Shown piece after piece: positions 1-64,000 of a DNA stretch of 64,000 nucleotides. The translations under genes were made by a program, and so were the position numbers. Where the stretch lies: NCBI GenBank assembly GCA_963558185.1, contig CAUWFE010000002.1:24460-88459 (forward strand), given 5' to 3'. How positions within the stretch are numbered: the first letter of the stretch is position 1; every line of letters begins with the position of its first letter. A model generated the notes under the pieces. The model was not told the origin of the DNA. It saw only the letters and a program-made list of their open reading frames with translations, and searched no databases. Origin of the DNA: an uncultured Clostridia bacterium. GTDB taxonomy: Bacteria > Bacillota > Clostridia > TANB77 > CAG-508.

Positions 1-3000
1 AAAGAGCAAAAACAAGCAATTTATGAAAAAGGTGAAAATATTTTAGTAGCAGCAGCTGCTGGTAGTGGAAAAACAGCAGTTTTGGTAGAAAGAATAATAA
101 AAAAGGTAATAGAAGAAGAAATAGATATTGACAAAATTTTAGTAGTAACATTTACAAATGCTGCGGCAAGTGAAATGAGACAAAGAATCTTAGAAGCAAT
201 TTATAAAAAAATAGAAGAAGATCCTATAAATATAAGATTACAAAGACAAATAACATTACTAAATAGAGCAAGTATTTGTACAATTCATGCATTTTGCTTA
301 GATATAATTCGAAATAATTTTTATGAAATAGATACTTCAGCAAATTTTCGTATTGGAGATACAGCAGAAATTGAACTATTAAAACAAGAAGTTATGGAAG
401 AAATATTTGAAGAAAAATATGAACAAGAAGATGAAAAATTTATTAATCTTATTAATTTATATACAAAATATAGAGATGACACTTCTTTAAAAGAATTAAT
501 TTTTAAAATGTATAATTTTATCCAAAGTATGCCATTTCCTGAAGAATGGCTTGAAGAAAAAATTGAAGAATTTAATATTAAAAATGATAATGATTTTGCA
601 CAAACAAACTGGGGAAAAGTATTAATTAATGAAGTGAAAGAAAATATAGAAGAAGGAATAACAAGACTTATTACAGTAAAAAGAAAAATGCAAAAATGGT
701 TACCTGAAATGGAAAAATTTTATATAGCTATTTGTAGAGATATAGAAATGTTAGAAGAGGCAAAAGAAGGCTTTAACAATAAAAATTGGGATGCTATTTA
801 TCAAAACTTATCAAATATCAAATTTGAAAGATGGCCAACTGACAAAAAGTGTGAAGTAGAATATAAAGCAGAAGCAAAAGAAATAAGAGATATAGTAAGT
901 AAAAAAATAAAAGAGAATATCAGTGAATATTTTATATATAATAATGAACAAATAAAAGAAAATTTAAACTATATGTATTATGTTTTAAAAAATATGCAAG
1001 AATTAATAATATCTTTTTCAAATAGATTTGCAAAAGTAAAAAAAGAAAGAAATTTAATAGACTTTAATGATATAGAGCATTTTGCATTAAAAATTTGTGT
1101 AAAAAAAGAATATGGAAAAATAGTTCCAACAGAAGCAGCAAAAAAAATACAACAAAAATTTGAAGAAATTTTAATAGATGAATACCAAGACAGTAATGAT
1201 GTACAAGAAAATATTTTAAAAAGTATATCCAAAGGAAATAACATATTTATGGTAGGAGATGTAAAACAAAGTATTTATAAATTTAGACAAGCAAAGCCGG
1301 AATTATTTTTACAAAAATATGAAACATATACAAAAGAAAAACAAGTAGGTAATGGAGTAAAAATACAATTATTTAAAAACTTTAGAAGTAGAGAATCTGT
1401 ATTAGATATTACAAATTTAATATTTGAAAATATAATGAAAAAAGATATTGGGGGAATAGAATATACAAAAGAAGAATTTTTAAATTTAGGTGCTGATTAT
1501 AAAAAGCCAGAAGAAGAAATAAACTATGCAGGGAATCCAGAATTACATATCATCGATTTAAAAGAAGATGATGATAGTGATGAAATAGAAACAGAAGAAT
1601 TAGTTGATAATAGTCAGATAGAAGCAAAATTTGTTGTAAGTAAAATACAAGAATTATTAAATAGTGATTATAAAGTATATGATAGAAAGCTAAAAAAATA
1701 TCGTAATGTACATAATAAAGATATTGTAATATTATTGCGCTCAACATCAATATTAGCACCAGTATACGAAAAAGAACTAGAAGAAAAAGGAATAGCAGTA
1801 TTTAGTGATACTTCTAGTGAATATTTAGATTCTATTGAAATACAAACAATAATGTCATTATTAAAAATAATTGATAATCCTATGCAAGATATACCTTTAG
1901 TAACAGTATTAAAATCAGCAATTGCAAATTTTACAGATAATGAATTAGTACAAATTAGATTAGTAGAAAAAAATGAAAACTTTTTCACAGCAATGTTAAA
2001 GGCTAGAAACTCTGTAGAAGTAAATCTTGCTAACAAAATTAATAACTTTTTAGAAAATTTAGAAAAATGGAAAAAAATGCTTGAATATAAAACTTTAGAT
2101 GAACTAATATGGCAAATATATTCAGATACAAATTATTATAATTATGTAGGCTTATTAAATAATGGAAAGCTAAAACAAGCCAATTTAAAAATGTTATTTG
2201 AAAAGGCTAAACAATATGAACAAGCAAGTTTTAAAGGCTTATTTCAATTTATAAATTTTATAGACAAACTAAAAACAAATAGTGGAGATATGCAGTCTGC
2301 AAAAATCATAGGAGAAAATGAAGATGTTGTTAGAATAATGAGTATTCATAAAAGTAAGGGGCTTGAATTTCCAATAGTATTTTTATGCGCAACAAATAAA
2401 AAATTCAATATGCAAGATTTAAACCAAAAAATATTGCTACATGAAAAATTAGGAATTGGTCCAAACTATATTGGAAGTGAATTACCAATAGAATATCCAA
2501 CACTTGCAAAAGAAGCTCTTAAAATACAAGCAAAAATGGAAACAATAGCAGAAGAAATGAGAATCTTATATGTAGCATTAACTAGAGCAAAAGAAAAGTT
2601 ATTTATTACAGGAATAGATAAAGATTTGCAAAAATCTTGGAAAGATAAACAAGCATTATTAGATATGTATACTACAGACACAATACCTTCAAACTTAATA
2701 AAAAAATATACATCTTATTTAGACTGGATAGAACTTGTATATTGTAAAAATAAAGGAAATATAGAATTAATAGAACATAAAGTTAAAGAGCTTAATATAG
2801 AAGAACAAAAAGAAGAACAAAATAACATATTAGAAAAACTAGAAAAAATTAATATAGATAAAGTGGAACAAGAAAATATAAAAGAAAAATTACAATTTGA
2901 ATATCCATATAAAGAATCTACAATACTTCCAACCCAGCTTGCTGTTACAGATATAAAAAAATCATTATTAAATGTAGAACAAAAAATAGAATTAACAACT

Positions 3001-3552
3001 CCAAAATTCATGTTAGAAGAGAATAAACTTACACAGGCGCAAAAGGGAACATTAATTCATTTATGTATACAAAAAATGCAAGAAAATAAAATATATAGCA
3101 TACAAGATATAAAAGATATGATTAACCATCTTGTAAAAGATAAGATAATATTAAAAAATGAGGCAGAACAAATAAATCCTCAAATATTATATAAATATAC
3201 AAAATCTACATTGTGGAATAAATTGAAAATAGCACAAGAAATACATAAGGAAGAACCTTTTTACATCAGCAAAAGTGCAAAAGAAATATATGGAATAGAA
3301 AATAATGATGATGAAATTATAATTCAAGGAATTATTGACTTATATTATAGAAATGAAGAGGGAAAAATAGTATTAGTAGACTATAAAACAGATTATGTAG
3401 AAGAGGGACAGGAAGAAAAATTAATTAAAAAATATAAAGAACAACTATATATGTATAAAGATGCATTAGAACAGTCTTTACAAGAAAACGTAAGTGAAAT
3501 TATACTATATTCGGTATATGTACAAAAGGAAATTAATATACCAATTATATAA
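1..3552 (+). CDS. addA: ATP-dependent helicase/nuclease subunit A (AddA), 5'-truncated by the window edge
   Basis: Frame 1 is open from base 1 (KEQKQAIYEKGENILVAAAAGSGKTAVLVERI), so the track Met at 82 is internal. It has a UvrD-type Walker A (GSGKT), helicase motif II (IDEYQDSN), and a C-terminal RecB-type nuclease motif (GIIDLYY...LVDYKTD). Confidence 0.9.
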   Translation, partial: KEQKQAIYEKGENILVAAAAGSGKTAVLVERIIKKVIEEEIDIDKILVVTFTNAAASEMRQRILEAIYKKIEEDPINIRLQRQITLLNRASICTIHAFCLDIIRNNFYEIDTSANFRIGDTAEIELLKQEVMEEIFEEKYEQEDEKFINLINLYTKYRDDTSLKELIFKMYNFIQSMPFPEEWLEEKIEEFNIKNDNDFAQTNWGKVLINEVKENIEEGITRLITVKRKMQKWLPEMEKFYIAICRDIEMLEEAKEGFNNKNWDAIYQNLSNIKFERWPTDKKCEVEYKAEAKEIRDIVSKKIKENISEYFIYNNEQIKENLNYMYYVLKNMQELIISFSNRFAKVKKERNLIDFNDIEHFALKICVKKEYGKIVPTEAAKKIQQKFEEILIDEYQDSNDVQENILKSISKGNNIFMVGDVKQSIYKFRQAKPELFLQKYETYTKEKQVGNGVKIQLFKNFRSRESVLDITNLIFENIMKKDIGGIEYTKEEFLNLGADYKKPEEEINYAGNPELHIIDLKEDDDSDEIETEELVDNSQIEAKFVVSKIQELLNSDYKVYDRKLKKYRNVHNKDIVILLRSTSILAPVYEKELEEKGIAVFSDTSSEYLDSIEIQTIMSLLKIIDNPMQDIPLVTVLKSAIANFTDNELVQIRLVEKNENFFTAMLKARNSVEVNLANKINNFLENLEKWKKMLEYKTLDELIWQIYSDTNYYNYVGLLNNGKLKQANLKMLFEKAKQYEQASFKGLFQFINFIDKLKTNSGDMQSAKIIGENEDVVRIMSIHKSKGLEFPIVFLCATNKKFNMQDLNQKILLHEKLGIGPNYIGSELPIEYPTLAKEALKIQAKMETIAEEMRILYVALTRAKEKLFITGIDKDLQKSWKDKQALLDMYTTDTIPSNLIKKYTSYLDWIELVYCKNKGNIELIEHKVKELNIEEQKEEQNNILEKLEKINIDKVEQENIKEKLQFEYPYKESTILPTQLAVTDIKKSLLNVEQKIELTTPKFMLEENKLTQAQKGTLIHLCIQKMQENKIYSIQDIKDMINHLVKDKIILKNEAEQINPQILYKYTKSTLWNKLKIAQEIHKEEPFYISKSAKEIYGIENNDDEIIIQGIIDLYYRNEEGKIVLVDYKTDYVEEGQEEKLIKKYKEQLYMYKDALEQSLQENVSEIILYSVYVQKEINIPII

Positions 3553-3568
3553 AGAAAGGAAGATAATA

Positions 3569-3805
3569 TTGAGAATAGATAAATTTTTAAAAGTATCAAG
3601 AGTAATAAAAAGAAGAACAATTGCAAACGAAGCAGCAGATGGAGGCAGAGTAATTGTAAATGGAAAAGTAGTTAAACCAAGCTATGAAGTAAAAGTGGGA
3701 GATATAGTAGAAATAAAATTTGGGGATAAAATTTCAAAATTTGAAATTATACAAATACCAAAATTACAAAATCAAAATCAAGAAGAACTAATAAAAATAT
3801 TGTAA
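3569..3805 (+). CDS. rqcP: S4-domain RNA-binding protein (YabO/RqcP, Hsp15-like)
   Basis: LRIDKFLKVSRVIKRRTIANEAADGGRVIVNGKVVKPS closely matches my recollection of the B. subtilis YabO N-terminus. I place the start at TTG 3569, with RBS AAGGAAG at 3557-3563. The track start at 3494 lies inside addA. Confidence 0.85.
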   Translation: MRIDKFLKVSRVIKRRTIANEAADGGRVIVNGKVVKPSYEVKVGDIVEIKFGDKISKFEIIQIPKLQNQNQEELIKIL

Positions 3806-3849
3806 ATGTAATAAAAATGTAATAAAAATGTAATACAATTGTTAAACTA
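3806..3849. repeat. Tandem 11-bp phased repeat ATGTAATAAAA (two perfect copies, then ATGTAATACAA and TTGTTAAACTA)
   Basis: Read directly. Units are 3806-3816, 3817-3827, 3828-3838 and 3839-3849, and the array starts right after the rqcP stop codon. A sister array lies at 33942-33985. Confidence 0.8.
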
Positions 3850-3914
3850 GTGTGATATACTACAAAAGTATTATTAAAAATATGGAAAATTTGTAAGGAG
3901 TTATATTTTGCATT

Positions 3915-4748
3915 ATGAATGGGGAAAATAAAATGATAGAAAATTTAGAAAAGTGTGAAAATAATAGTTTAGAAAAAAAGAATATATTTGAAGAAAGATT
4001 ATCAAAATTAAAAAATATACAAGAAGCAATAGAGTTAGATGATGACGTAAAAGAAGCAGTAAAAAAACAAGAAGTAGATGAGAATTACATCAAATATATT
4101 AGAAACTCTATTGAAGATAAATTATTTTGCAATATAAATTTTGATAAAATAAGTACAAAAGTATTAATTGAGAAATTATGCCCAGAGATAATAAAAAGAC
4201 TGCAAGATGTGCAAAATATTAACCTAGATCAATTAAATATAGAGAATGTAGGAGAACATTTTGAAAATCAAATTCATTACTTAGACAAAATTTGTGTATA
4301 TGGAAATAGTTTTGTTTGTTTATTTGGTATTAATGATCAAAATTTAGATGATGCAATCGTATATGAAAAAAGAAAATTTTCTAGAGAAGATAGAATAGAA
4401 GCAGTTCAGTCAAAATATGAAATAGGCAAAAAAATAGAATTAGAACAATATGATGAATATTATTTAGGAATTGAACCAGATAGAATAAAAGTATTTTCAG
4501 AAAGAAAAATGTTAGCATTAGCTCCTATTGAAGAAACACCATTTGATAAGATAAAAAATAGATTATCTAAAATTTTTAATTTAAATATGTTCACACATAA
4601 AAAGAAAATATTGCCACATTTAGATTTAGTATATGATACAAATCCGAATCGTTGGAAGAACTTTGAAAGTAATAGTAAAACAGATGCAAAAATTAGAATG
4701 AAATTTTTACTTGCTAAAGAAAGAGAACAAGTAAAAAATGAACTTTAA
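3915..4748 (+). CDS. hypothetical protein (277 aa, no recognisable domain)
   Basis: Long ORF with AGGAG upstream (3896-3900). ATG 3933 is an alternative start. I recognise no motifs. Confidence 0.55.
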   Translation: MNGENKMIENLEKCENNSLEKKNIFEERLSKLKNIQEAIELDDDVKEAVKKQEVDENYIKYIRNSIEDKLFCNINFDKISTKVLIEKLCPEIIKRLQDVQNINLDQLNIENVGEHFENQIHYLDKICVYGNSFVCLFGINDQNLDDAIVYEKRKFSREDRIEAVQSKYEIGKKIELEQYDEYYLGIEPDRIKVFSERKMLALAPIEETPFDKIKNRLSKIFNLNMFTHKKKILPHLDLVYDTNPNRWKNFESNSKTDAKIRMKFLLAKEREQVKNEL

Positions 4749-4797
4749 ATATGTGTTATATAGGTAAAAGTTAAAAAAACGCATCATAAAAAACTCA

Positions 4798-4823
4798 AGG
4801 GTAATATTTTATGAAATTACCCT
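4798..4823. terminator. Stem-loop AGGGTAAT / ATTACCCT after the 277-aa ORF (orientation ambiguous)
   Basis: An 8-bp stem (4798-4805 with 4816-4823). The T-run lies on the minus-strand side (the A-run at 4773-4793 on the plus strand), and there is no T-run downstream on the plus strand. Confidence 0.4.
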
Positions 4824-4832
4824 GAAAATGTA

Positions 4833-4862
4833 TTGACTTTTGTTAATAAAAAAGGTTATAAT
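4833..4862 (+). promoter_or_regulatory. Sigma-A type promoter for the repeat RNA
   Basis: TTGACT (4833-4838), an 18-nt spacer, then TATAAT (4857-4862). Confidence 0.65.
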
Positions 4863-4902
4863 GAATATAATAATAGAGATACATGATGTATCTTGTCCAA
4901 AC

Positions 4903-5007
4903 CAAATGTTAACCGCCACCCTGTTGGCGAAATATAAATGCACAGGTGAGCAAATGTTACTCGCAACCCTACTTGCGACCAATAAATGCGTAGGTGGACA
5001 AATGTTA
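4903..5007 (+). repeat. 48-nt direct repeats (2 full units plus a 9-nt start of a third)
   Basis: R1 is CAAATGTTAACCGCCACCCTGTTGGCGAAATATAAATGCACAGGTGAG. R2 is CAAATGTTACTCGCAACCCTACTTGCGACCAATAAATGCGTAGGTGGA. By manual alignment 35 of 48 positions are identical. Confidence 0.9.
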
Positions 5008-5010
5008 ATA

Positions 5011-5042
5011 AAAATCTACCTTTTAGGAGGTAGATTTTTTAT
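5011..5042 (+). terminator. Intrinsic terminator (usable in both directions)
   Basis: Stem ATCTACCT/AGGTAGAT (5014-5035), flanked by an A-run upstream and TTTTTTATT downstream. Confidence 0.8.
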
Positions 5043-5072
5043 TCGTTACCACTGGAAAAAGCTAACAATTTG

Positions 5073-5101
5073 TTGACATAATATCAAATGAATGGTATAA
5101 T
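5073..5101 (+). promoter_or_regulatory. Consensus sigma-A promoter for the 243-aa ORF
   Basis: TTGACA (5073-5078), a 17-nt spacer, then TATAAT (5096-5101). Confidence 0.7.
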
Positions 5102-5167
5102 GTAATAGTACGTTGTTAAATACAACTTGTAGTTTAATTTACTTTTAAATTAAGGAGGAAAAAACAA

Positions 5168-5899
5168 ATGAAAGAGAACATGGAGTATTTTTTTGAAGGA
5201 TTAGAAGAACTGAAAGCCACTGTGCCAGAATTGTATGCACGGTATTCCCACAATAATTTGTTAATTGAACAAATTAATTACGGAGAAAATAAAAGATGGC
5301 TGGTTACCTATGTAAAAAAAGATGGTGACATGGAAAGAGAATATGTTTCTTTAAATGATGGTGTATACCCGGTATTAAAGCTGATTGCAAATGCTCTTTT
5401 AGATACAATGGCAGAAAACAGAGAAGCTTTAAAGCATACTGAAACAGGACAAAACATAACAGGGGAGTACATACTAAGACAAACAATTTTAAGATTCATA
5501 ACCAGAAATTTTATGTTACAGAAATACGAAGAATTAAATACTGAAGGTAGAGATACAGTTAAACAGCTGATGTCAGATGTAAAAAAGCTTAAAGAAAGCA
5601 GTTTACAAAAGGTAAAGACAAAAGAGGCAAAACAAATTGTATCTATCCTAGATATGGATGATTCAAAAGAGTATATTATAACATGGAAATTAAAGCAGAA
5701 AACAACAGGAGGAATCGAATATATCACAGCTGAAAACAGTATAGTAACCAAAACAGATCTGTTTATAGTAGTGTCCTATTGTCACGAAATGCTCCGAATG
5801 CTTCGGAAAAAAATGAAAAGATTTAATGAAAATGATGATTTCTACAAAGATGCTATTTTCTTAATAGAAAAAATTGAAAATTTCGAAGCAACATTATAA
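5168..5899 (+). CDS. hypothetical protein (243 aa), orphan
   Basis: Strong RBS AAGGAGG seven nt upstream of the ATG. The coding sequence is visibly richer in G/C than its neighbours. No motif recognised. Confidence 0.65.
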   Translation: MKENMEYFFEGLEELKATVPELYARYSHNNLLIEQINYGENKRWLVTYVKKDGDMEREYVSLNDGVYPVLKLIANALLDTMAENREALKHTETGQNITGEYILRQTILRFITRNFMLQKYEELNTEGRDTVKQLMSDVKKLKESSLQKVKTKEAKQIVSILDMDDSKEYIITWKLKQKTTGGIEYITAENSIVTKTDLFIVVSYCHEMLRMLRKKMKRFNENDDFYKDAIFLIEKIENFEATL

Positions 5900-5940
5900 A
5901 ATCATAATAGTATGTGAATATGCTAGTTATGATTAAAAAT

Positions 5941-5984
5941 GGAAAATGTAGCTATATTATAGCTGCATTTTCCTTTCGTGTTTG
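5941..5984 (+). terminator. Intrinsic terminator after the 243-aa ORF
   Basis: A 15-bp stem, GGAAAATGTAGCTAT / ATAGCTGCATTTTCC (one G-U pair), followed by TTTCGTGTTT. Confidence 0.75.
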
Positions 5985-6010
5985 CAAAAAATGTAAAAAT
6001 ATGTTAGAAT
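5982..6010 (+). promoter_or_regulatory. Sigma-A type promoter for the 75-aa ORF
   Basis: TTGCAA (5982-5987), a 17-nt spacer, then TAGAAT (6005-6010). Confidence 0.55.
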
Positions 6011-6057
6011 TAAAATGTAACTTGCAAATAGCAGTAAAATACAAGGAGGCAAAAGCA

Positions 6058-6285
6058 ATGGAATTCAACGAGGCAAGAACTATATTGAGAGAGGGAGAAA
6101 TTTCTTTATTAGAACAAACTATTAAAGAAAAATTTGGAGAAACACGGAGTAAAATAGAATTTATACCAGTGTTTTCGGGTTTACTATCAATTATTTCTTC
6201 ACAGATGCCATCGATGGTTCGTGTAAATGAACATATGGCAATGACTAAAATCTCAGAAAGAATAAAAGTATTGTATTGCCAGTAA
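6058..6285 (+). CDS. hypothetical small protein (75 aa)
   Basis: RBS AAGGAGG lies 7 nt upstream of ATG 6058 (MEFNEARTILREGE...). The track start at 5914 covers the upstream terminator and promoter, so it is unlikely to be real. Confidence 0.55.
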   Translation: MEFNEARTILREGEISLLEQTIKEKFGETRSKIEFIPVFSGLLSIISSQMPSMVRVNEHMAMTKISERIKVLYCQ

Positions 6286-6295
6286 AACGAGTTAA

Positions 6296-6320
6296 TAGAG
6301 GGCTACAATGTAGCCCTCTA
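6296..6320 (+). terminator. GC-rich hairpin after the 75-aa ORF
   Basis: TAGAGGGCTAC-AAT-GTAGCCCTCTA. No clear T-run follows. Confidence 0.5.
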
Positions 6321-6414
6321 ATATAAATGTGCCTAAAATTTCTACCTTAATTTAAGAACAAAAATATATGTAATTTACACGTATATTAAAAAGCCAATTG
6401 GTAAGGAGGAAATT

Positions 6415-6615
6415 ATGCAAAAATCTTTAGACGAACGAGTAAAATCTTTTGCTACAACATCAAGCTTTGTAGAACATTCTGAAAGTAATATTTCAAATAT
6501 TACTAGAGCAGATATTGTTGAATTAAATAGGATAATTGAACCAAAAATTAAACAAAATACAGCTGAAAGAGTAAAAAGTTATGTAGCAATGAAAGATATA
6601 ATAGTCAAAAATTAA
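6415..6615 (+). CDS. hypothetical small protein (66 aa)
   Basis: RBS TAAGGAGG upstream of the ATG. A GAAGGG...CCCTTC hairpin follows the stop codon. Confidence 0.55.
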   Translation: MQKSLDERVKSFATTSSFVEHSESNISNITRADIVELNRIIEPKIKQNTAERVKSYVAMKDIIVKN

Positions 6616-6652
6616 AATTAGGAAGGGTCTTAGAATAGGCCCCTTCTTAATA

Positions 6653-6734
6653 TTACAATTCTAATTTAGGTTTATAGATTTCAAGCCACATATTAACCTG
6701 ACAAAGATATGCCATAAGCTGAGGACCAGTCATT
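6653..6734 (-). pseudogene. Detached duplicate of the asnB 3' end (last ~27 codons)
   Basis: The minus-strand translation is MTGPQLMAYLCQVNMWLEIYKPKLEL*. The intact gene ends LMTGPQLMAYLCQVNMWLERYQPKIEL* (8329-8410). Confidence 0.85.
6679..6734. repeat. 56-bp perfect direct repeat, copy A (att-like)
   Basis: TTTCAAGCCACATATTAACCTGACAAAGATATGCCATAAGCTGAGGACCAGTCATT is identical to 8355-8410 by manual comparison. Confidence 0.9.
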
Positions 6735-7036
6735 GGATGTCAGAAATTGAAACGAGGCTATATAAAGTAGAGCGAGTAAGAAAATTCAAAAAGTATAAAT
6801 ATTACATTTTTATAAAATTAATATATTTAGTGTGATTACCTAAAATAAATTATAAAAGGAAGAAATGATGATAAGTAAAAATAACGAAAATGAAAATATA
6901 AAAAAGAAATCAAAAGATAATTATAAAGTTATTCGTACATTTAATAAAAATGCACCAAGTTTTCAATGAGTTATGGAAAAGATACTTTTTATGAAATTAA
7001 ATGATTTAGAAAAAAATAAATAAAAGAAAAAAACAC

Positions 7037-7065
7037 TTGACAAATAAAAACAAGTGTTCTATAAT
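7037..7065 (+). promoter_or_regulatory. Consensus sigma-A promoter overlapped by an inverted repeat
   Basis: TTGACA (7037-7042), a 17-nt spacer, then TATAAT (7060-7065). The inverted repeat ACACTTG-N11-CAAGTGT (7032-7056) spans the -35 element and the spacer. Confidence 0.65.
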
Positions 7066-7170
7066 TAGCGTACGGTAATATCATACAAATTGTAATAAAT
7101 GTAGTAAAAATAGAATAATAAATCATCTAAATATGTTATTATGAGTTATATTACAAGGAAAGTGATAGTT

Positions 7171-8121
7171 ATGGAAAAAGAAAATGATAATGTTATTTTA
7201 GTAAATAAAGAATCAGATGTAGAAAAATATGAAACAGAAAAAATAAAAAATTTAATTTATACAATTAGAGGAAAACAAGTAATGTTAGATAATGATGTAG
7301 CTATGTTATATCATTATCCAACTAAACGTATAAATGAAGCAGTAAGAAGAAACATCGAGAGATTTCCTGAAAATTTTTGCTTTAAATTAACTGAAATTGA
7401 AGTAGTAAACTTGAGGTCGCAATTTGCGACCTCAAGTTTAGAAAAAGAAAATTATGGAGGTAGAAGATATTTGCCATATGTTTTTACAGAACAAGGCATC
7501 GCTATGCTTTCAGGTTTGTTAAAGAATGATATTGCAATTCAAGTAAGTATAAATATAATGAATGCTTTTGTTGAAATGAGGAGATTTATAGCAACCAATG
7601 GGCAAGTATTTGAAAGACTAACTAGCATAGAATATAGGGTGTTGGAACAAAATAAAAGGTTAACAGAACATGAAAAGAAGTTTGAAAAAGTTTTTGATGA
7701 ACTTCAAAAAAATGAAAAAATAGAATTAAAACAAAGCATATTCTTTGATGGACAAATCTATGATGCATATAGTTTAATTATAGATATTATAAAGAAAGCA
7801 AAACAAAAAATTTTAATCATAGACAATTACATAGATGATAGTATTTTGAAAATGTTATCAAAGAAAAATAAAGATGTAGAAGTCGTAATTTTGACATCGC
7901 AAAATAGTAATCTGAATAAATTAGACATCAATAAATTTAATAAACAATATCCAATTTTAAAAGTGGCAACAACAAATAAATTTCATGATAGATTTATCGT
8001 GATAGATAATAAAGAATTATATCATATAGGAGCTTCTTTAAAAGATTTGGGAAAGAAGTGCTTTGCAATTTCAAAAATTGAAGACGAAGAATATATAGAG
8101 AAAATAAGCAATTATAGTTGA
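7171..8121 (+). CDS. ORF6N/KilA-N-type DNA-binding protein with a PLD-like C-terminal domain
   Basis: IRGKQVMLDNDVAMLY...NIERFPENFCFKLT...GGRRYLPYVFTEQGIAMLSGLL is the ORF6N signature. The C-terminus has HDRFIVIDNKELYHIGASLKD, which resembles HxK-x4-D...GS with K replaced by R. I place the start at ATG 7171 with RBS AAGGAAAG. Confidence 0.75.
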   Translation: MEKENDNVILVNKESDVEKYETEKIKNLIYTIRGKQVMLDNDVAMLYHYPTKRINEAVRRNIERFPENFCFKLTEIEVVNLRSQFATSSLEKENYGGRRYLPYVFTEQGIAMLSGLLKNDIAIQVSINIMNAFVEMRRFIATNGQVFERLTSIEYRVLEQNKRLTEHEKKFEKVFDELQKNEKIELKQSIFFDGQIYDAYSLIIDIIKKAKQKILIIDNYIDDSILKMLSKKNKDVEVVILTSQNSNLNKLDINKFNKQYPILKVATTNKFHDRFIVIDNKELYHIGASLKDLGKKCFAISKIEDEEYIEKISNYS

Positions 8122-8328
8122 AAAATATATTGTATTGTGATAAATATATTCTTTTTAAAATTCCTGTTCTAATATAATATGATATTAATTTAACTCAGGA
8201 AGAAGTTAATAGAATCTTAGACGAATATGCAAAAGTAGAGGTATTGAGTCCAAGGTTTAGACATTTTGCATTCGTAAGTAGGTAGCATAAAAAAGAGAGT
8301 TTTTGCTATATGCAACCTCTCAAAAAAT

Positions 8329-10182
8329 TTATAACTCAATTTTAGGCTGATACCTTTCAAGCCACATATTAACCTGACAAAGATATGCCATAAGCTGAGG
8401 ACCAGTCATTAATTGACCAAACCATGGTCTAGTAAAAGCAGAGCCATTAGTTTCTAAAATTTCCATAATATATTTTTTATTTAATAAAGTAGTAATAGGT
8501 GAATTAGGGTTATTAATAATATCTGTAAGCATTTCTTTTACACATTTACAATAAGTTGGATTCCAAGTTTTAGGATAAGGGCTTTTCTTTCTATCAATAA
8601 TTTCATCTGGTAAAATTCCTTTCATCACATAACGAAGAAGTCCTTTTTCTCTACCTTTCAAAGCTTTCATACTCCAAGGGATATTCCATACATATTCAGC
8701 TAATCTGTAATCACAAAATGGAACTCTAATTTCAAAGCCGTTATACATAGCCATCCTATCAGAACGCTCTAATAAAGTTTGCATAAACCAATTTAATGTA
8801 AGATGTGAAATTTTTTTCTTATTAGCAGTTTCAATATCATCAGTATCACATAAAGAACAGTCTTGTAGACTTTCATTGTAACGATAATCAATATAAGATT
8901 TTAAATCTACTTTTTTACTAATATCCTCTTGTAATAAATTTTGACGTTCAGTAATAGCAATAGACCATGGAAAAGTATTACTATGTAATGCATCTTCTCT
9001 AAAAAACCATGGATATCCAGCAAATATTTCATCAGCACATTCGCCAGTTAAAGAAATAGTAGCATATGGTTTAACTTTTTTACAAAATAATAATAAAGAA
9101 GAATCAACATCAGCCATTCCAGGAAAATCTCTTGCAATCATAGCATCTTTTAAACTATTAGCTAATTCAGGAGTATCTAAAATAATAGAAGTATGATTTG
9201 AATTAATTTTATTTTTCATAATGTCTATATAATAATTATCAGAATTTGGTTGAAAATCTGTCTTCTTAAAATTTTTATCATTATCAACATAATCAACAGA
9301 AAATGTTTGAAGTGGAGGTAAACCGTTTTCTTTGCAGTAATTTGATGCGTATACAGAAATTATACTAGAATCTAATCCACCAGATAGAAATGTACATAAA
9401 GGAACATCAGATACTAATTGACTCTTAATAGAATCTTCTAACAGCATTTTTATTTTACCACAAGTTGTTCCTAAACTATCTGTGTGAGGTTTACTTTCTA
9501 AACGCCAATATCTAACTTGTTTAAAACCATTAGTATTATAAATAGCAAAATGAGCTGGCTTTAATTCATACACATTATCAAATATACCTAAACCAGCGGT
9601 ATGAGCAGGACCTAAACCAAATAACTCACAAATTCCTTCTTTCTTTATTTTTGCTTCAACACCAGGAAATTCAAATAAAGCCTTTATTTCAGAAGCAAAT
9701 ATAAAAGAGTCATCTTTAAAAGTATAATAAAAAGGTTTAATTCCAAAATGGTCGCGAACCATAAATAATTCTTGTTTTGCTTCATCCCATATAGCAAAAG
9801 CAAATACACCATTTAAATGATGAACAACATCATATCCCCAACAGATAAAAGATTTTAATAAAACTTCTACATCTGAATTGGTAGAAAATGTGAAACCTTT
9901 TTCTTCCAATTCTTTACAAAGTTCTTTAGCATTATAAATTTGACCATTATATGTTATGCAATATGTATTTTCATGATAAGTAAATAACAAAGGCTGTTTT
10001 GCATGATTCTCATTTGTAAAAAATAAACTTTTGTGTGCTAATAAAGTAGAGTTTGAAAAATAGTAACCATCTTCATTTGAACCACGATGATTAATTTTAA
10101 TAGCCATGTTAGATAAAATTTTATGGTAAAATTCTGTATTTAAATTTTGCTTTAAATTACTAAAGCCAACAATTCCACTCAT
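8329..10182 (-). CDS. asnB: Asparagine synthetase B-like protein with an atypical N-terminus (Ser replaces the Cys nucleophile)
   Basis: 617 aa. The synthetase-domain PP-loop SGGLDSS is intact and the overall layout is AsnB/AsnO-like. The N-terminus reads MSGIVGF rather than MCG. RBS AAAGGAG lies 8 nt upstream. Confidence 0.8.
   Translation of the reverse strand: MSGIVGFSNLKQNLNTEFYHKILSNMAIKINHRGSNEDGYYFSNSTLLAHKSLFFTNENHAKQPLLFTYHENTYCITYNGQIYNAKELCKELEEKGFTFSTNSDVEVLLKSFICWGYDVVHHLNGVFAFAIWDEAKQELFMVRDHFGIKPFYYTFKDDSFIFASEIKALFEFPGVEAKIKKEGICELFGLGPAHTAGLGIFDNVYELKPAHFAIYNTNGFKQVRYWRLESKPHTDSLGTTCGKIKMLLEDSIKSQLVSDVPLCTFLSGGLDSSIISVYASNYCKENGLPPLQTFSVDYVDNDKNFKKTDFQPNSDNYYIDIMKNKINSNHTSIILDTPELANSLKDAMIARDFPGMADVDSSLLLFCKKVKPYATISLTGECADEIFAGYPWFFREDALHSNTFPWSIAITERQNLLQEDISKKVDLKSYIDYRYNESLQDCSLCDTDDIETANKKKISHLTLNWFMQTLLERSDRMAMYNGFEIRVPFCDYRLAEYVWNIPWSMKALKGREKGLLRYVMKGILPDEIIDRKKSPYPKTWNPTYCKCVKEMLTDIINNPNSPITTLLNKKYIMEILETNGSAFTRPWFGQLMTGPQLMAYLCQVNMWLERYQPKIEL
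8355..8410. repeat. 56-bp perfect direct repeat, copy B (inside the asnB 3' end)
   Basis: Identical to 6679-6734. Confidence 0.9.
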
Positions 10183-10361
10183 ATATTAAGAACTCCTTTC
10201 TACTAGTGATTAACTGTAATTAGTATATGCTAAAAGATAGAAAATGTTTCTAATAAAATTTTGTCATAATTATTTAGCACAAAAAAATTAAAAAAAATAA
10301 ACTTTTTGAAACTTTAAAATATCTAATAAAATAGAAAACAAAAAACAAAGGAGTGAAAAAA

Positions 10362-11264
10362 ATGAAAAAAGAAGGAAAAAAGTTAATTTCAACAATTATC
10401 CCATTATTTATGATACTTATTTTAGGAGGGGTAGTTGGTAACTATATGTCAGGAATGAAGCAACAAAAAGATGCAATAAAAAGTAACATGCTAGAAAAAG
10501 AGACAAAAATAAATGAAATTGAAAATATAGTAGAAGAAACTAATAAAATATCTAAAGATATCGAAACACAAAATGGGCAAACTACAAATCAAGAAAAACA
10601 AAATGAACAAAAACAAAATGAGGCAAAACAAAAAATACAAAATATACAAATAGATTTAGCAGAAACACAAAATGAGCAAGAAAAAACAGAAAAGCAAATA
10701 AATTTTGATAAAACAGTAGCTTTTATTGGAGATTCAAGAACACAAGGATTTATTATGTACAATAATTTAAAAGATGTAATTAACTATTCATATGTAGGCC
10801 TCGCAGTAGATACAGCCATAACAAAACCATTTGTAAAAAATGAATCTGGAAATAAAATAACAATATTAGAAGATATGAAAAATAGAAAATTACAAAAAGT
10901 ATATATTATGCTAGGAATCAATGAATTAGGATGGGCGTATCCAGAAATATTTAGGAAGAAATATTGTGAATTAATAGAAGAAATAAGAAAAATACAACCA
11001 AATTGTAAAATATATGTACAATCAATTATTCCAGTAACAAAAAGTAAATCAGATGGAGATAAAATTTATAATAATACAAATATAGCAAATTATAATAATT
11101 TAATACAAGACTTAGCAAAAGAAGAATATACTAAATATTTAGATATAGCTAAAGCATTAACAGGCAGTGTAGGAATATTACCAGAAGAAGCTAGTACAGA
11201 CGGAATACATGTTAATAAAAAATATTGTGAGAAATGGTTAACATATTTAAAACAAAATATATAG
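10362..11264 (+). CDS. SGNH/GDSL-family hydrolase, membrane-anchored, with a Q/N/E-rich linker
   Basis: N-terminal TM helix. It has a block I GDS motif (FIGDSRTQG) and a C-terminal DGIH (DxxH) motif. I prefer ATG 10362 (RBS AAAGGAG) over the track GTG at 10353. Confidence 0.75.
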   Translation: MKKEGKKLISTIIPLFMILILGGVVGNYMSGMKQQKDAIKSNMLEKETKINEIENIVEETNKISKDIETQNGQTTNQEKQNEQKQNEAKQKIQNIQIDLAETQNEQEKTEKQINFDKTVAFIGDSRTQGFIMYNNLKDVINYSYVGLAVDTAITKPFVKNESGNKITILEDMKNRKLQKVYIMLGINELGWAYPEIFRKKYCELIEEIRKIQPNCKIYVQSIIPVTKSKSDGDKIYNNTNIANYNNLIQDLAKEEYTKYLDIAKALTGSVGILPEEASTDGIHVNKKYCEKWLTYLKQNI

Positions 11265-11276
11265 GAGGATAAAGTA

Positions 11277-11813
11277 ATGAATAAAAATGAAGAAATGATA
11301 GTAGGAACAAGTGAAAATGCAAAAAGTACAGGAAAATTAGTTATTGTACTATTGATAATATTAGTTATTGTGTTAGGAGTAATAATTTATATAGTTGAAT
11401 CAAAACCAGAAGAACCAATAACAATAAATAATGAAGAACTTACTGAAAAATTAAAAACAAATGGAGATTTTGCAGATTTATTAGAAAAAACAGATAAAGA
11501 AATTGCAATAAAAGAATATGAATTAGATGAAAATTTAATAAAAGATGTAGTTATGTATAGAGGAAGTGGAGCTTCAGCAGAAGAAATATTAATAGTAGAG
11601 TCAAAAGAACAAAATTATGTAAATAAAATAGAAGAAAACATAGAAAAAAATATGAAAGAAAAAGAAGAAGCCTTTGCTAATTATTTACCAGATGAAGTAA
11701 ATAAAATAAAAGAAAAAATATTAAAAATAAAAGGAAATTATGTTATACTATGCATATCAAAAGATTCAGATAAAATAGAAAGCACAATAAATGAATATTT
11801 ACAAGAAAGATAG
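11277..11813 (+). CDS. DUF4358-like protein (N-terminal TM anchor)
   Basis: GASAEEILIVE...YLPDEV...KGNYVILCIS matches my recollection of the DUF4358 pattern. Confidence 0.6.
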   Translation: MNKNEEMIVGTSENAKSTGKLVIVLLIILVIVLGVIIYIVESKPEEPITINNEELTEKLKTNGDFADLLEKTDKEIAIKEYELDENLIKDVVMYRGSGASAEEILIVESKEQNYVNKIEENIEKNMKEKEEAFANYLPDEVNKIKEKILKIKGNYVILCISKDSDKIESTINEYLQER

Positions 11814-11824
11814 GTGTAACTAAT

Positions 11825-12325
11825 ATGCATATGGAGGCACAAGAAACATTAATTCAATATGTAAAAGAAAATCAAAATAAACTATACAAATTAGCATATA
11901 GTTATTCAAATAATCAAGATTCAGCTTTAGACATTTTGCAAGAGGCAATTACAAAGGCACTTGAAAATATAAATAAACTAAAAAATCCAGAGTATGTAAC
12001 AACATGGTTTTATAGAATATTAATAAATGAAAGTTTATTATATATAAGAAAAAACAAAAAAATAATTCAGTATACTCTTATAGATGAAGAAAAAGCATTT
12101 GAAAATTATGAAGATATATTAATTGAAAACTTAGACATATATCATTTAATTCAAAATTTGAAACCTAAAATTAAAACTGTAATTATGCTACGCTATTTTG
12201 AAAATTTTAAAATAGAAGAAATAGCACAAATCTTAAATGTTAATACTAATACAGTAAAATCTAGATTATATAAAGGCTTAAGAGAATTAAAAGAAAGTAT
12301 GGAAAGGAGAGAGAAAAATGGATAA
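11825..12325 (+). CDS. sigV: ECF-type RNA polymerase sigma factor (SigV-like)
   Basis: Sigma-70 regions 2 and 4 are present (WFYRILINE..., NTVKSRLYKGLRELKE). The stop overlaps the start of an RsiV-like anti-sigma gene. Confidence 0.7.
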   Translation: MHMEAQETLIQYVKENQNKLYKLAYSYSNNQDSALDILQEAITKALENINKLKNPEYVTTWFYRILINESLLYIRKNKKIIQYTLIDEEKAFENYEDILIENLDIYHLIQNLKPKIKTVIMLRYFENFKIEEIAQILNVNTNTVKSRLYKGLRELKESMERREKNG

Positions 12326-13166
12326 ACTAAAAAAAGCAAAAATAGTTTATGATGCCATTAAAACTCCAGATGAATTAAATAAAATTATTGATGAAACTTG
12401 TCATTGCAAAAAGAAAAACAAAAGAAAAACATATATAGCAATTAAGTATTCAGTAGCAACATTAGCTACAACATTTGCTGTATTTGTAGTATTATTAAAT
12501 GTAAATCCATCTTTTACAAAAGCAGTAGCAGAAATACCTATACTAAAAGATATGGCTAAAATATTTACTTTTAAAGAGTACCATGAAGAAACTGATACAG
12601 ACTTAATAGATGCTAGAATACCAGCAATAGCAAATACTGGTAATACAGACCTAGAAGATAGAATAAATTATGAAATATTATTAAAAATGAATAACATTAT
12701 AGCAGAAACAAAAGAAAGGGCAAAAGAATATAAAAAAGCTGTATTAGAAACAGGAGGAACTTTAGAAGATTATAAACCAATAATAATTGATTTGAATTAT
12801 GAAATAAAATATTCAGATGAAAATATTATATCATTTGTAATAACTAAAACCGAAACATTAGCTTCTGCATATGAAGAAAGATATTATTATAATATAGACA
12901 TAAAAAATGGAAAAGATTTGAACTTAAAAGATTTATTAGGAAATGATTATAAAAAAATTGTAGATGAGCAAGTAAAAATGCAGATAGAAGAAAGAAAAAA
13001 AGACCCTAATAATATTTACTTTGGCGATAAAATTAGTGGATTTGAAGGAATTGAAAATGAATATCATGATTTTTATATTAATGAAGAGGGAAAAGTTACA
13101 ATATCATTCCCAAAATATACAATAGCACCAGGGTATATGGGAATACAAGAATTTATAATAAAATAA
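12318..13166 (+). CDS. rsiV: Anti-sigma factor, RsiV-like (DUF4163/DUF3298 ectodomain)
   Basis: A short cytoplasmic N-terminus, one TM helix (YSVATLATTFAVFVVLL), and an ectodomain with the RsiV-type pattern (INYEI...YEIKYSDENIISFVI...YYYNIDIKNGKDLNLKDLL). Confidence 0.7.
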   Translation: MDKLKKAKIVYDAIKTPDELNKIIDETCHCKKKNKRKTYIAIKYSVATLATTFAVFVVLLNVNPSFTKAVAEIPILKDMAKIFTFKEYHEETDTDLIDARIPAIANTGNTDLEDRINYEILLKMNNIIAETKERAKEYKKAVLETGGTLEDYKPIIIDLNYEIKYSDENIISFVITKTETLASAYEERYYYNIDIKNGKDLNLKDLLGNDYKKIVDEQVKMQIEERKKDPNNIYFGDKISGFEGIENEYHDFYINEEGKVTISFPKYTIAPGYMGIQEFIIK

Positions 13167-13215
13167 AAAAATAACTTATATAAATCAAATTTGATTTATA
13201 TAAGTTATTTTTTTA
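13166..13215. terminator. Bidirectional intrinsic terminator
   Basis: A near-perfect palindrome, AAAAAAATAACTTATATAAATCAAA / TTTGATTTATATAAGTTATTTTTTT, between convergent genes. Confidence 0.8.
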
Positions 13216-13220
13216 CCTGA

Positions 13221-13754
13221 TTATGATATTCTACAGGTGTTTACTGCAATTAATTGCATCTTTTTGGCATCTTTACGAATATAAGCATCAATAAAATCTG
13301 CGCTTAATTTACAATGGGATATGTCTAATATGTCACACTCAGAAAAAAGGTCGCGACCATAAAAATTAGACAAAACATGTTCAACAGCAATGCTTTGCTC
13401 GGTAATTTGTAACAAAACTTCTTCTTCAGCAAATTTATAAATAAGTTTGTTTATAGATGTACGAGAAGGTTTTTTTAAAACTTTAAAAGTTTTAAGCATT
13501 TTTTTATCAGAAGGTAAATTTCTACAAATAGCTAAGCTATTTGTTAAACCATGAGGAATATCATCTTTTTTTAATAACAAAGAAATATTCTCATAATTAG
13601 AAAGTAAAATATCAGCAGAAACTGACATTTTTAAAATAGCCTCTTGCATTTCGCATAGAATTTTGCTCCTTTGATATTGCAGATAATTAGCATAAAATTT
13701 TCTACACTCTGCTAAAAACTGCTGCCGTAACAACTCTTGTTCTTTAATATCCAT
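13221..13754 (-). CDS. hypothetical protein (177 aa)
   Basis: ORF with RBS GGAGGA upstream on the minus strand. No motif recognised. Confidence 0.5.
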   Translation of the reverse strand: MDIKEQELLRQQFLAECRKFYANYLQYQRSKILCEMQEAILKMSVSADILLSNYENISLLLKKDDIPHGLTNSLAICRNLPSDKKMLKTFKVLKKPSRTSINKLIYKFAEEEVLLQITEQSIAVEHVLSNFYGRDLFSECDILDISHCKLSADFIDAYIRKDAKKMQLIAVNTCRIS

Positions 13755-13947
13755 TAGATGTCCTCCTAAAATATATAATTTGCGAAAAAATTATAACACA
13801 CGTATATACTAAAAGCAAGCATAATGAAAAACAAATATACATTATATGACTTACAAAAATATTTATTAAAAATATTATCAAAAGTACTACACAAATAAAA
13901 GTGGTTATGATAAAATAGAAAAAAACATAAGAATGGAGGAAATACAA

Positions 13948-15105
13948 ATGAGCATAAACAAATTTGTTTTAAATGAAACATCTTATTTTGGCAGAGGAGC
14001 CAGAAGTGTCTTAGCACAAGAAATAAAAGAAAGAGGTTTTACAAAAGCATTAGTAGTAACAGATAAATCATTATATGAGGTTGGAGTTACAAAAAAAATA
14101 ACAGAGGAGTTAGATAATGCAAAAATTAAATATGAAGTGTATCACGAAGTAAAACCAAATCCAACTGTTGCAAATGTAAATGAAGGAGTAAAAGCATTTA
14201 AAGATGCAGAAGCTGATTTTATAATAGCAGTAGGTGGTGGTTCATCAATAGATACAGCAAAAGCTATTGGAATTGTTATGGCAAACCCAGATAGAGCAGA
14301 TGTGGTTTCTTTAAATGGGTTATCAAATACAAAAAATAAATCAATACCAATTATTGCATTACCAACAACAGCAGGAACAGCAGCAGAAGTAACAATTAAT
14401 TATGTAATTACAGATGAACAAAAAGAAGTAAAAATGGTATGTGTAGATCCACATGATATTCCAGTACTTGCCATAGTAGATACAGAATTAATGGAATCTA
14501 TGCCAAAATCTATAGCAGCATCAACAGGCATGGATGCTTTAACACATGGAATAGAAGGATATATTACAAAAGCACATAACACAATGTCAGATATGTTTGC
14601 AATGGAAGGAATTAAATTAATTTATAATAATTTAGCAAAAGCAGTAAACGAAAAAGACATAGAAGCAATAGAACAAATGGGATATGGCCAATATATTGTA
14701 GGAATGGGCTTTTCAAATGTAGGATTAGGAATTGTACATTCAATGGCACATCAATTAGGTGCAGTATATGACACACCACATGGACTTGCAAATGCAATAT
14801 TATTACCAACAGTTATGAGATTTAATGCAGAAACAAGTTATGAAAGATATAGAGATATATTAACTCATGCTATGGGAGTAGATGCAACAAGATTTACAAA
14901 AGAAGAAGTAATAAATACATTTATTGAAAAAATTATTGAATTATCAGAACAAGTAGGCATAACTCAAAGAGTAGGAGATGTAGGTGCTAAAGAAGAAGAT
15001 ATTCCAATGCTTGCAGAAAAAGCAATGAATGACCCATGCAAACCAGGAAATCCAAGAGAAGTAACAAAAGAAGACTTTGAAATGCTATACAAAATTGCAT
15101 GGTAG
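13948..15105 (+). CDS. fucO: Lactaldehyde reductase / iron-containing alcohol dehydrogenase
   Basis: Near-colinear with E. coli FucO as I recall it (NETSYFGRGA, AVGGGSSIDTAKAI, PTTAGTAAEVTINYVITDE, GLANAILLP, GNPRE...W at the C-terminus). I place the start at ATG 13948 after GGAGGA. Confidence 0.85.
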   Translation: MSINKFVLNETSYFGRGARSVLAQEIKERGFTKALVVTDKSLYEVGVTKKITEELDNAKIKYEVYHEVKPNPTVANVNEGVKAFKDAEADFIIAVGGGSSIDTAKAIGIVMANPDRADVVSLNGLSNTKNKSIPIIALPTTAGTAAEVTINYVITDEQKEVKMVCVDPHDIPVLAIVDTELMESMPKSIAASTGMDALTHGIEGYITKAHNTMSDMFAMEGIKLIYNNLAKAVNEKDIEAIEQMGYGQYIVGMGFSNVGLGIVHSMAHQLGAVYDTPHGLANAILLPTVMRFNAETSYERYRDILTHAMGVDATRFTKEEVINTFIEKIIELSEQVGITQRVGDVGAKEEDIPMLAEKAMNDPCKPGNPREVTKEDFEMLYKIAW

Positions 15106-15183
15106 TTAAATTATGTAGCGAATCTTTTAATTATAAGTTAGAAGATTCGCTAAAAACAAAACATTAATTAGGAGAGGCTAAAT

Positions 15184-16149
15184 ATGAAATTAAAGCAAAT
15201 AATTTTATTATTGTGTATTATAATAAATTGTGCTGTAATTTTTAATTTTTCAGGACAAGTTGCAACAAAATCTTCAAAAACAAGTGGTAGAGTAGCTGAT
15301 ATAATAATTAAAATTGTACCCTCTTTCAATAAATTAAATGAAGAAGAAAAAGTAATTTTAAAAAAGAAATATATAAATCCAATAGTTAGAAAATTAGCAC
15401 ATTTTTCTATTTATGCATTATTGGGGATATGGACAATTTTATTTATGTTTACATTTAAACGTACATTTTATCAACGCGGGCTAACTGCAATTTGTTTTTG
15501 CATTTTTTATGCAGCAACAGATGAATTTCATCAATTATTTGTAGAAGGAAGAGGAGCACAGCTAGTAGATGTATGGATAGACAGTTTAGGTGCAATAATT
15601 TCAATACTAACAATTATAGTTGTCATTCGTTTATATAGAAAAGCACATAATAAAAATGAAAAAATTACATTAGATGAAAACTTAAAAACTATGTTTATAT
15701 CAAGTACAGGAGGACATTTTAATGAACTTATGCAACTAAAGCCAATAATGGAAAAAACAAATTATCACATAATTACTGAAAAAACAAAGCAAAATGAAAA
15801 TTTAAAAGAAAAATATGGTAAAAAAATTAATTTTTTACTGTATGGAACTAAAAAAACAAAATTTAAATATATATGGATATTATTAGCAAATTCATTTATT
15901 AGTTTATTTTATTATTTAAAATATAGACCACATATTGTAATTACTACAGGAACTCATACAGCAGGACCAATGTGCTGTATAGCAAGAATTTTAGGGAGTA
16001 AAGTAATATATATTGAAACATTTGCAAATAAAGAAAGCAAAACAAGTGCTGGCAAATTATTATATTATGTGGCAAATACCTTTATTGTTCAATGGGAAGA
16101 AATGAAAAAATTATATCCAAAATCTAAATATTTTGGTTCTATTTATTAG
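15184..16149 (+). CDS. VanZ-like membrane domain fused to an Alg14/PssD-like glycosyltransferase accessory domain
   Basis: The N-terminal half has VanZ features (RKLAHFSIYALLG...DEFHQLFVEGRGAQLVDVWIDSLGA). The C-terminal half (FISSTGGHFNELMQL...YIETFA) has the Alg14/Cps14G-type pattern. Confidence 0.65.
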   Translation: MKLKQIILLLCIIINCAVIFNFSGQVATKSSKTSGRVADIIIKIVPSFNKLNEEEKVILKKKYINPIVRKLAHFSIYALLGIWTILFMFTFKRTFYQRGLTAICFCIFYAATDEFHQLFVEGRGAQLVDVWIDSLGAIISILTIIVVIRLYRKAHNKNEKITLDENLKTMFISSTGGHFNELMQLKPIMEKTNYHIITEKTKQNENLKEKYGKKINFLLYGTKKTKFKYIWILLANSFISLFYYLKYRPHIVITTGTHTAGPMCCIARILGSKVIYIETFANKESKTSAGKLLYYVANTFIVQWEEMKKLYPKSKYFGSIY

Positions 16150-16222
16150 AATATACTTTTAATAAATAGAAATAATAATATAAAGAAAAGATATATGTAA
16201 TATAAAAAAGTAGGAGAAAAAA

Positions 16223-16717
16223 ATGGTTTTTGTAACATTAGGAACACAAGACAAAACATTTGAAAGGTTAATAGAGGCAGTAGAAAATCAAGTAAAAAAA
16301 CAAAATATAAAAGAAGAAGTTATAGTACAAGCAGGCTCAACAAAATATGTATCTGACTTTGTAAAAATAATACCATATATGAATGAAAATGAATTTCATG
16401 ATTATATGAAAAAAGCAAATATTATTATAACACATGGTGGAGTTGGTACAATTATAGAAGGGCTGGAACTGAAAAAGAAAATGATAGTTGTACCAAGGCT
16501 TGCAAAATATGGAGAACATGTAAATGATCATCAAGTACAAATAGTAGAAAATTTTGAAAAATCAGGATATATACTAGCTGTATATGATTTAAAAAAATTA
16601 GATTTAGTATTAGCAAAATTAAAAGAATTTATACCAAAAGAATACAAAAAAAATAATGATAAATTTGTAAATAAACTAGAAGAAGAAATACAAAACTTGC
16701 TAGTGTTAAAAAATTAG
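16223..16717 (+). CDS. Alg13/PssE-like glycosyltransferase catalytic subunit (GT28 C-terminal domain)
   Basis: MVFVTLGTQDKTFERL...ITHGGVGTI is the typical Alg13/Cps14F-type pattern. It is paired with the upstream Alg14-like domain. Confidence 0.7.
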   Translation: MVFVTLGTQDKTFERLIEAVENQVKKQNIKEEVIVQAGSTKYVSDFVKIIPYMNENEFHDYMKKANIIITHGGVGTIIEGLELKKKMIVVPRLAKYGEHVNDHQVQIVENFEKSGYILAVYDLKKLDLVLAKLKEFIPKEYKKNNDKFVNKLEEEIQNLLVLKN

Positions 16718-16788
16718 CTTTTTTGTGAATTGAAAAAGATCAATAATAAGTATATAATATAAAAGAAAAAAATAAATGCCGAAAAAAC

Positions 16789-16872
16789 AAAGAAAGATAT
16801 CTTTCTTTTACTTTGATATATATCAAAGTAAAAGAAAGATATCTTTCTTTTACTTTGATATATATCAAAGTA
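16789..16872. repeat. Perfect 42-bp tandem duplication, each unit made of two perfect palindromes (20 bp plus 22 bp)
   Basis: Palindrome A is AAAGAAAGATATCTTTCTTT (16789-16808 and 16831-16850). Palindrome B is TACTTTGATATATATCAAAGTA (16809-16830 and 16851-16872). As a result ABA (62 bp) and BAB (64 bp) are also perfect palindromes. Confidence 0.95.
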
Positions 16873-16899
16873 AATAATTTAATAGTTAGAGGAGATTAT

Positions 16900-18798
16900 A
16901 TGATGAAGGGGATAAAAAAAATAGGAAAATATAAAAGGTTATTATTGATGCTAATTGATATATGTATTATTATAGCAACTTATTTTTTAGTGCAATTTTT
17001 TGTTAGAGATACATTACAATTAAATTCAGAAGTATTTAATAAAATATTGTTTACAGCATTATTAGCTGTTGTTATATATGAATTTATGCTTAATATTTTT
17101 AAGTTATATAAAAATATTATTAGATATGAAAGTGGAAAAGACTATTTAGTATATATACTAGCATGTCTTATATCAAGTGCAATAGTTTCAACTATAATAT
17201 CTGTTGGCAATTTAAATTTATTACAAACAAAATACAATTTAGTAACATCATTATTAATTGCAATGGTATTAGTATCATATAGAATTATAGTGAGATTAAT
17301 AATAACATATGGAGTATTAGATTCAGATAAAAGAAAACTTCAAAAAAATAAAGAACCTAGAAAATTATTAATTATTGGGGCAGGTAGTGCAACAAATAAT
17401 ATTGTAAAATCAATAAAAGAGAATATGAAACATATTTATAACATAGTAGGAATAATAGATGATGATCCAGAAAAAATAGGTGGTATGATATCTGGAGTAC
17501 CTGTTTTAGGAGATAGAAATTCAATTATTGATATATGTAAACAAAAAGGTGTAGAAATAATATTCTTTTCAATTTCTAATATAAGTAGTGAAGATAGAAA
17601 AGAAATTATAGATTTATGTCAAGATACTAATGTAAAAGTAAGAATATTACCAAGTACAGAAGATATTATAAGAAATAAAAAATTATTAGAAAATTTAAGA
17701 GATGTAGAAATAGATGACATTTTAGGAAGAGATCCAATACATTTGGACAATGAGAATATTGCAGAATTAATAGAAGATAAAGTTATATTAGTTACTGGTG
17801 GTGGAGGATCAATAGGCTCTGAACTTTGTAGACAAATTGTAAAATATAACCCTAAACAATTAGTTATATTTGATATATATGAAAATAATTTATATGAAAT
17901 AGAAATGGAGCTAAAAAGAAATTATCCAAATATAAACGTAAAGGCAATAGTAGGAAGTGTTAGAGACTTTAACAAGGTGGAAAAAATATTTAGCACATAT
18001 AAACCATATTTAGTATTTCATGCAGCAGCACATAAACATGTACCACTTATGGAAGTTAGTCCTTTAGAGGCAATAAAAAATAATGTATTCGGAACATATA
18101 ATGTTGCTAATGCATGTGACTTATATAATGTAAAAAGATTTGTATTAATATCAACAGATAAAGCAGTTAATCCTACAAGCATAATGGGGGCAACTAAAAG
18201 AATTTGTGAAATGATAGTACAAACAAAAAATAAAACAAGTAATACAGAATTTGTAGCAGTAAGATTTGGAAATGTATTAGGAAGCAATGGCTCAGTAGTA
18301 CCTTTATTTAAAAAGCAAATTGCAAGTGGAGGGCCAGTAACAGTAACTCACAAAGAAATCACAAGATTTTTTATGACAATACCAGAGGCAGTGCAATTAG
18401 TATTACAAGCTATAACATATGCAAAAGGTGGAGAAATTTTTGTATTAGACATGGGAAAACCAGTTAAAATTTATGACTTAGCTGTAAGCTTAATTAAATT
18501 ATCTGGATTTGAACCAGATGTAGATATTCCAATAAAAATAACTGGATTAAGACCAGGAGAAAAACTATATGAAGAGTTATTAATGGCAGAAGAGGGGCTA
18601 GAAAAAACTCAGCATGATAAAATTTTTGTTGCAGAACCTTTGCAAATGAAAGAAAGTGAATTAGAAGAAAGATTAAATGTTTTAAGGGATATTATAAAAG
18701 ATGAAAATAATGATGTAACAGATGTAAAAAATGCTATGAAATATGTAGTTCCAACTTTTATAGATGCAGAAGAAGCAAATCTAATAAAAAAATATTAA
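16900..18798 (+). CDS. Polysaccharide biosynthesis protein CapD/PglF-type (membrane-bound UDP-HexNAc 4,6-dehydratase)
   Basis: N-terminal TM helices, Rossmann motif VTGGGGSIGSEL, and HAAAHKHVPLME. I place the start at ATG 16900 (RBS AGAGGAG). The track start at 16813 runs through the palindrome repeats. Confidence 0.85.
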   Translation: MMKGIKKIGKYKRLLLMLIDICIIIATYFLVQFFVRDTLQLNSEVFNKILFTALLAVVIYEFMLNIFKLYKNIIRYESGKDYLVYILACLISSAIVSTIISVGNLNLLQTKYNLVTSLLIAMVLVSYRIIVRLIITYGVLDSDKRKLQKNKEPRKLLIIGAGSATNNIVKSIKENMKHIYNIVGIIDDDPEKIGGMISGVPVLGDRNSIIDICKQKGVEIIFFSISNISSEDRKEIIDLCQDTNVKVRILPSTEDIIRNKKLLENLRDVEIDDILGRDPIHLDNENIAELIEDKVILVTGGGGSIGSELCRQIVKYNPKQLVIFDIYENNLYEIEMELKRNYPNINVKAIVGSVRDFNKVEKIFSTYKPYLVFHAAAHKHVPLMEVSPLEAIKNNVFGTYNVANACDLYNVKRFVLISTDKAVNPTSIMGATKRICEMIVQTKNKTSNTEFVAVRFGNVLGSNGSVVPLFKKQIASGGPVTVTHKEITRFFMTIPEAVQLVLQAITYAKGGEIFVLDMGKPVKIYDLAVSLIKLSGFEPDVDIPIKITGLRPGEKLYEELLMAEEGLEKTQHDKIFVAEPLQMKESELEERLNVLRDIIKDENNDVTDVKNAMKYVVPTFIDAEEANLIKKY

Positions 18799-18813
18799 AA
18801 TGAGGCGAAGAAA

Positions 18814-19428
18814 TTGAAAAAAGTATATTTATGTGTAAAAAGATTTTTAGATATTATATTTTCTATTATACTTTTAATAGTATTATCTCCAATATTACTT
18901 ATAGTAAGTATAGCAATAAAAATAGATTCAAAAGGTCCAGTTATATTTAAGCAAGAAAGAATTGGAAAAGATGGAAAAGTATTCAAAATATATAAATTTA
19001 GATCTATGGTAGTAGGAGCTGAAAAAATTGGTACTGGAGTATATTCAGAAAAAAAGGATAGCAGAGTAACAAGAGTAGGGAAGATAATAAGAGCAACAAG
19101 TATAGATGAACTACCACAATTAGTTAACATATTAAAAGGGGAAATGAGTTTTATTGGTCCAAGACCAGTTTTAACTTATCACCCTTGGAAGTATGAAGAA
19201 TATTCTGAAGAACAAAAGAAACGTTTTTTGTTAAGACCAGGAATCACAGGACTTGCACAAATAAATGGTAGAAAACAAGTAGACTGGGAAAAAAGAATTA
19301 AATATGATGTAGAATATGTAGAAAAGGTAAGTTTTATTACAGATGTAAAAATATTTTTTATAACAGTATATAAAGTTATATTTATGAAAGACAATTCTAA
19401 CACAACAGAAACAGTAAAAAATAAATAA
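18814..19428 (+). CDS. Undecaprenyl-phosphate sugar phosphotransferase (small PglC/WbaP-C type)
   Basis: Bacterial sugar transferase motifs: DELPQL, GPRP, RPGITGLAQINGR. TTG start. Confidence 0.85.
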   Translation: MKKVYLCVKRFLDIIFSIILLIVLSPILLIVSIAIKIDSKGPVIFKQERIGKDGKVFKIYKFRSMVVGAEKIGTGVYSEKKDSRVTRVGKIIRATSIDELPQLVNILKGEMSFIGPRPVLTYHPWKYEEYSEEQKKRFLLRPGITGLAQINGRKQVDWEKRIKYDVEYVEKVSFITDVKIFFITVYKVIFMKDNSNTTETVKNK

Positions 19429-19441
19429 AGGGATGATAAAA

Positions 19442-20254
19442 ATGTTAAAACTAATGTACATAACAAATGACACAGAAGTTGCCAAAATTGCTGAAAATGA
19501 AGGTGTAGACAGAATTTGGATAGACCTAGAAGTAAATGGAAAAGAAGAACGACAAAAAAATATGGACACAGTTAAATCAAAACATAGTATAAATGATGTA
19601 GGTAAAATTAAAAAAGTATTAACAACCGCAGATTTAATAGTAAGAGTAAATCCTATATATGAAGGTTCTAAAGAAGAAATAGATAGTGTAATAAATCAAG
19701 GTGCTGATATTGTTATGCTTCCATTTTTTAAAACTGCAAAAGAAGTACAAACTTTTATTGAGTTAGTCAATAAAAGAGCTAAAGTTTGCTTATTATGCGA
19801 AACACCAGAAGCAGTTGAAAATTTAGATGAAATATTAGAAATTCCAGGAATAGACGAAATACATATAGGTTTAAATGACCTACATTTAGGCTATCACAAA
19901 GATTTTATGTTTGAGCTATTAACAGATGGAACAGTGGAAAAAATATGTAAGAAAATTAAAGAAAAGGGTATACCATATGGATTTGGTGGAATTGCAAGAG
20001 TAGGAACAGGTACATTACCAGCAGAACATATTATAATAGAACATTATAGATTAGGTTCACAAATAGCAATTTTATCAAGAAGCTTTTGCAATACAAATAT
20101 AATTACAGATAAAAAACAAATACAAGAATTATTTAAAACAGGAGTACAAGATATAAGGAACATAGAATCAGAAGCAATTAATTATAATAAAAAACAATAC
20201 GATGAAAACTTTAATAAGATAATGAATGAAGTAAAAACAATTGTAAAAAAATAA
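19442..20254 (+). CDS. HpcH/HpaI aldolase / citrate-lyase-beta family protein
   Basis: VRVNP...GADIVMLPFFKTAKEV...CETPEAVENLDEILEIPGIDEIHIGLNDL fits the HpcH/HpaI TIM-barrel pattern. ATG 19433 is an alternative start. Confidence 0.6.
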   Translation: MLKLMYITNDTEVAKIAENEGVDRIWIDLEVNGKEERQKNMDTVKSKHSINDVGKIKKVLTTADLIVRVNPIYEGSKEEIDSVINQGADIVMLPFFKTAKEVQTFIELVNKRAKVCLLCETPEAVENLDEILEIPGIDEIHIGLNDLHLGYHKDFMFELLTDGTVEKICKKIKEKGIPYGFGGIARVGTGTLPAEHIIIEHYRLGSQIAILSRSFCNTNIITDKKQIQELFKTGVQDIRNIESEAINYNKKQYDENFNKIMNEVKTIVKK

Positions 20255-20270
20255 GAGGAGATATTAAATA

Positions 20271-21233
20271 ATGATTTTTTATATAACTGTGCTTAGAGCT
20301 ATTGCAGCTATATTAATTACAAATGCTCATTATACAAACATATATCCTATAGAAATTATTGCTAATGGAGGACTATTAGGAGATGTAATATTTTTTGCAG
20401 TTTCTGGTTTTTGTTTATATAATATAAAAGAAAATTTTATAAAATGGTATTCAAAAAGAATTATTAGAATATATCCAGCAGTTTGGATAATAACAACTAT
20501 TTTTTTAGCATTAGGTTTATATACATTAGATGAAATGAATATTTTTCAATTTATGATATATCCAACATATTATCATTTTATTGCATCTATTATAATTCTA
20601 TATATTTTCTATTATATTATAATAAAATGTAAAGTTTTAAATGATAATATCCCTAAAATTATGATAGGAATTTTTGCTATACAATTATTAGTTTATATTT
20701 TTATATATGATAAAAGCTATTATCATATTGATGTAGTAAGAGAACCAATGATTCGATTTTTATTCTTAGAATCTATGTTATTAGGTGCTTTATTTAGAAA
20801 GAGAATATATGATAATAAGAAAAATAATAATAAAATGCTAAATTGGATTATGCTAGTAATATTAATTGTCTTATATTTTGCGAGTAAATTGTGTTTTGCT
20901 AAAAATATTTTAGTACAATATCAAATAATAAATCAAATTATATTATTTGCCTTATTATATTTTATTTTTAGAGTATTTGAAGGTATAGATAGTAAATTAG
21001 AAAAATTACCAACAAAAATAAAAAATGTAATAACATTTATTGCACAAATAACATTAGAAATATATTTAGTACAATATAAAATTATACCATTATTTAGAGA
21101 TTTAATATTTCCAATTAATTGGTTTGTTATTACGGCAATGATTATTGTATCAGCATATTTACTGCATATAGTAACAAATATAATTGTAAAATTTATTAGT
21201 AAAGCGTTAGGAGAAAAGGTATGGAAACATTGA
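20271..21233 (+). CDS. Acyltransferase family 3 (membrane O-acyltransferase)
   Basis: A polytopic membrane protein of about 10 TM helices, with size and context typical of polysaccharide O-acetyltransferases. Confidence 0.6.
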   Translation: MIFYITVLRAIAAILITNAHYTNIYPIEIIANGGLLGDVIFFAVSGFCLYNIKENFIKWYSKRIIRIYPAVWIITTIFLALGLYTLDEMNIFQFMIYPTYYHFIASIIILYIFYYIIIKCKVLNDNIPKIMIGIFAIQLLVYIFIYDKSYYHIDVVREPMIRFLFLESMLLGALFRKRIYDNKKNNNKMLNWIMLVILIVLYFASKLCFAKNILVQYQIINQIILFALLYFIFRVFEGIDSKLEKLPTKIKNVITFIAQITLEIYLVQYKIIPLFRDLIFPINWFVITAMIIVSAYLLHIVTNIIVKFISKALGEKVWKH

Positions 21234-22129
21234 TAACAGGTGCTTTTAAATATACAAGTGAACAATTAAAAGAGTTAGAAGAATTAGGTCTAAAAATAAC
21301 TTTTTTACAAAATGAATGCCAAAAAATTGATTTTGACGTGTCTAAAATAGAAATAGTTATAGGTAATTCAATTTTTATGTATAATGACATTACAGAATTT
21401 AAAAATTTAAAATATATACAATTAACAAGTGCTGGTTTAGATAGAGTACCATTAGAATATATAAAAGAAAATAATATTATACTAAATAATGCCAGAGGAG
21501 TATATAGTATACCCATGGCAGAGTGGACAATCTTAAAAATTTTGGAAATATATAAATGTACTAAAAAATTTTATAAAAAACAAGAAGAGCATAAATGGGA
21601 AAAAGAAAGAAATTTACTAGAATTATATGGTAAAACTGCAACCATATTAGGTTTTGGAAATATAGCACAAGAAATTGCAAAAAGACTACAAGCTTTTGGA
21701 GTTAAAATAAATGCGGTAGACATTTCAAAAAAAGAATCAAAATATGCAGATAATTATTATCAAATTACAGAACTAGAAGAAGTATTACCAGAAAGCGACA
21801 TTGTAATTATAACACTACCATTAGCAGAAAATACAAAAAATATGATAGACAAAAATATAATGAATAAAATGAAAGAAAATGCTATTTTAGTAAATGTTTC
21901 AAGAGGTGGAATTATAAAAGAAAAAGACTTAATAGAAGAAATAAAAAATGGTAAATTTTTAGGTGTTATATTAGATGTATTTGAAAAAGAACCATTACAA
22001 GAAAATAATCCTATATGGAATTTTGAGAATGTAATTGTAACTCCACATAATAGTTTTGTATCAGAAGGAAATAACAAAAGGATGTATGAATTAATATTAA
22101 AAAATATTAGACAATATATAATTAAATAA
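21221..22129 (+). CDS. D-isomer-specific 2-hydroxyacid dehydrogenase family, NAD-binding
   Basis: GFGNIAQEIAKRL (GxGxxG), VSRGGII (Arg), LDVFEKEP (Glu), TPHNS (His). Confidence 0.8.
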   Translation: METLITGAFKYTSEQLKELEELGLKITFLQNECQKIDFDVSKIEIVIGNSIFMYNDITEFKNLKYIQLTSAGLDRVPLEYIKENNIILNNARGVYSIPMAEWTILKILEIYKCTKKFYKKQEEHKWEKERNLLELYGKTATILGFGNIAQEIAKRLQAFGVKINAVDISKKESKYADNYYQITELEEVLPESDIVIITLPLAENTKNMIDKNIMNKMKENAILVNVSRGGIIKEKDLIEEIKNGKFLGVILDVFEKEPLQENNPIWNFENVIVTPHNSFVSEGNNKRMYELILKNIRQYIIK

Positions 22130-22155
22130 TAAATGATAATAGTTAGGAGAATGTT

Positions 22156-23283
22156 ATGAAAAAAGTGTTATTAGTTGCTACGGTGCAAAGTCATATTTGT
22201 CAATTTCATTTACCATTAATTGATATGCTACATGAAGAGGGATATGAAGTTCATGTTGCAGCAAAAAATAATTTATCACAAAAAAAGGGGTTGAAATTAG
22301 ATAATGCAGATAAAGTTTTTGATGTATCTTTTGAAAGATCACCTTTTAATAAAAAAAATATACAAGCATATAAAGAATTGAAAAAAATAATAAAAGATAA
22401 CAAATATGATATTATACATTGTAATACTCCTATGGGAGGATTTTTAGCTAGAGTAATAGGAAAAAAATATAGAAAAAAGGGAATGAAAATAATATATACA
22501 GCACATGGTTTCCATTTTTTCAAAGGAGCACCTAAATTAAATTGGATATTATATTATCCTATAGAAAAATACCTATCAAAGTATACAGATTGTTTAATTA
22601 CAATGAATATTGAAGACTATGAAATTGCCAAAAATAAATTTCATGCAACAAAAACAGTATATACTCATGGAATAGGACTTAACACAAAAAAATTTGAAAT
22701 AATAATGACAGAAGAAGAAAAAAATGAGTTAAGACAAAATTTGGGGTTAAAGCAAAATGATTTTGTTATGATTTATGTTGCAGAATTAACTCCAAGAAAA
22801 AACCATTATATGATATTGAATACAATGAAAGAACTAAAAAAGAAAAAGAATATAAAAATATTGCTAGTAGGAAATGGACCTTTGGAAAATGAATATAAAA
22901 AATACATAGAAGAAAATAATTTAGAAGAGAGTGTAAAAATGCTTGGTTATAGAATAGATATTCCAAGATTAATGAAAATATCTAATATAGCCATATCAAC
23001 TTCTAGGCAAGAAGGATTACCAGTAAATGTAATGGAAGCAATGAAATCAGGATTACCAGATATTGTTACAAATTGCAGGGGGAACAGAGATTTAATTGAA
23101 AATGGTAAAAACGGATATGTTATAGAAAACAATGATAAAAAGAAATTACAAGAAAGAATACTAGAACTATATAACAATTCAAGCCTAGTTAAAAATATGG
23201 GAAAAGAAGGAATAACAATGGTTAAGCCATTTGAAATAGAAAATGTAATAGAAGAATTAAGAAAAATTTACGAAAACATATAA
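22156..23283 (+). CDS. Glycosyltransferase family 4 (GT-B)
   Basis: C-terminal E-x7-E region: RQEGLPVNVMEAMKSGLP. Confidence 0.8.
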   Translation: MKKVLLVATVQSHICQFHLPLIDMLHEEGYEVHVAAKNNLSQKKGLKLDNADKVFDVSFERSPFNKKNIQAYKELKKIIKDNKYDIIHCNTPMGGFLARVIGKKYRKKGMKIIYTAHGFHFFKGAPKLNWILYYPIEKYLSKYTDCLITMNIEDYEIAKNKFHATKTVYTHGIGLNTKKFEIIMTEEEKNELRQNLGLKQNDFVMIYVAELTPRKNHYMILNTMKELKKKKNIKILLVGNGPLENEYKKYIEENNLEESVKMLGYRIDIPRLMKISNIAISTSRQEGLPVNVMEAMKSGLPDIVTNCRGNRDLIENGKNGYVIENNDKKKLQERILELYNNSSLVKNMGKEGITMVKPFEIENVIEELRKIYENI

Positions 23284-23304
23284 AAATATGAAAAGGAAGA
23301 TAAT

Positions 23305-24408
23305 ATGAAGAGAATATTACAAGTAGTAAGAAGAATGAATTATGGTGGATTAGAAACATTAATCATGAATTTATATAGAAATATGGATAGAACAGAGTTT
23401 CAGTTTGATTTTATAGTAGATAAAGAAGGTGAATATGATGCTGAAATAAAAAAAATGGGTGGCAAAATATTTTATATACCATACATCACAGATATTGGAG
23501 AAAAAGAATATGAAAAAAAACTTAGAGATTTTTTCAGAAATCACAGAGAATATAAAATAGTACATTCTCATTTAGATCAAGTATCAGGTATTATCATGAA
23601 AGCAGCATATTTAGAGCAAGTACCAATAAGAATTTCACATAGCCATAATACAAGTAATTCTAATAATTTTTTAGGAAAGATTTATAAGGCATATTTGCAA
23701 TCAATGATAGGAAAATATGCAAATACATTATTTGCATGTAGTGAAAATGCAGCTAAATGGTTATTTAAAAAAAGACATAAAGAAGCATATATTGTAAACA
23801 ATGGAATAGAAATACAAAAGTTTAAATTTTCTGATGAAAATAGACAAGAAATAAGAAAAAGCTTAGATATTAAAGATGATGAAGAGATATGGGGACATAT
23901 AGGAAGATTTTCAAAACAAAAAAATCATACTTTTTTAATTGATATTTTTTATGAATATCAAAAAATATATCCAAATACAAAATTGCTACTAATTGGTGCA
24001 GGGGAACTTAAAACAAAAATAGAGAAAAAAGTAAAACAATTAGGGATTAACAAAAAAGTTAAATTTATAGGAACTGTGGAAAATCCAGAAAAGTATTATT
24101 CAGCATTTGATTTAATGATTTTTCCTTCATTATATGAAGGACTAAGCTTAGTTATGGTAGAAGCACAAGTGGCTGGTGTTCCTATATTTGCATCGTCAAA
24201 CATAGACCATGTAACAGATATAACAAATACATTACATTACTTAAGTTTAGGTATTACTGCAAGAGAATGGGCAATGCATATAATAGAAAATAAAGATAAA
24301 AGAAATGTAAGAAATATTAATAAAGTAAAACAAAAAGGGTTTGATATAAAGGATGTAGCAAAAGAACTGTCATACAAATATAGTAATTTATTAGAAGGGA
24401 ATAAATAA
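23305..24408 (+). CDS. Glycosyltransferase family 4 (GT-B)
   Basis: YEGLSLVMVEAQVAGVP. The N-terminal GGLET pattern is also present. Confidence 0.8.
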   Translation: MKRILQVVRRMNYGGLETLIMNLYRNMDRTEFQFDFIVDKEGEYDAEIKKMGGKIFYIPYITDIGEKEYEKKLRDFFRNHREYKIVHSHLDQVSGIIMKAAYLEQVPIRISHSHNTSNSNNFLGKIYKAYLQSMIGKYANTLFACSENAAKWLFKKRHKEAYIVNNGIEIQKFKFSDENRQEIRKSLDIKDDEEIWGHIGRFSKQKNHTFLIDIFYEYQKIYPNTKLLLIGAGELKTKIEKKVKQLGINKKVKFIGTVENPEKYYSAFDLMIFPSLYEGLSLVMVEAQVAGVPIFASSNIDHVTDITNTLHYLSLGITAREWAMHIIENKDKRNVRNINKVKQKGFDIKDVAKELSYKYSNLLEGNK

Positions 24409-24410
24409 GA

Positions 24411-25496
24411 GTGAGTGAAAAGAAAAAAATATTACATATAGTTGGAACTATGCAAATGGGTGGTCAAGAGACTTTTATTATGAATATATTTAGAAATATA
24501 GATAGAGAAAAATATGAATTTGGTTTTGTAGTTCATTCAGATGAAAAAGCTTATTACGAGGACGAGATAGAAAAATTAGGAGGAAAAATATATAGGATCA
24601 AATCTATATCTAAAAATCCAATAAAACATGCCATGCAGTTAAGAAAAATAATAAAGCAAAATAATTATGAAATAATGCATAGACATACAAATACTTCAAT
24701 TGTATTTATAGACTTATTAATAGGAAGATTATGTAGGATGAAAAAAGTAATAGTACATTCACATAGTAATGTTAGTAGTAAATTTAAAACAATTCATAAA
24801 ATATTTAGACCATTGCTAAATATTTTTGCAACAGAAAAATTAGCATGTAGTAAAGAAGCAGGATACTGGTTATATGGTAAAAGACAAAAGTTCATTATTG
24901 TACCAAATTCAATTGATATAGATAAATTTAAGTATAACGAAGAAAAAAGGATGTTAATAAGAAAAGAAAATAATTGTCTAAATAAAAAAGTATTAGGACA
25001 TATAGGAAGATTTGATAAAATTAAAAATCAGACATTTTTAGTAGATATATTTGAAAAAATAGCAGAAAAAAATAAAAATGTAGAATTATGGTTTTTAGGT
25101 AATGGAGAAGAAAAAGAAAATATTGAAAAAAAATGTAAAGAAAAAAATATAATAGATAGTGTAAAATTTTTTGGAACAGTAAAAGATACATATAATTTCT
25201 TACAAGGGATGGATTTATTTGTATTTCCATCTATAAAAGAAGGATTAGGAATAGCTTTAATTGAAGCACAAGTAGCAGGTTTAACTTGTGTGGTAAGTGA
25301 TACAATTCAAAAAGAAGCCATCATATCTAAAAACGTGATTCAACTTTCAATAGAAACTAAACCTGAAAAATGGGCAGAAATAATATTAGAACAAATAGAA
25401 AAATCAAAAAATACGAAAAGAGAAATAGAAAAAGTAGTTTTCAAGAAATATGACATAAAAGAATTAGTATCTAAAATAGAAGAAATATACTATTAG
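24411..25496 (+). CDS. Glycosyltransferase family 4 (GT-B), paralogous to the previous gene
   Basis: KEGLGIALIEAQVAGLT. The N-terminus (MQMGGQETFIMNIFRNIDREKYEF) parallels that of the preceding protein. GTG start. Confidence 0.8.
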   Translation: MSEKKKILHIVGTMQMGGQETFIMNIFRNIDREKYEFGFVVHSDEKAYYEDEIEKLGGKIYRIKSISKNPIKHAMQLRKIIKQNNYEIMHRHTNTSIVFIDLLIGRLCRMKKVIVHSHSNVSSKFKTIHKIFRPLLNIFATEKLACSKEAGYWLYGKRQKFIIVPNSIDIDKFKYNEEKRMLIRKENNCLNKKVLGHIGRFDKIKNQTFLVDIFEKIAEKNKNVELWFLGNGEEKENIEKKCKEKNIIDSVKFFGTVKDTYNFLQGMDLFVFPSIKEGLGIALIEAQVAGLTCVVSDTIQKEAIISKNVIQLSIETKPEKWAEIILEQIEKSKNTKREIEKVVFKKYDIKELVSKIEEIYY

Positions 25497-25511
25497 CAAA
25501 GGAAAAAGAAT

Positions 25512-26561
25512 ATGAATTATTATGTTGTGAATTTATTAATTGTAATAGGTATATATACTATGTGTTGCTTAGCAATAAAAGAAAAGCAAAAGAGAGGAAA
25601 AGTATTTTTAATTTTATCAATGCTTCAGTTGTTTTTCATGTTAGCACTTAGAAAAGAAAATGTTGGAATAGACCTGCAAAATTATATTCCATTTTTAAAT
25701 AGAGTTATAAACTTTACTAATGCAGAACTTTTTACAATTGGATTTGAAAGTGGATATAATATTTATTGCAAATTTATTATGCAAATATTCAACAATGAAC
25801 AGATATTTCTAGCTATTACAGCAGGTATATCTTTAATTGGAGTATATTTTTTTATAAAAAATAATTCAAATAATTATTTTTTTAGCATGATTATATACAT
25901 TACTTTTCAATTTTATATTTTTCTGTTTTCTGGGCTAAGACAATCCATTGCACTTTCAATTATTTTATTAAGCATTAAATATATAAAAGAAAGAAAAGTA
26001 TACAAATTTATAGCAATGATATTATTAGCAAGTTTATTTCATAAATCAGCGTTTATATTTTTGCCAGCCTATTTTATAGCATATAAAAAAATAACAGTAA
26101 AGTATTTAGCTGCTATAGCGGGAGCAGGAGGTATAATATTTATATTAAAAAATAAAATAATGATGATTATAACTAGATTTTTGTATACAAATTATGAATC
26201 ATTAGAAAACCAAGGAGAAGGCTTTGGATATTTGGTTTTACTAGTTTTAATATTATTACTTGCATTATATTTTATAAAAGCTATGCTAAAGAAAAATAAA
26301 GATAATATAATTTGGTATAATTTGTTAATAGTAGCTATTATAATACAACTGTTAGCTAGTATGGAAGGAAATGTAGCAAGACTAACAATGTACTATTCAA
26401 TAAGTATTATTGTAATGATTCCGAATATATTAGAGATAATTAAACCAAAAGAATTATCATATGTAGGAAAAATAATATTAGGAGTTTGTTTATGTGTATT
26501 TTTTTATAAAACGATGCAAAATCCAATTTTATATATGCCATATCTATTCTTTTGGCAATAA
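25512..26561 (+). CDS. EpsG-family / Wzy-like polysaccharide polymerase
   Basis: A polytopic membrane protein of about 350 aa, with size and position typical of EpsG/Wzy. Confidence 0.55.
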   Translation: MNYYVVNLLIVIGIYTMCCLAIKEKQKRGKVFLILSMLQLFFMLALRKENVGIDLQNYIPFLNRVINFTNAELFTIGFESGYNIYCKFIMQIFNNEQIFLAITAGISLIGVYFFIKNNSNNYFFSMIIYITFQFYIFLFSGLRQSIALSIILLSIKYIKERKVYKFIAMILLASLFHKSAFIFLPAYFIAYKKITVKYLAAIAGAGGIIFILKNKIMMIITRFLYTNYESLENQGEGFGYLVLLVLILLLALYFIKAMLKKNKDNIIWYNLLIVAIIIQLLASMEGNVARLTMYYSISIIVMIPNILEIIKPKELSYVGKIILGVCLCVFFYKTMQNPILYMPYLFFWQ

Positions 26562-28117
26562 CTAATAAAGAGGTGAGAAAAATAAAAAATAGAACTAATA
26601 ATTCTATAATTAATGCAATTATAGCAATTATAACAAATATAGTAACTATACTTATGACTTTTATTATGCAAACTGTTTTGATAAAGGTATTGGGTTCAGA
26701 ATATAATGGTTTAAATGGGCTTTTTACTAATATTATATCAATGTTAAGTATGGTTGAGCTAGGTATTGGACCAGCAATAATTTTTAATTTATATAAACCA
26801 ATTAGTAATAATGACATACCCAAGATAAAATCATTAATGAAATTCTATAAAAACTGCTATCACATAATAGGTATAGCTATTTTGATTCTTGGAATTATAA
26901 TGTTACCATTTTTAGAAAATATTGTAGGAAAAAATTCATTACCAATTAATATTTATATAGTATTTATTTTATTTATAATAGAAACATTTTCTTCATATAT
27001 GATTTCATATAAGAGATCTATTTTATATGCTAATCAAGAAAGCTATATAACAAATTTAGTACATATTTTGTGTATTATAGCTATGAATATTATTCAGATA
27101 CTATTTATGGTAATAACTAAAAACTATTATTTAGTAGTTATAGCGAGAATTATTTTTAAAATAATAGAAAATGTGATAATAACAATAATTGCAAATAAAA
27201 AATATTCTTATATAAAAGATAAAAATGTAGAAAAATTAGACAAAAAAGTAGTTTATGATATAAAACAAAAAGTAAAAGGTTCTATTTTTCATAATATAGG
27301 AGCTAATGTTGTACTCAGTACAGACAATATTATCATTTCTAGTTTTCTAGGAATAGAAGTATTGGGCAAATATGTGAATTACAACATGATTATAAAATCT
27401 ATATCAAATTTATTAGCACAAATGTTTTCGTCAATTACAGCAAGTATAGGAAATTTATTGATAGATACAAAAGAGAATAAATCATATTCTATATATAAAA
27501 AAATAAACTTTTTAAATTTCTGGATATATTCCTATATAGCAATTGCAATATATTGTGTAATAAATCCATTTATTACTTTCTGGATAGGAGAAGAATATTT
27601 GTTATCTAATAATGTATTAATAGCACTAATTTTTAATTTCTTTTTACAAGGAATGAGACAAACAATAGCAACTTTTAGAAGTGCAGCAGGAATATGTTAT
27701 GAAGATAGATATATTCCTATTATAGAATCAATTATTAACATTGTATTTTCTATAACACTTGTAAAATTATTTGGACTAGTTGGTGTTTTTATTGGAACAA
27801 TTATAAGTACATTGTTTGTTCACTTATATAGCTATCCTAAATATGTATATACTAAAATTTTTAATAAAAAATTTAGGGATTATAATATCGAATTAGGAAA
27901 ATATACAGGATTATTCTGTATAATTTGGTTAACTACAGTGATAATATATAAAACTATAAATTTAGAAAATATCTTTTTACAAATAATATGGGCAGTTATA
28001 ATATCATTTATTTTGCCTAATGTAGTTTTATATATTTGTTATAGAAAAAAAGAAGAATATAAATATTTTAAAGAACTAATAATTAGTAAAGTGAGGAGAA
28101 AAAAATATGATACCTAA
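26552..28117 (+). CDS. wzx: Oligosaccharide flippase (Wzx, MOP superfamily)
   Basis: About 14 TM helices with the typical N-terminal N-x-I/A-I pattern. The start is uncertain: it may be TTG 26552 or lie downstream of RBS AGAGGTGA. Confidence 0.7.
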   Translation: MAITNKEVRKIKNRTNNSIINAIIAIITNIVTILMTFIMQTVLIKVLGSEYNGLNGLFTNIISMLSMVELGIGPAIIFNLYKPISNNDIPKIKSLMKFYKNCYHIIGIAILILGIIMLPFLENIVGKNSLPINIYIVFILFIIETFSSYMISYKRSILYANQESYITNLVHILCIIAMNIIQILFMVITKNYYLVVIARIIFKIIENVIITIIANKKYSYIKDKNVEKLDKKVVYDIKQKVKGSIFHNIGANVVLSTDNIIISSFLGIEVLGKYVNYNMIIKSISNLLAQMFSSITASIGNLLIDTKENKSYSIYKKINFLNFWIYSYIAIAIYCVINPFITFWIGEEYLLSNNVLIALIFNFFLQGMRQTIATFRSAAGICYEDRYIPIIESIINIVFSITLVKLFGLVGVFIGTIISTLFVHLYSYPKYVYTKIFNKKFRDYNIELGKYTGLFCIIWLTTVIIYKTINLENIFLQIIWAVIISFILPNVVLYICYRKKEEYKYFKELIISKVRRKKYDT

Positions 28118-28829
28118 AATAATCCACTATGTATGGGTGGGTAATGGAGAAAAAGATATAGAAATAAAAAAATGTATAAAATCTTGGAATGAAAAATTAA
28201 AAGACTGGAAAATAATAGAATGGAATGAAGAAAATTTTAATATACATAGTAATTCATTTGTAGAAAAAGCATATGAACTAAGAAAATATGCTTTTGTAAG
28301 TGATTATATACGAGCTTATGCAATTTATAATTATGGTGGAATATATTTAGATACAGATATAATGGTTTTGGAATCATTAGAAGAACTGCTAAATAATAAT
28401 GCTGTTATAGGTTTTGAGTCTAAAGAATATATAAGTGCTGCAATTTTCGGGGCAGAAAAAGGACATGCATTGATAAAAGATTTATTAGATTATTATGATA
28501 AAGTACAGAATTTTAAATATGAGCATAAAGATAATAATAGTATAATCATAACAAATATATTGAAGAAAAAGTATAACTTAAATGCGAATAATACAGAACA
28601 AATATTAAATACGGGAATACATGTGTATCCAAGTAAAATATTAAGTGTACCAAGTAAAGATTCCAAAACTATCCATTTAGTAACAGCTACATGGAATAAA
28701 AAAGCTTTAAAACTGAAAGATAAAGTAGCAAAAAAAATTTTAAGTAACTGTAATAGAAAATGGAAACTATGTATATATATTAAAATTTTAAATTTGTATC
28801 ATAAATTCAAAAAGGGGGACTATACATGA
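28107..28829 (+). CDS. Glycosyltransferase family 32-like (Gly_transf_sug, DXD)
   Basis: IPKIIHYVW...SDYIRAYAIYNYGGIYLDTD motif. Confidence 0.75.
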   Translation: MIPKIIHYVWVGNGEKDIEIKKCIKSWNEKLKDWKIIEWNEENFNIHSNSFVEKAYELRKYAFVSDYIRAYAIYNYGGIYLDTDIMVLESLEELLNNNAVIGFESKEYISAAIFGAEKGHALIKDLLDYYDKVQNFKYEHKDNNSIIITNILKKKYNLNANNTEQILNTGIHVYPSKILSVPSKDSKTIHLVTATWNKKALKLKDKVAKKILSNCNRKWKLCIYIKILNLYHKFKKGDYT

Positions 28830-29731
28830 TAACTATATTCACACCAACTTACAACAGAAAAGATATATTAAATAGAGCATATGAAAGTCTAAAAAAACAA
28901 ACTAATAAAAATTTTATATGGCTGATTATAGATGATGGTTCTACTGATAATACAGAAGAAATGATAGAAAATTGGAAACAAGAAAATAAGATAAAAATAT
29001 CTTACAAAAAACAACAAAATATGGGAAAACATATAGCACACAACAATGCAATAAAACAATGCAAAACACAATATCTTCTTTGCCTAGATTCTGATGACTT
29101 TTTAGAAGAAAATATGGTAGAATATTTATATGACATTTTGAAAAAAAATGATATGTCAAATATTTGGGGAATAATTGGACCGAAAAAAGAAAAAAAAGCG
29201 CAAAAAATTTCATGGATAAAAGATGCAAAATATTCTAAGATGGCATATTTATATCAGAAATATAAATATAAAGGAGAAACTTATATATTACTAAATGTTA
29301 ATTTAGTAAAAAAGGCAAAATATGAATTACCTAAATTTGGAGAAGAAAAAATGGTACCTGAATCTGTGTTATATGATAGACTTGATACAAAATATGATAT
29401 AATATTATGTCCAGAACCTTTATATATATATGAATATTTGGAAAATGGATATACTAAATCAGGAATTAAATATTTAATAAACAATAAAAAAGGTATGGCG
29501 TATGCAAATTATGTAAGAGCTTTTGAATCAAAATACTCGATTTACAGAAAAATATTATCATATGCTAGATATAATGCAATGAGAAAAATATTTTTTGAAG
29601 AAAAATTCAAAGAATACAAAGGTAAATATATTATTAAAATATTAGGTAGTATATTATCACCAATTTTTATGCTAAATTATAATATGAAAATTAGGAGAAT
29701 AAAAAATGATAAAAAAGATGAAAGAAATTAA
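28826..29731 (+). CDS. Glycosyltransferase family 2
   Basis: IFTPTYNR...LIIDDGSTDNT...CLDSDD. Confidence 0.8.
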   Translation: MITIFTPTYNRKDILNRAYESLKKQTNKNFIWLIIDDGSTDNTEEMIENWKQENKIKISYKKQQNMGKHIAHNNAIKQCKTQYLLCLDSDDFLEENMVEYLYDILKKNDMSNIWGIIGPKKEKKAQKISWIKDAKYSKMAYLYQKYKYKGETYILLNVNLVKKAKYELPKFGEEKMVPESVLYDRLDTKYDIILCPEPLYIYEYLENGYTKSGIKYLINNKKGMAYANYVRAFESKYSIYRKILSYARYNAMRKIFFEEKFKEYKGKYIIKILGSILSPIFMLNYNMKIRRIKNDKKDERN

Positions 29732-30254
29732 AAATATTATATTAAATATTCCAAATATAGAAAAACTGAAAAAGAATGGATTAAAAGTAGGAACTAATTT
29801 TGATGTTCAAAGAGGATGCATTATAGATCCACATCACTGCTGGTTAATTTCAATAGGAAATAATGTAACTTTAGCACCAGGAGTTCATATTCTAGCTCAT
29901 GATGCGAGTACAAAAAAAACATTAGGCTATACGAAAATTGGTTTAGTTAATATAGGAGATAATGTTTTTATAGGAGCACATACTACAATTCTTCCAAATG
30001 TTAAAATAGGCAATAATGTTATAATAGGAGCAAATTCAATTATAACAAGAGATATTCCAAATGATACAGTAGCAGTAGGAAATCCTTGTAGAGTAGTAGA
30101 AAAATATGACGATTTTATCGCAAAGAATAAAAAGTTGTTAGAATCAAAACCAAAATTTCAGGAAAATTGGACAGTTGATGGTAAAATTGATAATGACAAA
30201 AAAGAAAAAATGAAGAAAATATTATTGAAAGAAAAAATAGGTTTTGTTAGATAA
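29706..30254 (+). CDS. Hexapeptide-repeat O-acetyltransferase (LacA/WcaF-like)
   Basis: Left-handed beta-helix hexads: IGDNVFIGAHTTILPNVKIGNNVIIGANSIITRDIP. Confidence 0.75.
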   Translation: MIKKMKEIKNIILNIPNIEKLKKNGLKVGTNFDVQRGCIIDPHHCWLISIGNNVTLAPGVHILAHDASTKKTLGYTKIGLVNIGDNVFIGAHTTILPNVKIGNNVIIGANSIITRDIPNDTVAVGNPCRVVEKYDDFIAKNKKLLESKPKFQENWTVDGKIDNDKKEKMKKILLKEKIGFVR

Positions 30255-30272
30255 AGGAGAAAAAGAAGTTTT

Positions 30273-31460
30273 ATGAATACAAAATTAAGAAATAAAAAAA
30301 TAATTTTTTTGTTAATTTGTATTATGATTATTGGTATATGTATAGGAATAACAAAAAACATCAATATAATTCAAATAATAGATGTAATAAAAGAGAAATT
30401 TGTAGGTCCCCCAATTAATGAAAATAATGAGATTAATAATTCCTTTTTTGGAATAGCAGATGATTTTACTAAACCTAGAGAAACATTGAAAGGGATAAAT
30501 GAAGCTATAAAATATGCATCTAAAGATAATATAAATTATATAAAATTAAAAAAGGGAAAATATTTAATTGATGGAACTAATAACACAAATTTATCAAAAG
30601 GTATTGAAATTGAGGTTTCAAATATTACCATAGACTTAAATGGCTCTACGATAAAATATATAGAAAATAACAAACCAGTGTATAATGTTATAAAATTATT
30701 AAATGTCGAAAACGTTAATATTTGTAATGGAGTTATAATAGGTGATAAAGATAAACATGATTATGGCACGATACAATCATCACATGGATTTGGATGTGGA
30801 ATATCTATAAATGCTTGCAAGAATATAAAAATAGAAAACATGGAAATTTACAATATGACAGGTGATGGAATATATATAGGAGACCTATTTAATAAAAAAA
30901 ATGGTACATATGATAACAGTATGGATTGTAGTATAGTTAATAATAATATAAATAATTGTAGAAGATTAGGAATAGCAGTAACTGGAGGAACTAACATAAA
31001 AATAGAAAAAAATGAGATTTATAATATAGATGGAGTATGGCCAAAGGCCGGTATTTGTATAGAAGCAAATGAAAATGAAATAATAGATAAAATAACTATA
31101 AAAGATAATAAAATTTATACCACAGCATCTAATGATTCTATAATTGCAAGTAAAAATACCCAAAATGTACTTATAATAGAAAACGAACTTAATGGAGGAA
31201 TACTGGGATTAGATGTAAAATGTAAAATAAAAATTATTAACAACAAAATAAAAAGTGGAGATTTAGAATTTAAAATAAGTGAAGAGCTTAAAAAAAGCGG
31301 ATTTTATGTAAAAGAAGTATTGATACAGAAAAACAATGTACAAAATGGAAAGGTGATATTAAAAGATATTGAAAGAGGAGAGGTGTTAGAAAATACATTT
31401 ATCAATTGTGAATTTGACTTAGAAGAAGGAAAAGTCATTTTTAATGATAATGATATGTAA
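30273..31460 (+). CDS. Membrane-anchored right-handed parallel beta-helix protein (pectate-lyase-fold; putative polysaccharide hydrolase, lyase or epimerase)
   Basis: N-terminal TM helix. INEAIKYASKDNINYIKLKKGKYLI resembles a Pectate_lyase_3 N-terminal cap. Repeated I-x-N-N-x-I beta-helix coils follow. Confidence 0.6.
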   Translation: MNTKLRNKKIIFLLICIMIIGICIGITKNINIIQIIDVIKEKFVGPPINENNEINNSFFGIADDFTKPRETLKGINEAIKYASKDNINYIKLKKGKYLIDGTNNTNLSKGIEIEVSNITIDLNGSTIKYIENNKPVYNVIKLLNVENVNICNGVIIGDKDKHDYGTIQSSHGFGCGISINACKNIKIENMEIYNMTGDGIYIGDLFNKKNGTYDNSMDCSIVNNNINNCRRLGIAVTGGTNIKIEKNEIYNIDGVWPKAGICIEANENEIIDKITIKDNKIYTTASNDSIIASKNTQNVLIIENELNGGILGLDVKCKIKIINNKIKSGDLEFKISEELKKSGFYVKEVLIQKNNVQNGKVILKDIERGEVLENTFINCEFDLEEGKVIFNDNDM

Positions 31461-31463
31461 AAC

Positions 31464-32126
31464 ATGTTAATAGAAATATATAATAATTTTAGAAAAGTAT
31501 ATAATAAAGTAAAATATAGATTTAAGAATAATACAATAATTCAGACTAAATATATAGGAAAAAATGTTAATATTGGGAAATATTGTAGGATAAGTAAGAA
31601 TACATATATAGGTCAAAATTCAGAAATAGGAGATTTTACTTACTTTAATACAGGACCTTCTTTTATTAGTGTAGCAACTAATACAAAAATAGGAAAATTT
31701 TGTTCAATAGGACCAGGCACATATATAGGAATAGGAAATCACAAAATGAATGTATTAACAACTCATCCTATTGTTAGTGATATTGCTTATCAAAATATAG
31801 TTGATGTTTCAGAAAATAATAAAAAGATAGAATTAGAAACAATAATTGGAAATGATGTTTGGATTGGTGCAAATGCAATTATAATAGAGGGAATAAAAAT
31901 AGGAAATGGTGCAGTTATAGCAGCAGGAGCAGTTGTTACTAAAGATGTAGAAGACTATGCTATTGTAGGTGGTGTTCCAGCAAAAATTTTAAAATATAGA
32001 TTTGATGAAAAAACAAGAAGTCGTTTGAAACAAAAAGAAGAAAAATGGTGGCAGTGGAATACAAATGAATTAAAAGAAAATTATAATCTGTTGTTAAATG
32101 TAGAAGAATATCTAGATAAAAATTAA
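31464..32126 (+). CDS. Hexapeptide acetyltransferase of the XAT (CatB/Vat-like) class
   Basis: IGNDVWIGANAIIIEGIKIGNGAVIAAGAVVTKDVEDYAIVGGVPAKILKYRFD, followed by a W-rich C-terminal tail. Confidence 0.7.
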   Translation: MLIEIYNNFRKVYNKVKYRFKNNTIIQTKYIGKNVNIGKYCRISKNTYIGQNSEIGDFTYFNTGPSFISVATNTKIGKFCSIGPGTYIGIGNHKMNVLTTHPIVSDIAYQNIVDVSENNKKIELETIIGNDVWIGANAIIIEGIKIGNGAVIAAGAVVTKDVEDYAIVGGVPAKILKYRFDEKTRSRLKQKEEKWWQWNTNELKENYNLLLNVEEYLDKN

Positions 32127-32294
32127 ATATTAAAGTCTTAAAATTTTAAGAATAATTTTGAACAATTCTGTTACATTTATTGACTTTTGCATACATACAA
32201 TATATGATAATATAAAATAAAACCTAAGAGAACAAGGCTAAAAAATAAAAATTTTTTAACCAAAATTATGCATTGAGAAAGGAAACAAGTAAAT

Positions 32295-33938
32295 ATGAAA
32301 AATATTTTAAAAATAGCAGTTATATTAATACTATTTTTTATCACATTTACAACTGTATCAAATGCATCAGAAGAACAAATAGATGTTACATCAAACTTTA
32401 AAGATGAAAATTTGAGACAAGCAATTTTAGAAATAGTAAGGGAAGTTACAAAGGATCCAAATAAAACAAATATAACTATAGGTGATATAAATAAAATAAC
32501 ATCAGATAACTTACCAAGTGGAAAGCAATTACACTTAGCAGGAAAAGGAATAAAAAGTTTAGAAGGTCTTGAACTATTTTCTGGAAAGAACATTGAATGG
32601 ATATATTTAGACTGGAATGAAATTGCAGATATATCAATACTTTCAAGGTTTACTTCATTAACAAAAATAAGTATGAGTAGTAATAAAATAACAGATATCA
32701 CACCACTTGCAAAACTAACAAATTTAGTGAACTTAAATATAAGCAATAATCAAATAAGTTCATTAGAACCAATTAAAAATTTAACAAATATACAATACAT
32801 ATATGCAGATAACAATAAAATAACAGAAATAACAGCACTTAGTAAATTAACTAATGCAAAAGAAATTTCAGTTTCAGGAAATCAAATTACAAATATAGAT
32901 TTGCTAACTAAACTTCCTAATTTATATGGATTAGATGCAAGTAGAAATAATATAGCTAATATAGAAAATTTTCAAATAAATACACATATTACAAATATGA
33001 ATTTAAATTATAATAATTTAAGTACATTACAAGGAATACAAAATATTAAAAATTTACAAATATTTAGTGCAAGTAATAATAAAATAGTTGATATTACACC
33101 AATTACAGACTTAAGAGAATTATATAATTTAAATTTAAATGCAAATAAAATTACAGACATAACTAAAATTAATAAAATGAAGCAATTAGAATATCTATAT
33201 TTAGATGCAAATAATATAATTTATGTACAAGCAATAGATGAGCTACCAAACTTAAAAAAAGTAACATTATATAATCAAACATATGAATTTATTATAAAAG
33301 AGCAATATAACCAAGAAGATTTACAAATAAATTTAACGGATTATTTTATAAAATTAAAAGAAACAGGGCATAAACTGTATGAACAAAATGCAAAAGTAGA
33401 AATACAAAATTCAACAGGATATACATTAGCTCAAGACTGGTCGTACATTATTATTAAACAAAGTGATTTACAAAACAAACCAATCATAATGAAAATATAT
33501 GATAATGAAAATTCATATATTACATTTACAATAAAACAAGAAATTCCACAACAAGAGTTAGCAAGCACAATATATACCATAGAAAATAAATATGTAAAAA
33601 ATGTACCAGCAAAAACAACTAAAGAAGTATTTAACCAAAATGTAAATATACCAGTAGAAATACTTCGAAATGATAAAGCATTGCAAAATACACAAATAGT
33701 AGCAACTAAAGATGTAGTTAAACTAAACTCAAAATCATATATAATCATTGTAGATGGAGATATTACAAAAGATGGATTAGTTAATATTTTTGATATAATG
33801 AAAATTAAACGAAAAGTAATAGGACTAGTAGAATTAGATGTGGATACAAATATGGCAGCAGATATAACAAAAGATGGAAATGTGAACATTATGGATGTCA
33901 TGAAAATGCTAAGAATGGTAAGTAATGAAACAAACTAA
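32295..33938 (+). CDS. Secreted leucine-rich-repeat (internalin-like) protein with a C-terminal dockerin module
   Basis: Signal peptide (MKNILKIAVILILFFITFTTVSNA). About a dozen 22-aa LRRs (LTNLVNLNISNNQISSLEPIKN). Two dockerin-type Ca-binding segments, DITKDGLVNIFDIMKIKRKV and DITKDGNVNIMDVMKMLRMV. Confidence 0.8.
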   Translation: MKNILKIAVILILFFITFTTVSNASEEQIDVTSNFKDENLRQAILEIVREVTKDPNKTNITIGDINKITSDNLPSGKQLHLAGKGIKSLEGLELFSGKNIEWIYLDWNEIADISILSRFTSLTKISMSSNKITDITPLAKLTNLVNLNISNNQISSLEPIKNLTNIQYIYADNNKITEITALSKLTNAKEISVSGNQITNIDLLTKLPNLYGLDASRNNIANIENFQINTHITNMNLNYNNLSTLQGIQNIKNLQIFSASNNKIVDITPITDLRELYNLNLNANKITDITKINKMKQLEYLYLDANNIIYVQAIDELPNLKKVTLYNQTYEFIIKEQYNQEDLQINLTDYFIKLKETGHKLYEQNAKVEIQNSTGYTLAQDWSYIIIKQSDLQNKPIIMKIYDNENSYITFTIKQEIPQQELASTIYTIENKYVKNVPAKTTKEVFNQNVNIPVEILRNDKALQNTQIVATKDVVKLNSKSYIIIVDGDITKDGLVNIFDIMKIKRKVIGLVELDVDTNMAADITKDGNVNIMDVMKMLRMVSNETN

Positions 33939-33941
33939 AAA

Positions 33942-33985
33942 ATGTAACAAAATTGCAACAAACTTGTAACAAAAATGTAAATTAA
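33942..33985. repeat. Tandem 11-bp phased repeat (ATGTAACAAAA / TTGCAACAAAC / TTGTAACAAAA / ATGTAAATTAA)
   Basis: Read directly. The array starts 4 nt after the LRR-dockerin stop codon and has the same motif and period as 3806-3849. Confidence 0.75.
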
Positions 33986-34075
33986 AAAAGATTGTATAAA
34001 AAACATTAATATGATATCATAAACAAAAATATGATAATTAAATAAGAAAGGAGAATATCCATTACTGGATATAAA

Positions 34076-34876
34076 TTGAATATGCAAAAGAATGTAAAAA
34101 TTATAGTAAGTATTTTAATAACAATAACAATTTTTTTAATATCAACAACTGTTCAAGCGGAAGAAATATACAAGGTAGATATGGGCTTAGTTGCTGAAAA
34201 TATGACAATAGATTTAGATAAACAAAAAGAAGTAGCTATATATTTGAAGTTAACAGATTTTAATTTGCCAGATAAAATTTTAGGTTATGAAGCAGTTTTA
34301 AATTACGATACAAATGTATTTTCAAAAGTAACAGTAACAGGATTAAATGACTGGATAGGAATAAGTAGCAATAATGATATATATACAGAATCAACAAAAA
34401 AATTAGTATCAACAACTTCAAATGCAACTATTAATACAAATGTAGCAAAACTAGTATTTACAATAAGTGAAACAGCAAAAGCACAAGATACAACAATAAC
34501 ATTGAATAAATTATTGATAGCAGCAGGAAATGAAGAAAGTACACAGGTAGAAGAAAAAACAAAAAGTATAACATTACACTTAGAAAAAAAACAACAAGAA
34601 CCAGCACCAGATGAAGGTGAAAATAATAAACCAAATAACGAGCAAAAACCAGACAATAAAAATGAAGTAACAAATGCTCAAAAAAATGAAGTAGCAAATG
34701 AAACTGTAAATCAAGATAGAGCTAATATAACAGTTACTACTCCTACTGATGATACACAAGCAAATGGGAAAATTCCACAAACAGGAGCTAATATGCAAGT
34801 ATTAGGTGCTATAGTAATAATTGCTATTTTAGGAATTATAATCTATATTAGATATCGTTCAATAGAAATAAAATAG
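34076..34876 (+). CDS. Cell-wall-anchored cohesin-domain protein (sortase substrate)
   Basis: Signal peptide. A cohesin-like module (GYEAVLNYDTNVFSKVTVTG...VAKLVFTISE). A P/E/N/K-rich linker. C-terminal IPQTG followed by a hydrophobic helix and a basic tail (an LPXTG-type sorting signal). The start is TTG 34076 or ATG 34082. Confidence 0.75.
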   Translation: MNMQKNVKIIVSILITITIFLISTTVQAEEIYKVDMGLVAENMTIDLDKQKEVAIYLKLTDFNLPDKILGYEAVLNYDTNVFSKVTVTGLNDWIGISSNNDIYTESTKKLVSTTSNATINTNVAKLVFTISETAKAQDTTITLNKLLIAAGNEESTQVEEKTKSITLHLEKKQQEPAPDEGENNKPNNEQKPDNKNEVTNAQKNEVANETVNQDRANITVTTPTDDTQANGKIPQTGANMQVLGAIVIIAILGIIIYIRYRSIEIK

Positions 34877-34884
34877 TTAATATT

Positions 34885-34914
34885 GGGCAATGTTAAAAGC
34901 ATTGCTCTTTTTTA
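34885..34914 (+). terminator. Intrinsic terminator after the cohesin gene
   Basis: Stem GGGCAATG/CATTGCTC followed by TTTTTTATT. Confidence 0.75.
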
Positions 34915-34936
34915 TTAAATAAATTTATGAAAAAAC

Positions 34937-34966
34937 TTGAAAAATATACCTGAAATTGGGTATAAT
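34937..34966 (+). promoter_or_regulatory. Sigma-A type promoter for the wzz / BY-kinase / phosphatase operon
   Basis: TTGAAA (34937-34942), an 18-nt spacer, then TATAAT (34961-34966). Confidence 0.6.
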
Positions 34967-35005
34967 ATAACATATGAAAAAATAGGGAAGGAAGATATAA
35001 AAAAC

Positions 35006-35746
35006 ATGGAAGATTTTGATTTAAAAGAATTATTTAGTATTTTTTGGAATAGAAAAAATTACATATTATTGATAGTTGCAATTTCAATGGTAGTAGGAAT
35101 TATTTATTCTTACTTTTTTGTAAAGCCAAAATATAAGTCTCAAACATCATTATTATTAGCACAGTCAAATATTAATGCTCAAGAGCAAGAAGGTATAGTA
35201 GGAGATGTAGGTGGAATTACAACAAATGATGTAACATTGAACCAAAAATTAGTTCCAACATATAGTGTACTTTTAAAAAGTGATAGTATAATTAACGAAG
35301 TTGTAGATAACTTAAATATAGATGTATCAGCTGAACAACTAAAAAACAGTATTACAGTTAGTGCAGTTAAAGATACACAATTAATAAATATAACCGTAAC
35401 AGCTGAAGCTCCAAGAAATGCAAAAGTAATAGCAGATGAAATTTCAAAGGTATTTATTGAAAAAATAGCACATGATATTTACAAAATGGATAATGTTACT
35501 ATAATAGATTCAGCAAAAGAAGATTCAAATCCATATAATATAAATCATACAAAAGATATAATAATGTTTACAGCTATAGGTATTGTAATTGCAATTGTAT
35601 ATGTTCTAATTGCAAATATGTTGGATACTACAGTAAAATCACAAGAAGATATAGAAAAAAAATTAGGACTTTCTGTTATTTCAAGTATTCCATTATATAA
35701 TTTTAATGCAAGTATGAAACCTGTTTCAAAAGGAGGAAGAAGATAA
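35006..35746 (+). CDS. Chain-length determinant / BY-kinase transmembrane modulator (Wzz, CpsC/YveK-type)
   Basis: Two TM helices flank an extracellular domain, with the Wzz N-terminal pattern (LKELFSIFWNRKNYILLIV). I place the start at ATG 35006 (RBS GGAAGGAAG). The track TTG start lies inside the promoter. Confidence 0.8.
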   Translation: MEDFDLKELFSIFWNRKNYILLIVAISMVVGIIYSYFFVKPKYKSQTSLLLAQSNINAQEQEGIVGDVGGITTNDVTLNQKLVPTYSVLLKSDSIINEVVDNLNIDVSAEQLKNSITVSAVKDTQLINITVTAEAPRNAKVIADEISKVFIEKIAHDIYKMDNVTIIDSAKEDSNPYNINHTKDIIMFTAIGIVIAIVYVLIANMLDTTVKSQEDIEKKLGLSVISSIPLYNFNASMKPVSKGGRR

Positions 35747-36798
35747 TGAAAAAAGAATTAATTACATTTAAAGATCCAAAATCTCCTATTTCAGAAGTAT
35801 TTAGAACATTAAGAACAAATATTCAATTTATGAATACAAAAAAAGGAATGAAGAGTTTACTAGTAACAAGTACATCACCAGCAGCTGGTAAAAGTTGGGT
35901 AGCAGCAAATTTAGCAGTTGCATTTGCACAAGCAGGTAAAAAAGTTATATTAGTTGATGCAGATATGAGAAAGGGAAGACTATTTTCTATTTTTGAAGTA
36001 TCTCCCACACCAGGACTTTCAAATTTTCTTTCAGGAATTAATTCAAATGGACAAGAAAGTGATGAAAATATATTATCATATGTAAAAACAACTGAAGTAG
36101 ACAATTTATATGTTATTCCAGCAGGAAATATACCACCTAACCCTTCTGAATTATTAGTTTCAGATTTAATGGTAGAAGTTATTGAAAAATTACAAAATGT
36201 GTGTGATTTAGTAATTTTTGACGGAACACCAAGTACAATGGTGGCAGATTCAATAATATTATCACGTTATGTAGATTCAACACTAATTGTAGCAGCATAT
36301 AATGAAACAAAAATTGATGAACTAAAAAAAGTAAAAGAAGATATAAAAAATGTTGGCGGTAAAATTGCTGGAGTTATAATGAACAAAATTCCAGTATCAC
36401 AAAGAAGATATGAAGAAAGATATTATTATCATGGCAATAATACTACAAAAATAGGAATAAAAAGTACTACAGATGCAAAAAATAAAAGAGAAATGGAGCA
36501 ATTGATAATAGAACAAAGAAAGCAAGCAAATAAAGAAAAAGCAAGGCAGATGTTAAAACAGAATAAAGAGCAAAAAACATATACAAAAGCACCAGTGCAA
36601 AAACAGACATCTACTATTCAAGCACAAAAAGAAAAACAAGAAGTAAAAACAAATTCAATATTTAATTTTGAAACAGATGTAACAAATACGGATGTAAAAC
36701 AAAGAATAGAAAAAGAAAATGTAGATGTTCAAAAATTGTTAAAAGAAATGAATGATTATGTATCAAAATCAAAAAATGAGTTAAATAAAGGAGAATAG
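35746..36798 (+). CDS. Protein-tyrosine kinase (CpsD/CapB-type BY-kinase) with a long K/Q/E-rich C-terminal extension
   Basis: Walker A (SPAAGKSWV), Walker A' (VILVDADMRKG), Walker B (LVIFDGTP), and a Tyr cluster (RRYEERYYYH) followed by about 110 extra residues. Confidence 0.85.
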   Translation: MKKELITFKDPKSPISEVFRTLRTNIQFMNTKKGMKSLLVTSTSPAAGKSWVAANLAVAFAQAGKKVILVDADMRKGRLFSIFEVSPTPGLSNFLSGINSNGQESDENILSYVKTTEVDNLYVIPAGNIPPNPSELLVSDLMVEVIEKLQNVCDLVIFDGTPSTMVADSIILSRYVDSTLIVAAYNETKIDELKKVKEDIKNVGGKIAGVIMNKIPVSQRRYEERYYYHGNNTTKIGIKSTTDAKNKREMEQLIIEQRKQANKEKARQMLKQNKEQKTYTKAPVQKQTSTIQAQKEKQEVKTNSIFNFETDVTNTDVKQRIEKENVDVQKLLKEMNDYVSKSKNELNKGE

Positions 36799-36801
36799 TA
36801 A

Positions 36802-37566
36802 ATGATAGATTTTCATTGCCATATTATATATGGAGTAGATGATGGGGCAAAAAGCTTAGAAGAATCTTTAAATATGATAGATGAAGCAAAAAGAGCAGGC
36901 TTTACAGAAATTATATTAACACCACATTATATTTCTGAATATTATGAAACAAATGCAATGGAGATAAAGAAAATATTAGAAGAATTACAACGTTATTGTC
37001 AAAGCAAAGAAATAAAGTTACATCAAGCAAGTGAAATCTATGCATATGAAGATATGGCTTCACTTTTAGAACAAAAGAAAGCATCTAATATTGGAAATAC
37101 AAGATATGTACTTTTTGAATTACCACGAAATAACGAAATTTTAGATATTTCTCCTATGATATATAATTTATTAGAACATAAATATATTCCGGTAATAGCA
37201 CATCCAGAAAGATATTCATATATACAAAAAAATCCGAATAAAGTTATTTCATGGATAGAAGATGGAGCTTTATTACAGGCTAATTTTGCAAGTATTATAG
37301 GTATATATGGAAAAGATGCAAAAAATACACTAATAAAAATGTTAAAACATGATATGATACATTTTTTTGGTACTGACTGCCATAGGCAACAAAGCATTTA
37401 TTTGAAAATGCCAGAGATATTATCAGAACTAAAAAAGGTATTATCTGAAAATGAAATATACAAATTAACAACAAAAAATGCAGAAGAGATATTAAATGGA
37501 AACATTTTAGAAGTACCAGAACCACAAATAATAAAAGAGAGTTTTTTTGGTAAAATTTTTAAATAG
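36802..37566 (+). CDS. PHP-family protein-tyrosine phosphatase (CpsB/YwqE-type)
   Basis: MIDFHCHIIYGVDDGA...PHY...AHPERY...DCH metal-binding motifs. Confidence 0.85.
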   Translation: MIDFHCHIIYGVDDGAKSLEESLNMIDEAKRAGFTEIILTPHYISEYYETNAMEIKKILEELQRYCQSKEIKLHQASEIYAYEDMASLLEQKKASNIGNTRYVLFELPRNNEILDISPMIYNLLEHKYIPVIAHPERYSYIQKNPNKVISWIEDGALLQANFASIIGIYGKDAKNTLIKMLKHDMIHFFGTDCHRQQSIYLKMPEILSELKKVLSENEIYKLTTKNAEEILNGNILEVPEPQIIKESFFGKIFK

Positions 37567-37627
37567 ACCAAAAATAAAAAATCAATAGAAAATTAAAAAT
37601 TTAAAAAATTAGAAAGGAAGTTTTTTA

Positions 37628-38992
37628 ATGAGAAAATACTTTGGAACAGATGGAATAAGAAGAATAGCAAATACTGAGTTAACTCCAGAGTTAGTATATA
37701 AAGTTGCAAAAGCAGGAGCATATGTTTTATCAAAACACACAAATCATACTCCTACAATTTTTATAGGAAGGGACACAAGAATTTCTGGGGGACTTATAGA
37801 AAGTGCAATGACAGCTGGCTTTTTAAGCTATGGAGCAAATGTAAAATTATTAGGGGTTATCCCAACACCAGGTGTTGCATATTTAACTAAAAGATACAAA
37901 GCAGATGCAAGTGTAGTTATTTCAGCATCTCACAATACATATGAATTTAATGGAGTAAAATATTTTAGTAACTTAGGTATGAAAATACCAGATTCATTAG
38001 AAGAAGAAATAGAAGAAATTATGGAATCTGGAAAATTAGATTCTATGACAGCAGTAGGAGATAAAATTGGAACATCAGAAATTTGCACAGATTTATTAGA
38101 AGAATATGTGTACTTTTTCAGAAAGAATTTTGAAGAAGACATTGAAAATTTAGATAAGGAAAATTTTGTAGTAGTAATAGATACTGCAAATGGTGCAACA
38201 TCTAAAGTTGCAGAAGAAGTATTTACAAAATTAGGAATTAAACATCAAATTATTCATAATGAGCCAAATGGTATTAATATTAATGATAATTGTGGTTCAA
38301 CACATTTAAAAACTCTAAAAGATTATGTAGTTAAAAATAAAATGAGCATGGGAATAGCATATGATGGTGATGGAGACAGATGTTTACTAGTAGATGAAAA
38401 CGGTAACGAAATAGATGGAGATGTTATCTTAGCAATAATTTCAAATTACTTAAAAGAAAAAGGAAAACTAGCAAATAATACGCTAGTAGCAACTGTTATG
38501 AGTAATTTAGGACTTAAAAAATATGCAGAAAAAAATGGTATACATTTTGAAGAAACAAAAGTAGGAGACAGATATGTTCTAGAAAATATGATAAAAAATG
38601 GCAACAATCTAGGAGGAGAGCAATCAGGTCATGTTATACTATTAGACTATAATCCTACAGGAGATGGAATACTTACATCTCTAATGATAATTAAGATATT
38701 ATTAGAAAAACATATAACTTTAAAGAAGGCAAGTGAAATAATTACAATTTATCCTCAAGTATTAATCAATGCGAAGGTAAATAGTAATAAAAAATATGAT
38801 TTTGATAAAAATGCTGAAATAAAAGAGGCAATTGAAAAATTAGAAAAAGAATTTTCAGGAAATGGAAGAGTATTAATAAGAGCTTCTGGAACAGAACCTT
38901 TAGTAAGAGTAATGGTAGAAGGAGAAGACAAAGAATACATTACAAAAAAAGCTAAAGAAATTGCTGAATTAATAGAAAATAAATTAAAATAG
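37628..38992 (+). CDS. glmM: Phosphoglucosamine mutase
   Basis: YFGTDGIR, active-site SASHN, Mg-binding DGDGDR, GEQSGH. Confidence 0.9.
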   Translation: MRKYFGTDGIRRIANTELTPELVYKVAKAGAYVLSKHTNHTPTIFIGRDTRISGGLIESAMTAGFLSYGANVKLLGVIPTPGVAYLTKRYKADASVVISASHNTYEFNGVKYFSNLGMKIPDSLEEEIEEIMESGKLDSMTAVGDKIGTSEICTDLLEEYVYFFRKNFEEDIENLDKENFVVVIDTANGATSKVAEEVFTKLGIKHQIIHNEPNGININDNCGSTHLKTLKDYVVKNKMSMGIAYDGDGDRCLLVDENGNEIDGDVILAIISNYLKEKGKLANNTLVATVMSNLGLKKYAEKNGIHFEETKVGDRYVLENMIKNGNNLGGEQSGHVILLDYNPTGDGILTSLMIIKILLEKHITLKKASEIITIYPQVLINAKVNSNKKYDFDKNAEIKEAIEKLEKEFSGNGRVLIRASGTEPLVRVMVEGEDKEYITKKAKEIAELIENKLK

Positions 38993-39021
38993 ATAGTATG
39001 TAAGTTTAAAAATCTAATTTT

Positions 39022-39052
39022 ATGAGACTGCTGAAAAGTGGTCTCATTTAAT
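39022..39052 (+). terminator. Intrinsic terminator after glmM
   Basis: Stem ATGAGAC/GTCTCAT followed by a T-rich tail. Confidence 0.6.
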
Positions 39053-39079
39053 ATATAATAGAACTTGGAGGAATAATAA

Positions 39080-40207
39080 ATGAGAGATATAAGAATAGAA
39101 AAATTAGCAAAAAATTTATTAACACATTCTGTTAAACTTAAAAAAGATGAGAAAATATTAATAGAAATTATTGGATTAGACGGAATTCCATTAGGAAAAG
39201 AGTTGATAAAACAAGCTGAAAAAATAGGAGCTTATCCATGTTTTAATATAATAGATTATAAAATAATGAGAGAAATGGTTATGAATGCATCGGAAGAACA
39301 AATAAAACAATATGCTAAATATGATTTAAAAAGAATGCAAGAAATGGATGCATATATTGGAATAAGAGCGGGAGAAAATACAGCAGAATTAAATGGAATA
39401 TCAGAAGAAAAAATGGAATTATATAATAAATATTATACATTACCAGTACATTTTGAAGAAAGGGTAAAAAACACAAAATGGTGTATATTAAGATATCCTA
39501 ATGCTTCAATGGCACAAATGAGTAATATGAGTACAGAAGAATTTGAAGACTTCTATTTTAGAGTATGCACACTTGATTATGAAAAGATGTCAAAAGCAAT
39601 GGATAATTTAGTTGATTTAATGAATAGAACAAAAAATGTTCATATAATAGGAGAAGGAACAGATTTAAAATTTAGTATAGAGAAAATACCAGCAGAAAAA
39701 TATATGGGAACATTCAATATACCAGATGGAGAAGTTGCAACTGCACCAGTAAAAGATAGTGTTAATGGATATATAACATATAATACAGAAACAAGATATA
39801 ATGGAATATTATTTAATAATATAAGATTAGAATTTAAAGATGGAAAAATAATAAAAGCAACATCAAATAAAACAAAAGAACTTAATAAAATACTTGATAC
39901 TGATGAAGGAAGTAGATATATTGGTGAGTTTGCTTTGGGAGTAAATCCATATATAGAAAAACCAATAGGAGATACGTTATTTGACGAAAAGATAAAAGGA
40001 AGTTTTCATTTTACACCAGGTGATAGTTTAGAAGAAAGTGACAATGGTAATCGTTCTAGTATTCATTGGGATATAGTAAATATACAAACATCAGAATATG
40101 GTGGTGGAGAAATTTGGTTTGATGATGTATTAGTAAGAAAAGATGGAATATTTATTTTAGAAGAATTAAAAGCATTAAATCCAGAAAATTTGATGGAAAA
40201 TATATAG
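39080..40207 (+). CDS. Aminopeptidase, M29 family (AmpS/PepS-like)
   Basis: The N-terminus (IEKLAKNLLTHSVKLKKDEKILIE) and C-terminal motifs (GEFALGVNP, HFTPG, IHWDIV) are typical of M29. Confidence 0.8.
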   Translation: MRDIRIEKLAKNLLTHSVKLKKDEKILIEIIGLDGIPLGKELIKQAEKIGAYPCFNIIDYKIMREMVMNASEEQIKQYAKYDLKRMQEMDAYIGIRAGENTAELNGISEEKMELYNKYYTLPVHFEERVKNTKWCILRYPNASMAQMSNMSTEEFEDFYFRVCTLDYEKMSKAMDNLVDLMNRTKNVHIIGEGTDLKFSIEKIPAEKYMGTFNIPDGEVATAPVKDSVNGYITYNTETRYNGILFNNIRLEFKDGKIIKATSNKTKELNKILDTDEGSRYIGEFALGVNPYIEKPIGDTLFDEKIKGSFHFTPGDSLEESDNGNRSSIHWDIVNIQTSEYGGGEIWFDDVLVRKDGIFILEELKALNPENLMENI

Positions 40208-40239
40208 AAACTATTAATTGTGAAAATTGCTATTTATGT

Positions 40240-40605
40240 AAAAATTACAAAGGTTCAAATTCCAATGTCAAGATTTTGAAAGTATTAAATTAGATAAAAA
40301 TAGTTTATTAGTAGCTAATTTTAGTATTCCATTCTGTAATAAAAATTACTTTGAAGAACTTTGGAATGAAATATCTAATAGCATTTTAAAAGAGCGGTTA
40401 CTTTGTTGGTAATTTTTTTGGAATAAATGATTCATGGGTAAAAATAAAAAACAAAATGGTATTTTTAACAAAAGAGCAAGTATTAGAATTATTTAGAGAA
40501 TTATTTGAAATAATAGAATTCAAAGAAATTGAAAAAGATGACAAGACAGGCTTAGGCAAAATTAAACATTGGCATATATACAATGTAATAGCAAAGAAAA
40601 AATAA
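40240..40605 (+). pseudogene. Remnant of a class I SAM-dependent methyltransferase (5'-truncated and frameshifted)
   Basis: One frame reads ...QDFESIKLDKNSLLVANFSIPFCNKNYFEELWNEISNSILKER. After a +1 shift near 40390 the reading continues GYFVGNFFGINDSWVKIKNKMVFLTKEQVLELF...KIKHWHIYNVIAKKK*. The N-terminal SAM-binding part is missing. Confidence 0.5.
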
Positions 40606-40734
40606 TAAAAATATAGACAAACATTTATTCTTGTTATATAATAAGTTCAATAGTTCAAAAGTAACAAAAAATTAATTTTATATATAAGAATAAATATAAT
40701 AAGAACTAAATTTTTATATAAAGGATGTGTTCTT

Positions 40735-41682
40735 ATGAACGAAAAGAAAAATGAAATTATTTTATTTGAAAACCAAGGAGTAAAATTAGAAGTAAACTTA
40801 AAAGATGAAACAGTGTGGCTTACACAAGAACAAATGTCAAAATTATTTGGAAAGGCAAAATCTACTATAAATGAACACATAAAGAATATATATAAAGAGG
40901 AAGAATTAGTGGAAAAGGAAACAATGACTAAATTCGGAAAATCCGAATTTGCTGATAAACCAACTAATTATTATAATTTAGATATGATTATATCTGTTGG
41001 ATATCGTGTAAAATCACAAAATGGTATATTATTTAGAAAGTGGGCTACTAAAGTATTAAAAGATTATATGTTAAAAGGATATGCAGTAAATCAAAAAAGA
41101 TTAGAATATTTAGAAAAAACAATAAAGTTAATAGATATTGCTAATAGAATAGATGATAGATTGGAAAATAATGATGCAAAGGAAATACTAAAAGTAATTG
41201 GGGAATATTCAAAAGCATTAGATTTACTAGATGATTATGACCATAAGACATTAAAGAAAGTTAATGGAAATTTAGACGAAAGAAAAATTGAATATAGTAA
41301 ATGCATAGAGATTATAAATAAGCTTAGATTTAATGAAGAAAGTTCATTATTTGCAGTTGAAAGAGACAAAGGACTAGAATCTATAATAGGAAATATTTAT
41401 CAAAGTTTTGATGGACAAGATATATATAAGAGTGTAGAAGAAAAAGGTGCCAACTTTTTATATTTAATAGTTAAAAATCATGTTTTTGCAGATGGAAATA
41501 AAAGAATTGCAGCAACTTTATTTATTTACTTTTTGAATTTTTATGGTATTTTATATAAAGATGGAATGCAAACAATAGACAATAATACATTAACAGCTTT
41601 AACACTATTAATAGCAGAATCAAACCCAAAAGAAAAAGACGTAATTATTGATTTAATTATGAACTTTTTAAATAACGAGTAA
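40735..41682 (+). CDS. RhuM-family N-terminal domain fused to a Fic/Doc-family domain
   Basis: RhuM pattern (YYNLDMIISVGYRVKSQNGILFRKWATKVLKDYMLKGY). The C-terminal motif is HVFADGNKRIAA, which is the Doc-type HxFxDGNKR. Confidence 0.8.
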   Translation: MNEKKNEIILFENQGVKLEVNLKDETVWLTQEQMSKLFGKAKSTINEHIKNIYKEEELVEKETMTKFGKSEFADKPTNYYNLDMIISVGYRVKSQNGILFRKWATKVLKDYMLKGYAVNQKRLEYLEKTIKLIDIANRIDDRLENNDAKEILKVIGEYSKALDLLDDYDHKTLKKVNGNLDERKIEYSKCIEIINKLRFNEESSLFAVERDKGLESIIGNIYQSFDGQDIYKSVEEKGANFLYLIVKNHVFADGNKRIAATLFIYFLNFYGILYKDGMQTIDNNTLTALTLLIAESNPKEKDVIIDLIMNFLNNE

Positions 41683-41829
41683 CTAATATTCAATGAAGAT
41701 TTATAAAAAAAGTAAATGAAAATTAACTATTAAAGAAATATAACTTCAACTAATTTAAAAATAATAAAATTAAATCACCATTTTTCATATAATTCATAAA
41801 ATATACAAAATGAAGGAGGCGTTTTTTAT

Positions 41830-42519
41830 ATGGATTATGAAATTATGATGAATGGTACAGTAAGAATTGGAATGTTTGCTCCAGATTTTGAAGCAGAAAC
41901 AACAATGGGAAAAGTATGTTTAAATGACTATAAAGGAAAATGGCTTATACTATTTTCACATCCAGGAGATTTTACCCCCGTATGCACAACTGAGATTATT
42001 GCCTTTTCACGAGCAAATACATATTTTGAAAAATTAAATTGTGCACTATTAGGTTTAAGTGTAGATAGTAATAGTTCACATTTAGCATGGCTATATGATA
42101 TTTATTGCAAAACTGGTATACGTGTACCATTTCCAATTATATCAGATAGAAATGGTATAATTGCTAGAAAATATGGAATGATAGCAAGCGAAACTAGTAC
42201 AACTGAAACAGTAAGAAATGTATTTATAATAGATGATAAAGGAATTGTAAGACTTATTCTAGTATACCCAATGGATGTTGGAAGGTCAATATATGAAATA
42301 GCTAGAAGCTTAGAGGCACTTCAAACAGCAGATAGATGTAAAGGAATGATGCCAGCAAACTGGTGCCCAAAAGATCCTATGATTATGCCAATGCCACAAA
42401 CATTAGCACAATTAGAACAACGAAATAATGAAATTCAAGCTAAAAGAAATGGAATGAGTTGGTATTTGAGTTTTCAAAATTGCATGAATCGTATAGAAAA
42501 CAAAAAAGAAGACAAATAA
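41830..42519 (+). CDS. Peroxiredoxin (1-Cys/Prx6-like, AhpC/TSA family)
   Basis: FSHPGDFTPVCTTE active-site motif. Length about 229 aa. Confidence 0.85.
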   Translation: MDYEIMMNGTVRIGMFAPDFEAETTMGKVCLNDYKGKWLILFSHPGDFTPVCTTEIIAFSRANTYFEKLNCALLGLSVDSNSSHLAWLYDIYCKTGIRVPFPIISDRNGIIARKYGMIASETSTTETVRNVFIIDDKGIVRLILVYPMDVGRSIYEIARSLEALQTADRCKGMMPANWCPKDPMIMPMPQTLAQLEQRNNEIQAKRNGMSWYLSFQNCMNRIENKKEDK

Positions 42520-42591
42520 TATAAAATACGAGTATTTTTAAGGAAAAAAGACCATACTATATATATTAAATATAAAGAAAAGAGGGATAGT

Positions 42592-42756
42592 ATGGATAAA
42601 AATCAAAGAATTAATTGCACGGTAGGTTCATGTAAATATAATAATAAAGACCGTCAAGAATGCAGTTTAGAACAAATAATTGTAACACCAGTAGAAAACT
42701 GTGATACAAAACAAGCAGATGAATCAATGTGTAGTAGCTACAAAAAGTGTAGATAA
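42592..42756 (+). CDS. DUF1540-like small Cys-rich protein (54 aa; below the ORF-track cutoff)
   Basis: MDKNQRINCTVGSCKYNNKDRQECSLEQIIVTPVENCDTKQADESMCSSYKKCR. RBS AGAGGGA upstream, and a terminator follows. Confidence 0.6.
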   Translation: MDKNQRINCTVGSCKYNNKDRQECSLEQIIVTPVENCDTKQADESMCSSYKKCR

Positions 42757-42765
42757 AATTATGGT

Positions 42766-42823
42766 ATGTCTAAGATTTTCTATCAAAAGTAAATTTTAAG
42801 AAAATCTTAGGCATACTTTTTTT
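42766..42823 (+). terminator. Intrinsic terminator
   Basis: Stem ATGTCTAAGATTTTC / GAAAATCTTAGGCAT followed by ACTTTTTTT. Confidence 0.7.
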
Positions 42824-42879
42824 GAATATGTATATTTGAAATTAAGTTGAAAATACACATAAAAAACAAATTAATATTA

Positions 42880-43008
42880 AAAAGTTCTTTGAAAAATGTG
42901 CAAATACACACTAAAAGTCGTTAGAAAAATGTGATAGAATATGCAAAAGTCGTTAAAAAAATGTGTAAGTTCATGTAAAAGTCATTTGAAATTTGTGTAA
43001 AACTATGA
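42880..43008. repeat. Four imperfect tandem repeats of about 32 bp (AAAAGTCnTTnGAAAAATGTG...)
   Basis: Units start at 42880, 42913, 42945 and 42977. The last one overlaps a promoter: TTGAAA, 17 nt, TATACT with TGn. Confidence 0.75.
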
Positions 43009-43046
43009 TATACTATATATAAATATATTATGAGGAGTGTGAGCAT

Positions 43047-44351
43047 ATGTACAGACAAAAAATGCAAGAATTAGTAGAATGGAAAAGATCACCTAATAGA
43101 AAACCATTAATTATTAGAGGTGCAAGGCAAGTTGGTAAAACATGGTTAATGAAAGAATTTGGAAAAGAGTATTATGAGAAATGTGCATATATAAATTTTG
43201 ATGACAATACAAGAATGAATAAACTTTTTGATGGAGATTTTGATTTAAATAAAATAATACAAGGACTAAAAATAGAATCAGGTGTCAATATTGAACCAGA
43301 AAATACATTAATAATTTTAGACGAGATCCAAGAAACACCTAAAGCATTAAAAGCATTAAAATATTTTTGTGAAAATGCTAGAGAATACCATATAATATCA
43401 GCAGGTTCTCTATTAGGTGTTGCAATACATGGAGGTACTTCTTTTCCAGTTGGAAAGGTTGATTTTTTAGATTTAATGCCTTTGAGTTTTTTTGAATTTT
43501 TAGAAGCATTAGATAAAAAAGAATTACTACAATTATTAAAAAATAATGATTTTGATATGATCAATATATTCGATGCCAAACTAAAAGAACTACTAAAGCT
43601 TTATTATTATATTGGGGGAATGCCAGAAGTAGTAAGTTCTTATATAGAAAATGAAGATTTATTAAAAGTTCGTAAAATACAAAAAACATTACTATCAGAT
43701 TATGAACAAGATTTTTCTAAACATGCTCCTAGCAACATAGTTCCAAGAATTAGACAGTTATGGAATAATATACCTACACAACTTGCAAAGGAAAATAAAA
43801 AATTTATTTATGGTTTAGTAAGAGAAGGTGCAAGAGCGAGAGAATATGAAATAGCATTATCATGGTTAATAGATTGTGGACTTATATATCAGGTAAATAG
43901 AGTAAATAATAGTAAAGTTCCATTATCCGCATATCAAGATTTTAATGCTTTCAAATTATATATATTAGATGTTGGATTATTAGGTGCTATGGCTGGAATT
44001 GATGCAAGAACTTTAATAGAAGGAAACGATATATTTGAAGAATTTAAAGGAAGTTTAACAGAACAATATGTGCTATGTCAACTAAAACAATGTACAGAAT
44101 TAGATATATTCTATTGGTCATCTAATACTGGAACAGCTGAATTAGATTTTATTACACAAATAGGAAGAAAAAATGTTCCAATAGAGGTAAAAGCAAGTGA
44201 AAATTCACAAGCTAAAAGTTTAAAATCATTTATGCAAAAATATCATACAGATATTAATGTAAGAACCTCAATGGCTTCTTACAAAGAAGAAGAGAGAATT
44301 ATAAACATACCATTATATAGTATAGGTAATATAGAAACAATAATTAATTAA
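43047..44351 (+). CDS. AAA-family ATPase with a DUF4143-type C-terminus
   Basis: Walker A GARQVGKT and Walker B LIILDEIQ. The architecture is typical of AAA_14 plus DUF4143 proteins. Confidence 0.75.
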   Translation: MYRQKMQELVEWKRSPNRKPLIIRGARQVGKTWLMKEFGKEYYEKCAYINFDDNTRMNKLFDGDFDLNKIIQGLKIESGVNIEPENTLIILDEIQETPKALKALKYFCENAREYHIISAGSLLGVAIHGGTSFPVGKVDFLDLMPLSFFEFLEALDKKELLQLLKNNDFDMINIFDAKLKELLKLYYYIGGMPEVVSSYIENEDLLKVRKIQKTLLSDYEQDFSKHAPSNIVPRIRQLWNNIPTQLAKENKKFIYGLVREGARAREYEIALSWLIDCGLIYQVNRVNNSKVPLSAYQDFNAFKLYILDVGLLGAMAGIDARTLIEGNDIFEEFKGSLTEQYVLCQLKQCTELDIFYWSSNTGTAELDFITQIGRKNVPIEVKASENSQAKSLKSFMQKYHTDINVRTSMASYKEEERIINIPLYSIGNIETIIN

Positions 44352-44566
44352 TTTAACTAAAGAACAAAAGAGGCATGATTAATATGTTTTAACATAGTTA
44401 ATAATTTTTCATGCCTAGTTTTTGATTGCCCGCCAAATTTTATGAAATAAAATTTGCGTGTAATGTTTAGCAAAAAAATAATAAAAATTACAAAAAACTA
44501 TTTCTTTTATACCTAATTATGTGATAGAATAAGAGACGAAAAAATAATGTAAGGAGTGTGTAAAAA

Positions 44567-45274
44567 GTGCCTGAAATAAAATATAAAAGAGTTTTACTTA
44601 AACTAAGTGGTGAAGCACTTGCAGGAAAGCAAAGTACAGGAGTTGACGCTGAAACTATTGGAAAAATTTGCGACAAAATAAAAGAAATTGTAGACTTAGG
44701 AGTAGAAGTTGCAATAGTCGTAGGTGGAGGAAACTTTTGGAGAGGTAGAAATGGACATCAAATGGATAGGTCAACAGCAGATTATATGGGAATGCTTGCA
44801 ACAGCAATGAATGGATTAGCATTGCAAGATGCATTAGAAGCAAGAGGAGTATTTTCAAGAGTACAAACAGCAATAGAAATGCGAGAAATTGCAGAACCAT
44901 TTATTGTAAGAAAAGCAGAAAAGCATTTACAAAAAGGAAGAGTAGTAATATTTGCTTGTGGAACTGGTCATCCATATTTCACAACAGATACAGCAGCAGT
45001 ATTAAGAGCAATAGAAATAAATGCAGAAATTATATTATTAGGAAAATCAATAGATGGAGTATATTCTGCAGATCCAAAAATAGACAAAAATGCAATAAAA
45101 TATGATGAAATTTCATATTTAGATGTATTAAATAAAGACTTAAAAGTAATGGACTCAACAGCAACAGCAATGTGTAGAGATAATAAATTACCTTTACTTG
45201 TTTTTGGAATTGAAGATGCTGAAAATATAGTAAGAGCAATTAAAGGTGAAAAAATAGGTACAATTGTAAAATAA
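44567..45274 (+). CDS. pyrH: UMP kinase
   Basis: [25 protein letters not shown] start after AAGGAG. Confidence 0.9.
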
Positions 45275-45302
45275 ATAATAATTTTGAAAAGGAGAGAATA
45301 TA

Positions 45303-45851
45303 ATGGATTATACAAATATTGAAGAAAAAATGAATAAAACAATTAGTGTGTTAGAAGAAAAATTATCAGAGGTAAGAGCAGGGAGAGCGAACCCAGCAAT
45401 TTTAAATAAAATAATGGTAGAATATTATGGAACACCAACACCAATTAACCAAGTAGCTGGAATTTCTGTTCCAGAAGCAAGACTAATAGTAATTCAACCA
45501 TGGGATATGAGTGTATTAAAAGATATAGAAAGAGCAATATTAGCATCAGATATAGGAATTACACCAAACAATGATGGTAAAGTAATTAGATTAGCTTTTC
45601 CAGAATTAAATGAAGAAAGAAGAAAAGAATTAGTAAAAGAAATTCGTAAAACAGTAGAAGAAACAAAAGTTGCTATAAGAAGTGTAAGACGTGATGGAAT
45701 AGATGAATTTAGAAAAAAACAAAAAGATTCAGAAATTACAGAAGATGAATTAAAAATGGCAGAAAATGAAATTCAAAAAATTACAGATAAAAAAATATTA
45801 GAAGTTGATGGAATCCTAGAAAAGAAAGAAAAAGAAATTATGACAGTATAA
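45303..45851 (+). CDS. frr: Ribosome recycling factor
   Basis: Typical RRF sequence (VRAGRANPAILNKIMVEYYGTPTPINQVA) and size. Confidence 0.9.
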   Translation: MDYTNIEEKMNKTISVLEEKLSEVRAGRANPAILNKIMVEYYGTPTPINQVAGISVPEARLIVIQPWDMSVLKDIERAILASDIGITPNNDGKVIRLAFPELNEERRKELVKEIRKTVEETKVAIRSVRRDGIDEFRKKQKDSEITEDELKMAENEIQKITDKKILEVDGILEKKEKEIMTV

Positions 45852-45870
45852 TAAAAAGAAAGGATAAGAT

Positions 45871-46578
45871 ATGAATAAGTTAGAAATGCCAAAACATATA
45901 GCAATTATAATGGATGGAAATCGTAGATGGGCACGAAATAAAGGAATAGACATTAGACTAGGTCATAAAGAAGGTGCTAAAACATTAGAAAATATAGTAA
46001 GATATGCAAATAAAATTGGACTACAATATATAACTGTTTATGCTTTTTCAACAGAAAATTGGAAAAGAACAGAAGAAGAAGTAGGAGCTTTAATGTTATT
46101 ACTTAAAAATTATTTAGACGATTATAGCAAAAGGGCAGATACAGAAAATATTAAAGTAAAAATTATTGGAGATATTGAAGGAATGCCTAAGGGAATGCAA
46201 TCAAGTATGTATCAATGCATGGAAAGAACAAAAAATAATACAGGAGTTACATTTACAATTGCAATTAATTATGGAGGTAGAGACGAATTAGTAAAAGCAG
46301 TAAAGAAAATATCAACAGATGTAAAAGAAGGAAAAATATCTATAGATGACATTAATGAAGAAACAATTTCAAACTCACTTTACACAGCAGGAATTCCAGA
46401 TCCGGATTTACTAATTAGAACAAGTGGAGAATTAAGAACAAGTAATTTTCTACCTTGGCAATTAACATATACAGAATTCTTATTTATTGATAAAAATTGG
46501 CCTGATTTTACAAATCAAGATTTAGATTATGCTATAGAAACATATAATAAAAGAACAAGGAAATTTGGAGGAAAATAG
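45871..46578 (+). CDS. uppS: Isoprenyl transferase (undecaprenyl diphosphate synthase)
   Basis: HIAIIMDGNRRWA, FSTENWKR, RTSGE.R.SNFLPWQ. Confidence 0.9.
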   Translation: MNKLEMPKHIAIIMDGNRRWARNKGIDIRLGHKEGAKTLENIVRYANKIGLQYITVYAFSTENWKRTEEEVGALMLLLKNYLDDYSKRADTENIKVKIIGDIEGMPKGMQSSMYQCMERTKNNTGVTFTIAINYGGRDELVKAVKKISTDVKEGKISIDDINEETISNSLYTAGIPDPDLLIRTSGELRTSNFLPWQLTYTEFLFIDKNWPDFTNQDLDYAIETYNKRTRKFGGK

Positions 46579-46635
46579 AAAATATCCTCCTAATTTCAGT
46601 ATTTCAAAAGATAACGAAAGGAATGGAAAAAATAA

Positions 46636-47436
46636 ATGTTAAAAAGATTTACATCAGCACTTATGTGGTTTCCACTAGTTTTAATAATACTATTAATCAG
46701 AAACAAATATATTGTAGATATTTGTTTAGCAATTATTGCATATCTAGCATTAAATGAGTATTTTAATGCAGTTTCAAATGTATCAAATCCAGTAAGATGG
46801 ATAGGATATTTATGTTGTGCATCAATAGCAATTATTCATCTTGTGCCAATAGAATGGCTACCAATAATAGTAAGTATATCAGTACCAATTTTGCTTCTAT
46901 TATTATTTGCACAAGTAATAGCTACAGATATGAAAACAACATTTAAAGATATTGCATATACTTTTTTTGGAATTTGCTATGTTGTATTTTGCATAATGTT
47001 TATTGCATTTTTAGATGGAACCAAAAATGGAAATATTTTAATTTGGTATGCAATAATAGCAGCTTGGGGAACAGACATATTTGCATTTTTTACAGGAAAA
47101 TTGATAGGAAAGCACAAATTTAGTAAAGTAAGTCCTAAGAAATCAATTGAAGGATGCATAGGAGGAACAATAGGAGCTGTTATTTTAATTTTATTGTATA
47201 CTATGGCAGTTAATTATTTTTGGAACTTGCAATATTCATATGTAGTTATGGCTGTAATAGGAGTAGCATTAAGCTTAATTGGACAAATGGGAGACTTAGC
47301 AGCATCTAGCATAAAAAGATATGTAGATATTAAAGACTATAGTAATTTAATACCAGGGCATGGAGGAATGTTAGATAGAATAGACAGTTTGATTTTTATT
47401 GCACCATTTGCATATGTATTATTTAGACTTTTATAA
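46636..47436 (+). CDS. cdsA: Phosphatidate cytidylyltransferase
   Basis: SSIKRYVDIKDYSNLIPGHGGMLDRIDS signature. Confidence 0.9.
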   Translation: MLKRFTSALMWFPLVLIILLIRNKYIVDICLAIIAYLALNEYFNAVSNVSNPVRWIGYLCCASIAIIHLVPIEWLPIIVSISVPILLLLLFAQVIATDMKTTFKDIAYTFFGICYVVFCIMFIAFLDGTKNGNILIWYAIIAAWGTDIFAFFTGKLIGKHKFSKVSPKKSIEGCIGGTIGAVILILLYTMAVNYFWNLQYSYVVMAVIGVALSLIGQMGDLAASSIKRYVDIKDYSNLIPGHGGMLDRIDSLIFIAPFAYVLFRLL

Positions 47437-47512
47437 AATAACATAAATTGTTAGTTTGTGCATATTACATTGTGAAATGCAAAAAACTAATTATAAGAAA
47501 GGAAGAAAAATA

Positions 47513-48772
47513 TTGATTTCTATTTTAATTTCACTAATAAAAATTGTTTTTTTATTAGGTTTTCTTATTTTTATACATGAGTTAGGACATTTTGCAGTAG
47601 CAAAATTATGTAAAGTAAAAGTAAATGAATTTGCTATAGGCTTTGGACCTACAATTTGGAGAAAACAAGGAAAACAAACTAAATATGCTTTAAGGTTAAT
47701 TCCTTTAGGAGGATTTATTAGCATGGAAGGAGAAGATGAGCATTCTGAAGAAGAAGGCTCTTTTACAAAAGCTAGTATTCCTAAAAGAATGGCAATAGTA
47801 GTAGCAGGTGCTACAGTAAATATATTATTTGCAATTATAGTATATTTTATATTAGCATCAACACAAGGAAACTTTATTTCTACTAAAATAGAGAGTATGG
47901 TGCCAGAATATGCAGCAGTTAATTCGGGGTTACAAGTAAATGATGAAATAGTAGCAGTAGATGGAAAAAATATTCATTTAAGAACAGATATAGATGAAAT
48001 ATTACAAAAAAGTGAAGGAAAAACATTACAAATCACAGTAAAAAGAAATGGAGAAAATGTAACTATTCCAGTTACTCCAACTGCAAAAGAATATAAAAGT
48101 ACAGGAATATATCTGCAAGGTGGAGATTCAGAAACTACAAAAATATTAATGGTAGATAAAGGCTCAACATCAGAAGCACATGGAATTCAAGCAAATGATA
48201 AAATAATAGAAATAAATGATAATGTAGTAACAAATCAAGAGCAAATAATAGAAAAAATTAATCAAACTCAAGGAGATAATTTAAAATTAAAAATTCAAAG
48301 AGGAAATGAAGAAATAATAATAGAATTGCCACTTGATAAAGTAAATGCTTATTATTTAGGTGTACAATTCCAACAAGCAGATAACAGTTTTGGAAATTCA
48401 ATATATTATGGTTTTTGGAATACAATAGATTTTCTATCATCAATTGTTCAAAATGTAGCAAATATGTTTACAGGCAATGTATCAATAAATCAAATGATGG
48501 GACCTGTTGGAATTTCTGAAGTAGTAGCAAAAACAAATGGAATAAAAGAATTTGTATATATGTTAGCTTTAATTTCAATATCTTTAGGAATTACTAATTT
48601 ATTACCAATTCCAGCATTAGATGGAGGTAAATTATTATTACTTATAATAGAAGCAATACGAGGAAAACGATTAAGTGAAAAAATGGAAATGAATATTCAA
48701 TTACTAGGTTTTGCATTTTTAATTACATTATCACTAATTGTAACATATCAAGATATTTTAAGACTAATGTAG
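47513..48772 (+). CDS. rseP: Site-2 (RIP) zinc metalloprotease RseP/RasP
   Basis: HELGHF, a PDZ region, and NLLPIPALDGG. I place the start at TTG 47513 after AAAGGAAG. Confidence 0.85.
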   Translation: MISILISLIKIVFLLGFLIFIHELGHFAVAKLCKVKVNEFAIGFGPTIWRKQGKQTKYALRLIPLGGFISMEGEDEHSEEEGSFTKASIPKRMAIVVAGATVNILFAIIVYFILASTQGNFISTKIESMVPEYAAVNSGLQVNDEIVAVDGKNIHLRTDIDEILQKSEGKTLQITVKRNGENVTIPVTPTAKEYKSTGIYLQGGDSETTKILMVDKGSTSEAHGIQANDKIIEINDNVVTNQEQIIEKINQTQGDNLKLKIQRGNEEIIIELPLDKVNAYYLGVQFQQADNSFGNSIYYGFWNTIDFLSSIVQNVANMFTGNVSINQMMGPVGISEVVAKTNGIKEFVYMLALISISLGITNLLPIPALDGGKLLLLIIEAIRGKRLSEKMEMNIQLLGFAFLITLSLIVTYQDILRLM

Positions 48773-49030
48773 ATGTTACTAGTTAAAGGTTTCTTTAAGT
48801 TAATATAAGGAATGCCTTGGAATATAAGCTTTTTATTGCATTCCTTAGGTTTATTACGAAATTTAAGAAATTCTAACTTATTTTATGGCACCCTTCCACT
48901 AAAGTGAACTCTTTCCAAAAAATTACACAGAATTTCTAAAATTTCTCCATAAACATTCGTTATTCCATTCAAAGCTTATATTCCAAGGCATTCTAATAAA
49001 GAAATAATAAAAACCATTAACTAGTAACAT
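48773..49030. repeat. Palindromic intergenic element (long imperfect inverted repeat) carrying a nested insertion
   Basis: Outer inverted repeat ATGTTACTAGT (48773-48783) / ACTAGTAACAT (49020-49030). Inner arms GAATGCCTTGGAATATAAGCTTT (48810-48832) / AAAGCTTATATTCCAAGGCATTC (48972-48994). A related hairpin lies at 53933-53990. Confidence 0.8.
48844..48960. mobile_element. MITE-like 117-bp insertion in the loop of the palindromic element
   Basis: Flanked by 11-bp direct repeats TTATTGCATTC (48833-48843) and TTATTCCATTC (48961-48971). The uninterrupted copy at 53.9 kb has a single TCATTACATTC loop. The insert ends are imperfect inverted repeats (GTTTAT..GAAATTT.AGAAATTCT). Confidence 0.45.
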
Positions 49031-49112
49031 GTAGATTAAAAAGAAGGCATATTGACTTGCAAGTGCAAAAGTAAATTAACCTTTACAATAAAAATAGGAG
49101 GACAAATTTTAA

Positions 49113-52100
49113 ATGGGATGTTCAACAGATAAAACTTTAAAAGAAATATTTAGAGACTATAATTCGCAAAGTTTTGCTTTAAACAATGCAAAAATAGAAA
49201 ATATGAATTTATATAAAAAAACGAATACACTAGAAATAATTTTAATTTCTGATGTTCATATCCCAATAAAAGAAATTTATGGGCTAGAAAAGTTTTTAGA
49301 AGTTCGTTTTGCAATTAAAAATATAAGTGTAAAGGTAAACCAAAAAGAAAATCAAGAAGAAAAAGAAGAAAACATTTGTGAACAAGCAGGTGCAGGAATA
49401 ATAGAAAATCAAATTTTAAAAGAATGGAAAGATATTGTAGAATATGTATCTCATAAACATCCTATGGTAAAAGCAATATTACATGAAAGTAGCATATCAG
49501 TGGAAGGAAAGGCAGCAAATGTAATACTACAAATGAAAGGAAAAGATTTTCTATTAGCACGAAAATTTGATGAAATTTTATCAAATATATTTGAAGATAT
49601 ATTTGGAAAAAAGTATAAAGTAAGCTATATTGAAGATATTACAGAAGAGAATATCTTAAAATATCAAGAATATAGTAGAAAAATGCAAGAAGAAGTAATA
49701 AAAGAAGCAAGTAAAGAGGCTTTAGAAAGTGCACACAATAAAGAAGAGAAAAGTAAAAATACACAAGAAATAACAGAAAATACAGCACCTAAAAATGCAC
49801 AAAACAATATTCCTAAGGCTCCAATGCCTCCTGAGCCACAACATGTAGAAGAACCAGAAGAGCATAGTCCACTAATATTAGGAAGGAATGCTAATATAAA
49901 AGAGCAACTAGTAAAAGTAGCAGATTTATCTGTAGATAGTGGAAAAATAATGCTAGAAGGAGAAGTAATAAATACAGATTCACGAGAGTTAAAAAGTGGA
50001 AAACATCTATTAATGTTTGATTTATATGATGGTACAAGTACTATTACATGTAAAGCTTTTGCAGAAGCTGAAAAAGCAAAAAATGTAATGAGCAGAATAA
50101 AAAGTGCAAAAGGTTTACGATTATCAGGAACAGCACAATTTGACCCATTTGCAAAAGAATTAGGTGTAATTGCAAATGTTATTGTAGAAACAGAAGGAAA
50201 GAAAAAGCAAGAAAGAGTAGATAACAGTAAAGTAAAAAGAGTAGAATTACATATGCATACACAAATGAGTCAAATGGATGGAGTAACCCCAGCAAAAGAC
50301 TTAATAAAAAGAGCAATGAAATGGGGAATGAAATCTATTGCTATAACTGACCATGGAGTAGTACAGGCTTTTCCAGATGCACATAAAATGTTGGGATTTG
50401 ATAATCCAGATATGAAAATAATATATGGAGTAGAGGCATATCTTGCACCAGATAAAGTAGCTATTGTAAATTCTCCTAAAGGCCAAAAAATACAAGATGC
50501 AACTTATTGTGTATTAGACTTAGAAACAACTGGACTTTCATTTAGAACTGAAAAAATAACTGAAATAGGAATTATGAAAGTAAAAAATGGTGAAGTTATA
50601 GATGAATTTAGCTGCTTTGTTAATCCTGAAAAACCAATTCCACAAAAAGTGGTAGAAGTTACAAACATAACAGATGAAATGGTAAAAGACGCAGAAACAA
50701 TAGATAAAGTTTTACCTAAAGTAATTGATTTTATAGGAGATAGCGTATTAGTAGCACATAATGCAGACTTTGATATAGGATTTTTAAAATTCAACAGTAA
50801 ACTATTAGGTTTATCAATAGAAAATACATATATAGATACCTTAAGACTTGCAAAAGAGCTTTTTCCAGAATTTAAAAAATATAAATTAGGGATGATAGCA
50901 GATAAACTTGGAATTGTTGTAGAAGTTGCTCATAGGGCATTAGATGATGTTGATACAACTGTAAAAGTATTTCGTGAAATGATTAAAATGATGCAAGAAA
51001 AAGGTGTAGAGACAGTTGAAGATATAGATACAAAACTACAAGGAAAAGTAGATTATAAAAAATTACAAACATATCATGCAATAATACTTGCAAAAGATTA
51101 TGTAGGTTTACGAAATTTATACAAATTAGTATCTATATCACATTTAGACTATTTTTATAAAAAGCCACGTATATTAAAATCAATATACAAAAAATATTCA
51201 GAAGGGCTTATATTAGGAAGTGCATGTGAAGCAGGAGAATTGTACAGAGCAATTTTAGAAGGAAAAGATGATGAAGAAGTAGAAGATATAGCCAAAGACT
51301 ATGATTACTTAGAAATTCAACCTATTGGTAATGGAATGCATTTAGTAAGAGAAGGAGTAGTGCCAGATACAAAGGCATTAGAAGATATAAATAAAAAAAT
51401 AGTAGCCTTAGGTGAAAAATTAGGAAAATTAGTTGTAGCTACTTGCGATGTTCATTTTATGGATCCACAAGATGAAATATATAGAAGAATTTTAATGGCT
51501 GGTCAAGGCTTTAGTGATGCAGATGAACAAGCACCATTATATTTAAGAACTACAGAAGAAATGCTACAAGAATTTCAATACTTGGGTGAAGATAAAGCAT
51601 ATGAAGTAGTAGTAACAAATACAAATAAAATTTCAGATATGTGCGAAAGAATTTCTCCAATATCGCCAGAAAAATGTCCGCCATATATTGAAAATTGCGA
51701 GCAAACAATTAAAGATATAGCATATGATAAAGCACATGAATTATATGGAGATCCATTACCAGAAATAGTGCAAAGTAGATTAGACAAAGAACTTACATCA
51801 ATTATAAAAAATGGATTCTCAGTTATGTATATAATTGCACAAAAACTAGTGTGGAAGTCAAATGAAGATGGATATATAGTAGGTTCAAGAGGTTCTGTTG
51901 GTTCATCATTTGTAGCAAATATGACAGGAATTACAGAAGTAAATTCATTACCACCTCATTATAGATGTCCAAATTGTAAATACTCAGATTTTACTGATTA
52001 TGGATATAAAAATGGATTTGATTTACCAGATAAACCTTGTCCAAAATGTGGACATCCACTTGCAAAAGATGGAATGGATATTCCATTTGAAACTTTCTTA

Positions 52101-53561
52101 GGATTTAATGGAGACAAAGAACCAGATATAGACTTAAACTTCTCAGGAGAATATCAAGCAAAAGCACATAAATATACAGAAGTAATTTTTGGAAAAGGAA
52201 CAACATTCAAAGCAGGAACAGTAGGAACAGTAGCAGATAAAACAGCTTTTGGATATGTAAAAAAATATTACGAAGAAAGAGGAATTCCAGTAAACAACGC
52301 CGAAGTATTAAGAGTTTCAGCAGGTTGTACAGGTATAAAAAGAACAACAGGTCAACACCCAGGAGGAATTATAGTTGTACCAAAAGGAAGAGAAATATAT
52401 GAATTTACACCAGTACAACATCCAGCAGACGACCCTAATTCAGATATAGTAACAACACACTTTGATTATCACTCAATAGACCAAAACTTATTAAAATTAG
52501 ATATATTAGGACATGATGATCCAACAATGATACGTATGTTATTTGATTTAACAGGAATAGACCCAACAAAAGTGCCTTTAGATGATAAAGAAACAATGTC
52601 AATTTTTAGTTCTACAAAAGCATTAGGAGTTACAAAAGAACAAATAAGGTCAGAAGTAGGAAGCTATGGTATACCAGAATTTGGTACAAAATTTGTTAGA
52701 GGAATGTTAGTAGATACAAGACCAACAACATTCGAAGAATTACTAAGAATTTCAGGACTATCACATGGTACTGATGTGTGGCTAGGTAATGCACAAACAT
52801 TAATAGAAGAAGGCACAATAAAACTAGATGAGGCAATATGTACAAGAGATGATATTATGATTTATCTAATAAAACAAGGCTTACCACCACAAAAAGCATT
52901 TAAAATAATGGAATGTGTACGTAAAGGAAAAGCAACTAAAGACCCAGAAAAATGGAAAGAATATGAAGCAATAATGAGAGAAAACAATGTACCAGAGTGG
53001 TATATAAGTTCTTGTAAAAAAATTAAATACATGTTCCCTAAAGCCCATGCAGCAGCATATGTAACAAATGCTTTTAGAATAGCATGGTTTAAAGTACATT
53101 ATCCAACTGCATATTATACAGCATATTTCACAATTAGAGCAGATGAATTTGATAGTGATATAATGTGTTATGGAGAAGAAAAGGTAAAAAATAAAATGAA
53201 AGAAATAGAATTACAAGGAAATAGTGCAACAACAAAAGATAAAAATATGTATGCAATATTAGAACTTGTAATGGAAATGTATGAAAGAGGAATTAATTTT
53301 TTACCAATAGATTTATATAAATCACATTCAACAAAATTTATAATAGAAAAAGATGGAATAAGACCACCATTAAATAGTATACCAGGACTTGGAACAGTTG
53401 CAGCAGAAGGAATAGAAGCAGCTAAAAAACAAGGCAAGTTTATGTCAATAGATGACATGAAAATACGTTCTAAAATAGGAAAATCAGTAATAGAATTATT
53501 GGACAAAGTAGGTTGCTTAAAAGGAATGAGTCAAAGTAATCAAATGAGTTTATTTGGTTAA
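49113..53561 (+). CDS. polC: DNA polymerase III alpha subunit, PolC type
   Basis: 1482 aa. PHP domain (HMHTQMSQMDG), 3'-5' exonuclease motifs (LDLETTGL, AHNADFDIGFL, HRALDD), a Zn-finger CPNC...CPKC, and the polymerase core PDIDLNF. Confidence 0.95.
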   Translation: MGCSTDKTLKEIFRDYNSQSFALNNAKIENMNLYKKTNTLEIILISDVHIPIKEIYGLEKFLEVRFAIKNISVKVNQKENQEEKEENICEQAGAGIIENQILKEWKDIVEYVSHKHPMVKAILHESSISVEGKAANVILQMKGKDFLLARKFDEILSNIFEDIFGKKYKVSYIEDITEENILKYQEYSRKMQEEVIKEASKEALESAHNKEEKSKNTQEITENTAPKNAQNNIPKAPMPPEPQHVEEPEEHSPLILGRNANIKEQLVKVADLSVDSGKIMLEGEVINTDSRELKSGKHLLMFDLYDGTSTITCKAFAEAEKAKNVMSRIKSAKGLRLSGTAQFDPFAKELGVIANVIVETEGKKKQERVDNSKVKRVELHMHTQMSQMDGVTPAKDLIKRAMKWGMKSIAITDHGVVQAFPDAHKMLGFDNPDMKIIYGVEAYLAPDKVAIVNSPKGQKIQDATYCVLDLETTGLSFRTEKITEIGIMKVKNGEVIDEFSCFVNPEKPIPQKVVEVTNITDEMVKDAETIDKVLPKVIDFIGDSVLVAHNADFDIGFLKFNSKLLGLSIENTYIDTLRLAKELFPEFKKYKLGMIADKLGIVVEVAHRALDDVDTTVKVFREMIKMMQEKGVETVEDIDTKLQGKVDYKKLQTYHAIILAKDYVGLRNLYKLVSISHLDYFYKKPRILKSIYKKYSEGLILGSACEAGELYRAILEGKDDEEVEDIAKDYDYLEIQPIGNGMHLVREGVVPDTKALEDINKKIVALGEKLGKLVVATCDVHFMDPQDEIYRRILMAGQGFSDADEQAPLYLRTTEEMLQEFQYLGEDKAYEVVVTNTNKISDMCERISPISPEKCPPYIENCEQTIKDIAYDKAHELYGDPLPEIVQSRLDKELTSIIKNGFSVMYIIAQKLVWKSNEDGYIVGSRGSVGSSFVANMTGITEVNSLPPHYRCPNCKYSDFTDYGYKNGFDLPDKPCPKCGHPLAKDGMDIPFETFLGFNGDKEPDIDLNFSGEYQAKAHKYTEVIFGKGTTFKAGTVGTVADKTAFGYVKKYYEERGIPVNNAEVLRVSAGCTGIKRTTGQHPGGIIVVPKGREIYEFTPVQHPADDPNSDIVTTHFDYHSIDQNLLKLDILGHDDPTMIRMLFDLTGIDPTKVPLDDKETMSIFSSTKALGVTKEQIRSEVGSYGIPEFGTKFVRGMLVDTRPTTFEELLRISGLSHGTDVWLGNAQTLIEEGTIKLDEAICTRDDIMIYLIKQGLPPQKAFKIMECVRKGKATKDPEKWKEYEAIMRENNVPEWYISSCKKIKYMFPKAHAAAYVTNAFRIAWFKVHYPTAYYTAYFTIRADEFDSDIMCYGEEKVKNKMKEIELQGNSATTKDKNMYAILELVMEMYERGINFLPIDLYKSHSTKFIIEKDGIRPPLNSIPGLGTVAAEGIEAAKKQGKFMSIDDMKIRSKIGKSVIELLDKVGCLKGMSQSNQMSLFG

Positions 53562-53619
53562 AAAGGTTTATAGGTAAAACCAAAATTAAAAACCTAAATA
53601 TAGTATTTAAGGAAAAAAC

Positions 53620-53919
53620 ATGTTTAAAAATGCAATAGATTTAACACAAATATTTACAATTCAAAATGTGTTAATATATATAATAACAATAAATATTATT
53701 ACTTTTTTAGCTATGTGGATAGATAAAAGAAAAGCACAAAAAGGAAAATGGAGAATTAGTGAAAAAGCACTTTTTACACTAGTATTATTAGGAGGAGGGC
53801 TTGGAGGTATAATTGGAATGTATACCTTCAGGCATAAAACTAAAAAAATGTCATTTGTAGTAGGATTTCCACTTATTTTTATATTAGAAATAATATTAAT
53901 TGCAGTAGTTATTCTATAA
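53620..53919 (+). CDS. DUF1294 membrane protein
   Basis: DKRKAQKGKWRISEKALFTLVLLGGGLGGIIGMYTFRHKTKK pattern. Confidence 0.75.
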   Translation: MFKNAIDLTQIFTIQNVLIYIITINIITFLAMWIDKRKAQKGKWRISEKALFTLVLLGGGLGGIIGMYTFRHKTKKMSFVVGFPLIFILEIILIAVVIL

Positions 53920-53932
53920 TGCTTTAATGCAA

Positions 53933-53990
53933 AGAATGCTTTGGAATATAAGCTTTTCATTACATTCAAAGTTTATATTCCAAGCATTCT
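53933..53990. repeat. Uninterrupted copy of the palindromic element (about 23-bp stem), probably a terminator
   Basis: AGAATGCTTTGGAATATAAGCTTT-TCATTACATTC-AAAGTTTATATTCCAAGCATTCT. The flanks are also similar to the 48.8-kb copy. Confidence 0.8.
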
Positions 53991-54033
53991 AGTAAAAAAT
54001 AATAAAAACATGACTTAGTGAAAGGAATATAAT

Positions 54034-54894
54034 ATGGAAAGTGTAATACAGCAACAAAAAATAGAAGAAAATAATATAGATAAAAAGAAGAAAACATTAA
54101 AAATAACTATATGGAGATTATTTGCTTATTTTATAATATATAGCATTATAGGCTTAATAATAGAAACAGTTTTTGGAATATTTACAAAAGGAGTAATAGA
54201 AAGTAGAAAAAGTTTTGTATATGGTCCATTTTGTGCAATATATGGTCTTGGTGCAAGTTGTATGATAGCAATATTAAAACCATTTGAAAAAAACAATGCA
54301 TCAGTTTTTATTGGGGGAATTTTAGTAGGAACAGTAACAGAATATTTAGTTAGTTTTTTCGGAGAAATAATGTTACATGTAAAATGGTGGGATTACTCAA
54401 ATTTACCACTTAATATAAATGGAAGAGTTTGTTTATTATATTCAGCAATATGGGGCTTTTTAGCCTTACTTTTACTAAAAATAGTAAACCCATATATAGA
54501 TAAAATAATAAATTTCTTTAAAAATAAATTTACACCAAAAGTAGGAAAAATAATAATATCAACATCAATATTATTACTATTACTAGACTGGATAGTTTCA
54601 ACACTAATAGTAGGGGCATTTTTGGTAAGAACAATTCACAACTATGATTTAAAAGTAGAAAATAGAGCAAATATAGAAATAGCATATAATATGATATATA
54701 ATAATAAGGCTATGAAAGAATTTATATATAATCATTATGGAGATGCAAGAATGATTAGAACATTTCCAAACATGAAAGTTGAAGATATAAATGGTAAAAT
54801 GATATATTTTAAAGATTTAATGCCACATATACAACCATATTATGTTAAAATTTTTGACACAGAAATGTTTAAATATTTAGAAGAAGAGGAATAA
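54034..54894 (+). CDS. Polytopic membrane protein (possibly the CmpB-like 'putative ABC transporter type IV' family)
   Basis: Multiple TM helices and a YGPFCAIYG motif. The family assignment is from memory only. Confidence 0.5.
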   Translation: MESVIQQQKIEENNIDKKKKTLKITIWRLFAYFIIYSIIGLIIETVFGIFTKGVIESRKSFVYGPFCAIYGLGASCMIAILKPFEKNNASVFIGGILVGTVTEYLVSFFGEIMLHVKWWDYSNLPLNINGRVCLLYSAIWGFLALLLLKIVNPYIDKIINFFKNKFTPKVGKIIISTSILLLLLDWIVSTLIVGAFLVRTIHNYDLKVENRANIEIAYNMIYNNKAMKEFIYNHYGDARMIRTFPNMKVEDINGKMIYFKDLMPHIQPYYVKIFDTEMFKYLEEEE

Positions 54895-54905
54895 TGGAGG
54901 TAAAA

Positions 54906-55436
54906 ATGAAAGAAGAATTTATACAATTATTAAGAGAAACAAACAGAGAAGGAATGGAAGAATTAATAAAATTTTTAGAGAATAGTGACTTTTTTACAGC
55001 ACCAGCAAGTACTAGATTTCATGGAGCAAAAGAATGTGGGCTTATGGAACATAGTATGAAAGTATATGAAATATTAAAAACAAAAACACCAGATTCACCA
55101 TCTGTTAGAATTATTGCTTTACTACATGATTTATGTAAGGCAAATTATTATAAAATAGATTATCGCAATGCTAAAAATGCTTTAGGAGTATGGGAAAAAG
55201 TACCATATTATACAGTAGATGATACAATTCCATATGGTCATGGAGAAAAATCAGTTATGATGATATCAGAATTTATAAAATTAACTCCAGAAGAACGTTA
55301 TGCTATTCGTTGGCATATGGGATTTACAGAACCAAAAGAATTATATGGAACAATAGGTCAAGCATACAAAAAATATCCAATTGCTTTGTTAGTACATGAA
55401 GCAGACTTAGAAGCATCATATTTCTATGACATATAA
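54906..55436 (+). CDS. HD-domain phosphohydrolase
   Basis: RFHGAKECGLMEHS...LLHDLCK...YGHGEKS...RWHMG (H..HD..H..D pattern). I place the start at ATG 54906 after GGAGG. Confidence 0.65.
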   Translation: MKEEFIQLLRETNREGMEELIKFLENSDFFTAPASTRFHGAKECGLMEHSMKVYEILKTKTPDSPSVRIIALLHDLCKANYYKIDYRNAKNALGVWEKVPYYTVDDTIPYGHGEKSVMMISEFIKLTPEERYAIRWHMGFTEPKELYGTIGQAYKKYPIALLVHEADLEASYFYDI

Positions 55437-55457
55437 TTTTAGCAAGAAAGGAAAAAA

Positions 55458-56120
55458 ATGAAAAAGATTAAAGAGCCTGTTAGTGGAATTTCACATTTGA
55501 TAGGGGCAATAGTAGCAGTTGCTGGATTAGTTATTTTAATTTTAAAAGCAGCAACAAAAGGAACAGAAACTGCATGGGATGTTGTTTCTGTTACAATTTT
55601 TGGAGTAGGATTAATTTTACTTTATACATTTAGTAGTTTATACCATATGTTAAATGTAGGAAAAACAGCAACAAGAGTGTTTAGAAAATTCGACCATTTA
55701 ATGATATATGTATTAATTGCAGCAAGTTATACTCCAATATGTTTAGGACCATTACGTGGACCTTGGGGTTGGAGTATCTTTGGAATTGTTTGGGGTTTAA
55801 CTGTATTAGGAATAATTTTAACATGTGTATGGTTAGAAGCTCCAAGGTGGCTTACAACATCTATATATATAATTATGGGATGGCTAGTGTTAATAATGAT
55901 ATATCCACTTATTACAACATTTGAAAAGTTAGGGGCAACACATATTTTATGGTGGCTAGTAATAGGAGGCATATTCTATACAATAGGAGGAATTATATAT
56001 GGAACTAAAAAATTTCCATTTGTAACAAAACACTTTGGATTTCACGAGATATTTCATATATTTGTTATGTTAGGTAGTTTATGTCAATATATATTTGTAT
56101 TAAAAATGATTTCATATTAA
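55458..56120 (+). CDS. Hemolysin III / PAQR family membrane protein
   Basis: Seven TM helices, SSLYH, DHLMIY and HEIFHIFV motifs. Confidence 0.8.
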   Translation: MKKIKEPVSGISHLIGAIVAVAGLVILILKAATKGTETAWDVVSVTIFGVGLILLYTFSSLYHMLNVGKTATRVFRKFDHLMIYVLIAASYTPICLGPLRGPWGWSIFGIVWGLTVLGIILTCVWLEAPRWLTTSIYIIMGWLVLIMIYPLITTFEKLGATHILWWLVIGGIFYTIGGIIYGTKKFPFVTKHFGFHEIFHIFVMLGSLCQYIFVLKMISY

Positions 56121-56327
56121 AGGAGGTATACATGATATTATAATCATGTAATAAAAATGCAGTATTATATAGGATTATTTAAAAGAATTAATTTAGAAGT
56201 TAGAAAAAATGGACAAATTATTTATGAAGGACCAGCAGAAGAGGTATTAAATAATATTGAAGATGAATACTATACTAAAGTTTTAGAAGTTACTACTGAG
56301 AAAATTACTTTAGAAATATAGGTGTAA

Positions 56328-56732
56328 ATGGGGGAATATGGAATGATAAAAATAGAAAATGTAACTAAGGAATATGTGAAAGGAAAAAAGTCTGTTGATA
56401 ATATAAATTTAGAAATAAAAGATGGAGAAATATTCGGTTTTTTAGGACCAAATGGAGCTGGAAAAACGACCACAATAAAAATGATTACAGGAATTTTAAA
56501 TTCTGATAATGGAAAAATTACAATAGATGGAAAAGATATTGAAAAAGAGCCTTTACAAGCAAAAAAGAATTTTGGTTATGTTCCAGATTCACCAGATATG
56601 TTTTTACGCTTGAAAGGAATTGAATATTTAAACTTTATGGCTGATATATATGAAATTCCGTCACATACTGATATCTGGCTTAATTGGAATGATAATAATG
56701 AGTTTTTCAAAATTTATGAAAGACAAAAATAG
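56328..56732 (+). pseudogene. ABC transporter ATP-binding protein, truncated after about 105 aa
   Basis: Walker A (GPNGAGKTT) and the Q-loop region are present. The ABC signature and Walker B are missing. The reading frame leaves ATPase-like sequence after MADIYEIP, near 56655. Confidence 0.6.
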
Positions 56733-57507
56733 ATTTCAATTAATAGCTACAACCTTCTCTATTGTATTAGTAATGATTTTTGTATTTTTTACATCAGGAG
56801 GAAATGGAAAGTTAAATGATGAACAAATACTTCAATTTATTATGAAGGCAAATAGTTTAGTTGAAATGTTACGAGGATATTTTCCGACTCTAGGTTCAGC
56901 AATAGAGGCATTAGATACAGCAAATATTTTAACATCTATATTAGGGTTATTAAAGTTAGTAGGAATTACATTAATTATATACATAGGGTACATATGGATA
57001 GCAAAAAAACTTTATTTAAAAGGTGCAGTTGGTAATTTAGAAAGTGGAAAGAAAGTAAACAAAAAATTAAATGAAGAAAAAGCATTTAAAGGTGGAAAAC
57101 TATGGAAAAGTTATGCAGGAAAAGAATGGAAAACATTATTACGAAATCCAATTTTCTTAATGCAATGTATATTACCTACTATACTATTTCCAATTATAAT
57201 ACTAGGAATAATTGGGTTACAAGTATTTTCAATACCTTCACAAGAGCTTAATCAAATATCAAAAGAAATAGCTGGCAATGATTCTACAATTATAGTTTTA
57301 ATAATATTAGGAATAAAACAAAATATTAATTTAATATGGCCTACTATTTTAGGTATGATAAATATAGTAATGTATATAGGAATTGGAACTTTAGTAACAA
57401 ACTTAAATGTACCAGTATATGTAACCTTAATATTACTTGCTACATTGTATATAGTACTAGCTATGTTAGTAAAAAAATATATAGTAAATTTTAAATTCAT
57501 TTTATAA
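56650..57507 (+). pseudogene. ABC-exporter permease fragment (N-terminally truncated; overlaps the truncated ATPase ORF)
   Basis: A hydrophobic multi-TM ORF begins inside the ATPase ORF in another frame, with no RBS. This is consistent with a deletion fusing two adjacent genes. Confidence 0.45.
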
Positions 57508-57639
57508 AATACATTTTACAAAATAATACAAAAAATTCCCAAAACATATTTACATTTACATATTTTTGAGATACAATACAAAAGAATTAGGCAGATAAAT
57601 AGTTATGGCAACAAAAGAGAATAAAAAGGAGAAACAAAT

Positions 57640-58932
57640 ATGAATATTTTAATGTTAACATGGGAATACCCACCAAGAGTAGTAGGAGGTATTGCTAGAG
57701 TAGTGCATGACTTATCTCATAAACTAATCAAAGATGGCCATGATGTTACTGTAGTAACATATCGAGATGGAGAAACACCTTATTATGAAAATGATAAAGG
57801 GGTAAATGTTTATCGTGTAGATAATTATATGATAAAATCAAATAGTTTTATTGACTGGATAATGCAATTAAACTTTAATATGATAGCTAAAGCTTCAGAA
57901 CTAATTGCAAAAGGAGAAAAATTTGATGTAATACATGCACATGACTGGCTAGTAGCAAATGCAGCAAAAACATTAAAACATGCATATGATATTCCGGTAG
58001 TATCAACTATACATGCTACAGAATCTGGAAGAAATAGCGGTATACATGATGAAAATCAAAGATATATTAATGATACAGAATGGATGCTAACATATGAATC
58101 AACAGAAGTAATAGTAAACAGTAATTACATGAAAGGTCATGTACAAGGATTATTCGGTTTACCATTCGATAAAATAGATGTTATTCCAAATGGTATAAAC
58201 TTAAACTTATATACAGGAATAGAAAGAGATTATGACTTTAGAAGAAGATATGCAGCAGACAATGAAAAAATAATACTATATTTAGGAAGACTTGTATATG
58301 AAAAAGGTGTTCAAAATTTAATTTCTGCTATGCCTAAAATATTAGATGGATATCACGATTCAAAATTAATTATTGTTGGTAAAGGTGGAATGATAGATGA
58401 ACTAAGAGCTCAAGTAGAAAATATGGGATTAAGAGACAAAGTTTATTTTACAGGATATATGAACGGAAAAGATGTACAAAAAATGTATAAATGTGCTGAT
58501 GTAGCAGTATTCCCAAGTACATATGAACCTTTTGGAATAGTAGCATTAGAAGCAATGTTAGCAGGTGTACCAACAGTAGTATCAGATATAGGTGGGCTAA
58601 ATGAAATTATAGACCATGGAGTTAATGGAATGAAAAGTTATGCAGGAAATCCAAACTCTATAGCAGATTCAGTATTAGCGCTATTATATGACCATCAATT
58701 AGCTGCAAATGTTTCAAAAGCAGCAAAACAAGTAGTAAAAGAACAATATAATTGGAATAAAATAACACAAGATACTTATTTTGTATATGAAAAGGCAATT
58801 TGCCAAACAATGGCAGAAAGACAAGCAAATCAAATTGCACAAGAAAATGCAGAAAAAGCTAAAAAAGCAAAAAATAATGAAAATGAAATTACAAATTTAT
58901 TAAGTTTCAAAAAACGTCATGCTTATGCATAA
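57640..58932 (+). CDS. Glycosyltransferase family 4 (GT-B)
   Basis: MNILMLTWEYPPRVVGGIARVV...YEPFGIVALEAMLAGVP. Confidence 0.8.
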   Translation: MNILMLTWEYPPRVVGGIARVVHDLSHKLIKDGHDVTVVTYRDGETPYYENDKGVNVYRVDNYMIKSNSFIDWIMQLNFNMIAKASELIAKGEKFDVIHAHDWLVANAAKTLKHAYDIPVVSTIHATESGRNSGIHDENQRYINDTEWMLTYESTEVIVNSNYMKGHVQGLFGLPFDKIDVIPNGINLNLYTGIERDYDFRRRYAADNEKIILYLGRLVYEKGVQNLISAMPKILDGYHDSKLIIVGKGGMIDELRAQVENMGLRDKVYFTGYMNGKDVQKMYKCADVAVFPSTYEPFGIVALEAMLAGVPTVVSDIGGLNEIIDHGVNGMKSYAGNPNSIADSVLALLYDHQLAANVSKAAKQVVKEQYNWNKITQDTYFVYEKAICQTMAERQANQIAQENAEKAKKAKNNENEITNLLSFKKRHAYA

Positions 58933-58955
58933 AATAAAGAAAGGGAGTAAGACAT

Positions 58956-59288
58956 ATGAATGTATATGATACAGCAAATAAATTAGCACAAGAGATAAAA
59001 AGCTCAACAGAATATGTAGCATATAAACAAGCTAAAAAAGATATAATGGACACTCCAGAATTAAAGCAAAAAGTTGAAGATTTTGAAAAATTAAGATATG
59101 AAGTTCAACTTCTACAGATGCAAGGAAAACCAGTAGAAGAAGAAAAAAATAAAAAATTACAAGAGTTGTATGCAATTCTTGTACAAGAAAAAGACATTAA
59201 AGAGTATTTTGACTTAGAAGTTAAATTTAATGTAATGATTGCAGATGTAAACAAAATAATTGCAGAAGCAATAGAGGATGTATTGTAA
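58956..59288 (+). CDS. YlbF/YmcA-family (UPF0342) regulatory protein
   Basis: NVYDTANKLAQEIKSSTEYVAYKQAKKDI...; size and pattern are typical of the family. Confidence 0.7.
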   Translation: MNVYDTANKLAQEIKSSTEYVAYKQAKKDIMDTPELKQKVEDFEKLRYEVQLLQMQGKPVEEEKNKKLQELYAILVQEKDIKEYFDLEVKFNVMIADVNKIIAEAIEDVL

Positions 59289-59294
59289 GTATTG

Positions 59295-59330
59295 TCCGAG
59301 TGTAGCTAAAAAATATACACTCGGACTTTT
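59295..59330 (+). terminator. Intrinsic terminator
   Basis: Stem TCCGAGTGTA/TACACTCGGA followed by CTTTT. Confidence 0.7.
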
Positions 59331-59360
59331 GAAATAATATTAAACCTTAAGGAGGAAAAT

Positions 59361-60050
59361 ATGGAATATATAATATGTTTAATAGGTATTTTGATAGCAC
59401 TAATAATTTTATATATACTTATGGGAACTAAGTTAAAAAATATAAAAGATTTGCGAAATAAACCAGAATATGACGATATTGCAAATAAATTACCACATAA
59501 TTTAGAAATAGGAAAAGAAATTTTAAAATATTTTAATAATGACCATACACAAATACAGCAAGAGGAAGGTACACAAACACTGTATGTTGCAACTTCTGAT
59601 AAAATATTTGTTGCAAGTGAAGAAAAAAATTATACAAGAATTCAAACTATGGCACATGAATGTATACATTCTATGCAACCACGAACATTATTACTATTTC
59701 ATTTTATATTTTCAAACATATATTTAATAGCAAATTTCATAATAATAGTTTTAACTGTTTTTGGAATATTACCACCATCTATGGAAATATTAAATATTTT
59801 GTTAATCATGGCAATACTAAATTTTACAATAAAAATTTATTTAGAATTAGATGCTATGACAAAAGCTCCATTTATAACAGAAAAAATATTAAAAAAATAT
59901 ACACAAATAACTGAAAATGAAAAACAAGAATTATTACACGCATATGAAAATGTAAATAATATGGCGATACCATATGCTGTTATAAATTTATTATTTAGTA
60001 TATGTATGCCGATAATTATATACATAATTGTTGCTTTTTTCATGTGTTAA
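59361..60050 (+). CDS. Membrane protein with an HExxH motif (putative metallopeptidase-like)
   Basis: N-terminal TM helix, MAHECIHSMQ, and several C-terminal TM helices. I cannot assign a family. Confidence 0.5.
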   Translation: MEYIICLIGILIALIILYILMGTKLKNIKDLRNKPEYDDIANKLPHNLEIGKEILKYFNNDHTQIQQEEGTQTLYVATSDKIFVASEEKNYTRIQTMAHECIHSMQPRTLLLFHFIFSNIYLIANFIIIVLTVFGILPPSMEILNILLIMAILNFTIKIYLELDAMTKAPFITEKILKKYTQITENEKQELLHAYENVNNMAIPYAVINLLFSICMPIIIYIIVAFFMC

Positions 60051-60067
60051 ATTAGGAAAGGGAAAAT

Positions 60068-61003
60068 ATGTTATCAGTATTAGAAGTAAAAAGAAGATTA
60101 CCAGATGAATTTGTAGAAAACTTGTATGAATTATATTCTCCTGGAACAGTAGATAAAATCTTATCTGGAATGTCAGGAGAAAGAAGTACAACTATAAGAG
60201 TAAATACACTAAAAACAACAATGTTAGAACTTATGAAAAATATAAAAGAAGAAGCAATTAAGTTTAACAGAGTATTATGGTATGAAAATGCATTGGAAAT
60301 TATAAATGCCAATGAAAAACAATTGCAAAAATTATTAAACTATGAAAATGGGGAATTTTATTTGCAAAGCTTGTCTAGTATGGTTCCACCACTTGTATTA
60401 GAACCAGAGGAAAATGAAAAAATTTTAGACTTAACAGCCGCTCCAGGTAGCAAAACTACTCAAATGAGTATGATGATGCAAAATAAAGGATATATATTAG
60501 CAAATGAATTAGATAAAATCAGATGTGAAAGATTAAAATATAATGTAAAAATGCAAGGAGCAAAAATTGTAGAAGTAAAAAATGGAAGAGGAGAAAAAAT
60601 TGGAGAACAATATCCAGAATTCTTTGATAAAGTTTTATTAGATGCACCATGTAGTGGAGAAGGAAGATTTTTAGCAAATCAAGTAGGAACTTATAGAAAT
60701 TGGTCTATAAAAACTGTAAAACAATGTGCAAAAATTCAAAAAAAATTAATAAAAAGTGCATATCAAGCTTTAAAAACAAATGGAATTATGGTATATTCTA
60801 CATGCACTTTGAATAAAGAAGAAAATGAAGAAATTTTACAATGGGCAATAGAAAATATGAATTTACAAATGCTAGATATATCAATAAAAATACCGAATAC
60901 ATTAAAAGCTTTTGGAGATAAAAACATAGAAAAAGCAATTCGTATGTTACCTTCTAAAAGCCAAGAAGGATTTTTTGTTGCAAAATTGAGAAAGAGGGGA
61001 TAA
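60068..61003 (+). CDS. RsmB/RsmF-family rRNA (cytosine-C5) methyltransferase
   Basis: DLTAAPGSKTTQ (SAM-binding motif), DAPCSGEG (motif IV), VYSTCT (motif VI). Confidence 0.8.
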   Translation: MLSVLEVKRRLPDEFVENLYELYSPGTVDKILSGMSGERSTTIRVNTLKTTMLELMKNIKEEAIKFNRVLWYENALEIINANEKQLQKLLNYENGEFYLQSLSSMVPPLVLEPEENEKILDLTAAPGSKTTQMSMMMQNKGYILANELDKIRCERLKYNVKMQGAKIVEVKNGRGEKIGEQYPEFFDKVLLDAPCSGEGRFLANQVGTYRNWSIKTVKQCAKIQKKLIKSAYQALKTNGIMVYSTCTLNKEENEEILQWAIENMNLQMLDISIKIPNTLKAFGDKNIEKAIRMLPSKSQEGFFVAKLRKRG

Positions 61004-61006
61004 ATT

Positions 61007-62167
61007 TTGACAGACTTATTAATAAAAATATTTATAAAAGATAAAAATGTAAAAGATTTAAACGTAAGAAACAAATATGGTATGTTATCGAGTATTACAG
61101 GAATTATTGTTAATATTTTATTATCTATTTTCAAATTAATGATAGGAATTTTATCAAATTCTATGTCTATAATTTCAGATGCTTTAAACAATATAACAGA
61201 TGCAGGCTCATCAGTAGTTACAATGATAGGCTTTAAACTATCAAAAAAGAATGTAGATGCAGATCACCCTTGGGGACATGGAAGAATGGAATATATTACG
61301 GCATTTATTGTAGATATGCTTATTATTTTAGTAGGAATTGAATTATTTAAATCATCTATAGATAAAATTATAAATCCAGAGCTTCCACAAATTAATACAA
61401 TTACAATTGTATTATTAGTAATTGCGATTATTACAAAACTATGGCTATTTTTATTCTACAAAAAAATTGCTAAAACTATAGATTCAGAAGCAATTAAAGG
61501 AAATGCTTATGACAGTATTTCAGATACAATATCTACATTTGTTGTATTAATTTCTGCATTAGTTGCAAAATTTGCAGGTGTTTCAATAGATGGATATGTT
61601 AGTATTTTAGTATCTGTATTTATACTATTCACAGGCTTTAAAGCCATGAAGGAAACAATAGATATTTTGTTAGGTAGCAAGCCAGATGCTGATTTTGTAA
61701 AAGAAATAGAAGAATTTACAAAAAAATACGATATGGTAATTGGTATTCATGACATTATGGTACATGACTATGGACCAGGAAGAAAAATAATATCTTTCCA
61801 TGCAGAAGTACCAGCAGATTGTGACATTTGTAGAGCACATGATGTAATTGATCAAATGGAGCAAGATATATATGATAATTTTAATTGTATAACAACAATA
61901 CATATGGATCCAATAGTAATAGATGATGAAGAAGTAAATCAAATGAGAGAAATGGTAATAAAAATTGTAAAAGAATATAACCCAGAATTTTCAATACACG
62001 ATTTTAGAATGACTGATGGCGGAGAAAGAATAAATTTAATATTTGATTTAGTATTACCAAGAGAAAATTTAGATAGAAAAAAGATAGCAGAAGAATTAGT
62101 AAAGAAAATACATGAGAAAAATAAAAAATACTTTGCAGTAATAAAAGTAGAAAATTCATATGTATAA
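61007..62167 (+). CDS. Cation diffusion facilitator family transporter
   Basis: Six TM helices with SDALNNITDAGSS in TM2 and a C-terminal cytoplasmic domain. TTG start. Confidence 0.8.
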   Translation: MTDLLIKIFIKDKNVKDLNVRNKYGMLSSITGIIVNILLSIFKLMIGILSNSMSIISDALNNITDAGSSVVTMIGFKLSKKNVDADHPWGHGRMEYITAFIVDMLIILVGIELFKSSIDKIINPELPQINTITIVLLVIAIITKLWLFLFYKKIAKTIDSEAIKGNAYDSISDTISTFVVLISALVAKFAGVSIDGYVSILVSVFILFTGFKAMKETIDILLGSKPDADFVKEIEEFTKKYDMVIGIHDIMVHDYGPGRKIISFHAEVPADCDICRAHDVIDQMEQDIYDNFNCITTIHMDPIVIDDEEVNQMREMVIKIVKEYNPEFSIHDFRMTDGGERINLIFDLVLPRENLDRKKIAEELVKKIHEKNKKYFAVIKVENSYV

Positions 62168-62221
62168 TAAGAAAAAATAGTAACTAAAATTAATTTGATT
62201 AATTTGATTAATGTTAAATTC

Positions 62222-62249
62222 TTGAAATTTTAAAAAAATATGATATAAT
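62222..62249 (+). promoter_or_regulatory. Extended -10 sigma-A promoter for the large ncRNA
   Basis: TTGAAA (62222-62227), a 16-nt spacer ending in TGA, then TATAAT (62244-62249). Confidence 0.65.
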
Positions 62250-62255
62250 AGTATC

Positions 62256-62850
62256 GATGGTGCATTATTCTAGTCGTACGGTCTATTATGAGGGTGGGGC
62301 TAAAAATCCACTAAAGGGCACATCGTTGAAGTTTCTTGTTTATGCGCGAAATGCCGGTTTTGTGTGTATCCAGGGAGTTAAGAGGTTAGGGCATTATATA
62401 ATGGCATATATAACAACCCCTGATTTCGCCTGAGGCCTAAGGGTATTTGAAATAAATTCTTTTTCAAAAAACTTTGGGTAAAACCTATGTGAGTGCCAAG
62501 ACACAAAAGCATAGAGTAGCCTGTCTTGAGTGATAGTATTGGGATTAATTTACAAAGAATACATAATTTGGCCAAATTATATATTTTATCGATTATGAAA
62601 TTACTATTGCAAAAAAGACTAATAATAGGTATCAGTATGTTAAGGAAAACTTCTAGAATGTTTGTTAAAAAAACAAGAAAGTCTAGGGATTAAGGTACGG
62701 ATTTAAGTGGCGATCTAGTTTCTACAAATTCTTGTAGGTATTTTTTTGAAATGGAAACAGCTAAACAGTAATGTTTAGTAGAAAATAGAGAAATTCTACT
62801 AGACCTAAACCGTAAAATTTACTTAGACTTTTACCATCTATTTTTTTATA
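62256..62850 (+). ncRNA. ole: Large structured ncRNA, probably OLE (ornate, large, extremophilic) RNA
   Basis: A noncoding gap of about 600 nt that is clearly richer in G/C than its flanks. It has its own promoter and many local helices (for example GATGGTGC...GCACATC, CAAGACA...TGTCTTG, CTACAA...TTGTAG). It sits directly upstream of a small 4-TM protein, which is the reported OLE-oapA arrangement. No covariance-model search was run. Confidence 0.6.
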
Positions 62851-62865
62851 AAATAGGAGCAAAAA

Positions 62866-63435
62866 ATGAAAAATAACAATGAAAAAAAAGATAATTCTAA
62901 CCTGAAGTGGTTTGTAACAATATTTATTACAACATTTATATTGTCAATCACTTTTTCTTTTATATCAACAAATGCAATTTCTAATTTAGAACTTTTACCA
63001 GCAATTTTAATTTTACTTGCAACAATTATAGTAGGAATTATATTTGACATAATAGGCGTTGCAGTAACAGTTGCAAAAGAGCAAGAATTCCATGCAAAAG
63101 CAACTAAAAAAGTAAAAGGAGCTAAAACTTCAATAAAATTAATTCGAAATTCAGCAAAAGTAGCTAATATTTGTGCAGACGTAATAGGTGACATATGTGG
63201 AGTACTAAGTGGTTCTATTGCAGCATTAGTTTCAATGAAAATTACCCAAAGTTTTAATTTAACATTCAATATTCAATTTATAGTAAGTGCATTAGTGGCT
63301 TCTCTTACTGTAGGTGGAAAAGCACTAGGAAAAGGTTTTGCACAAAAAAATGCAACAGAAATTGTACATATGGTAGGTAAAATGTTAAGAGTGTTTTCTA
63401 AAGAAGAAAAGAAAAAAGTAAAAGTAGAAAATTAA
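62866..63435 (+). CDS. oapA: Small 4-TM membrane protein, probably OLE-associated protein A
   Basis: 189 aa with four predicted TM helices and the Asp-containing motifs FDIIGVAV and ADVIGDICGV. It lies immediately downstream of the OLE-like RNA. Confidence 0.55.
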   Translation: MKNNNEKKDNSNLKWFVTIFITTFILSITFSFISTNAISNLELLPAILILLATIIVGIIFDIIGVAVTVAKEQEFHAKATKKVKGAKTSIKLIRNSAKVANICADVIGDICGVLSGSIAALVSMKITQSFNLTFNIQFIVSALVASLTVGGKALGKGFAQKNATEIVHMVGKMLRVFSKEEKKKVKVEN

Positions 63436-63460
63436 TGTATGCATAAAAGGAGAGAAAATA

Positions 63461-64000
63461 ATGGAGAAATTAAAACAGTTTTGCTATAATAAAAAATACA
63501 CCATAATTTCAGCAATAGCCATATTTATAATTGCTATCTTTTTATGCTTTTGGATAACACAAAAACAAGGATTCCATGAAGATGAAATATTTTCATATGG
63601 CTCATCAAATTACAAATGGGATAGTATGTTTCAATTGGTAGGAAAATCTGACTATACAAATACAGCAATAGAAAAATATATTATAGCAGATAGCTTTTCA
63701 GATACATTAAAAAATATAAAATATTATCTTCAAAATCCGCAAGAATTAGAAGAATTAAAACAACAAGTTAGGGACCAAGAAAAAACAGTATGGAAAACTA
63801 AAGAAGATGCAAAAGAATATGTAACTATAGGAAATGGAGATGTATTTAATTATCTTTCAGTATATTATAATCAGTCAAGAGATGTGCATCCACCATTATT
63901 TTATTTTTTAGTACATTTTGTATCTAGTATTGCATATGGCAGTTTTTCAAAATACATAATTTTTGCTATTAATTTAGTATTTATGCTACTTACATGTAAT
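63461..64000 (+). CDS. GT39/ArnT-like membrane glycosyltransferase, 3'-truncated by the window edge
   Basis: ATG 63461 after AGGAGAG, open to the window end. It has an N-terminal TM helix and a DVHPPLFYFLVH motif typical of PMT_2/ArnT-like proteins. It is absent from the ORF track because it runs off the end. Confidence 0.6.
   Translation, partial: MEKLKQFCYNKKYTIISAIAIFIIAIFLCFWITQKQGFHEDEIFSYGSSNYKWDSMFQLVGKSDYTNTAIEKYIIADSFSDTLKNIKYYLQNPQELEELKQQVRDQEKTVWKTKEDAKEYVTIGNGDVFNYLSVYYNQSRDVHPPLFYFLVHFVSSIAYGSFSKYIIFAINLVFMLLTCN

Follow-up and report, generated by a model that had tools for sequence, protein, structure and literature searches.

What kind of RNA is made from the short transcription unit that lies between two chromosomal genes in the 64-kb window (the whole stretch of DNA that was analysed), and what, if anything, does it act upon? 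In an earlier note on this DNA the unit was described as a pair of tandem pseudoknot repeats resembling a type III antitoxin RNA, and three options were left open: an orphan antitoxin array, the antitoxin of a new toxin family, or a different class of RNA. The features on which the present analysis is based are as follows.

4825-5040, + strand: whole cptI module from promoter to terminator, a homologue of the antitoxin part of cptIN loci elsewhere
4833-4862, + strand: sigma-70-type promoter; -35 TTGACT at 4833-4838, 18-nt spacer, -10 TATAAT at 4857-4862
4876-4894, + strand: 5' leader hairpin in the interval between promoter and first repeat; arms GAGATACA and TGTATCTT, loop TGA; minimum-free-energy fold
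4903-4950, + strand: cptI repeat 1, variable R1 type; S1 4914-4918/4925-4929, L1 C4919, S2 4920-4924/4942-4946, A-rich L2 4930-4941
4951-4998, + strand: cptI repeat 2, conserved R2 type; S1 4961-4966/4973-4978, L1 C4967, S2 4968-4972/4990-4994, L2 4979-4989
4999-5007, + strand: third repeat head, CAAATGTTA, which gives repeat 2 its 3' junction, a putative CptN processing site
5010-5040, + strand: intrinsic terminator; 12-bp perfect stem 5010-5021/5028-5039, loop TTTAGG, T-run
3915-4748: 277-aa ORF, upstream neighbour of the array
5168-5899: 243-aa ORF, downstream neighbour of the array

Promoter, leader and terminator

The promoter of the unit agrees with the consensus at 11 of 12 positions, and an identical promoter sequence is carried by the toxin-linked loci L171, L204 and L286. 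Transcription would start at approximately 4869-4871, giving an RNA of about 175 nt that would run from ~4870 to the unit's own terminator and comprise the leader hairpin and the two 48-nt pseudoknots. The terminator is conserved in homologous loci, where it sits between cptI and cptN. RNA folding of the unit gave a z score of -3.9 against shuffled sequences. The leader hairpin, which is missing from the earlier note, recurs in 12 distinct loci; 93% of its cells are paired there, and it shows compensatory changes to AGATGTT/AACATCT in L291 and to TGATGC/GCATCA in L285. The presence of such a conserved hairpin in the arrays of this clade is slightly unusual. The good promoter and strong terminator reported previously are both borne out by these data. 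The accompanying statement that no credible ORF lies between them is correct in that there is no credible gene, although a 78-codon frame that crosses the whole unit went unmentioned.

The repeats and their fold

Repeats 1 and 2 are direct repeats of 48 nt each that are identical at 35/48 positions (73%), the array as a whole amounting to 2.19 copies. The L2 of repeat 1 contains AUAUAAAUG at 4932-4940, and the R1 type of the window is also found upstream of cptN in L286-L289. Repeat 2 is 1 nt removed from an R2 unit that is common to six toxin-linked loci. The third head is seen in all homologous arrays, and invariant CAAAUGUUA junctions join the two pseudoknots of the unit. Arrays of this clade always consist of one variable unit (R1) and one that is almost invariant (R2), which is slightly unusual, since the repeats of cptI have mostly been described as near-identical (PMC12283969).

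Covariation between the two copies alone is not significant, being matched by 72 of 500 shuffles. For the fold test 26 distinct repeat units, taken from the window and 22 loci, were aligned, and the fold tested was the pseudoknot of the earlier note with one extra pair in P1 (the S1 stem listed above). Over these units 97.2% of cells form standard pairs, compared with 32-42% when the partners are slid, and the covariation score was reached by none of 500 shuffles. Pairs 15:24 and 21:41 are mostly AU (20 and 18 units, respectively), with CG in 6 units at 15:24 and GC in 8 at 21:41; at 22:40 CG and UA are equally frequent (13 units each), and at 11:28 UA occurs in 14 units and CG in 6. The compensatory changes previously proposed at 15:24, 21:41 and 22:40 are therefore real and the covariation holds on 26 homologous units. 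The coordinates given for the two repeats and the third head were likewise confirmed, and both P1 (4914-4918/4925-4929 and 4962-4966/4973-4977) and P2 (4920-4924/4942-4946 and 4968-4972/4990-4994) pair fully in both repeats.

Position 4 of the head is the sole invariant adenine in the unit alignment. Since the CptI of Eubacterium rectale is cut 3' of an adenine in a single-stranded junction (PMC4627078), cleavage by CptN would by analogy be expected to fall within the CAAA of each head.

Homologous arrays and their partner gene

Homologues were sought by means of a three-head DNA pattern on metagenome contigs, the matches being filtered with a covariance model of the two repeats. Nine metagenome loci match this model at E<=4.5e-12, and all of them carry the promoter, the leader hairpin, two 48-nt units, the third head and the terminator, followed ~20 nt past the T-run by the same gene, which is preceded by a ribosome-binding site. 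Further ENA and Logan loci show the identical layout of promoter, leader hairpin, 2x48-nt array and terminator. By a second route, in which the accidental open frame over the array was translated and searched against a protein database, 37 short 'proteins' (32 at E<1e-3) were recovered which are gene-caller artefacts over homologous arrays, and several of these run through the terminator into a downstream gene starting MKVENGKFYFIKDEFF.

The similarity between the window and these loci is close. Positions 4825-5040 align without gaps to 916-1131 of L204 with 200/216 nucleotides identical (93%), and the unit is identical at 202/214 positions (94%) to that of L286, in which repeat 1 is of the same R1 type as in the window and the first 8 codons of cptN are seen. 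The relatives of the 216-bp unit are human- and animal-gut metagenome contigs. Similarity to the window stops right after the T-run of the terminator, at the point where the other loci go on to the ribosome-binding site and the start of cptN. The downstream gene of L204 encodes a product of 163 aa, starting MKVENGKFYF, that matches the NCBIfam model NF047359, 'type III toxin-antitoxin system CptIN family toxin' (an equivalog with a cut-off of 90), at 168.3 bits and E=9.5e-50 and aligns to the CptN of PDB 4RMO at E=1.2e-20; no Pfam model matches it. The surroundings of intact cptIN loci are mobile ones, L193 having a Mob_Pre relaxase and L204 a large serine recombinase.

Because near-identical arrays elsewhere stand directly upstream of bona fide cptN genes, the window unit is a cptI array of the CptIN family, by homology and not by mere resemblance. 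This gives substance to the type III antitoxin likeness pointed out in the earlier note, and the covariance-model search proposed there to see which genes co-occur with the repeats has yielded cptN as that gene at the homologous loci. An Rfam family that explained the fold had been named as a finding that would speak against the proposal; in a cmscan of 4600-5400 at E<=10 the repeats match no family, the hits listed being the terminator or A/T-rich chance matches far below gathering scores. In blastn searches of the unit against PLSDB plasmids and INPHARED phages only A/T-rich, promoter-like chance matches were obtained. Among viral contigs, patterns made from the head and the 5' half of P1 and from the R2 core each gave no matches, a two-head pattern gave chance noise (best covariance-model match E=0.16), a degenerate core gave five chance matches of which none was confirmed, and no CptN protein was found.

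Comparison with characterised systems

The CptI of E. rectale, known from a crystal structure (PDB 4RMO; Rao et al. 2015, PMC4627078), folds as a pseudoknot of the H type in which L1 is a single base and L2 is long and A-rich, and mutation of A29 and U30, which lie in this L2, abolishes antitoxicity. From a primer given in the same work the 45-nt E. rectale CptI RNA was reconstructed, and its L2 (A27-G35, AUAUAAAUG) proved identical to window positions 4932-4940. Other features held in common with this system are the placing of tandem repeats between promoter and terminator, two 5-bp stems with a single-base L1, no S2/S1' loop and a long A-rich L2, the single-stranded A-rich junctions and, in the window's sister loci, a CptN homologue as the partner protein. 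There are also differences. The repeats of the window are 48 nt in length as opposed to 45 nt, and L2 is 11-12 nt as opposed to 9 nt; the repeats are only 73% identical, with a variable R1 and a conserved R2; a conserved leader hairpin is present; and cptN is wholly absent from the 64-kb window. Published cptI loci have repeats of 40-48 nt in 1.9-3.4 copies (PMC3401426, Table 2), and the window array, at 48 nt and 2.19 copies, lies inside these ranges. In a CptIN module cptN directly follows the terminator, which is not the case here, so the window holds a cptI gene and no CptIN module.

Full arrays beside truncated toxins have already been noted by Blower et al. 2012, in Bryantella formatexigens, Lachnospiraceae 9_1_43BFAA and others (PMC3401426). 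Those loci, which are also chromosomal and from gut Firmicutes, likewise keep full repeats and a terminator next to a degraded toxin, but they retain toxin fragments of 45-101 aa whereas in the window the toxin is completely gone. The presence of fragments follows from the survey having been toxin-seeded, and such a protein-based search could not find the window locus.

[quoted passage not shown] Membership of ToxI/ToxIN was considered for the array and rejected, the toxin of the sister loci being CptN and not ToxN and the repeats being without an Rfam match. A toxin-less type III array is known from phage PhiTE, whose phage-borne pseudo-ToxI neutralises ToxN in trans (PMC5086642). The PhiTE array is an anti-defence device carried by a phage, whereas the window array is chromosomal. 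Among type II systems, an orphan antitoxin that has no working cognate toxin can neutralise a plasmid-borne toxin in trans, and the chromosomal ccd of Erwinia chrysanthemi is an example of an orphan antitoxin acting as an anti-addiction module. These antitoxins are proteins, whereas that of the window is an RNA.

Absence of the toxin gene

In keeping with the earlier remark that no toxin could be recognised, no CptN was found in the 64-kb window, the best tblastn match having E=0.05 and the best match of a CptN profile HMM among the 468 six-frame ORFs of the window having E 0.24. The flanks of the 216-bp unit gave no informative match and no toxin remnant or insertion scar, the 30 nt past the end of similarity match nothing, and no trace of cptN is left next to the array. 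Related loci show toxin genes in various states. In L287 and L289 cptN is frameshifted and in L288 it has an internal deletion, in each case beside an intact array, and in L280-L282, where damage extends to the -10 box and to one of the conserved L2 bases, only the last ~32 codons of cptN remain. L285 is an array without a toxin in a different chromosomal context, followed by a gene that, from its translated N-terminus, we take to be rlmN-like. L290, on a short contig, is a possible further orphan.

The window array itself shows no decay, the promoter, three heads, both pseudoknots and terminator all being intact; a clean orphan with a promoter of such working appearance is slightly unusual. 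Homologous arrays are linked to cptN and the window has no CptN, which supports the orphan antitoxin array among the options previously put forward. The unit is very probably an orphan cptI, the RNA-antitoxin half of CptIN, situated between two unrelated conserved chromosomal genes of an uncultured species of gut Clostridia. Orphan status is defined here within the 64-kb window, and a cognate cptN elsewhere in the genome would mean that the array is a second antitoxin copy and not a true orphan. The array would most likely be a remnant left after loss of the toxin. A deletion of the toxin would account for the history of the window locus, and loss is expected to be toxin-first given that loss of the toxin is always tolerated while loss of the antitoxin first would be lethal.

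In the CptIN family the terminator restricts read-through from the transcribed array into cptN, the single-stranded junction is cut by CptN 3' of an adenine, leaving a 2',3'-cyclic phosphate, and two processed pseudoknots with two CptN form an inactive heterotetramer (PMC4627078, PMC3401426, PMC5086642). At complete loci it is the CptN endoribonuclease, encoded ~20 nt past the terminator, that cleaves the array at its junctions, and every pseudoknot so released binds CptN and holds it inactive. In the window, transcription would run from the unit's own strong promoter to its terminator but, with no cptN, there would be nothing in cis to process or to neutralise. As CptN is missing, no processing of the orphan transcript is expected and the RNA would have no target, and for this reason the lack of a processed 48-nt species, listed in the earlier note as a finding that would count against the proposal, is not a valid refutation. 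The window RNA may then be a remnant that is still intact, and a closely related CptN would have to be supplied in trans for the RNA to neutralise it. The array may retain antitoxic activity.

An intact array fits retention by selection as well as recent loss of the toxin. It is conceivable, if unlikely, that the toxin-less array has been selected as a trans-acting immunity or anti-addiction RNA directed against the CptN of mobilisable elements or prophages in the same gut community, by which the host could rid itself of such elements, resist them or avoid the abortive infection or addiction that they bring about. The array is complete, and the two independent samples L002 and L003 have it in identical form, with 22 further places listed as similar, although identity between strains may reflect recency alone. 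It differs at 3/105 positions from the toxin-linked array of L286, which makes cross-neutralisation of that CptN type plausible; CptI-CptN recognition is, however, highly specific (PMC4627078), so that any benefit would be narrow. Intact cptIN loci of the clade do occur in mobile contexts (the relaxase and recombinase loci mentioned above), and the pseudo-ToxI of PhiTE provides a precedent for neutralisation in trans, but neither matching arrays nor CptN were found on viral contigs. Finally, L285 constitutes a second, independent intact orphan, whereas the toxin-less array of L280 is visibly decaying, which suggests that orphans are generally neutral. On balance the array is more readily seen as a remnant of toxin loss.

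Neighbouring genes and other explanations

The order of promoter, repeats, terminator and ORF mimics that of a type III locus, and neither the 243-aa nor the 277-aa ORF belongs to a Pfam or NCBIfam family. Both points favour the option of a new toxin family, in which the array would serve as antitoxin and one of these two ORFs would encode the toxin. In the light of the following data this option is highly improbable. The 243-aa ORF has its own promoter at 5073-5101, which agrees with the consensus at 12/12 positions, and its product falls into two clusters only among 5.8 billion proteins. In L001, which encodes an 81%-identical homologue, similarity to the window starts exactly at the gene's own promoter (~5070); the promoter and 5' UTR are shared and no array lies upstream. 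The 277-aa ORF belongs to a family found at 36 loci in uncultured gut Clostridia MAGs, and an array is present downstream of the homologue in 0/36 of these. In both L004 and L005 a promoter comes directly after the 277-aa homologue, and then a similar 5' UTR hairpin and a homologue of the 243-aa protein at 31-35% identity. As the pair occurs without an array in L004 and L005, and the 243-aa gene does so in L001, the two genes form a conserved pair that is older than the RNA unit, which was inserted between them in this lineage.

Neither protein resembles CptN, and near-identical arrays partner CptN elsewhere. This agrees with the earlier observation that the 243-aa ORF does not look like ToxN, AbiQ or CptN and has its own promoter, and the occurrence of its gene without an array counts directly against the new-toxin option. 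Of the comparisons suggested for the two neighbours, those made by sequence gave no likeness to CptN, while the structure predicted for the 243-aa protein by AlphaFold is too uncertain to be informative (pLDDT 57, low confidence); with this model Foldseek found no match in the PDB at E<=0.001, and none to ToxN, CptN or Kid.

A different class of RNA outside toxin-antitoxin biology, such as a tandem ligand-sensing riboswitch or a protein-sponge sRNA, is just as improbable. Compact A-rich H-type pseudoknots are also found in preQ1-I and SAM-II riboswitches and the unit does end in a terminator, but even at E<=10 the repeats are without a match in Rfam, the 243-aa gene is preceded by a promoter of its own, and linkage to CptN together with the match to CptI, in sequence and to its crystal structure, explains every feature and makes this option of the earlier note unnecessary.

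One frame, of 78 codons (4840-5076; 71 aa when counted from the ATG at 4861), is not interrupted by a stop anywhere in the unit, as a 48-nt repeat corresponds to 16 codons. That the unit encodes a repeat protein of 71-78 aa with 16-aa repeats (QMLTATLLAKYKCTGE and QMLLATLLATNKCVGG) is scarcely credible. It is true that the frame is open in AT-rich DNA, that 4 of the 13 repeat differences are synonymous in it and that public gene callers often call such ORFs (the 32 database 'proteins' at E<1e-3). On the other hand, the -10 box includes the ATG at 4861, and the frame continues past the terminator as far as the next promoter. The first unit measures 47 nt in L291 and 49 nt in L285 (P0044, P0050), so that the frame of repeat 1 is shifted with all RNA pairs kept. 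Finally, the covariation of 40 with 22 and of 41 with 21 is unexplained by coding, and the antitoxin of the family is experimentally an RNA (PMC4627078).

Implications

The unit is a known family in a toxin-less state, and neither a new class of RNA nor the antitoxin of a new toxin family. A limited literature search found no description of chromosomal orphan type III arrays. In practice the result is of use chiefly for annotation. Type III antitoxins are absent from protein-based annotation, the window array is also without an Rfam match, and toxin-seeded surveys cannot find arrays that have no toxin. The open frame over the array has moreover led to dozens of spurious 'proteins' in public protein sets. 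The units gathered here form a natural covariation alignment for the fold of CptI, an alignment that was out of reach in the 2012 survey.

The set of loci, from intact cptIN through frameshift and partial deletion of the toxin to a clean orphan, illustrates the one-way decay expected of a toxin-antitoxin system. Should orphans prove to be selected, RNA antitoxins can act as host immunity against addictive mobile elements. In that event an orphan RNA antitoxin of type III encoded on a bacterial chromosome would for the first time have an anti-addiction or anti-abortive-infection role, and the recurrence of intact orphans (the window and L285), together with the invariant R2 unit, would be a signature of trans-acting immunity.

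Repeat composition of the arrays

The orphan cptI array of the window belongs to a clade in which every array is a hetero-repeat, as seen in an alignment (A4) of window positions 4903-4998 with 22 other loci. The first unit (R1, 4903-4950) is variable, with at least three classes of the stem and of the long A-rich loop L2; the second (R2, 4951-4998) is near invariant. Since CptIN forms a ring of two RNAs and two proteins, a mixed complex in which R1 and R2 were both held by CptN is conceivable. An exact 12-nt direct repeat, TGTTAATAAAAA, is found in the promoter spacer (4841-4852) and at the junction of the third repeat head with the terminator (5003-5014). The same repeat pair is carried by L204, a locus with both array and toxin gene, and may be a vestige of module assembly or a substrate for recombination.

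Gene order, probable carriers and possible toxin exchange

Two loci, L283 and L284, show the gene order antitoxin, toxin, antitoxin.

L283 987-1170 and L284 248-440: second cptI array, beginning 13 nt past the cptN stop codon

The second array is followed in both loci by a degenerate third pseudoknot-like unit (AGAACCGCTGACCAATATGCGGAATATAAATGGTTGGACC) and then by a terminator, and a second toxin is absent after it.

The cptIN loci described by Blower (2012; PMC3401426) were found on chromosomes only. Near intact loci of the window's clade lie a Mob_Pre relaxase (L193, 6896-8143) and a large serine recombinase (L204, 2038-3630), which points to integrative mobilisable elements as carriers. The CptN gene of L181 (103-285) matches the L204 type over residues 1-61 and is divergent beyond (…KRPCYYCFKSKKYDHIIWFIPISTK…). 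This departure suggests that CptN types have recombined behind an unchanged array.

The downstream gene and its surroundings

The 243-aa protein encoded downstream of the array (5168-5899) belongs to a very small family (two clusters among 5.8 billion proteins), of which further homologues, 31-35% identical, adjoin a homologue of the 277-aa gene in L004 and L005. Its match to KwaB/DUF4868 in PADLOC was weak (E=0.0028) and its AlphaFold model is of low confidence (pLDDT 57).

Window 5111-5131: stem-loop GTTGT-TAAAT-ACAAC in the 5' UTR of the 243-aa gene, between the gene's own 12/12 promoter (5073-5101) and the ribosome-binding site
Window 7141-8121: ORF6N-domain protein with a match (E=1e-122) to PDC-S05, listed by PADLOC as a candidate defence family

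The stem is kept with compensatory changes (ATTGC/GCAAT) in L001, another locus with a homologue, and its counterpart in L004 and L005 is GTTGT/ACAAC with a different loop. Rfam gave only weak, sub-threshold matches (caiA and freshwater-2; E 1-5). The stem-loop may regulate the genes of this small family in cis. The ORF6N-domain gene is missing from L003, another strain of the same species, and the DNA from the 243-aa gene to asnB is therefore a small variable islet.

Spurious reading frames over the arrays

An open frame across cptI arrays (window 4840-5076) has repeatedly been called as a gene in public data, and the resulting database 'proteins' (P0015-P0051) are artefacts. In L204 (931-1641) the accidental frame and cptN make up one fused ORF of 236 aa. 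These artefacts are nevertheless a handy handle, by which the RNA arrays can be found through protein search.

What the first reader, a model, noticed from the sequence alone, without database searches (positions are those of the whole stretch)
32295..34876. Minimal cohesin-dockerin pair embedded in a capsule locus: a dockerin-tagged LRR adhesin next to a sortase-anchored cohesin protein
- The 547-aa secreted protein is built from internalin-type 22-residue LRRs and ends in a duplicated dockerin calcium-binding segment (DITKDGLVNIFD... and DITKDGNVNIMD...).
- The next gene encodes a signal peptide, one cohesin-like module, a P/E/N/K-rich stalk and an IPQTG sorting signal.
- Together they form a self-contained two-gene display system. 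It would non-covalently hang an LRR binding module on the cell wall, with no glycoside hydrolases involved.
- The pair is inserted between the glycosyltransferase block and the Wzz/BY-kinase/phosphatase block of the polysaccharide locus, and it has its own promoter and terminator.
- Non-cellulosomal cohesin-dockerin pairs are known from genome surveys, but few have been characterised.
Basis: partly seen in the sequence, partly recalled or inferred. Interest (0 to 1): 0.6.

Follow-up and report, generated by a model that had tools for sequence, protein, structure and literature searches.

The report
Dockerin-tagged internalin with its own cohesin anchor
An uncultured human-gut Clostridia bacterium encodes an internalin-like binding protein ending in a dockerin "plug", followed by a wall-anchored cohesin "socket"; this two-gene unit keeps one fixed place in the capsule locus across related species, but it is a new variant of a known display principle.

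Summary
ORF 32295-33938 is a secreted internalin-type protein: cap, 12 LRRs of 22 residues, an Ig-like domain, a small beta module and a type I dockerin. ORF 34076-34876 has a signal peptide, one cohesin, a disordered stalk and an IPQTG sorting signal. Both modules pass Pfam cut-offs. AlphaFold models match solved cohesins and InlA.

Tools added four points.
- The genome (1.52 Mb) has four dockerin genes, each followed directly by a cohesin-anchor gene. The six cohesins are at most 37% identical. Across the genus, 47 of 151 dockerins have a cohesin within 1 kb downstream (about 0.2 expected).
- The LRR-dockerin/cohesin unit holds the same slot, between the variable sugar-transferase block and wzz/BY-kinase/cpsB, in at least 9 of 25 genus genomes and in metagenome relatives down to 34% identity. 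Species without it have an empty slot.
- A terminator follows the cohesin gene in 8 of 8 orthologous loci.
- The LRR concave face is as conserved as its core, which implies one conserved ligand.

Binding, ligand and expression are untested. Sortase-anchored single cohesins (ScaE), LRR-dockerin proteins and non-cellulosomal pairs are already known. This is a new variant of a known kind, of moderate interest.

The parts
32180..32208 (+). Promoter-like site TTGACT-17-TATGAT in the 168-nt gap upstream of the LRR-dockerin gene
   Evidence: (10 of 12 matches). This is a consensus match only; such sites are not enriched over shuffles in this region.
32295..33938 (+). Gene for the 547-aa secreted internalin-like LRR protein with a C-terminal dockerin
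   Evidence: AF2 model mean pLDDT 93. Foldseek: InlA 8h62 E 3e-20, InlF 4fmz TM 0.71-0.78.
32295..32366 (+). Signal peptide (residues 1-24, ...TVSNA/SEEQ)
   Evidence: Read directly from the sequence. N-terminal helix with low pLDDT at residues 17-24 in the model.
32376..33272 (+). Helical cap (residues 28-75) and 12 LRRs of 22 residues (residues 76-326)
   Evidence: Beta strands at 78, 102, 124 ... 322. Repeat register. Concave-face entropy 0.69, core 0.77, convex 2.00, p = 3e-15.
33276..33539 (+). Beta-sandwich after the LRR (residues 328-415), in the position of the internalin inter-repeat Ig-like domain
   Evidence: strands 328-415, pLDDT about 94. The InlA alignment spans about 490 columns.
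33567..33755 (+). Small beta module (residues 425-487) directly before the dockerin; all four dockerin proteins of this genome share it
   Evidence: (alignment of the last 150 residues). It is also kept when the payload is replaced.
33756..33932 (+). Type I dockerin (residues 488-546): two repeats with loops DITKDGLVNIFD and DITKDGNVNIMD, three helices
   Evidence: PF00404 at 26.2 and 31.6 bits against a cut-off of 22.9. 2ccl_B E 1e-6, 1ohz_B E 3e-6. Helices 498-508, 516-522 and 532-546.
33942..33985 (+). Phased 11-bp TGTAACAAAA-like array in the 137-nt spacer, ahead of weak promoter-like sites before the cohesin gene
   Evidence: sites at 34006-34038. Not conserved in orthologs, whose spacers are 12-130 nt.
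34076..34876 (+). Gene for the 266-aa cohesin anchor protein
   Evidence: The start may be ATG 34082, as in database cluster P0001.
34175..34585 (+). Cohesin module (residues 34-170)
   Evidence: PF00963 at 26.6 bits against 24.1. AF2 all-beta module, mostly pLDDT 77-93. Foldseek 2vo8, 6kgf, 3ul4, 2jh2. Family profile hits NagJ cohesin 2jh2 at E 0.01.
34586..34771 (+). Disordered P/E/N/K/Q-rich stalk (residues 171-232); its length varies about twofold among orthologs
   Evidence: pLDDT 24-34. Alignment gaps.
34772..34873 (+). Cell-wall sorting signal: IPQTG (residues 233-237), hydrophobic helix, RYRSIEIK tail
   Evidence: Invariant in orthologs. IPQTG is the commonest motif in the family, 33 of 139. 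Six sortase genes in the genome. TIGR01167 scores 15.6 bits against 15.9.
34885..34907 (+). Intrinsic terminator closing the two-gene unit
   Evidence: 10-bp stem, 4 GC pairs, T-run. A hairpin plus T-run lies after the cohesin stop in 8 of 8 orthologous loci, with different sequences.
34937..34966 (+). Near-consensus promoter-like site TTGAAA-18-TATAAT ahead of the probable true wzz start (ATG 35006)
   Evidence: (11 of 12). Wzz homologs align only from residue 24 of the long ORF.

Best explanation
This is a two-gene operon for non-covalent surface display. Shown by sequence and models: the downstream protein has a signal peptide, a cohesin module, a disordered stalk of about 60 residues and an IPQTG/hydrophobic/charged sorting signal. 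The upstream protein has a signal peptide, an internalin-type domain (cap, 12 LRRs, Ig-like domain), a small beta module and a type I dockerin with two near-identical repeats. Inferred: a sortase links the cohesin protein to peptidoglycan, and the stalk carries the cohesin outward through the wall and polysaccharide layer. The secreted LRR protein folds its dockerin around calcium and plugs into the neighbouring, cognate cohesin, possibly in either of two orientations because the two repeats are alike. The LRR concave face is strongly conserved across the family, so it should bind one conserved ligand, which is unknown. The unit is an optional but positionally fixed accessory of a Wzy-type capsule/exopolysaccharide locus, transcribed separately from wzz-kinase-phosphatase. 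The bacterium uses the same layout (dockerin cargo gene, then its own cohesin anchor gene) for three other cargos.
For: Module identity. Folds: cohesin; internalin domain plus three-helix dockerin. Anchor: IPQTG, helix and tail are invariant; the family-wide motifs are LPXTG-like; there are six sortases. Pairing: all 4 dockerin genes of the genome are followed directly by a cohesin gene. In the genus, 47 of 151 dockerins have a cohesin within 1 kb downstream on the same strand, against about 0.2 expected. The six cohesins are at most 37% identical and the four dockerins differ at the helix positions that set specificity in solved complexes. The dockerin-cohesin unit persists when the payload is swapped (G022 and G056: a ~905-aa non-LRR payload with a homologous pre-dockerin module and dockerin, plus an IPQTG cohesin, in the same slot). 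Operon: spacer 12-137 nt with no terminator inside, and a terminator after the cohesin in 8 of 8 loci. Locus link: the same slot is used in G002, G005, G007, G012, G044, G055 and in metagenome contigs down to 34% identity, while the upstream sugar genes differ. Conserved ligand face.
Against: The window's own Pfam scores are only 2-3 bits above the cut-offs. Both calcium loops carry Thr at loop position 3, where Asn or Asp is usual; orthologs have Thr, Ser or Asn. The cohesin alone finds no solved structure by sequence, and the family profile reaches only E 0.01. Adjacency and co-inheritance do not prove that the neighbours bind each other. The genome also has two orphan cohesin anchors (C26 and C31:3858-4958) that could be alternative partners. 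In one distant relative (L055) the cohesin carries an in-frame TAG. In R. flavefaciens most LRR-borne dockerins bound none of the tested cohesins (PMC5301203).
Confidence: 0.65

Rival explanations
1. The modules are real, but pairing is not one-to-one. The LRR dockerin docks on another cohesin (for example an orphan sortase-anchored cohesin on contig C26 or C31), or all dockerins share a promiscuous pool of anchors. Gene adjacency would then reflect only co-inheritance.
For: Two cohesin anchors have no dockerin gene beside them, and some family members in relatives also lack an upstream dockerin gene. In R. flavefaciens one ScaE cohesin serves many dockerins (PMC5301203).
Against: The cohesins are extremely divergent: this one is at most 24% identical to the other five. 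The dockerins differ at recognition positions. Adjacency is far above chance. The dockerin-cohesin unit is kept together through a payload swap.
Confidence: 0.15
2. The pair belongs functionally to the capsule. The LRR protein binds a conserved element of the polysaccharide or its assembly machinery, such as a linkage unit or the Wzz ectodomain, and organises, tethers or measures the capsule. It would not be an adhesin for an external ligand.
For: The slot is fixed at the junction of the variable and constant blocks of the locus over deep divergence. The concave face is conserved and rich in Trp, Tyr, Asp, Asn and Ser. There is a weak Pfam match to the EndoS LRR.
Against: The pair is absent from about two thirds of genus genomes that have the same wzz-kinase-cpsB block; those simply have an empty slot, so it is not needed for polysaccharide synthesis. 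It has its own terminator, separate from wzz. In G022 and G056 an unrelated payload occupies the slot. LRR domains of the internalin type usually bind proteins (established knowledge of InlA and InlB).
Confidence: 0.2
3. The dockerin-like and cohesin-like modules no longer interact. The C-terminal repeats are a degenerate EF-hand pair and the beta-sandwich is only a spacer domain of an ordinary LPXTG surface protein.
For: Marginal Pfam scores for the window's own copies, Thr at loop position 3, and a low-confidence loop at residues 92-98 in the cohesin model.
Against: Both repeats and both loops are conserved in 41 family members (D489, D493, G494, D500, D523, D527, D534 invariant or nearly so). 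The dockerin models with pLDDT above 90. Orthologous cohesins score 35-37 bits. The pair is co-conserved in 9 of 9 genus genomes that carry either gene.
Confidence: 0.07

Closest known systems
ScaE anchoring scaffoldin of Ruminococcus flavefaciens (single cohesin, LPXTG, sortase-anchored) with directly docking group-4 dockerin proteins (PMC5301203, PMC2930009)
   Same: A single cohesin on a stalk with an LPXTG-type signal. Non-enzymatic dockerin proteins, LRR proteins among them, exist in the same organism. Symmetric dockerins suggest a dual binding mode.
   Different: ScaE serves a whole cellulosome and many dockerins from one sca gene cluster. Here each cargo gene has its own divergent cohesin gene next to it, no cellulases carry dockerins, and the pair lies in a capsule locus. 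The fold is closest to type I and C. perfringens cohesins, not to R. flavefaciens type III.
Non-cellulosomal cohesins and dockerins of Clostridium perfringens glycoside hydrolases (NagJ/GH84C cohesin 2jh2, 2ozn, 2o4e; GH33 cohesin 2vo8)
   Same: These are the best structural match (2vo8, E 4.5e-7, TM 0.76) and the best sequence-profile match (2jh2, E 0.01). They are non-cellulosomal, from a low-GC Clostridium.
   Different: In C. perfringens the modules sit inside large secreted enzymes and join enzymes to one another (my recollection of the literature; not checked here). Here the cohesin is a small dedicated wall anchor and the cargo is a non-enzymatic LRR protein.
Listeria internalins (InlA, InlF, InlB)
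   Same: An N-terminal cap, 22-residue LRRs and an Ig-like inter-repeat domain (Foldseek E 3e-20 to InlA, TM 0.71-0.78 to InlF; phmmer E 1e-55).
   Different: It is not an ortholog (NCBIfam internalin_A scores 128 bits against a cut-off of 1600). Internalins are anchored by their own LPXTG or GW modules, or are secreted. Here the LPXTG anchor sits on a separate cohesin protein and attachment is through a dockerin.
LRR-dockerin proteins of R. flavefaciens FD-1
   Same: SIGN-LRR-Doc architecture; 28 LRR modules occur among dockerin-containing proteins (PMC2930009).
   Different: Most of those dockerins bound no tested cohesin (PMC5301203). Here a candidate partner is encoded next door.
Ruminococcus bromii amylosome, with sortase-anchored scaffoldin Sca2 (PMC4611034)
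   Same: Cohesin-dockerin assembly used outside cellulose degradation in a human-gut Firmicute. The abstract appeared; Sca2 and its anchoring are from my recollection.
   Different: The amylosome organises amylases. Here there are no enzymes and the partners are gene-adjacent cognate pairs.

Membership tests
Dockerin type I (Pfam PF00404) | Profile match above the curated cut-off | tested here: met
   26.2 bits (protein scan) and 31.6 bits (genome scan) against 22.9. Solved type I dockerins 2ccl_B at E 1e-6 and 1ohz_B at E 3e-6.
Dockerin type I (Pfam PF00404) | Two duplicated segments of about 22 residues, each with a 12-residue EF-hand-like calcium loop (Asp/Asn at loop positions 1, 3, 5, 9, 12) followed by a helix | tested here: inconclusive
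   Both loops read D-I-T-K-D-G-x-V-N-I-x-D. Positions 1, 5, 9 and 12 are canonical, but position 3 is Thr in both repeats (Thr, Ser or Asn in orthologs). The three-helix fold models with pLDDT above 90. Calcium binding was not tested.
Dockerin type I (Pfam PF00404) | Calcium-dependent high-affinity binding to a cohesin | not testable with these tools
   No multimer prediction was available. A read-through fusion was impossible because the two genes are in different frames.
Cohesin (Pfam PF00963) | Profile match above the curated cut-off | tested here: met
   26.6 and 29.1 bits against 24.1. Orthologs score 35-37 bits.
Cohesin (Pfam PF00963) | Nine-stranded beta-sandwich (jelly-roll) of about 140 residues | tested here: met
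   AF2 all-beta module at residues 34-170. 22 of the 23 best Foldseek PDB hits are cohesins; the best is 2vo8 at TM 0.76, rmsd 3.2 A.
Cohesin (Pfam PF00963) | Binds a dockerin on its 8-3-6-5 sheet | not testable with these tools
   The only support is genetic: adjacency and co-conservation.
Sortase-anchored (LPXTG) surface proteins | C-terminal LPXTG-like motif, hydrophobic segment and positively charged tail, with sortase genes in the genome | tested here: met
   IPQTG, a 22-residue hydrophobic helix and RYRSIEIK, invariant in orthologs. Six sortase genes. The TIGR01167 anchor model scores 15.6 against 15.9, just below cut-off. IPQTG is the commonest motif in the cohesin-anchor family.
Class 1 internalins (NCBIfam NF033189 InlA, NF033188 InlH) | Cap, 22-residue LRRs and inter-repeat Ig-like domain | tested here: met
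Class 1 internalins (NCBIfam NF033189 InlA, NF033188 InlH) | Score above the family cut-off (orthology) and an LPXTG anchor on the same chain | tested here: not met
   128.5 bits against 1600, and 97 against 1050. The C-terminus is a dockerin, not LPXTG. It works like an internalin domain but is not a member of those families.
Cellulosome or amylosome | Dockerins borne by carbohydrate-active enzymes, and a scaffoldin with several cohesins | tested here: not met
   There are only 4 dockerin proteins. Their payloads are LRR; SH3 repeats with an unassigned N-terminal domain; SH3, Big_2 repeats and an unassigned N-terminal domain; and NPCBM with F5/8 type C. No cellulase or amylase domain was found. 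All six cohesin proteins carry one cohesin.
ScaE-type anchoring scaffoldin | A single cohesin with a sortase signal that receives dockerins at the cell surface | tested here: inconclusive
   The architecture is met. The receiving function is untested. The sequence and fold are nearer to C. perfringens and type I cohesins than to R. flavefaciens type III cohesins.

The most novel reading that the evidence does not exclude
The cassette may be a capsule-locus accessory of a kind not described so far. A wall-anchored cohesin post, whose variable-length stalk is matched to the thickness of the polysaccharide layer, would hold an internalin-like receptor at or within the capsule. The receptor's invariant, aromatic and acidic concave face would recognise a conserved capsule or assembly component, or a conserved host molecule. 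This would link cohesin-dockerin docking to capsule organisation. More broadly, one private cohesin per dockerin cargo would be a general, orthogonal surface-addressing system in small-genome gut Clostridia, where cohesins make up most of the sortase substrates.
Probability: 0.12. Interest if true: 0.75.

Novelty: new variant of a known kind. Interest (0 to 1): 0.45.

Why it matters
It gives a concrete, testable partner for an LRR-borne dockerin. In R. flavefaciens, dockerins of this class mostly failed to find a cohesin. It also shows an internalin-type binding domain attached in a fourth way: docked on a separate sortase-anchored socket, rather than by its own LPXTG, by GW modules, or released. 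In this genus cohesin-dockerin pairs look like private, gene-adjacent plug-and-socket sets, and they account for 4 of about 7 sortase substrates in a 1.5-Mb genome. If the pairs are orthogonal, they would be a natural set of non-cross-reacting surface-display tags. The fixed position beside wzz, and the conserved ligand face, point to a surface function coordinated with the capsule in abundant but uncultured human-gut bacteria.

Tried and rejected
- The cohesin alone against PDB sequences found no hit at E <= 1. A family profile and the fold search were needed.
- I considered a single-chain read-through fusion of dockerin and cohesin to mimic a complex in AF2. The two genes are in different frames here and in the orthologous loci that the tool would accept. 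Only an unrelated pair (L050) is in one frame, and it would have had no alignment, so I did not run it.
- The promoter scan was not informative: 29 sites found against 34 expected.
- The scan's own index had no look-alike stretches.
- Peer et al. 2009 on non-cellulosomal cohesins is not held in the library. It is cited only through the reference list of PMC2930009.
- I rejected a recent insertion or mobile island. GC content is flat across the locus, and the slot is conserved down to 34% identity.
- I rejected pseudogene decay of the downstream cohesins in L054 and L055 as the main reading. The frameshifts fall at CGG and read through to full anchors under the lineage's CGG +1 rule. One TAG in L055 remains unexplained.
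- I did not attempt a mirror-tree test of dockerin-cohesin coevolution, because adjacent genes share their history whether or not they bind.
Full report
OBSERVATION. The window is very AT-rich (about 24% GC across the locus, with no compositional break at the pair). It comes from a 1.52-Mb, 53-contig, 100%-complete genome. The closest named relatives are uncultured Clostridia MAGs from human-gut metagenomes (record titles). ORFs 32295-33938 (547 aa) and 34076-34876 (266 aa) are present as described. The first hits LRR_4 (E 2e-30) and Dockerin_1 (26.2 bits against a cut-off of 22.9). The second hits Cohesin (26.6 bits against 24.1). The genome-wide scan gives 31.6 and 29.1 bits for the same places. 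Upstream lie a CapD-like dehydratase, the priming transferase, GT1/GT2 transferases, an EpsG-type polymerase, a flippase, acyltransferases and a beta-helix protein. Downstream lie Wzz, a BY-kinase, the CpsB phosphatase and a phosphoglucomutase-family gene. The pair therefore lies inside a Wzy-type polysaccharide locus.

THE COHESIN PROTEIN. Orthologs (44-52% identical) keep the signal peptide, the module, IPQTG, the hydrophobic helix and the RYRSIEIK tail unchanged, while the P/E/N/K/Q-rich stalk varies about twofold in length. The AlphaFold2 model has an all-beta module at residues 34-170 (mostly pLDDT 77-93), a disordered stalk at 175-236 and a C-terminal helix. In the Foldseek PDB search, 22 of the 23 best matches are cohesins. 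The best is the non-cellulosomal cohesin of C. perfringens GH33 (2vo8, E 4.5e-7, TM 0.76), followed by C. acetobutylicum CohA2, C. thermocellum OlpA and C. perfringens NagJ. The protein alone finds nothing in the PDB by sequence. A 50-member family profile finds the NagJ cohesin first, at E 0.01. An exhaustive phmmer search of 1.84 billion representatives finds 385 clusters (81 at E <= 1e-10). Nearly all are 230-300 aa and align end to end. Their C-terminal motifs are IPQTG (33), LPQTG (19), LPKTG (16), LPKAG (15) and similar. So this is a sizeable, unnamed family of short single-cohesin, sortase-type anchors.

THE LRR-DOCKERIN PROTEIN. A 41-sequence alignment gave a confident model (mean pLDDT 93, pTM 0.75). 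It shows a signal peptide, a helical cap, twelve strands spaced 22 residues apart (78 to 322), a beta-sandwich (328-415), a small beta module (428-486) and three dockerin helices. Foldseek matches the whole internalin domain of InlA (E 3e-20, about 490 columns) and InlF (TM 0.71-0.78). phmmer gives InlA at E 1e-55. NCBIfam internalin models are far below cut-off (128 bits against 1600), so it works like an internalin domain but is not an InlA ortholog. The last 60 residues align with the Xyn10B type I dockerin of the classic 1ohz and 2ccl complexes (E 1e-6). The Ser-Thr pair of Xyn10B is Ile-Phe in repeat 1 and Ile-Met in repeat 2. Both calcium loops read DITKDGxVNIxD, with Thr at loop position 3; orthologs have Thr, Ser or Asn there. 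Across family members only 35-63% identical, the concave-face positions of the LRR are as conserved as the hydrophobic core (mean entropy 0.69 against 0.77). The convex face is free to vary (2.00; Mann-Whitney p = 3e-15). The concave face is rich in Trp, Tyr, Asp, Asn and Ser. This argues for one conserved ligand and against an arms-race surface.

A REPEATED LAYOUT. The genome has four dockerin proteins, and each is followed directly by a cohesin-bearing gene.
- Contig C13: a 734-aa protein with SH3 repeats, then a cohesin-SH3-cadherin-like protein with a C-terminal membrane helix.
- Contig C21: a 1279-aa protein with NPCBM and F5/8 type C domains, then a cohesin with LPQTG.
- Contig C31: a 745-aa protein with SH3 and Big_2 domains, then a cohesin-cadherin-like protein with a membrane helix. 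A further LPKTG cohesin and a sortase lie just upstream.
- Contig C2: the pair studied here.
A sixth cohesin, on contig C26, ends in LQNTG. The six cohesins are at most 37% identical, and the one studied here is at most 24% identical to the rest. The four dockerins differ at the helix positions that carry specificity in solved complexes. All four cargos share the ~60-residue beta module before the dockerin. Only about seven ORFs in the genome carry an LPXTG-like signal, and four of them are cohesins. There are six sortase genes. All 42 genomes of the genus have dockerins. Of the 151 dockerins listed, 47 (in 27 genomes) have a cohesin module within 1 kb downstream on the same strand, against about 0.2 expected by chance. 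This is a lower bound, because both lists were truncated and Pfam misses divergent cohesins.

THE CAPSULE-LOCUS SLOT. In G012, G005, G002, G007 and in metagenome contigs, the order LRR-dockerin, cohesin, Wzz, kinase, CpsB is kept while the sugar-transferase genes upstream differ. Against G012, identities to the window are about 62% (LRR protein), 46% (cohesin), 66% (Wzz), 84% (kinase), 70% (CpsB) and 90% (PGM), so the cohesin evolves fastest. Four more distant family members (34-45% identical) sit in exactly the same slot, each with a cohesin-family gene downstream. Within the genus, 25 of 42 genomes have the kinase ortholog. Seven carry the LRR-dockerin ortholog, and two (G022, G056) carry a ~905-aa non-LRR payload with a homologous pre-dockerin module, a dockerin and an IPQTG cohesin in the same place. 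In G043, G047 and G004 the slot is empty and enzymes abut wzz. The cassette is therefore optional for polysaccharide synthesis but old and positionally fixed. The dockerin-cohesin unit also survives exchange of the payload, which is the best genetic hint that the two modules work together.

TRANSCRIPTION SIGNALS. A 10-bp stem with a T-run lies 9 nt after the cohesin stop. All eight orthologous loci examined have a strong hairpin followed by T's at the same place, with unrelated sequences. No terminator separates the two genes, and the spacer is 12-137 nt. A TTGACT-17-TATGAT site lies in the gap upstream of the LRR gene, and TTGAAA-18-TATAAT precedes the probable true wzz start. Promoter-like sites are not enriched in this DNA, so those are only plausible.

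MECHANISM AND RIVALS. The best-supported reading has four steps: Sec export of both proteins, sortase linkage of the cohesin protein at IPQTG, calcium-dependent docking of the LRR protein on the neighbouring cohesin, and presentation of a conserved LRR binding face beyond the wall. Only the module identities, folds, sorting signal, gene pairing and conservation are shown. Binding, specificity, anchoring and the ligand are inferred. The rivals are promiscuous or non-neighbour pairing (two orphan anchors exist), a role inside capsule assembly rather than adhesion, and loss of interaction. The evidence for each is in the Rival explanations section.

COMPARISON WITH WHAT IS KNOWN. Sortase-anchored single cohesins (ScaE), dockerins on LRR and other non-enzymatic proteins, and non-cellulosomal cohesin-dockerin modules are all described (PMC2930009, PMC5301203, PMC4611034). 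In R. flavefaciens, most dockerins from LRR proteins bound none of the tested cohesins. The pair here offers a specific candidate partner for a dockerin of that class. The searched library holds no natural internalin-type protein with a dockerin and no cohesin-dockerin pair tied to a capsule locus. Earlier notes of this scan report many similar non-cellulosomal sets in uncultured low-GC gut Clostridia, so the general principle is not rare. I rate this a new variant of a known kind, of moderate interest.

SIDE OBSERVATIONS. Orthologs of both genes in other genomes contain +1 frame changes exactly at CGG. Read as one Gly, these restore the LRR repeat (G012, G005) and the nearly invariant LGY motif of the cohesin (L054). 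This fits earlier notes on the lineage. The window's two genes have no in-frame CGG.

Noticed in passing
L030 ~8104-8112 (G012), L031 ~8060-8068 (G005), L054 8093-8096, L055 cohesin stalk: Orthologs of the LRR-dockerin gene (G012, G005) and of the downstream cohesin (L054, L055) change frame by +1 exactly at CGG. Reading CGGN as one Gly restores ...LTQLT-G-LQEVSLAGNQI... and the nearly invariant cohesin motif PL-G-YTGTIEYD, and gives full-length anchors (LPNTG, LPAAG). One in-frame TAG remains in the L055 cohesin.
   Followed up: partly
window 33942-33985 and 3804-3840: Two phased 11-bp arrays of TGTAA(C/T)AAAA-like units. Each begins a few bases after a stop codon and lies ahead of a promoter-like site. 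One is in the dockerin-cohesin spacer; the other is between a small S4-like ORF and the gene at 3915. The array is not conserved in orthologous spacers (12-130 nt). It may be bent DNA or a regulator site for an internal cohesin promoter.
   Followed up: partly
window 34046-34084: The start of the cohesin gene is ambiguous. TTG 34076 and ATG 34082 lie 22-28 nt after the only good Shine-Dalgarno (GGAGA, 34050-34054). An in-frame ATT at 34061 has ideal 6-nt spacing (34055-34060).
   Followed up: no
window 34937-35006: The long wzz ORF (TTG 34937) probably starts at ATG 35006. Homologs align only from residue 24, and a near-consensus promoter-like site (34937-34966) lies inside the extension.
   Followed up: no
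G000 contigs C2, C21, C26, C31 (L012-L014): Only about 7 ORFs in this 1.5-Mb genome carry an LPXTG-like sorting signal, and 4 of them are single-cohesin proteins. There are six sortase genes. On C31, a cohesin (LPKTG), a sortase, a dockerin-bearing SH3/Big_2 protein and a membrane-anchored cohesin-cadherin-like protein form one cluster.
   Followed up: partly
G008:C19, G053:C18, G022:C13, G054:C49, G052:C19, G009:C1, G003:C14, G006:C16, G013:C6: The genus has a family of ~1260-1300-aa proteins that carry an internal cohesin and, in at least five of the nine, a C-terminal dockerin (adaptor-like). Each is followed by a short cohesin anchor gene, which suggests two-tier assemblies in some species.
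   Followed up: no
window 30273-31460: A membrane-anchored right-handed beta-helix protein in the variable block recurs in the polysaccharide loci of several relatives at 38-51% identity (L027, L031, L033; a beta-helix gene is also present in L053 and L054).
   Followed up: no
cohesin residues 91-98 (window 34346-34369): Asn91 and Trp93 (motif GLNDW) are nearly invariant or invariant across 50 family members, yet they lie in the only low-confidence loop of the cohesin model (pLDDT below 50 at residues 92-98). This loop may become ordered on dockerin binding.
   Followed up: no

Follow-up and report, generated by a model that had tools for sequence, protein, structure and literature searches.

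Among conserved bacterial RNAs of unknown biochemical function, OLE ranks as one of the largest, and its elaborate fold comprises about 25 helices. To our knowledge, none of the GOLLD, ROOL and raiA motif RNAs has an obligate membrane-protein partner gene, unlike OLE, whose partner OapA binds the RNA in two copies and anchors it to the membrane. What these RNAs have in common with OLE is that they are large, structured and conserved noncoding RNAs of Bacillota and gut bacteria (PMC12286853). In Halalkalibacterium halodurans and other species, OLE RNA is abundant, stable and localized to the membrane, and it forms RNA dimers (PMC3413148, PMC12286853). The H. halodurans RNA is known to have its own promoter (PMC3413148). 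Across the family, approximately 25% of the nucleotides are more than 97% conserved, and cryo-EM-based models propose that the P3 helix spans the membrane (PMC12265935). Binding of OapB at the P13 helix requires a GNRA loop and a bulge, and in H. halodurans a second, weak site for this protein is located at P14.1 (PMC7936274).

The GNRA loop and bulge of P13 define the full-length class of OLE RNAs and not the family as a whole (PMC7936274, PMC11332333). A GTDB-wide survey that covers gut bacteria of the TANB77 clade described the OLE RNAs of that clade in 2024, including a "variant 1" that has lost the P13 OapB site and has shorter P7, P8 and P9 helices than full-length OLE (PMC11332333). OapA, the membrane protein whose gene directly follows ole, is a distant relative of the CNNM domain, ranking as the next-best match behind MpfA, and its distinctive DxxxD motif is missing from CNNM domains (PMC11332333). 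In a survey of 730 species, genes for metal-ion homeostasis and the cell wall were found to be common neighbors of ole (PMC12265935). Here we describe an ole-oapA locus in a 64-kb stretch of DNA, which we refer to as the window, and compare it with these systems and with related loci from gut Clostridia.

Results

A complete OLE RNA with its own promoter

When the window was scanned with Rfam, OLE was the sole family with any match. The match to the OLE model (RF01071) scores 365.9 bits relative to a gathering score of 50, with an E value of 6.6e-104, and chance is therefore ruled out. It spans positions 1-616 of the 616-position model and is not truncated, the RNA being 613 nt in length. A preliminary description of the window had named OLE RNA as the probable identity of this region and had suggested a search with the Rfam model, and the significant match confirms that identity. 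Approximately 15 nt of the promoter are included at the 5' end of the Rfam match. The coordinates of this and all other features are collected in Table 1.

Table 1. Features of the ole-oapA locus, in window coordinates
Feature	Position	Strand	Basis
CDF metal transporter gene, upstream neighbor (context only)	61007..62167	+	Profile matches
Sigma-70-type promoter of ole-oapA, TTGAAA-16 nt-TG-n-TATAAT (extended -10)	62222..62249	+	Motif match
OLE RNA	62241..62853	+	Rfam RF01071 match
P3, long hairpin (presumptive P number)	62332..62377	+	Rfam structure line mapped onto the window
P13 hairpin, CUACAA-AUUC-UUGUAG	62722..62737	+	Sequence and fold
GUAA tetraloop (GNRA) closing P14.1	62768..62771	+	Sequence and Rfam pairing
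AGGAG ribosome-binding site of oapA	62855..62859	+	Read from sequence, 6 nt before ATG
oapA, 189 aa, 20.4 kDa, pI 9.9	62866..63435	+	ORF 13 nt downstream of OLE match
Gene for GT-C-fold membrane glycosyltransferase, 574 aa, cut by window end (context only)	63461..64000	+	Structure prediction

The same description had drawn attention to a noncoding gap that is richer in G/C than its surroundings, rich in helices and equipped with an extended -10 promoter, and all of these traits were recovered. The gap extends for 698 nt from the stop of the CDF gene at 62167 to the start of oapA at 62866. Its GC content, calculated over 300-nt windows, is 0.33-0.35 across 62200-62649 versus about 0.22-0.29 in the flanks; the OLE RNA here is AT-rich, with 32% GC. 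The folding z score is -2.94, and the strand outperforms 100 of 100 dinucleotide shuffles.

We evaluated the structure and the promoter against 77 aligned OLE sequences from relatives of the window RNA, which we refer to as the clade. Of the 157 pairs in the Rfam consensus, 145 (92%) are canonical in the window OLE, whose score lies at the top of the clade range of 295-367 bits. Across the 77 sequences, 86.2% of the cells at consensus pairs are paired, compared with 36-50% when the partners are slid, and changes on both sides occur at 88 pairs, a result that 0 of 500 shuffles reach. These compensatory changes indicate continued selection on the structure across the clade. Helix 2, a long hairpin of 20 pairs, is 92.9% paired and has 9 pairs changed on both sides; the Rfam structure line would make it P3. 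The helices that are paired most weakly in the clade alignment are the variable tips of P5 and P8, and the P8 hairpin is missing in five relatives. The J4a/5 region of the window RNA also contains an additional C (position 62430), the only such case in the alignment of 77.

The promoter has 11 of 12 matches in addition to the TG and is the best promoter-like site in 60900-64000. From its position, transcription would be expected to start near 62256-62257. A perfect TATAAT is found at the same position in 63 of the 77 clade members, 9-11 nt before a conserved GGTGCA, while a -35 element with at least 4 of 6 matches is found in 75 of the 77 and the TG in 45 of the 77. No terminator-like site separates OLE from the CDF gene before it or from the oapA gene after it. 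A T-run at 62843-62849 was considered as an OLE terminator and rejected, since no hairpin directly precedes it and it is not conserved in the clade.

The P13 and P14.1 hairpins

The P13 hairpin of the window OLE has neither a GNRA tetraloop nor a single-nucleotide bulge. This RNA therefore lacks the main site at which OLE of H. halodurans binds OapB. The same is seen throughout the clade: a GNRA loop is present at P13 in just 2 of the 77 aligned members and absent from the other 75, so that the P13 OapB site is dispensable in these bacteria. At P14.1, the position of the weak secondary site in H. halodurans, the loop is GUAA or GCAA in 77 of the 77. Neither oapB nor oapC was found among the called genes of the 64-kb window.

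The OapA protein

The gene that follows the RNA encodes a protein that had been described in advance as having four transmembrane segments and the motifs FDIIG and ADVIGDI. Kyte-Doolittle analysis places four hydrophobic segments at about residues 13-38, 42-70, 102-124 and 132-154, and the two motifs lie at residues 60-64 and 104-110, respectively. An AlphaFold2 model of moderate confidence (pLDDT 70.5) contains long helices at residues 9-39, 43-79, 86-130 and 136-161 as well as a C-terminal amphipathic helix. The second motif contains the DxxxD signature of OapA (D105-V-I-G-D109), which is conserved without exception across the 26 aligned homologs, and every other invariant OapA residue is likewise present in the window copy. 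OapA of exactly this sequence is encoded in 108 public assembly blocks.

The link to canonical OapA proteins runs via two distant homologs, and not via H. halodurans OapA itself. One of them (P0392) shares 44% identity with the window protein (E value of 4e-54), and its DVVGD aligns with the DxxxD motif; its locus (L094) has the canonical order OLE (440 bits)-oapA-dxs-rrmJ-nadK-argR-recN. The other (P0258) resides in an OLE (480 bits)-oapA-dxs-rrmJ context. Homologs with 34-36% identity are likewise encoded just after OLE, and all 87 fetched loci carry an OLE homolog immediately ahead of oapA in the same orientation. Considering its size of approximately 21 kDa, its four hydrophobic helices, its DxxxD motif and the position of its gene directly after ole, the window protein has the properties of OapA proteins in general, and its assignment as OapA in the preliminary description is upheld by these properties, by the weak CNNM relationship described below and by the alignment to a protein from a canonical context.

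The Pfam CNNM model (PF01595) matches OapA with 16.2 bits, below its cut-off of 28.4. This sub-threshold score matches the expectation for OapA and the weak relationship to CNNM published for it. The top PDB match in Foldseek is the archaeal CNNM protein MtCorB (7m1t), which is also a weak match (probability 0.99, E value of 0.04, TM score of 0.36). The window OapA resembles MpfA and CorB in its weak PF01595 match and in having M. thermophilus CorB as its best PDB fold, relationships that had already been reported for OapA (PMC11332333). We found no CBS or CorC_HlyC domains in the 189-aa protein with Pfam, indicating that it is not an MpfA-type transporter. Searches of Pfam and NCBIfam returned no OapA family, yielding the sub-threshold CNNM match and noise alone, and a PDB sequence search for a solved OapA structure gave chance-level matches to LolE only (E value of about 0.02). 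OapA homologs bear precomputed CNNM hits, and the name used for them in IMG is "CBS domain containing-hemolysin-like protein".

Gene neighborhood and host lineage

The genes on either side of the unit are those anticipated in the preliminary description, a CDF metal transporter upstream and an ArnT-like glycosyltransferase downstream. The CDF protein matches Pfam Cation_efflux with 152 bits, ZT_dimer with 70 bits and TIGR01297 with 199 bits, and no equivalog model reached its cut-off. The complete downstream gene (L001:10596-12320) starts 25 nt after oapA, and this short spacing suggests that the two genes are probably co-transcribed. By sequence, the downstream protein reaches the cut-off of no Pfam family (EpsG, 21 bits), and its homologs are unnamed; its GT-C fold emerged only with structure prediction. 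The AlphaFold2 model has a pLDDT of 88, and Foldseek relates it to DPY19, ArnT, PglB, STT3 and ALG9 with a probability of 1.00. A PBP5 gene lies further downstream, past the GT-C gene. Elsewhere in the window, dxr and ispG are not in the pyrH-frr-uppS-cdsA-rseP-polC run, as had been pointed out beforehand.

We compared this arrangement with 82 non-redundant related loci from gut Clostridia, among which OLE-oapA is always one unit with its own conserved promoter. Neither ispA nor dxs lies beside OLE in any of the 82 loci (0/82), and several unrelated sets of neighbors are found instead. In the three species nearest in OapA and OLE (L013, L014 and L047, whose OapA proteins are 77-79% identical to that of the window), the neighbors are Nth and RuvAB, and the neighbors of OLE-oapA in relatives include the DNA-repair and nucleotide genes for Nth, RuvAB, DinB, SbcCD and Tmk. 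Five other species have an ortholog of the CDF gene on the upstream side of OLE, with 71-74% identity, on the same strand and at a distance of 0.3-3.5 kb; among these five it is adjacent to OLE only in L066. A CDF gene is near OLE in 6 of the 82 loci and adjacent to it in 2, and the GT-C gene follows oapA solely in this species among those surveyed. Conserved linkage of CDF to OLE, or of OLE to GT-C, was rejected on these counts.

The isoprenoid context described beforehand as typical of OLE is displayed by the two distant loci with dxs described above. The locus studied here does differ from the H. halodurans type of context, and in this respect the earlier view of its surroundings as unusual is correct; the weight given to that difference is not, since 82 of 82 relatives also lack ispA and dxs. 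The context is thus non-canonical yet not special, with neighbors that are lineage-specific, and an isoprenoid gene context is not required for OLE-oapA. The neighbors look odd because the two-gene unit often changes its neighborhood in this lineage.

All 80 of the 80 closest genomic relatives are metagenome-assembled genomes (MAGs) of gut or rumen Clostridia. They include Candidatus Merdicola faecigallinarum, with an OapA identity of 75%, which has been placed in CAG-508/TANB77 (PMC13106387). Judged from this one named relative, the host would fall within or near TANB77/CAG-508, a gut clade with reduced genomes. The window also contains Bacillota-type polC and ylbF, which fit with the anaerobic and extremophilic Bacillota that are hosts of OLE.

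Discussion

The OLE RNA and OapA of the window form a clear, intact and standard ole-oapA unit of the described family. Relative to the full-length OLE of H. halodurans, the window RNA matches the whole 616-position model (366 bits) with an equal order of helices, it retains single-stranded conserved blocks such as CUAAAAAUCC, GGAUUAAGGUACGGAUUUAAGUGG and GACCUAAACCGUAAAAUUUAC, and it likewise has its own promoter and oapA immediately downstream (PMC3413148). It differs in that its P13 has neither the GNRA loop nor the bulge, so that the high-affinity OapB site is missing (PMC7936274), in its GC content of 32% and in its location outside of the dxs-rrmJ-nadK-argR-recN cluster.

Our working model follows from this comparison, and we hold it as a whole with high confidence. 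The strong extended -10 promoter would drive synthesis of an OLE RNA of approximately 600 nt, and with no terminator in its way, transcription would proceed to oapA and probably also to the gene that follows. The ends and the abundance of this transcript, and its extension through oapA and the GT-C gene, are predictions from sequence. By analogy with H. halodurans, the OLE RNA would accumulate as a stable noncoding RNA, and OapA, as a small four-helix membrane protein distantly related to the CNNM domain of Mg2+ transporters, would bind it and keep it at the membrane. The resulting ribonucleoprotein would then help the cell to withstand stresses that include alcohols and excess Mg2+, low temperature and poor carbon sources. 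For the membrane localization, the contact between OapA and the RNA and the role in stress, we rely on work in H. halodurans. Since the GNRA loop and bulge of P13 that bind OapB are missing, the particle in this host is probably a reduced one that consists mainly of OLE and OapA.

One alternative is that CDF, OLE, OapA, GT-C and PBP5 make up a single membrane or envelope stress operon, in which OLE-OapA would aid the CDF transporter in divalent-cation homeostasis and work together with the envelope enzymes. The continuity of the region, which has no terminator-like site from the CDF gene through to oapA and a short spacing between oapA and the GT-C gene, is consistent with such an operon, as are the CDF orthologs on the same strand in five species and the likeness of OapA to CNNM Mg2+ transporters. 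It would also accord with the Mg2+ toxicity that accompanies loss of the OLE complex and with the metal and cell-wall genes that are common neighbors of ole (PMC11332333, PMC12265935). However, the CDF gene is rarely near OLE in the related loci, the species closest in OapA and OLE have Nth and RuvAB neighbors instead, and the GT-C gene follows oapA in this species only. Moreover, a conserved OLE promoter lies right after the CDF gene, and no equivalog model assigns the CDF protein a metal. We therefore regard a common operon function as unlikely. A second proposal, in which the 600-nt element would work chiefly in cis as a very large structured 5' leader controlling oapA, draws on the invariable position of OLE directly 5' of oapA, the single promoter before the RNA, the lack of a terminator and the presence of the oapA ribosome-binding site just 2 nt past the end of the Rfam match. 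It is difficult to reconcile with the H. halodurans RNA, which is very abundant and very stable, appears on Northern blots as one discrete band, shows a roughly 7-fold increase in ethanol against only a modest one for oapA mRNA, and resides in a particle with OapA, OapB and OapC (PMC3413148, PMC7936274, PMC9723947). The conservation of OLE, with approximately 25% of its nucleotides more than 97% conserved (PMC12265935), would also far exceed the demands on the leader of a single small gene. On this evidence, a mainly cis-acting role is very improbable.

The copy in the window could also be imagined as a decaying, non-working remnant in a reduced genome, given the missing P13 OapB site, the unique extra C in J4a/5 and the existence of a relative (L034) that retains just the 3' third of OLE. 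Nearly everything else about the locus speaks against decay: the score at the top of the clade range, the 92% of consensus pairs that are canonical, the intact promoter, ribosome-binding site and oapA frame, the full set of invariant OapA residues, the identical OapA sequence in 108 public assembly blocks and the continued selection on structure across the clade. Decay is thus close to refuted, and we assign it almost no probability.

Identification of a standard ole-oapA unit is in itself of little weight, since the RNA would be found by any Rfam scan and a survey of TANB77 has been published (PMC11332333). The clade data agree with the published conclusions and bring no new principle, the unit being already known. 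Reduced versions of OLE are of interest in that they delimit the indispensable core of the RNA. A more far-reaching idea, which we consider unlikely, is that the OLE particle of this lineage has been stripped to its core, namely a single RNA that lacks the OapB site together with one membrane protein and one conserved promoter, and that this core moves about the genome as a self-contained cassette of two genes. If this were true, the recurrent placement of the cassette would reflect the membrane function of OLE, for example a coupling of divalent-cation status to envelope or DNA-repair processes, and the lineage would be the simplest natural system for finding the function of OLE.

A close counterpart of the window RNA, from the same or a nearby lineage, is the variant 1 that Fernando and Breaker described for TANB77 in 2024 (PMC11332333); it too has lost the nucleotides that bind OapB at the end of P13. 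With respect to the shorter P7, P8 and P9 of variant 1, and judged against the Rfam model only, the corresponding regions of the window RNA align with gaps of 1-2 nt.

Identity of the OLE RNA and of OapA

The preliminary description had read a noncoding gap, rich in helices and G/C and provided with its own promoter, together with the gene for a four-transmembrane protein that follows it, as a probable OLE RNA and its partner oapA. Every feature it described is present at the coordinates given, including the FDIIG and ADVIGDI motifs of the protein; the observation is genuine, and its interpretation was right. The gap contains no convincing ORF, and its G/C content in 300-nt windows is 0.33-0.35 over 62200-62649 compared with approximately 0.22-0.29 in the flanks. 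When the whole window was scanned with Rfam 15, the sole match was OLE, which scored 365.9 bits (E 6.6e-104; gathering score 50) over model positions 1-616, without truncation. Rfam OLE scores in 11 tested clade loci range from 295 to 367 bits, placing the RNA of the window at the top of its clade.

Features of the OLE-oapA locus and its neighbors (window coordinates)
Feature	Position (strand)	Details
CDF transporter gene	61007-62167 (+)	Cation_efflux 152 bits, ZT_dimer 70 bits, TIGR01297 199 bits
Noncoding gap	between stop 62167 and ORF start 62866	698 nt
Promoter	62222-62249	TTGAAA-16 nt-TATAAT, upstream TG; 11/12 positions match
OLE RNA (RF01071)	62241-62853 (+)	
P13	62722-62737	CUACAA-AUUC-UUGUAG
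P14.1 loop	62768-62771	GUAA
oapA	62866-63435 (+)	189 aa, 20.4 kDa, pI 9.9, four hydrophobic segments; AGGAG 6 nt 5' of ATG
GT-C gene	63461-64000 (+), cut by window end	574 aa; complete at 10596-12320 of the identical contig L001
PBP5-type carboxypeptidase gene	after the GT-C gene	

The strand 62256-62853 folds at -145.7 kcal/mol, whereas dinucleotide shuffles average -126.4 (z = -2.94) and none of 100 folds as well. When the Rfam consensus pairs were mapped to the window, 145 of 157 proved canonical, with the exceptions concentrated in the tips of variable hairpins. We also tested the structure in an alignment of 77 full-length clade OLE sequences, in which 86.2% of cells are paired, a share that falls to 36-50% once the 3' partners are shifted by 1-3 columns, and both sides have changed in 88 of the 157 pairs. 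None of 500 shuffles reached the observed pairing and covariation values, and thus the OLE structure is under selection in this lineage. The tip of P5 varies widely in length among relatives, the window having one of the longer versions, and an extra C at 62430, in the P4a-P5 joining region, is unique among the 77 aligned RNAs. In H. halodurans, the counterpart of the strand around this position presumably contributes to the k-turn that OapC binds.

No OapA model exists in Pfam or NCBIfam, and the only library signal for the 189-residue protein was to CNNM (PF01595) at 16.2 bits, under the cut-off of 28.4; OapA has been reported as the next-best match to the CNNM model after MpfA (PMC11332333). 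DxxxD, a motif said to set OapA apart (PMC11332333), occurs as D105-V-I-G-D109 and is invariant in 26 aligned homologs, as are D61, E72, E74 and H76. The structure was predicted with AlphaFold2 at moderate confidence (pLDDT 70.5), and the PDB entry closest to the model is the archaeal CNNM protein MtCorB (7m1t), at a probability of 0.99 but with E 0.04 and TM 0.36; MtCorB (7M1U) is also the best structural match to OapA in the literature. Within a family of 1,150 clusters at 50% identity (E up to 0.001), we drew the link to canonical OapA through distant homologs in canonical context. One of these, P0392, is 44% identical (E 4e-54), aligns DVVGD to DVIGD, and lies between an OLE RNA (440 bits) and dxs, rrmJ, nadK, argR and recN; another, P0258, lies between an OLE RNA (480 bits) and dxs and rrmJ. 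Homologs of 34-36% identity on short contigs are likewise directly preceded by OLE. The DxxxD motif, the CNNM similarity and these homologs show that the protein is OapA.

Distribution and variant type

The exact OapA protein was found in 108 blocks of public assemblies, and a search in which each GTDB species was represented by a single genome yielded 80 loci with OapA proteins of 63-79% identity, all 80 in uncultured gut or rumen Clostridia MAGs. These include Clostridium sp. CAG:440, UMGS bins and Candidatus Merdicola faecigallinarum, which together with Scatovivens belongs to family CAG-508, order TANB77 (PMC13106387). With the window OLE as nhmmer query, 87 of 87 loci showed a homolog immediately before oapA in the same orientation; a few of these loci are cut by contig ends. 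Fernando and Breaker obtained 2,822 hits in Bacillota from a GTDB search for OLE (PMC11332333); the OLE-oapA of the window is an ordinary member of this known family, and both the OLE of the clade and its reduced variant are already published. On one MAG contig (L034, CAMMLJ010000009.1, 5070-5860), only the OLE 3' domain is left (Rfam model 436-595, 100 bits), joined at approximately 5668 to an ABC-transporter ATPase ORF broken off mid-domain and followed by an intact oapA; either the assembly is chimeric here or the ole gene has genuinely decayed. On a canonical-context metagenome contig (L094, 16931-17007), a 57-bit match to Rfam 'Gut-1 RNA' adjoins a T-box-controlled tyrS, a few kb from an OLE-oapA-dxs cluster.

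'Variant 1' OLE, commonest in TANB77, has a shorter P7-P9 region, and the nucleotides that bind OapB are often missing from its P13 tip; OapB and OapC themselves are largely absent from TANB77 and RF39 (PMC11332333). [quoted passage not shown] P13 of the window has neither and thus agrees with variant 1 in this trait; only 2 of the 77 clade sequences have a GNRA loop in this helix, whereas that of P14.1 occurs in all 77. The OLE particle in this lineage thus probably lacks OapB. The P7-P9 region of the window is almost gap-free against the Rfam model, and five relatives (L046, L060, L061, L067 and L069) wholly lack the P8 hairpin with its conserved UUUGGCCAAA tip (columns 405-480 of the clade alignment A2). 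The four of these that were scored still reach 295-331 bits.

Promoter and gene context

In a scan of 60900-64000, the promoter upstream of OLE ranked best, and no terminator-like sites were found between OLE and oapA. A perfect TATAAT stands at its position in 63 of 77 aligned clade sequences, at a fixed 9-11 nt from a conserved GGTGCA; the -35 element matches at least 4 of 6 positions in 75 and the TG extension is present in 45. OLE of H. halodurans is likewise transcribed from its own proximal promoter (PMC3413148).

The proposed CDF transporter upstream was borne out by its domain matches, although no equivalog model reached cut-off, and the ArnT-like glycosyltransferase downstream by its predicted structure. 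By sequence, the latter matches no Pfam family at cut-off and has homologs without informative names, but its AlphaFold2 model is confident (pLDDT 88, pTM 0.89) and matches GT-C glycosyltransferases with probability 1.00 (DPY19, ArnT (5f15, 5ezm), PglB, STT3 and ALG9). An H39-E40-D41-E42 motif is invariant in the family, and a C-terminal alpha/beta domain is present. With 1,126 homologs at E up to 0.001, a Scatovivens protein among them, the family appears restricted to these gut Clostridia.

For 82 non-redundant loci, we called and clustered three genes upstream and four downstream of OLE and annotated the main clusters. In approximately 25-30 species, OLE-oapA lies between an HD-domain dGTPase-like gene with thymidylate kinase and a short-chain dehydrogenase with DinB; in approximately 12, between DUF8173 with endonuclease III and RuvA with RuvB; and in approximately 7, it is followed by SbcD and SbcC. 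Neither ispA nor dxs adjoins OLE in any of the 82 loci. A CDF ortholog (71-74% identity) is upstream in five other species, adjacent only in L066, and this is the only surveyed species with the GT-C gene after oapA; the most similar OapA and OLE (L013, L014 and L047) sit in the Nth/RuvAB context. Over 730 species, the commonest ole neighbors are already known to include genes for metal-ion homeostasis, for DNA repair and for the cell wall (PMC12265935). Given such varied neighborhoods, the gene context of OLE-oapA in the window is uninformative, and we infer that a two-gene unit carrying its own promoter explains how the neighborhood can change freely. In a raw tally of related species (L008-L087), genes of DNA repair or nucleotide metabolism (endonuclease III, RuvA/RuvB, DinB, SbcC/SbcD, thymidylate kinase and the HD-domain dGTPase-like protein) very often adjoin OLE-oapA.

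By homology, OLE RNA and oapA would be transcribed together from the promoter at 62222-62249, and the RNA would accumulate as a stable species and be bound by membrane-embedded OapA in a membrane ribonucleoprotein. In H. halodurans, this particle protects against alcohol, cold, Mg2+ and carbon-source stress (PMC3413148, PMC11332333, PMC10898510). Published data on the family speak against OLE being instead a purely cis-acting leader for oapA. A decaying remnant is improbable given the Rfam score and covariation of the RNA and an undamaged promoter and ORF. A functional operon of OLE-oapA with the CDF, GT-C and PBP5 genes could be proposed from the lack of terminators, the distance of just 25 nt from oapA to the GT-C gene, the CNNM-like character of OapA and the published Mg2+ phenotype; however, the clade survey lends it poor support, and we consider it improbable.

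Other features of the window

The preliminary description had also pointed out the missing dxr and ispG. Many Clostridia have dxr between cdsA and rseP and ispG before polC, and both are indeed absent from the run pyrH, frr, uppS, cdsA, rseP, polC at 44567-53561. Since dxs is also absent beside oapA in all 82 related loci, the MEP pathway may have been lost or moved in this reduced-genome lineage, although it keeps uppS. An ABC ATPase and 12-TM permease pair that is intact (241 and 546 aa) in a near-identical strain (L003:2254-4635) is represented at 56328-57507 by short ORFs only (134 and 285 aa), suggesting an internal deletion of approximately 1.2 kb in the strain of the window. A large surface-polysaccharide cluster at approximately 15184-37566 includes Alg14/Alg13-like genes, Bac_transf, several GT4 and GT2 genes, an EpsG polymerase, a flippase, Wzz, a CpsD-like kinase and a CpsB phosphatase. 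Midway through the cluster, at 32295-34876, a leucine-rich-repeat protein that matches dockerin weakly adjoins a protein with a weak cohesin match.
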